Positions 1-13,011 of a stretch of 13,011 nt of DNA are shown here, piece after piece. The DNA is from a virus: UHGV virus genome UHGV-1813710; one strand, given 5' to 3'. The position numbers and the translations under genes were made by a program. Every line of letters starts with the position of its first letter. The first letter of the stretch is position 1. The notes under the pieces were generated by a model. The model did not search any database. It saw nothing but the letters and a program-made list of their open reading frames with translations, and was not told the origin of the DNA.

Positions 1-688
1 ATGACCAAAACTGCTTTATGCCGTGGCGTGTTGATGGGCGCTGCTTACGCTCGATGATCCCCATCCTCTCAAGAATCGTGTTGGCCACTACTGCGCTCAG
101 GTCTGATCCGTGGCGCTTTAATAGCGTAGTGATTGCTGCTGTTGTGCGGCTTGAACCATCTATCGCGCCAGCTGGAGCATCAATAGCATAGGCGGGCATG
201 AGTTGAGGCACGCCCGCAAATTCTTGCAACTTTTGCAGTGCGCCAAGGCGTGATGAGTTAGACAGATTGAGCAATCTGGTTGCCGAGTCGATGATCATCA
301 AGCCGCACTGCACTTTTTCAGCAATAGCCGGATCGGTAGCTACTGGCGGCGCTAACTGCTGCTCTAGCTCTGTCATGTGATCAAATACTTTGGCTTGAAT
401 AGCGTAGCTGTAGCTCATAGCCATCAAGCAGGCTTCGCGCTTTGGAAGTTGCAGGCACGGTAACTCGCGGCCGGTGCTATCTGTATACTGAGCGAAAAAT
501 TTTGCTAAGTGCTTTTCACCCAAAACTTTTGGCGATTTAGTCAAAAAATCCGCGTGTCGGAGTTGTGCGTGTCCCTTGCTAGGAAATTCGCAACCAACAG
601 CCTCGGCTTTCGATTTGCGCTCTGCATTGATGTAGTCCACCAGCTCAAGGCTTGTCATCGTGATTTGAGTTGTGGGTAAATTAATCAT
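1..688 (-). CDS. Phage regulatory protein, Rha/antirepressor-like (N-terminal DNA-binding region plus KilAC-like C-terminal region); C-terminus truncated by window start
   Basis: Open frame on the minus strand from ATG at 688-686 (MINLPTTQITMTSLELVDYINAERK...) to the window edge with no stop. Not in the ORF track because it is incomplete. GAGGGGG Shine-Dalgarno lies 4-10 nt upstream, and the ATG directly follows the TGA of the upstream ORF. Motifs such as PKREACLMAMSYSYAIQAKVFD recall phage Rha/antirepressor families (from memory, unverified). A second in-frame ATG sits at 658. Confidence 0.6.
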   Translation of the reverse strand, partial: MINLPTTQITMTSLELVDYINAERKSKAEAVGCEFPSKGHAQLRHADFLTKSPKVLGEKHLAKFFAQYTDSTGRELPCLQLPKREACLMAMSYSYAIQAKVFDHMTELEQQLAPPVATDPAIAEKVQCGLMIIDSATRLLNLSNSSRLGALQKLQEFAGVPQLMPAYAIDAPAGAIDGSSRTTAAITTLLKRHGSDLSAVVANTILERMGIIERKQRPSTRHGIKQFWS

Positions 689-871
689 TCAGCCCCCTCG
701 CTTCGCTGGATGAGTGATTTGTTCCACAGACCAATGAGCAAAGCTGTGGTTGATAGGTACCCACTCACCCGCTAAATTAACTGCATAGCGTAACGGGGCT
801 GGCGGTCTAGCATTATCGACCGGTAAGCAACGTAATTGCGGAACCTTGCAAGTTGCTGTTAATATGTTCAT
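689..871 (-). CDS. Small hypothetical phage protein (60 aa)
   Basis: ATG at 871-869 overlaps the TGA of the upstream CII-like ORF (ATGA overlap), and its own stop abuts the start of the downstream gene. The ORF track gives a longer version starting at 925 that would overlap the upstream gene. Confidence 0.4.
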   Translation of the reverse strand: MNILTATCKVPQLRCLPVDNARPPAPLRYAVNLAGEWVPINHSFAHWSVEQITHPAKRGG

Positions 872-1395
872 GCGATTGATTCTCCACACAGACAATTTTT
901 CGCCAAGGCGCCCGGAGCTGCACACTCGCGGGCGTCAACTTTTTCAGGCTCGCAATAGACACGAGCCACAAGCGTAAGAAACTGCATCAAGATGATATGG
1001 ATCTGGTGCGCTACTTCATTTAGCCCATCGAACTCTCGCCGCGTAATGACGTTGTCTGCTTTGTACTCACGATACGCGTTCGACAATTCCCCCAGCTTTG
1101 CCACCAGCTCAGCAAACTTATCGCCGATATCTTCGTTATCAATTTGATCAAGTTCTGGAAGCAATAAGAAAACGCCCCCCGAGATCCGCGCAATAGTTGA
1201 TGCAAAGTCTTCTGTCTGGCTGAATGCTTGCATCTGCAGCGCGTCATTGACGCTCATGTATTGAGCCCCGGCACCGCCACGTTCATAAACAAGGTTTTCA
1301 AGCTTGCAGCGGCTGTAACCTAAAGCGGCTGACATTGCATCCCAGCCGCCGGGATATGCCCTGATCATTGACTGGTAACACTTGCGAATTTCCAC
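868..1395 (-). CDS. CII-like early regulatory protein (phage CII/CP76-type, tentative)
   Basis: 175-aa ORF directly downstream of the cro-like gene on the same strand. GTG start at 1395 with AAGGGG Shine-Dalgarno 6 nt upstream; first in-frame ATG is 27 nt inside. Position and sequence style recall phage 186 CII-type regulators; the family assignment is from memory only. Confidence 0.5.
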   Translation of the reverse strand: MEIRKCYQSMIRAYPGGWDAMSAALGYSRCKLENLVYERGGAGAQYMSVNDALQMQAFSQTEDFASTIARISGGVFLLLPELDQIDNEDIGDKFAELVAKLGELSNAYREYKADNVITRREFDGLNEVAHQIHIILMQFLTLVARVYCEPEKVDARECAAPGALAKNCLCGESIA

Positions 1396-1450
1396 ATAGA
1401 CCCCTTATTGGTTGTGGTTTCTGTAAACATATAAATAATTAATAATGGTT

Positions 1451-1684
1451 TTACTTCGAGCCAATGCGCTTCTTGCTTATCTCCAGCAAGTATTTTGCGG
1501 TGTATTTGCCTTTTGAAGCTTTGGCTATTTTGTTTGCGTAATCGGTCTCGCCACAAAAGTCCGTTCGGGGCAAGGAACCTTTTGAGATCCACTTGTAAAT
1601 TGCTCTTGGTGTGCGCCCGCAACAACTTGCAACCAACAGCACGCCTATTTCTTTCAAGGCATCACCTAACGTCTTATTTTCCAT
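1451..1684 (-). CDS. Cro-like HTH DNA-binding protein (Cro/YdaS-type)
   Basis: 77-aa ORF divergent from the repressor gene. AGGTGA Shine-Dalgarno 5 nt upstream of the ATG at 1684. The segment GRTPRAIYKWISKGSLP looks like the recognition helix region of Cro/YdaS-like proteins. Confidence 0.7.
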   Translation of the reverse strand: MENKTLGDALKEIGVLLVASCCGRTPRAIYKWISKGSLPRTDFCGETDYANKIAKASKGKYTAKYLLEISKKRIGSK

Positions 1685-1689
1685 GCTCT

Positions 1690-1773
1690 CACCTATAAAA
1701 TGAACTTAAAGTACATTCTATGTCAGAACTGAAAGTACATGCAAATGATTCTACAATTGAACCCATGGTACAA
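1690..1773. promoter_or_regulatory. OR-like immunity switch: three 17-bp bipartite operator-like repeats with putative divergent promoters
   Basis: Repeats ATGAAC-TTAAA-GTACAT (1700-1716), CAGAAC-TGAAA-GTACAT (1724-1740) and TTGAAC-CCATG-GTACAA (1757-1773). Candidate leftward promoter on the minus strand: TTGCAT (plus 1744-1739), 18-bp spacer, TAGAAT (plus 1720-1715). Candidate rightward promoter: -10 TACAAT at 1752-1757, placing the transcript start near the ATG at 1765 (leaderless, as for lambda cI). Confidence 0.45.
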
Positions 1774-2700
1774 GACGAAAAAGTGCGGAAAGATTTTGCC
1801 CAGCGGCTAGCACTGGCCTGTAGAGAAGCGGGGCTTGATGATCATGGCCGTGGCACTGAAATAGCCAAGGCGCTAAAGGTTACGGCCAAGGCTGTCAGCA
1901 AATGGCTCAATGCTGAGGCGTTGCCTCGTCAGCCCAAGATGGAGGCGCTGGCAAGGTTCCTGAAGGTCGATATGATATGGTTGCAGCATGGTAAGCGTGA
2001 CTCAAGATCTGCTGATGAGCAGGACGGGATCATTAAGTACAAGGATTTCGCAGATAGGCTAAACTCTCTCATGGGCGATAAGGGGGTGGACGTGAATCAA
2101 TTAAAAGAAATCTGCGATGTCACATTTGAAGTAGCGCGAAGTTATACACTTGGTGTATCAAAACCACGGGATGAAGCATTAGAGAAAATAGCTAATTTTT
2201 TTCAAGTTTCAATGCCATTTCTCGACTATGGCGTAGTTGATGACTCGCAACCATCTTCCGATACTGAAAAATTACAGCAGTTAGCTGTTTACGCCTCGGC
2301 TGGACGTAGCGGATATATAAATTCAGAGTTCCCAGAGGTCATCCGATCGATTGAAATACCCAAAGAGAGGATCTATGAGCTTTTTGGGAGAAAAAGCCTT
2401 GATGGTATCAGCATCATGAACATCAACGGCGATAGTATGATCCCAACTCTCAACCCTAGAGATCTTCTTTTTATTGACACTAGAATTGATAGTTTTAATG
2501 GCGATGGCGTCTATGTATTTTGTTTTGAAGATGCAATGTTTGTTAAGCGATTACAAAGAGTTAAGGGTAGAAGGTTATCAGTAATTTCAGATAATAATGT
2601 TTACCCTCCATTTACAATTGAAGAAAATGAAATGTTTGAGCTGTACATATATGGAAAGTTGATAAAACAATTACCAATGAAGCTCATTGATTTCGCTTAG
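1765..2700 (+). CDS. CI-type prophage repressor with two tandem HTH (XRE-type) domains and a C-terminal S24 (LexA-like) autopeptidase domain
   Basis: C-terminal region contains GDSM (catalytic Ser) and FVKRL (catalytic Lys) plus an Ala-Gly candidate cleavage site (YASAGRSG). Two separate HTH-like segments precede it (…TEIAKALKVTAKAVSKWLN… and …LKEICDVTFEVARSYTLGVS…). Start ambiguous: ATG 1720 (track) or ATG 1765; 1765 is preferred because 1720 lies among the operator repeats and the putative leftward promoter. Confidence 0.85.
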   Translation: MVQDEKVRKDFAQRLALACREAGLDDHGRGTEIAKALKVTAKAVSKWLNAEALPRQPKMEALARFLKVDMIWLQHGKRDSRSADEQDGIIKYKDFADRLNSLMGDKGVDVNQLKEICDVTFEVARSYTLGVSKPRDEALEKIANFFQVSMPFLDYGVVDDSQPSSDTEKLQQLAVYASAGRSGYINSEFPEVIRSIEIPKERIYELFGRKSLDGISIMNINGDSMIPTLNPRDLLFIDTRIDSFNGDGVYVFCFEDAMFVKRLQRVKGRRLSVISDNNVYPPFTIEENEMFELYIYGKLIKQLPMKLIDFA

Positions 2701-2717
2701 CCCTGCCAACCAAACTT

Positions 2718-2745
2718 AAAGCCGACAACTGTCGGCTTTTTTTTT
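2718..2745 (+). terminator. Rho-independent terminator downstream of the repressor gene
   Basis: Stem GCCGAC (2721-2726) pairs with GTCGGC (2731-2736) around a 4-nt loop, followed by nine T residues (2737-2745), 18 nt after the stop codon. Confidence 0.8.
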
Positions 2746-2783
2746 GCAATAATTTCAATAAATTAAATACAACAACCAATAAA

Positions 2784-2830
2784 ATGTACTTCTGGTACTT
2801 GATTAAATTGAACCAATAGTACATTATAAA
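2784..2830 (+). promoter_or_regulatory. OL-like site: two more copies of the operator motif overlapping a putative rightward promoter
   Basis: TTGAAC-CAATA-GTACAT at 2808-2824 (same orientation as the OR copies) and ATGTAC-TTCTG-GTAC at 2784-2800 (inverted copy with a perfect GTACAT half-site on the minus strand). Centres are 24 bp apart, the same spacing as OR copies 1 and 2. TATAAA at 2825-2830 is a possible -10. Confidence 0.4.
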
Positions 2831-2898
2831 TCCATCAACCGCAGTCACTAGCACTATCAGTGGTTGTGGATACTTAAGAGACTTAGGTGGGAGTTCAA

Positions 2899-3159
2899 AT
2901 GACTAGTTATTACACGTGCTCTTTTTGCGGGATACGCGAGCAGGATGCTAAAAGGATTGTTGCCAAGGGTGGCAGAGATGAGCCAGCAATCTGCTCTAAG
3001 TGCATTGTCTCATGTGTAAATGTCATTATTAACGCAGGAACAGTAATGGAAATAGAGAAAAAAGGCGCCAATAAGGGTGAATTAATCCTTGATATGGAAT
3101 TGGCACCTCGATCAGAAAAAATGTCATTTACTCAGACTGAGGTAGCTCAATCGGATTAA
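2899..3159 (+). CDS. Small protein (86 aa) with a ClpX-type C4 zinc-finger (ClpX N-terminal zinc-binding-domain-like) and no ATPase domain
   Basis: Sequence MTSYYTCSFCGIREQDAKRIVAKGGRDEPAICSKCIVSCVNVII has C-x2-C-x19-C-x2-C and parallels the ClpX N-domain (recalled E. coli motif YCSFCGK…RKLIAG…ICDECVDLCNDII). GGGAG Shine-Dalgarno 6 nt upstream of ATG 2899; the track's 2887 start is GTG. Confidence 0.65.
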   Translation: MTSYYTCSFCGIREQDAKRIVAKGGRDEPAICSKCIVSCVNVIINAGTVMEIEKKGANKGELILDMELAPRSEKMSFTQTEVAQSD

Positions 3160-3403
3160 GCGCCATTGACGCCATTGGTAGCTGAATCAATGAGATCGGC
3201 AAGTTGGATAAACTTCTCTCTACCAGTTGACCTTAAGACACTACTGGCATTAGCAGAACAAGCATCACTGGAATATGCCGCTAGCAAGCATATAGCGGTC
3301 TTTAAAGCGCCGAGTTCTTCAATTAAACCTTCTGGCGTTACGTCGTTATCAAGTGACAGTGTGAAATTTGGCATTTTTATCTCTATGTGATTGGTGTACG
3401 ACA

Positions 3404-3440
3404 GGTGGCGACATTGGCCACCACGCTCTTTAAAAATCTG
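3404..3440 (+). terminator. Hairpin with weak T-tract between the convergent genes (possible terminator)
   Basis: GGTGGC (3404-3409), 7-nt loop, GCCACC (3417-3422), followed by ACGCTCTTTAAAAATCT. The T-tract is interrupted, so termination efficiency is uncertain. Confidence 0.3.
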
Positions 3441-3458
3441 GATATCCCTAGTCGATAG

Positions 3459-3971
3459 TTAGAAGATCATTGGAGCGATATCTATTGGCTCATATGCCGA
3501 TTTGTTCATTAGAAAAAGGCTGGCGCAATGAAAGCATTTGCATTGTTCAAAGTAACAAGAGTTATTCGAATTATATCCAACCTCTCCTGTTGGCTGGAGT
3601 ATCGATACTATTTTTTGTGTGAAGCATTTTGGGCAAAGATGCACGGCTATTTGCATTCCGTTAACAGATTCATTCTTAGAATAAACAAACGTTCCAGAAT
3701 CAAGCTGGTTCAGAGCATAACCTTCAGTCTGGCTTTTAAAGTCTTCGAACTCTGCAATTTTTGCTTTGAGCGTTACGGCTTCTTCCTGATAAAAGCGTGC
3801 AAGCTCAATGAGCGACATGCATTCACGCTGCACAGACGTAAGCTTTAAAACCATATCGCTAACAGCAGAATTTATCTCTGCCTGTGTTTTTGCATTTGAA
3901 ATAACTTTCGCCAAAGCAGTCGTTTCTTTAATTGCCGACATTGCAGCTGTGATTTCAACAAACACTTTCAA
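3459..3971 (-). CDS. Hypothetical protein (170 aa): helical/coiled-coil N-terminal half, Cys-rich C-terminal half; AT-rich moron-like gene
   Basis: Protein-like ORF convergent with the flanking rightward genes; the opposite-strand ORFs (3528-3848, 3808-4008) look like antisense artefacts. C-terminal half has a CPKC…C…CKCFHC pattern suggesting metal binding. TTG start at 3971 with no clear Shine-Dalgarno; alternative ATG at 3941. Sequence is visibly more AT-rich than neighbouring phage genes. Confidence 0.5.
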   Translation of the reverse strand: MKVFVEITAAMSAIKETTALAKVISNAKTQAEINSAVSDMVLKLTSVQRECMSLIELARFYQEEAVTLKAKIAEFEDFKSQTEGYALNQLDSGTFVYSKNESVNGMQIAVHLCPKCFTQKIVSILQPTGEVGYNSNNSCYFEQCKCFHCASLFLMNKSAYEPIDIAPMIF

Positions 3972-4269
3972 TACTCATATAGTCGTTGGGGATATTCAGA
4001 CTAACTGAATTCTTGTTGTTGGGGAATAGCAGGAACCACTGCCGCCTGAAGTGGAAAAATAAACAGGCTAAATAAGTTACATGTGAATCATCAGCAGCAG
4101 ACCAGCCGGCGGTGTCTTAACACCGGCAGTACATAATGAATAGCCACTACTCTCCGGGTATTCATGTATGCACGGACAGCTCGGAAAGACGTAGCCGCCT
4201 GATCCACGTTAAGGATCACACAACCGCATGGGTATTTAGATTCAGGGGCGTTTCGAGTACCCAGCCGGT

Positions 4270-4313
4270 TGTGGTGTAGCGGTTACGCGCTGGTTCAAGT
4301 CCAGTCACCACAA
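4270..4313 (+). other. tRNA-like minihelix (acceptor stem, U8-A9, short hairpin and T-arm, but no anticodon arm)
   Basis: TGTGGTG (4270-4276) pairs perfectly with CACCACA (4306-4312). TA follows at 4277-4278, then a GCG-GTTA-CGC hairpin (4279-4288), then T-arm GCTGG-TTCAAGT-CCAGT (4289-4305) with a canonical T-loop sequence, then an A at the discriminator position. Confidence 0.35.
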
Positions 4314-4339
4314 AATATGTTCCATCGCTGTGTAGTCTT

Positions 4340-4406
4340 GGCGGTTGCAGGGTTTCAACCTTTAGAGGATTGATGACTGTTATTTGTCCTGTAACCGCCC
4401 TTTTTC
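4340..4406 (+). terminator. Long hairpin followed by T-tract upstream of the early operon (candidate terminator or attenuator)
   Basis: GGCGGTTGCAGG (4340-4351) pairs with CCTGTAACCGCC (4388-4399): 12 bp including one G-T pair, 36-nt loop, followed by CTTTTTC (4400-4406). Confidence 0.35.
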
Positions 4407-4493
4407 ACCACACAGAGAGAAGTGCTTGTTGAGTGCTGCCCTGTGTGTGGAGAACGTATCGCGATGTGCATCGCACTTTCTGAGGGTCAAACA

Positions 4494-4868
4494 ATGAGTA
4501 AAGAAAATCGCATGACAGTAGTGCCCGAGTTCTTGGGCGAACTGGATGCAGGGATCTTTGAAAATAAGATTGCTGCAGCGTTAAACAGTACCGCTTTAGG
4601 CGTTCTAAACAACGGCGGTAAAGGTCAGGTTGTTGTTACGTTTGATATTGATCGACTGAGCAATTCGGTTGAAGAAAAACGCGTTGGTATTAAGCATAAG
4701 TTGAAGTTCGTTACACCTACCCCACGGGGCAAAGTGTCAGAAGAAGACACCACGGAAACGCCTATGTACGTAGGGAAAGGTGGCAAGTTAACAGTATTGC
4801 AAGAAGATCAAGGGCAACTGTTTTCAATCGATGGCGCCCCGGATGGAAAATTGCGCCAAACGCAATAA
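4494..4868 (+). CDS. Hypothetical phage early protein (124 aa)
   Basis: ATG at 4494 with GAGGG Shine-Dalgarno 7-11 nt upstream. The track's longer form starts at 4422, but that extension is encoded by a palindromic leader and is Cys-rich. Confidence 0.6.
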   Translation: MSKENRMTVVPEFLGELDAGIFENKIAAALNSTALGVLNNGGKGQVVVTFDIDRLSNSVEEKRVGIKHKLKFVTPTPRGKVSEEDTTETPMYVGKGGKLTVLQEDQGQLFSIDGAPDGKLRQTQ

Positions 4869-4925
4869 TCTTGGCAATTAAATAAACCTCACCATTTTAT
4901 TACTTAATTAAAGCAAGGATAAAAC

Positions 4926-5753
4926 ATGTCACAAGTAGACGGTTCAGCTATTCAACAAATTAAAGATCTTTCACTGGCTGCATTTTATTTAGACCCAATT
5001 AAATCAACTAACTGCCCTGCAGTTATTATTCCGTCTGATTATCAAGTTAAGAGCTTGGAAAGCTTAAATGATGGTCGTTTTCGTTTTCGCGGCAAATTAA
5101 GCACAACTAGCATTGCTGATTTTGTTCGTTATTCATCTGCATACTCTGAAGGTCAGCCGGGCGCCAGTTGTTTTATTGACGCTGACAATATGTGTGCAAC
5201 ATCCGTTTTCAACCTAGGCACGCTTGAGAGCGCAGGCCACGCTGATAACACTGCAGCAATCGCTTTGAAAAAAACAGCACCATTCTGTGCTCTGCTTGAT
5301 TTCAATGGCGAAAAGTCACGCCAAAAGCAGCTTGCAGAATGGCTAGAGGATTGGAGCGACTTCCTCACCGCCTTTGATGCAGACGGCAAGGTACTTCCAA
5401 TTAAACAAGCTGTTAGCGCCATTCGCCGTATTACCATTGAATCAGTGCAAAGTGCGGATCATGAAGATGCTGATTTCAGCGGTAAGCAGTCATTGATGCA
5501 AAGTGTAGAGGCTAAAAGCAAAGAGATCATGCCTGTGGCCTTTGAATTTAAGTGCGTACCTTATGAGGGCTTATCCGAGCGCCGTTTCAGTCTGCGTAAT
5601 AGTATTCTGACGGGGGACACGCCTTTATTCGTTCTGCGTATTGTTCAACTGGAAGCTGTAGAGGAAGAAATTGCAAACGAATTCCGTGATCTGCTCACAG
5701 AGCAATTCACAGGCAAATCAATTGAAACCTTTATTGGTAATTTTAAAGCCTAA
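4926..5753 (+). CDS. Hypothetical phage protein, DUF2303/YfdQ-like (recollection, unverified)
   Basis: 275-aa ORF with AAGGA Shine-Dalgarno 7 nt upstream of the ATG. Its size and the following HD-domain gene resemble the yfdQ-yfdR arrangement of the E. coli CPS-53 cryptic prophage. Confidence 0.65.
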
Positions 5754-5779
5754 TTATTAATAACATTTAATACAGCCTT

Positions 5780-5803
5780 AAGCACCGAGCATATTCGGTG
5801 CTT
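5780..5803 (+). other. Perfect 8-bp stem hairpin in the intergenic region between early genes
   Basis: AAGCACCG (5780-5787), 8-nt loop, CGGTGCTT (5796-5803). The downstream tract is only moderately T-rich, so it may be an attenuator or processing/stability element rather than a strong terminator. Confidence 0.3.
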
Positions 5804-5843
5804 AGTGAAGTGTTATCTGTTTAATGTGTGGAGAAATTAAAAA

Positions 5844-6377
5844 GTGAATAGCCCTTATATTATTACCTTCTCAGGTAAAGCATTTAATTTAATCGAGCCT
5901 CAGCGCGAGCAAATAGTGATCGAGGATATTGCTCATGCGCTAGCGAGAGAAAACCGCTTTAACGGTCACACTAAGGCCGCATACAGCGTTGCCCAGCACT
6001 GCTATCACGCATCATTTTGTGTACCGCCAGAGTTCGCACTTGAGGCGCTAATGCATGATGCTGCCGAGGCTTACATCAAAGATATTCCATCACCAATAAA
6101 GCTTCTTTTGCCAGATTATCGCGCATTAGAAAAACGCGTTGAAATGGCTATCTGCGAACGATTTGGCCTACCACTAGCGCTGAGTAGCTGCGTCAAATAT
6201 GCAGACCTCATCATGCTGGCATCAGAAAAACGCGACCTTGGCATCGTCGATGAAAAACCGTGGCCACTTTTGGAAGGTATTCCAGTTGCTGATTTCACTA
6301 TCGAACCAATGACTGCAGAAGTTGCCGAGCATCTCTTTATGGGGCGCTACGTAGAATTGACGGAGCTATGCAAATGA
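5844..6377 (+). CDS. HD-domain phosphohydrolase (YfdR/YfbR-like nucleotidase family)
   Basis: HD-domain signature H…H…HD: IAHALARENRFNGH…YSVAQHCYH…EALMHDAAEAYIKDIPSPIK, plus VKYADLIMLASEKRDLG. GTG start at 5844 with GGAG 11 nt upstream. Confidence 0.75.
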   Translation: MNSPYIITFSGKAFNLIEPQREQIVIEDIAHALARENRFNGHTKAAYSVAQHCYHASFCVPPEFALEALMHDAAEAYIKDIPSPIKLLLPDYRALEKRVEMAICERFGLPLALSSCVKYADLIMLASEKRDLGIVDEKPWPLLEGIPVADFTIEPMTAEVAEHLFMGRYVELTELCK

Positions 6378-6754
6378 CGCACATCAGTGAAATACCAGCA
6401 GGAACATTAGTTAAGCAAGCGCATGCAGGCGTGAAGCTTATTGCTGAACAGTATCCAGAGGCAGCGGCAATATTACGTGAAGCCATTACACGCTTTGATG
6501 TGTTGCGTGAGGTCCACCAGCTGACCAACCACAAAGTTAAAAAGCCCGTTACTGATGTGAAGCCTAATGATGTTGTTTGTGTTTTTGGTAAGTGCTACCG
6601 GCTGCGATACATCAACTATTACGGGAACCATTCAGTATTGCGCTTTCAGCCAGCTAGAGAGCCACTATCTCCATATACAGAAAATGATGTGATCAGCATC
6701 GATTTAGCAAATGACATTCTGATTGAGGTTGTGGGGGGGCTGAACAATGTCTGA
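6374..6754 (+). CDS. Hypothetical phage protein (about 126 aa)
   Basis: ATG at 6374 overlaps the TGA of the HD-domain gene (ATGA), with GGAG 8 nt upstream; the track uses the in-frame ATG at 6368. Confidence 0.55.
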   Translation: MTHISEIPAGTLVKQAHAGVKLIAEQYPEAAAILREAITRFDVLREVHQLTNHKVKKPVTDVKPNDVVCVFGKCYRLRYINYYGNHSVLRFQPAREPLSPYTENDVISIDLANDILIEVVGGLNNV

Positions 6755-7499
6755 ATTATCAACTGAGCGTTTAGAAAAATTCGTCAACGATATTAAAACT
6801 GATGGGATGTGCGACATAACTGATTATCAAGTTGCGTTGGCGTTACGTCAGTTACTGGCATACGAGCAAGCAGTACCGGTATTACCTAAACAGCCTGAGA
6901 CTCAGTTCGATGAAATCGCGCTTGATACTGCAAGAGAGATTATGCGTGATGTAAACCAGCGCCATGAATTGATTGGCGGTGAGTGTCAGTTGCTTGCGCG
7001 CACTCAGTGTCGAATTAATGACGTACTGTGTAACGTCGCAGCACCAGCACAACCTGTAATACCAGAACAAGCTAAGCCTGTGGCATATACAGACAATAGA
7101 AACTTAAAAAGTCTACAGAAAGGATGTAATACGGCATTGCTCTGGCTTAAGCATAACGCCGAAGTTGGTGATATTCCTCTATATACCGAAGTGCCGACAC
7201 AACCTGTAAGCGAGCCTTACAAGCTACCAGTCGGATATTTTTCTTATGGCTCTGAGTGTGGTTTTGATTGGCACAATACAGAGAAAGAAGCGATTGAAGC
7301 TGCCGAGGCTGTAATTGACAACTATCGCGGTGATGCGTGCGACGGCTGGTCTGAGGAAACAGACAGTGTCTGCTGGGGTGTCATTTTGCAACAGGCAACA
7401 AAGGTCGATGAGCGCCCACGTACTGATGATGATAAATGCGATCCGGCTATTGATACGGTCTGTGATTACGCGCTACTACCGGCGCAGGAGAGCGAATAA
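6747..7499 (+). CDS. Hypothetical phage protein (250 aa), Cys-containing C-terminal region
   Basis: Start overlaps the upstream gene by 8 nt, with a GGGGG Shine-Dalgarno. Ends in …AQESE, whose codons form the Shine-Dalgarno for the next gene. Confidence 0.6.
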   Translation: MSELSTERLEKFVNDIKTDGMCDITDYQVALALRQLLAYEQAVPVLPKQPETQFDEIALDTAREIMRDVNQRHELIGGECQLLARTQCRINDVLCNVAAPAQPVIPEQAKPVAYTDNRNLKSLQKGCNTALLWLKHNAEVGDIPLYTEVPTQPVSEPYKLPVGYFSYGSECGFDWHNTEKEAIEAAEAVIDNYRGDACDGWSEETDSVCWGVILQQATKVDERPRTDDDKCDPAIDTVCDYALLPAQESE

Positions 7500-8263
7500 T
7501 GCGCCCTCACTTTCACGGAACCCCGATTTGGGGGAATGCTGGCGATGTTTTGCGTGTTGCTGTTAGCGGAGCTGGTGCATTCGTTTCTTACGTTAGACCA
7601 GACCAGATTGAGCGCTGTTTTAAATATGCGGATAGTGTAGCTATCGATAACGGCGCGTTTTCAGCATGGAAAAGCGGCAAGAAATTGGATTGGAATAAAT
7701 TCTATGAATTCCTGTACAGGCATTATCACCGCTCAAAGCTTGCATTTTTTTGTATTCCAGACGTTGTGGAAGGTGGTGAAAGCGATAACGACGCAATGAT
7801 TAAAGCCGTTCCGCACATATTCAAAGAAAAAGCAGCTCCGGTTTGGCATTTACACGAATCTATCGAGCGCTTAATTCGTTTGTGCGAAGAGTGGCCGCGC
7901 GTGTGTTTTGGCTCGTCTGGTCAGTACGCGCGAACATTAACAAAGCTATGGCATGAGCGCATGAAAGAAGCTTTCACGGAGATTTATATCAAGCGCCAAC
8001 TGACAACGAAAATACACGGACTACGCATGCTTGATGGTCGCATTTTGGGTAACTACCCGCTACACAGCGCAGATAGCACAAACCTAGCATGCAACGTTCC
8101 AAAATTTAACATGAAGTATCCAGAGCTAACCCGAGCTGTATTAGATAAGGGGTATGGTCAAGACATGGTTCAACTACACCGTTGCGCGATTCTAAAAAAC
8201 TCAATTGAGTCAGTAACACCGCCGAGCATCGCGGCGTGGGTAGCTGCACAGGAGAGCGAATAA
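7499..8263 (+). CDS. Hypothetical phage protein (254 aa); weak, unverified resemblance to tRNA-guanine transglycosylase (TGT)/DpdA-type proteins
   Basis: TAATG overlap with the upstream gene. Segments HGTPIWG, VAIDNGAFSAW and GLRMLDG loosely parallel the TGT segments PVGTYG, LTDSGGFQV and GIDMFDCV (recollection, not a computed alignment). Confidence 0.6.
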   Translation: MRPHFHGTPIWGNAGDVLRVAVSGAGAFVSYVRPDQIERCFKYADSVAIDNGAFSAWKSGKKLDWNKFYEFLYRHYHRSKLAFFCIPDVVEGGESDNDAMIKAVPHIFKEKAAPVWHLHESIERLIRLCEEWPRVCFGSSGQYARTLTKLWHERMKEAFTEIYIKRQLTTKIHGLRMLDGRILGNYPLHSADSTNLACNVPKFNMKYPELTRAVLDKGYGQDMVQLHRCAILKNSIESVTPPSIAAWVAAQESE

Positions 8264-8264
8264 T

Positions 8265-8549
8265 ATGGCTCGGACGATTAACGACTCTATAGATGCAACT
8301 ATAGCCTCTCTCGTTAGTAACATTCACAACTTGCGCAAAGAAGTAGAAGAATCAGCCGTTCTACGACTGGCAAGCTTCCGCCAGCGCGAACTAATGATCG
8401 AAGGCGTTCGACAAATGTCCGCGCATTACAAAAAGGAGGCGAAAAGCTTTATGGACTCACAAGATCAAGTTGAGGCCATTGATTGCAGCTATATCGCTAA
8501 AAAGTGTGATGCATTTATTGCGCACATTATGAAGCAGGAGAGCAAATAA
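8265..8549 (+). CDS. Hypothetical phage protein (94 aa), predicted helical
   Basis: ATG 2 nt after the upstream stop, preceded by the same CAGGAGAGCGAATAAT junction motif. Confidence 0.55.
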   Translation: MARTINDSIDATIASLVSNIHNLRKEVEESAVLRLASFRQRELMIEGVRQMSAHYKKEAKSFMDSQDQVEAIDCSYIAKKCDAFIAHIMKQESK

Positions 8550-8911
8550 TGCCGACTAACAAGATAACAGAGCATTATCTTAGTTCATTGATCGTTAGAT
8601 TGCGCCGCCGCGCGTTTGAACTGACAGGGACTCAATCAGCGAATCTTATGAATGAAGCAGCTAAAGCGATCTATGAATTTCGTGAGTATAGAAGAGCTAA
8701 TCCAGCGTTGCCCGCCGGCTGGAAGATAGCCCCGCGAGATCCGGATGAGGAAATGATTATAAGGGGTTTTGAGTCTGAACCCGATGAATCATTCAGCACG
8801 CCGGAGGATTGGGAGCGGTACGAAAAAATGAGTGGATGCGAGCAAGCTGCGCATAGAGTCAAATTAAGTTGGACTGCAATGTTTGATGCAATACCCCCCA
8901 TTAAGGATTAA
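8549..8911 (+). CDS. Hypothetical phage protein (120 aa)
   Basis: TAATG overlap with the upstream gene; third copy of the junction motif (CAGGAGAGCAAATAATG). Confidence 0.55.
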   Translation: MPTNKITEHYLSSLIVRLRRRAFELTGTQSANLMNEAAKAIYEFREYRRANPALPAGWKIAPRDPDEEMIIRGFESEPDESFSTPEDWERYEKMSGCEQAAHRVKLSWTAMFDAIPPIKD

Positions 8912-9505
8912 ATGATGATCGACTCAATTGTTATTGATACCGAAACTATGGATGTGCGCCCATCTGCATTATTGCTTTCAATCGGCGCAATTGCATTCGA
9001 TGTGACAGATCTCGAAGCGCTTCGCTACAACATTTCTTATGCAGTTAAAGCGGAGCACCACAGCAGTGAGTCATATGTTTTCTATCATCTGCTAGATGCT
9101 AATTCACAGATCATGGTAGGCCGCACCGTGTCTAGAAGCACTCAGATGTGGTGGAGGGGGCAAGGTGATTCAGCAAAAGCAGCGTTGGATGGCGATAAGC
9201 AAGATCTAAAAGAAGTACTTGAAGCATTGACGCACTGGATAGCTCAATATCCAGATGCACAGATTTATTTTCGTGGTACTGACTTTGACGGTTCTATTCT
9301 CGAGAGTGCGTATCGAGCTTACGACTTGAAATGTCCGTGGAAATATAATGGCAAGCGCGATGTACGTACATTCATTGATGCATTGAGCGGGAGCGATAAG
9401 GGTTATATTGCAGATCATGAACCTTGCTTTGCAATGATTAAGCATAATTCACTTCATGATGCGATGAACGATGCAGAGCAAATGGCTATAGCTCACTCTC
9501 TTTAA
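8912..9505 (+). CDS. DEDDh-type (DnaQ-like) 3'-5' exonuclease
   Basis: Exo I-like IVIDTETMD, Exo II-like FRGTDFDGSILESAY and Exo III-like HNSLHDAMNDAEQ are present in the expected order and spacing. ATG immediately follows the upstream TAA. Confidence 0.75.
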   Translation: MMIDSIVIDTETMDVRPSALLLSIGAIAFDVTDLEALRYNISYAVKAEHHSSESYVFYHLLDANSQIMVGRTVSRSTQMWWRGQGDSAKAALDGDKQDLKEVLEALTHWIAQYPDAQIYFRGTDFDGSILESAYRAYDLKCPWKYNGKRDVRTFIDALSGSDKGYIADHEPCFAMIKHNSLHDAMNDAEQMAIAHSL

Positions 9506-9513
9506 TAATTTAC

Positions 9514-9545
9514 GGCCCGTGTGCAGCGGGCCATATTTAATTTAT
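9514..9545 (+). terminator. Hairpin with AT-rich tail between the exonuclease gene and xis (weak terminator or attenuator)
   Basis: GGCCCG (9514-9519), 7-nt loop, CGGGCC (9527-9532), followed by ATATTTAATTTAT. Confidence 0.35.
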
Positions 9546-9563
9546 CTGTGTGGAGTTTTAATC

Positions 9564-9782
9564 ATGGCGAAAGAAGCTAAATTGATGCGCGCGAGCGCGT
9601 GGGGCAAGCGTGAGTTCGAGGTGGGTTCTATTCCTGATAATAGAACTATTAGGCGCTGGATAGAAAATGGCCGTTTGCGTGGCCGGATTGTTGATGGAAC
9701 CATTTTGGTTTATTCATCTGAACGCTGGGGTATTGAGTCTGTTGTATCCCACCACGTACATAATTTAATTAGTGAATCATGA
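9564..9782 (+). CDS. xis: Excisionase (lambda Xis-like)
   Basis: Lies immediately upstream of int with an ATGA overlap. Segment RTIRRWIENGRLRGRIVDGTILVYSSE parallels lambda Xis ETVRRWVRECRIFPPPVKDGREYLFHES. GGAG 9 nt upstream of ATG 9564; the track's 9519 start lacks a Shine-Dalgarno. Confidence 0.75.
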   Translation: MAKEAKLMRASAWGKREFEVGSIPDNRTIRRWIENGRLRGRIVDGTILVYSSERWGIESVVSHHVHNLISES

Positions 9783-10960
9783 TGGCAGCTCGACCACGCA
9801 AGCGTGAAAACCGGCACCTTCCCGATCTGCTGTATTTCGATAAAGTTGCCGGCGTTTATCGCTTTACCCTAATCACGGGAAAGAGAAAATCATTAGGCTC
9901 TGACCGTGCTTTAGCAATCGCTATTGCGCGTGAATATAACAATAGAATGCGACCGGATATAGTTGTATCAGTTGACTCGCTTATTAGTGAATCGGGCGGC
10001 TTGAAGGGGGAATCCCTGCCCTTCTCCAGTCATGTTGATCATATTCTCGCTCGTGCTATCACGGACGAGAAACCAAGCCCTGATACAAAGGCTGACTGGA
10101 TGAATGATGCAAAACGAGTGAAAGAATTCTTCATTGACATTCACTGCTGCGATATTGAACTAGAGCACGTCAATGCGTTCATTCAGCATTATCATGCTGA
10201 AGCATCAGCAAACGTACAAAACCGCAAAGTTAGTTTTCTAAAGAAATTATTTAGTTATGCAGTAGACGAATCGTTAATGTTCGATAATCCAGCAACTAGA
10301 AAGAAAATGCGGAGAATTGAGGGGAAAGTTCGCCAACGCTTATCTTTCGACAATCTGATGGCTATACGAAACGCCGCGGATCGATGGCTGCGAACTGCGA
10401 TAGATCTAGCTCTACAGACAACGCACGCCCGGCTTGAAGTTTCCCGAATTCGCTATTCAATCAAAGAGCCCAAAAATGGCGTGTGTGGCTGTGTGTGGTT
10501 CGACGCTCCAGAGAGTGGGATTTATGGCGTTATGTATATACACAGGCAGAAAGTGCAGCACAAAGAAGCATCACACGTCGCAATACCAATCGGGCCTGAA
10601 CTTAAAAGAATTATTGATGATAGCCGCGACAATGCTGCTAGCCCATACATTGTTCATCGTTTACCAAAACGCAATAATAAGCCAAGCAAAGAGGTTTCAC
10701 ATCCTACACAAGTAGCGCCAGACTACTTGAGCCGGGCATTCTCAACACTTCGAGATGAGCTCGGGATTTGCTCACATCTTGAAATGGATGAACGTCCGAC
10801 ATTCCATGAAATCCGAGCGCTTGCTGCACACCTATTTGATACGCAAGGCATTGACCCACAGGGCCGCATGGCTCACAGCGACGCTAAGTCGACTAAGATA
10901 TACACGCAAAATCATATCGATTGGGTCATGGTGCCGCACGGCGAGATCAAGACGGGATGA
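9779..10960 (+). CDS. int: Tyrosine site-specific integrase, lambda Int family
   Basis: N-terminus RENRHLPDLLYF…GKRKSLGSDRALAIA parallels lambda Int HERRDLPPNLYI…GKEFGLGRDRRIAIT. C-terminus has PTFHEIRALAAHLF (H-x-x-R box) and …STKIYTQNH (catalytic Tyr). Adjacent to xis and to the tRNA-derived att core. Confidence 0.95.
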   Translation: MMAARPRKRENRHLPDLLYFDKVAGVYRFTLITGKRKSLGSDRALAIAIAREYNNRMRPDIVVSVDSLISESGGLKGESLPFSSHVDHILARAITDEKPSPDTKADWMNDAKRVKEFFIDIHCCDIELEHVNAFIQHYHAEASANVQNRKVSFLKKLFSYAVDESLMFDNPATRKKMRRIEGKVRQRLSFDNLMAIRNAADRWLRTAIDLALQTTHARLEVSRIRYSIKEPKNGVCGCVWFDAPESGIYGVMYIHRQKVQHKEASHVAIPIGPELKRIIDDSRDNAASPYIVHRLPKRNNKPSKEVSHPTQVAPDYLSRAFSTLRDELGICSHLEMDERPTFHEIRALAAHLFDTQGIDPQGRMAHSDAKSTKIYTQNHIDWVMVPHGEIKTG

Positions 10961-10991
10961 TTGATGGTAAAACCCATACTTAAGCTATTGA

Positions 10992-11037
10992 TGTATATAC
11001 ACCAACTTTTGCGAATTATGCACTGTTTGTATATACA
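10992..11037 (+). repeat. Two direct copies of TGTATATACA between int and the att core (candidate integrase arm-type or IHF sites)
   Basis: TGTATATACA at 10992-11001 and again at 11028-11037, 36 bp apart, in the roughly 130-bp AT-rich stretch between the int stop and the tRNA fragment. Confidence 0.35.
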
Positions 11038-11094
11038 GTCGACAACCTAGAGAAACCAGTGCTGGCGCGGGTTTCAGCGTGTTGAATACGCTAA

Positions 11095-11140
11095 CATGGG
11101 GTGTCGGGGGTCGGAGGTTCAAATCCTCTCGTGCCGACCA
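11095..11140 (+). other. Partial tRNA: 3' about 45 nt of a tRNA-Pro-like gene (anticodon loop to CCA), i.e. the att core repeat at the prophage boundary
   Basis: T-arm GGAGG-TTCAAAT-CCTCT (11113-11129), acceptor 3' strand CGTGCCG, discriminator A and CCA (11138-11140). No complementary 5' acceptor strand (CGGCACG) upstream, so the tRNA is not intact. GGG sits at the inferred anticodon position and the string matches my recollection of enterobacterial tRNA-Pro. Confidence 0.65.
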
Positions 11141-11152
11141 AATAATCCCAAG

Positions 11153-11182
11153 AAAACCAACCTATTATGGGTTGGTTTTTTT
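11153..11182 (+). terminator. Rho-independent terminator (tRNA-gene-type) just outside the att core
   Basis: AAAACCAACC stem, TATTATG loop, GGTTGGTTTT pairing, followed by a run of T residues to 11182. Confidence 0.7.
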
Positions 11183-11453
11183 ATGTCTTCAATTTGTCAC
11201 TACGGCCAATATTACGCGCAGCAAGAAGTAAAAAAGCCCCCAAAGTGATTGGGTGGCGGGCTGAGGAAGTGCTCGAGATGGCTGAAGCAGGACTGATATA
11301 CGACGAATTTAGGGTAGTCTAAAGCTATTTGAATCCTCATGACCACGCTGAGGTTGAGGTATACTGCTTCAGAGCGGGGTAAATAAATTACGTCGCTATA
11401 GACAGACATAGGGATTGTCGCAGTTCTGGTCAGAAGACATTAGGATTGAGAAT

Positions 11454-11780
11454 ATGGAAATAAATCACTGCGAATTATATGTCAAAGACCTTGTCGGCCT
11501 GTCCCTGATTTTGATTGTGTGGGCTGTACTCGTCTGGAACTTCATTTCCTGCTGTTTCACAGGGCGTGCTAGCTTTATGTTTTCCCGTTATAGCTTCAGA
11601 CGCACCAAGGACGAATTGGGAATCATTGGGGATCGAACGGGAAGTAAGATACTCTATTTCTTAGCTATGGCGCTCAAGTTACTTTTAATTGTATTTTTTT
11701 CATACAGTGTATTTGTGCCATTGTTCAGCCCTGGAGTATTTGAGGAAGTAATGGGCCACATTTTTACCTGCCATAAATGA
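11454..11780 (+). CDS. Possible small membrane protein (two hydrophobic segments); doubtful
   Basis: ATG at 11454 with AGGA 9 nt upstream; the track form starts at TTG 11415. Two hydrophobic stretches (LVGLSLILIVWAVLVWNFI and ILYFLAMALKLLLIVFFSYSVFVPLF). Could equally be a degraded region. Confidence 0.25.
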   Translation: MEINHCELYVKDLVGLSLILIVWAVLVWNFISCCFTGRASFMFSRYSFRRTKDELGIIGDRTGSKILYFLAMALKLLLIVFFSYSVFVPLFSPGVFEEVMGHIFTCHK

Positions 11781-11989
11781 GTTCTGATACTCTACCCTCC
11801 CCCCACGGTGAACTTTTAATGTTAATAAGTTTGTTCATTTCGTTACGTTGCTTCTGCAGATGGAGCCCCTCTATAACGAATAAAAAAACAATCATTAGGG
11901 TCTTTTAATACCTAATTAACCAAAAGTAACATAGCATTTTCATAATAGATAAAATTAGATATAATCAAATATTATCTATTATTAATAGC

Positions 11990-12997
11990 ATGGCTAATTT
12001 TTATTACATGGATACAGACAAAAATTTCAATCATGAAAATGATTCACTATTCAAAAAAAACACTATTAAAACAAGCAATAACAATCTAAAAGTACTAAAT
12101 ATTGCATTCTGTTTTGATGATAATTTTGTGATGCCAACAGGTGTAGCCATTGCATCTGTCATTGAAAACAATAAAGACTCGCACCTCCACTTTCATTTAT
12201 TCTTCGAATCCATTTCTGAAAAAAACAAATCTAGAATACTTGAGATACAAGGTGATAACGTTTCAATAACAACATATGAACTTCAGGAAGAACTATCCGT
12301 CAATCCTAATACACTCATTCTGGGAATCCCAAAGTCCACGTGCTTAAGATTTATGGTTCCTTTTGTTCTACGGCATGAGGTTGATTCTGTTTTATATTTG
12401 GATGGCGATATGATTTGCTTAGATTCATTACACGCCTTACATGACCTAAACCTTAAAGGACATATTGCCGCTGTAGTTGCTGACTCTAAAGAGATGCAAC
12501 AGAAAGCCAGCACACTAGGATACGGTATTGATACCGATAAATATTTCAATGCAGGATTTTTATTTATCAATGTATCTGAGTGGAATTTTAAAAATGTCAC
12601 CGCCGTGGCATTTAACATGATCAATAGCGGTACAATTTATAAATATGCCGATCAGGATGTATTAAATATACTCTTAAACGAAAACATTAAATTAATTGAC
12701 AAGAAATATAATAAAACTATAACGCTAAGCCCTATCGATAGGGTAGATGATAATGCATCTCGTGGCACAACCATTTTGCATTATGTTACAAAAAATAAAC
12801 CGTGGTTTATGATATTTGAGTCTCAGATTTTCTTTTATTACCTGAATCAATCTCCATGGAAAGACACGCAATTAAAACTGACACCTAATGCTAGCCTGCT
12901 TAGAATAAAGGCAAAAAAACTCCTTTCTGATAAGAAATTTGTCGATTGGATAAAATATTTCTCCCTATATATTAAATATAAATTATTTAGCAAATAA
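11990..12997 (+). CDS. Glycosyltransferase family 8 (LPS/LOS glycosyltransferase-like, RfaJ/LgtC type)
   Basis: GT8 hallmarks: NIAFCFDDNFVMPTGVAIASV (nucleotide-sugar binding region), YLDGDMIC (DxD motif), NAGFLFINVSEW, YADQDVLN and HY…KPW. Very AT-rich gene preceded by an AT-rich promoter-like region. Confidence 0.8.
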   Translation: MANFYYMDTDKNFNHENDSLFKKNTIKTSNNNLKVLNIAFCFDDNFVMPTGVAIASVIENNKDSHLHFHLFFESISEKNKSRILEIQGDNVSITTYELQEELSVNPNTLILGIPKSTCLRFMVPFVLRHEVDSVLYLDGDMICLDSLHALHDLNLKGHIAAVVADSKEMQQKASTLGYGIDTDKYFNAGFLFINVSEWNFKNVTAVAFNMINSGTIYKYADQDVLNILLNENIKLIDKKYNKTITLSPIDRVDDNASRGTTILHYVTKNKPWFMIFESQIFFYYLNQSPWKDTQLKLTPNASLLRIKAKKLLSDKKFVDWIKYFSLYIKYKLFSK

Positions 12998-13011
12998 AAC
13001 CATCAGCATTA

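Follow-up and report, generated by a model that had tools for sequence, protein, structure and literature searches.

The AT-rich family 8 glycosyltransferase (GT8) gene at the end of the 13,011-nt window analyzed here, a stretch presented as the UHGV virus genome UHGV-1813710, is probably part of a chromosomal, horizontally acquired and exchangeable cassette that modifies the lipopolysaccharide (LPS) core of Hafnia paralvei and lies just outside the prophage. In the reading that we favor, the open reading frame (ORF) at 11990-12997 would encode an active cytoplasmic, retaining GT8 glycosyltransferase dependent on Mn2+ and its DxD motif. With UDP-Glc or UDP-Gal as donor, the predicted enzyme would add a hexose in alpha linkage to the LPS outer core on the cytoplasmic side of the inner membrane, ahead of the flipping of lipid A-core. 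The cassette would be self-contained over ~1.3 kb, comprising its own promoter region, the gene and a terminator-like hairpin, and is chromosomal rather than phage cargo, nested in ~4.5 kb of below-core GC downstream of the tRNA gene proL, into which the window prophage has integrated just upstream. It would have entered horizontally and stayed exchangeable, the nearest relative of the allele in a sister lineage riding on a proL prophage. The likely outcome would be a lineage-specific change of the LPS core that alters phage receptors and antigenicity. LPS-core decorations set phage adsorption, serum resistance and serology, and little of the LPS genetics of H. paralvei, a commensal of the gut and an opportunist, has to our knowledge been mapped; our literature search found no paper on GT8 or proL of this species. 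The locus offers a concrete, testable candidate for lineage-specific core variation in H. paralvei.

The ORF lies on the plus strand and encodes 335 residues; RefSeq annotations begin the protein at Met7 (12008), giving 329 residues. It matched the Pfam family PF01501 with E = 6.6e-47 and 160.6 bits (cut-off 24.3), residues 37-273 covering positions 1-250 of the 253 in the profile. The C-terminal domain PF08437 was matched by residues 279-331 with a narrow margin (24.9 bits, cut-off 23). With both profiles above their cut-offs, the GT8 assignment that the first-pass annotation had made from the letters of the DNA held up. The motifs of the family are in place: DxD at residues 138-140, NAG at 187-189, DQD at 221-223, H264 and KPW at 270-272. 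D138, D140, N187, G189, D221, Q222, D223, H264, K270, P271 and W272 are invariant among 36 homologues. The PDB entries of LgtC (1G9R/1GA8) were matched by sequence with E = 2e-15, and the motifs align with D103/D105 and D188/Q189 of LgtC. An AlphaFold2 model of the protein (pLDDT 89.7, pTM 0.90) places two amphipathic helices at the C-terminus, within residues 301-333. Its best Foldseek matches were WbbM, LgtC and GlyE with E = 1e-18 to 1e-13, and the structures 6U4B (WbbM), 1SS9/1G9R (LgtC), 3TZT and 5GVV were all matched with probability 1.00. The model confidently predicts an LgtC-like GT-A fold for this ORF.

LgtC from Neisseria meningitidis (1GA8/1G9R), the structural archetype of GT8, shares the GT-A fold, the DxD motif, Q189 as the counterpart of Q222 and the His and Lys of H..KPW with the window GT8 (Foldseek E = 1e-17 to 1e-16, TM-score 0.6-0.7), although only 22-24% of the residues are identical. 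The two also differ in the DNA: LgtC is phase-variable by a poly-G tract, whereas the window gene contains only A7-A8 runs, at 12053-12060, 12219-12225 and 12913-12919. The gene keeps its length and frame in all 10 other alleles, and phase variation of the lgtC/lic2 type at homopolymer runs was rejected because of this constant length.

The best NCBIfam match was NF011718, the model of LPS 3-alpha-galactosyltransferase (WaaI). However, its score of 175.4 bits is far under the curated equivalog cut-off of 461, and the specificity of WaaI is therefore not transferable to the window GT8. The closest GT8 proteins outside Hafnia are 46-49% identical and are encoded between waaP and waaB in waa loci of E. 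coli and Salmonella; among 5.8 billion proteins, no relative of the window type above 49% was found outside H. paralvei. In a neighbor-joining tree, the window GT8 falls into a clade apart from those of WaaI/O and WaaJ/R, all of them LPS-locus enzymes. WaaI/WaaO and WaaJ/WaaR/WaaT from E. coli and Salmonella share PF01501 and PF08437, the length class and the DxD, NAG, DQD and H..KPW motifs with the window GT8. They use a UDP-hexose donor, retain the configuration and act on lipid A-core, and we presume the same chemistry for the window enzyme. Yet they are only 26-33% identical to it (31% for the Salmonella gene in the WaaI position) and belong to the waa operon, whereas the window gene sits beside proL. 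Closer counterparts are the 326-aa GT8 proteins encoded between waaP and waaB (P0004, P0011, P0012, P0015 and P0016), which share the clade, the motifs and ~30% GC. These uncharacterized proteins occur in the waa loci of some E. coli, Salmonella, Citrobacter and Pseudocitrobacter, that is, in the canonical core-LPS operon, whereas the window GT8 occupies a tRNA-adjacent variable region and has an N-terminus longer by 12 residues.

GT8 enzymes can also have O-antigen, capsule or proteins as acceptors, as WbbM and GlyE illustrate. The acceptor might accordingly be something other than the LPS core, namely repeat units of O-antigen, ECA or capsule, or a BapA-like giant adhesin. WbbM (O-antigen) and GlyE (adhesin glycosylation) are indeed among the best structural matches, the score falls far below the WaaI equivalog cut-off, and a type I secretion system with a giant adhesin is encoded nearby, the adhesin ~9 kb downstream. 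We nevertheless consider such an acceptor improbable: the C-terminal PF08437 is typical of LPS-core GT8 enzymes, the informative contexts of close homologues are all waa loci or neighbors of phage tail-fibre genes, and four unrelated genes separate GT8 from the adhesin locus, which is core-like in GC. The LPS core, with a hexose in alpha linkage, is thus the acceptor that we would propose.

The cassette begins with an AT-rich part (~31% GC) at 11804-11989 on the plus strand, upstream of the gene; 11803 is where the similarity to L089, a locus of the sister lineage, breaks off. The best promoter-like site in this leader has a -35 element at 11937-11942 and the -10 element TATAAT at 11960-11965, with 10 of 12 positions matching, while promoter-like sites are no more numerous in the leader than in shuffled sequence. 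An inverted repeat with 22-nt arms (I1; 11939-11960 and 11964-11985) is also present, and the leader is predicted to form an RNA hairpin of -12.8 kcal/mol (z = -2.6). A Shine-Dalgarno sequence is absent before both candidate starts (11990 and 12008). With this absence and a promoter scan at the level of shuffled sequence, expression of GT8 can only be called putative. The gene could even be a silent relic repressed by H-NS and devoid of present function, as the very AT-rich gene and leader, the missing ribosome-binding site and the chance-level promoter would allow. This reading is very improbable in our view, because all copies examined, among them those of 10 other loci with 0-2 nucleotide differences per 1008 bp, have an intact ORF, and all catalytic residues are conserved. 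Moreover, the A7-A8 runs show no frameshifts, and third codon positions account for five of the eight nucleotide changes that separate the alleles.

The segment 11800-13011 had been singled out as far more AT-rich than the prophage and the 11140-11800 stretch, and the windowed composition agreed: GC is 31.8% there, 44.9% in the prophage part (1-11056) and 0.42-0.43 in 11141-11780. The ORF itself has a GC of 0.322 and a GC3 of 0.31, and the 209 bp directly upstream have a GC of 0.306. As a reference, we used 12 host core genes of strain L001, in which the integration site is empty; these gave a mean GC of 0.507 (sd 0.022) for the H. paralvei core. Against this reference, the GT8 gene deviates with z = -8.4 in GC and z = -4.4 in GC3, and its codon bias (B = 0.50) exceeds that of core genes of similar length (0.23-0.32), so that the gene is atypical of the core by GC as well as by codon usage. 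The island genes at proL share the trend with a GC of 0.32-0.44 against 0.507. However, the whole GT8 clade has 29-33% GC wherever its genes are located, alleles inside waa loci included, and low GC alone can therefore neither date nor prove a transfer. The proposal of a separate acquisition was thus upheld as far as the composition, foreign to the H. paralvei core, and the position outside the prophage are concerned, but the low GC is a trait of the clade and leaves the event undated.

The position of the gene is clear from strains without the prophage. The 1.9 kb that match 11141-13011 follow an intact proL in prophage-free strains (L001, L003-L008), and GT8 lies 850 bp beyond attR with flanks identical to those in the empty-site loci. 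GT8 is neither located between attL and attR nor absent from empty sites, as a lysogenic-conversion gene of this prophage would be; the comparison with empty sites suggested in the first-pass annotation hence places it outside the prophage. The gene order after proL is ORF108, GT8, a gene for an AraC-type regulator, one for an HdeA-like protein and DUF1883, and GT8 accordingly sits between proL and the AraC-type gene rather than in the core-LPS locus with its waaQ operon. As in a tRNA-linked island, the composition is atypical and the genes are absent or replaced at proL in related taxa: GT8, ORF108 and the genes for the AraC-type, HdeA-like and DUF1883 proteins were all missing when the 10 kb that follow yejM were examined in 80 other species, and a more distant Hafnia species carries fimbrial operons after proL instead. 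No integrase gene was found from proL to the DEAD-box helicase gene. An island bounded by a tRNA-derived direct repeat was rejected, since the tRNA 3' end did not recur at the far side with up to 3 mismatches allowed.

Within H. paralvei, each of the 24 contigs read has GT8 in one and the same place, and the GT8 cluster of 183 sequences comes from H. paralvei throughout. With its presence in every contig and so few differences, GT8 is not a strain-specific addition. The near-fixation and near-zero diversity would fit an old and essential core-LPS gene of the species equally well. GT8 might then be a housekeeping gene of H. paralvei outside the waa cluster that is needed for a normal core, and the constant site, the 0-2 differences per 1008 bp, which are under the ~0.7% background, the position of its nearest E. 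coli and Salmonella relatives inside waa loci and the normally low GC of outer-core genes all fit such a role. We regard this as unlikely, since the sister lineage has an allele of only 48% identity, with a close phage-borne relative, since the site lacks GT8 in another Hafnia species as in the 80 other species, and since a phage attachment site is 850 bp away and the neighboring genes are unrelated (the AraC-type regulator and the HdeA-like protein).

The comparison with the sister lineage (L089/L090) provides the evidence for an exchangeable cassette. Between the same flanks, this lineage encodes a GT8 of 323 aa that is 48% identical to the window GT8. Upstream, the flank is ~81% identical in nucleotides up to window position 11803, and downstream ~86% identical, starting 128 bp past the GT8 stop codon; the flanking proteins are 91% (AraC), 98% (HdeA-like) and 93% (DUF1883) identical. 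The presumed variability of the region at the hotspot is borne out by this divergent allele and by the DNA downstream of proL, which differs between Hafnia species. Furthermore, the sister-lineage GT8 is 82.5% identical in amino acids and 78% in nucleotides to a phage GT8, P0002. The gene for P0002 lies between DinI/S24 genes on one side and genes for tail-fibre assembly and tail fibre on the other, in a prophage at proL with a P2-like tail module. The similarity between the chromosomal and the phage alleles is limited to the ORF plus ~12 nt. The prophage proteins P0002/P0009 share the clade, the proL site, the orientation to the tRNA and ~32% GC with the window GT8, but they are only 49% identical to it, and the window gene, located outside the prophage, also occurs in strains that lack the prophage; their 82%-identical relative holds the same chromosomal slot as the window GT8. 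Neither the chromosomal nor the phage GT8 matched a PHROG family. An 82%-identical GT8 beside tail-fibre genes agrees with the link to variation in phage receptors or serotype that the first-pass annotation suggested. The source of variation is thereby visible at a single locus: a ~1-kb AT-rich cassette has been swapped between conserved flanks, and the other allele is carried by temperate phages that integrate next to it. Phages of Shigella and Salmonella carry serotype-conversion genes, gtrABC, adjoining attP, a positional analogue of P0002/P0009. GtrABC acts in the periplasm via undecaprenyl-phosphate-glucose, whereas GT8 enzymes are cytoplasmic and use UDP-sugars.

This phage connection also raises the question of whether GT8 is a fossil lysogenic-conversion gene, the left-end cargo of an ancient proL prophage of which the remainder was deleted. 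The GT8 of the proL prophage in L091 has the same orientation and lies ~1.2 kb downstream of the tRNA, against the 850 bp of the chromosomal gene, the phage gene and the chromosomal allele of the sister lineage share 82% identity, and both phage and chromosomal GT8 have ~32% GC within DNA of higher GC. However, the genes on the flanks (ORF108, AraC, HdeA-like and DUF1883) had no phage, PHROG or plasmid match and a second att repeat is absent. In addition, the likeness of phage and chromosome stops at the ORF and its ~12 nt, and no phage in IMG/VR or the phage collection carried the window-type allele. We consequently doubt this origin. More tentatively, the proL slot as a whole could be an exchange point at which ~1-kb ORFs for LPS-modifying GT8 enzymes pass between temperate phages and the chromosome of Hafnia, lysogens then possessing two paralogues. 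In such a lysogen, two divergent GT8 genes would bracket the prophage, the phage-borne one at attL and the chromosomal one beyond attR, and both enzymes would reprogram the LPS-core receptor and govern which proL phages can superinfect. With no relative above 49%, the window allele might there stand for a new acceptor or linkage specificity.

The DNA between attR and the cassette turned out differently from what had been expected. The stretch 11140-11800 was described as having no convincing gene, but it contains ORF108 (11454-11780, plus strand), which encodes a hydrophobic protein of 108 aa, probably a small protein of the membrane. All 11 loci compared have an intact copy, with a dN/dS of 0.19-0.43. 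Its local divergence of ~8% exceeds the ~0.7% background, and it exists as two deeply diverged alleles. ORF108 is almost confined to Hafnia: homologues of 82-97% identity come from H. paralvei and relatives only, and there are two remote representatives besides. Upstream of it, 11141-11453 appears not to code for protein, since strains differ by indels of 1 and 6 nt that disrupt the reading frames of both small ORFs there, one of 51 aa (11167-11322) and one of 65 aa on the minus strand (11212-11409). The part at 11189-11453 is found only in H. paralvei and the sister lineage, with ~80% identity in L089. The idea that this stretch is a decayed remnant of an earlier insertion therefore gave way to native DNA with a conserved ORF; 11186-11990 showed no match to a phage, a plasmid or an Rfam family, which would be compatible at most with a very old remnant.

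The prophage ends with a gene for a tyrosine integrase of 393 aa (9779-10960, plus strand; Pfam Arm-DNA-bind_1, phage-integrase SAM-like and catalytic domains), directly followed by attR and outside the GT8 cassette. At the other end of the window, the 326-aa ORF at 1720-2700 in an AT-rich patch was rejected as a second GT8, since it encodes a cI-like repressor with HTH and S24 domains. Alignment with empty-site loci showed that the attR core at 11095-11140 (plus strand) is the 3' 46 nt of the gene for tRNA-Pro(GGG), proL, whose 5' 31 nt are substituted by phage DNA in the window; the empty-site loci contain the intact 77-nt gene. The tRNA hotspot proposed earlier can be kept as a heavily used integration site adjoining GT8, with at least 4 mosaic prophage variants in addition to empty sites, but the tRNA is proL and the window holds only its 3' fragment. 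The native proL terminator follows at 11153-11182 on the plus strand, a hairpin (CCAACC/GGTTGG; inverted repeat I8) and a run of seven T. Just past it, at ~11188 (position 9206 in L001), ends the similarity to L106, a more distant, 82.8%-identical Hafnia lineage that is presumably H. alvei. In E. coli genomes, the tRNA and att region alone match, with ~81% identity.

Two features of the window and its surroundings invite misannotation. ARAGORN reports a tRNA-Ser at 11057-11140, which is the attR chimera, phage DNA joined to the 3' 46 nt of proL, and scores 19.4 bits against the Rfam tRNA threshold of 29. In addition, provirus predictions that run past attR include the chromosomal GT8 (IMG/VR UViG_2721755583_000002), and an IMG/VR provirus call of 39.8 kb has the phage GT8 at its start and the chromosomal GT8 at its end.

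The first-pass annotation had read the AT-rich GT8 gene at the right end of the window (ORF 11990-12997, plus strand) as a horizontally derived glycosyltransferase of the surface-polysaccharide type at a tRNA hotspot, and our comparisons found this interpretation largely right. The AT-richness of the region is large and genuine. The composition profile of the window drops sharply at about 11800, and the GC content of 11800-13011 is 0.318, whereas the prophage part has 0.449 and the 11141-11780 segment 0.42-0.43, a contrast that had been claimed. The ORF has a GC content of 0.322 (0.39, 0.27, and 0.31 at the three codon positions), and the 209 bp upstream of it 0.306. As a host reference, we used twelve core genes of L001, a Hafnia paralvei locus with an empty integration site (mean GC 0.507, sd 0.022; GC3 0.526, sd 0.049). 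The GT8 gene is atypical against this core, with z = -8.4 for GC, -4.4 for GC3, and a codon bias B of 0.50; core genes of comparable length reach 0.23-0.32. However, the members of the GT8 clade all have 29-33% GC irrespective of host or context; low GC is therefore a clade trait and, alone, weak evidence for recent transfer.

The gene encodes a family-8 glycosyltransferase, as had been proposed. The 335-aa product matched the Pfam Glyco_transf_8 family at 160.6 bits (E = 6.6e-47) and also, with E = 2e-15, LgtC (1G9R/1GA8), the archetype among solved GT8 structures. The AlphaFold2 model, built with 36 homologues, reached a pLDDT of 89.7 and a pTM of 0.90 with disorder limited to residues 1-16, and its best Foldseek matches were all GT8 enzymes (WbbM, LgtC, 3TZT, and GlyE). 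D138 and D140 (the DxD motif), N187-A-G189, D221-Q222-D223, H264, and K270-P-W272 are invariant among the 36 homologues. Given the family, the fold match, and these motifs, the enzyme looks catalytically competent.

In the profile search suggested for assigning the subfamily, PF08437, a C-terminal domain characteristic of GT8 enzymes of the LPS core, matched marginally (24.9 bits, cut-off 23), but the best NCBIfam model, the LPS 3-alpha-galactosyltransferase (WaaI) equivalog, scored 175 bits, far below its cut-off of 461, and the protein is therefore not a WaaI orthologue. WaaI/O and WaaJ/R are 26-33% identical to it, and in a neighbour-joining tree its clade stands apart from both of theirs. 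Its nearest relatives outside Hafnia, at 46-49% identity, are 326-aa (or 290-aa) GT8 genes that some E. coli and Salmonella strains carry in the waaP-waaB interval of their core-LPS loci; similar proteins are also annotated in Citrobacter and Pseudocitrobacter, and Gilliamella proteins come next at about 43%. Among 5.8 billion proteins, none fell between 99% and 49% identity to the window protein. In these E. coli and Salmonella loci (subsp. salamae is one example), the extra gene between waaP and waaB (L093 7001-7981 and L096 7001-7873) is very AT-rich (29-31% GC) and falls within the clade of the Hafnia genes.

The GT8 gene is chromosomal, lies outside the prophage, and is there whether the integration site is occupied or empty. 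Every contig read showed the constant order yejK, yejL, yejM, proL, a spacer of ~0.85 kb, GT8, an AraC-type regulator, HdeA-like, and DUF1883, followed by a DEAD-box helicase, type I secretion genes, and a giant adhesin, and the suggested comparison with empty-site strains found GT8 at the same place without a prophage. The YejM protein encoded at the empty-site locus matches that of Hafnia paralvei ATCC 29927 with 100% identity. The GT8 protein cluster holds 183 sequences, and the named members read bear H. paralvei labels except for one H. alvei ATCC 51873 and one with the WaaO product name alone; the exact protein occurs in 51 blocks of the assembly collection. Within the species, copies of the 1008-bp gene differ at 0-2 positions, which is below the background of about 0.7%, and the frame is always intact. 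It is thus fixed in the species and not strain-specific.

The claim of a tRNA integration hotspot beside GT8 held for the phage attachment site, but the window contains no intact tRNA-Ser, only a fragment of another tRNA. In prophage-free strains, a 77-nt tRNA-Pro(GGG), which we named proL because of its position directly downstream of yejM, is intact. Alignment with loci carrying the same GT8 gene revealed that phage DNA replaces the first 31 nt of this tRNA in the window and in a prophage-occupied locus (L002), and that identity resumes at CATGGGG (11095); 11095-11140, its 3' 46 nt, is thus the attR core. It is preceded by the integrase gene (9779-10960) at the right end of the prophage and followed by the native tRNA terminator (11153-11182). 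ARAGORN called a tRNA-Ser(tga) at 11057-11140, which we rejected as a chimera of phage DNA and the proL fragment, scoring 19.4 bits with the Rfam tRNA model (threshold 29); this attR chimera is an annotation trap. The phage part of the window also carries a 186-type CII-like gene, DUF2303, an exonuclease, and a cI-like repressor gene (1720-2700; 326 aa, two HTH regions and an S24 peptidase domain), the latter in a second AT-rich patch around 2200-3000 (GC 0.34-0.39). Prophages at proL in other strains are mosaic relatives of this one. The related prophage of L002 has a 334-aa DUF4760 gene (7972-8976) between integrase and attR that is absent from the window prophage, so the integrase end offers a second cargo slot.

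Separate acquisition of GT8 is favored by its foreign composition, its replacement in a sister lineage, and its absence from this site in other species, although its fixation in H. paralvei and the clade-wide low GC temper the claim. All genes from proL to the DEAD-box helicase lie under the core mean GC (GT8 0.32, AraC 0.37, HdeA-like 0.44, DUF1883 0.44, ORF108 0.42), and in 80 other Enterobacterales species the 10 kb that follow yejM contain none of these five. Edwardsiella, of the same family, keeps the helicase ~6 kb away with different intervening content. In another Hafnia species, presumably H. alvei (L106; core 82.8% nucleotide identity), similarity ends just past the proL terminator (about window position 11188), and two chaperone-usher fimbrial clusters (DUF1120 subunits, usher, PapD-like chaperone; L106 8752-18534) replace the GT8 island.

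Of the four lines of evidence for acquisition, the most telling is the sister lineage (L089/L090, represented by Hafnia sp. HMSC23F03), whose upstream core genes are 94% identical in nucleotides. It retains ORF108 (79.6-82% amino acid identity), AraC (91%), HdeA-like (98%), and DUF1883 (93%), and between those flanks lies a 323-aa GT8 only 48% identical to that of the window. DNA similarity to L089 ends at 11803 and returns 128 bp past the GT8 stop codon. With conserved flanks around so divergent a gene, GT8 and its own upstream region are thus a replaceable cassette of about 1.3 kb. In L089, an isochorismatase-family gene (11035-11553) follows DUF1883 in place of the helicase gene, so that lineages vary in the right-hand border of the island as well.

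The analysis is most informative on this cassette swap and on a sister allele that is carried by phages. The sister-lineage GT8 is 82.5% identical in amino acids and 78% in nucleotides to the GT8 of H. paralvei CP014031.2 (P0002), which lies inside a prophage integrated at proL, in the order proL, DinI, S24 peptidase, GT8, tail-fibre assembly, tail fibre, and P2-type baseplate genes; the similarity between the two alleles is restricted to the ORF plus about 12 nt. Such 322-aa phage genes sit between the DinI/S24 and tail-fibre assembly genes of proL prophages (L091 7020-9616, L101/L102 1-966, and L099 8001-9008), with 32.5% GC compared with 51.5% in the neighbouring tail genes. The 39.8-kb IMG/VR provirus call UViG_2721755583_000002 has the phage GT8 at its start and, at its other end, the chromosomal GT8 of the window type beyond attR, so it overruns the true prophage end. 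The annotation of CP014031.2 includes the window-type protein, too; there are therefore lysogens in which two 49%-identical paralogues flank the prophage. A search of IMG/VR and the phage collection found no copy of the window-type allele on a phage.

As for function, we infer the biochemical role of GT8 as follows. GT8 is probably a cytoplasmic enzyme, either soluble or peripherally bound to the membrane, that would use UDP-hexose and Mn2+ and attach a sugar in alpha linkage to the outer core of lipid A-core; the added sugar would alter the core epitope and possibly also the phage receptor. A role in phage-receptor variation is plausible. The GT8 alleles compared gave no sign of phase variation. 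RefSeq starts the protein at ATG 12008 (329 aa), and neither this ATG nor that at 11990 is preceded by a Shine-Dalgarno sequence. The best sigma-70-like site upstream (-35 at 11937, -10 at 11960-11965) is no better than expected by chance. An inverted repeat at 11939-11985, whose 22-nt arms are 86% complementary and separated by a 3-nt spacer, immediately precedes the start codon, overlaps that -10 hexamer, and may act as an operator or leader hairpin; as RNA, it would fold at -12.8 kcal/mol (z = -2.6) and pair with the ATG. The repeat is invariant among strains and so yields no covariation evidence.

The 11140-11800 stretch, which had been described as lacking a convincing gene and as perhaps a decayed insertion, is native DNA also found in empty-site strains. 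It encodes ORF108 (11454-11780, plus strand), a hydrophobic 108-aa product that remains intact across the 11 loci compared (dN/dS 0.19-0.43) and is already called as a gene by some pipelines, contradicting the first claim. Its homologues are restricted to Hafnia apart from two remote representatives. The single remote non-Hafnia relative placeable in context is P0148 (47% identity), from a T6SS-like locus (L113) in which a 596-aa gene and a DUF2251 gene precede it and TssE-like and TssA-like genes follow. One possible role for ORF108 is that of an orphan small membrane protein of the immunity type. In H. paralvei, it occurs as two alleles about 8% apart (dN/dS 0.19) within nearly identical flanking DNA (background about 0.7%). 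The sole apparently non-coding part, 11189-11453, had no match in phage, plasmid, or Rfam collections, and a decayed insertion is therefore an unsupported but possible origin for it. Within this part, the allele groups are separated by a 6-bp tandem duplication (TGAGGT, 11353-11364) and differ in the length of an A-run at 11232 (A6 or A5).
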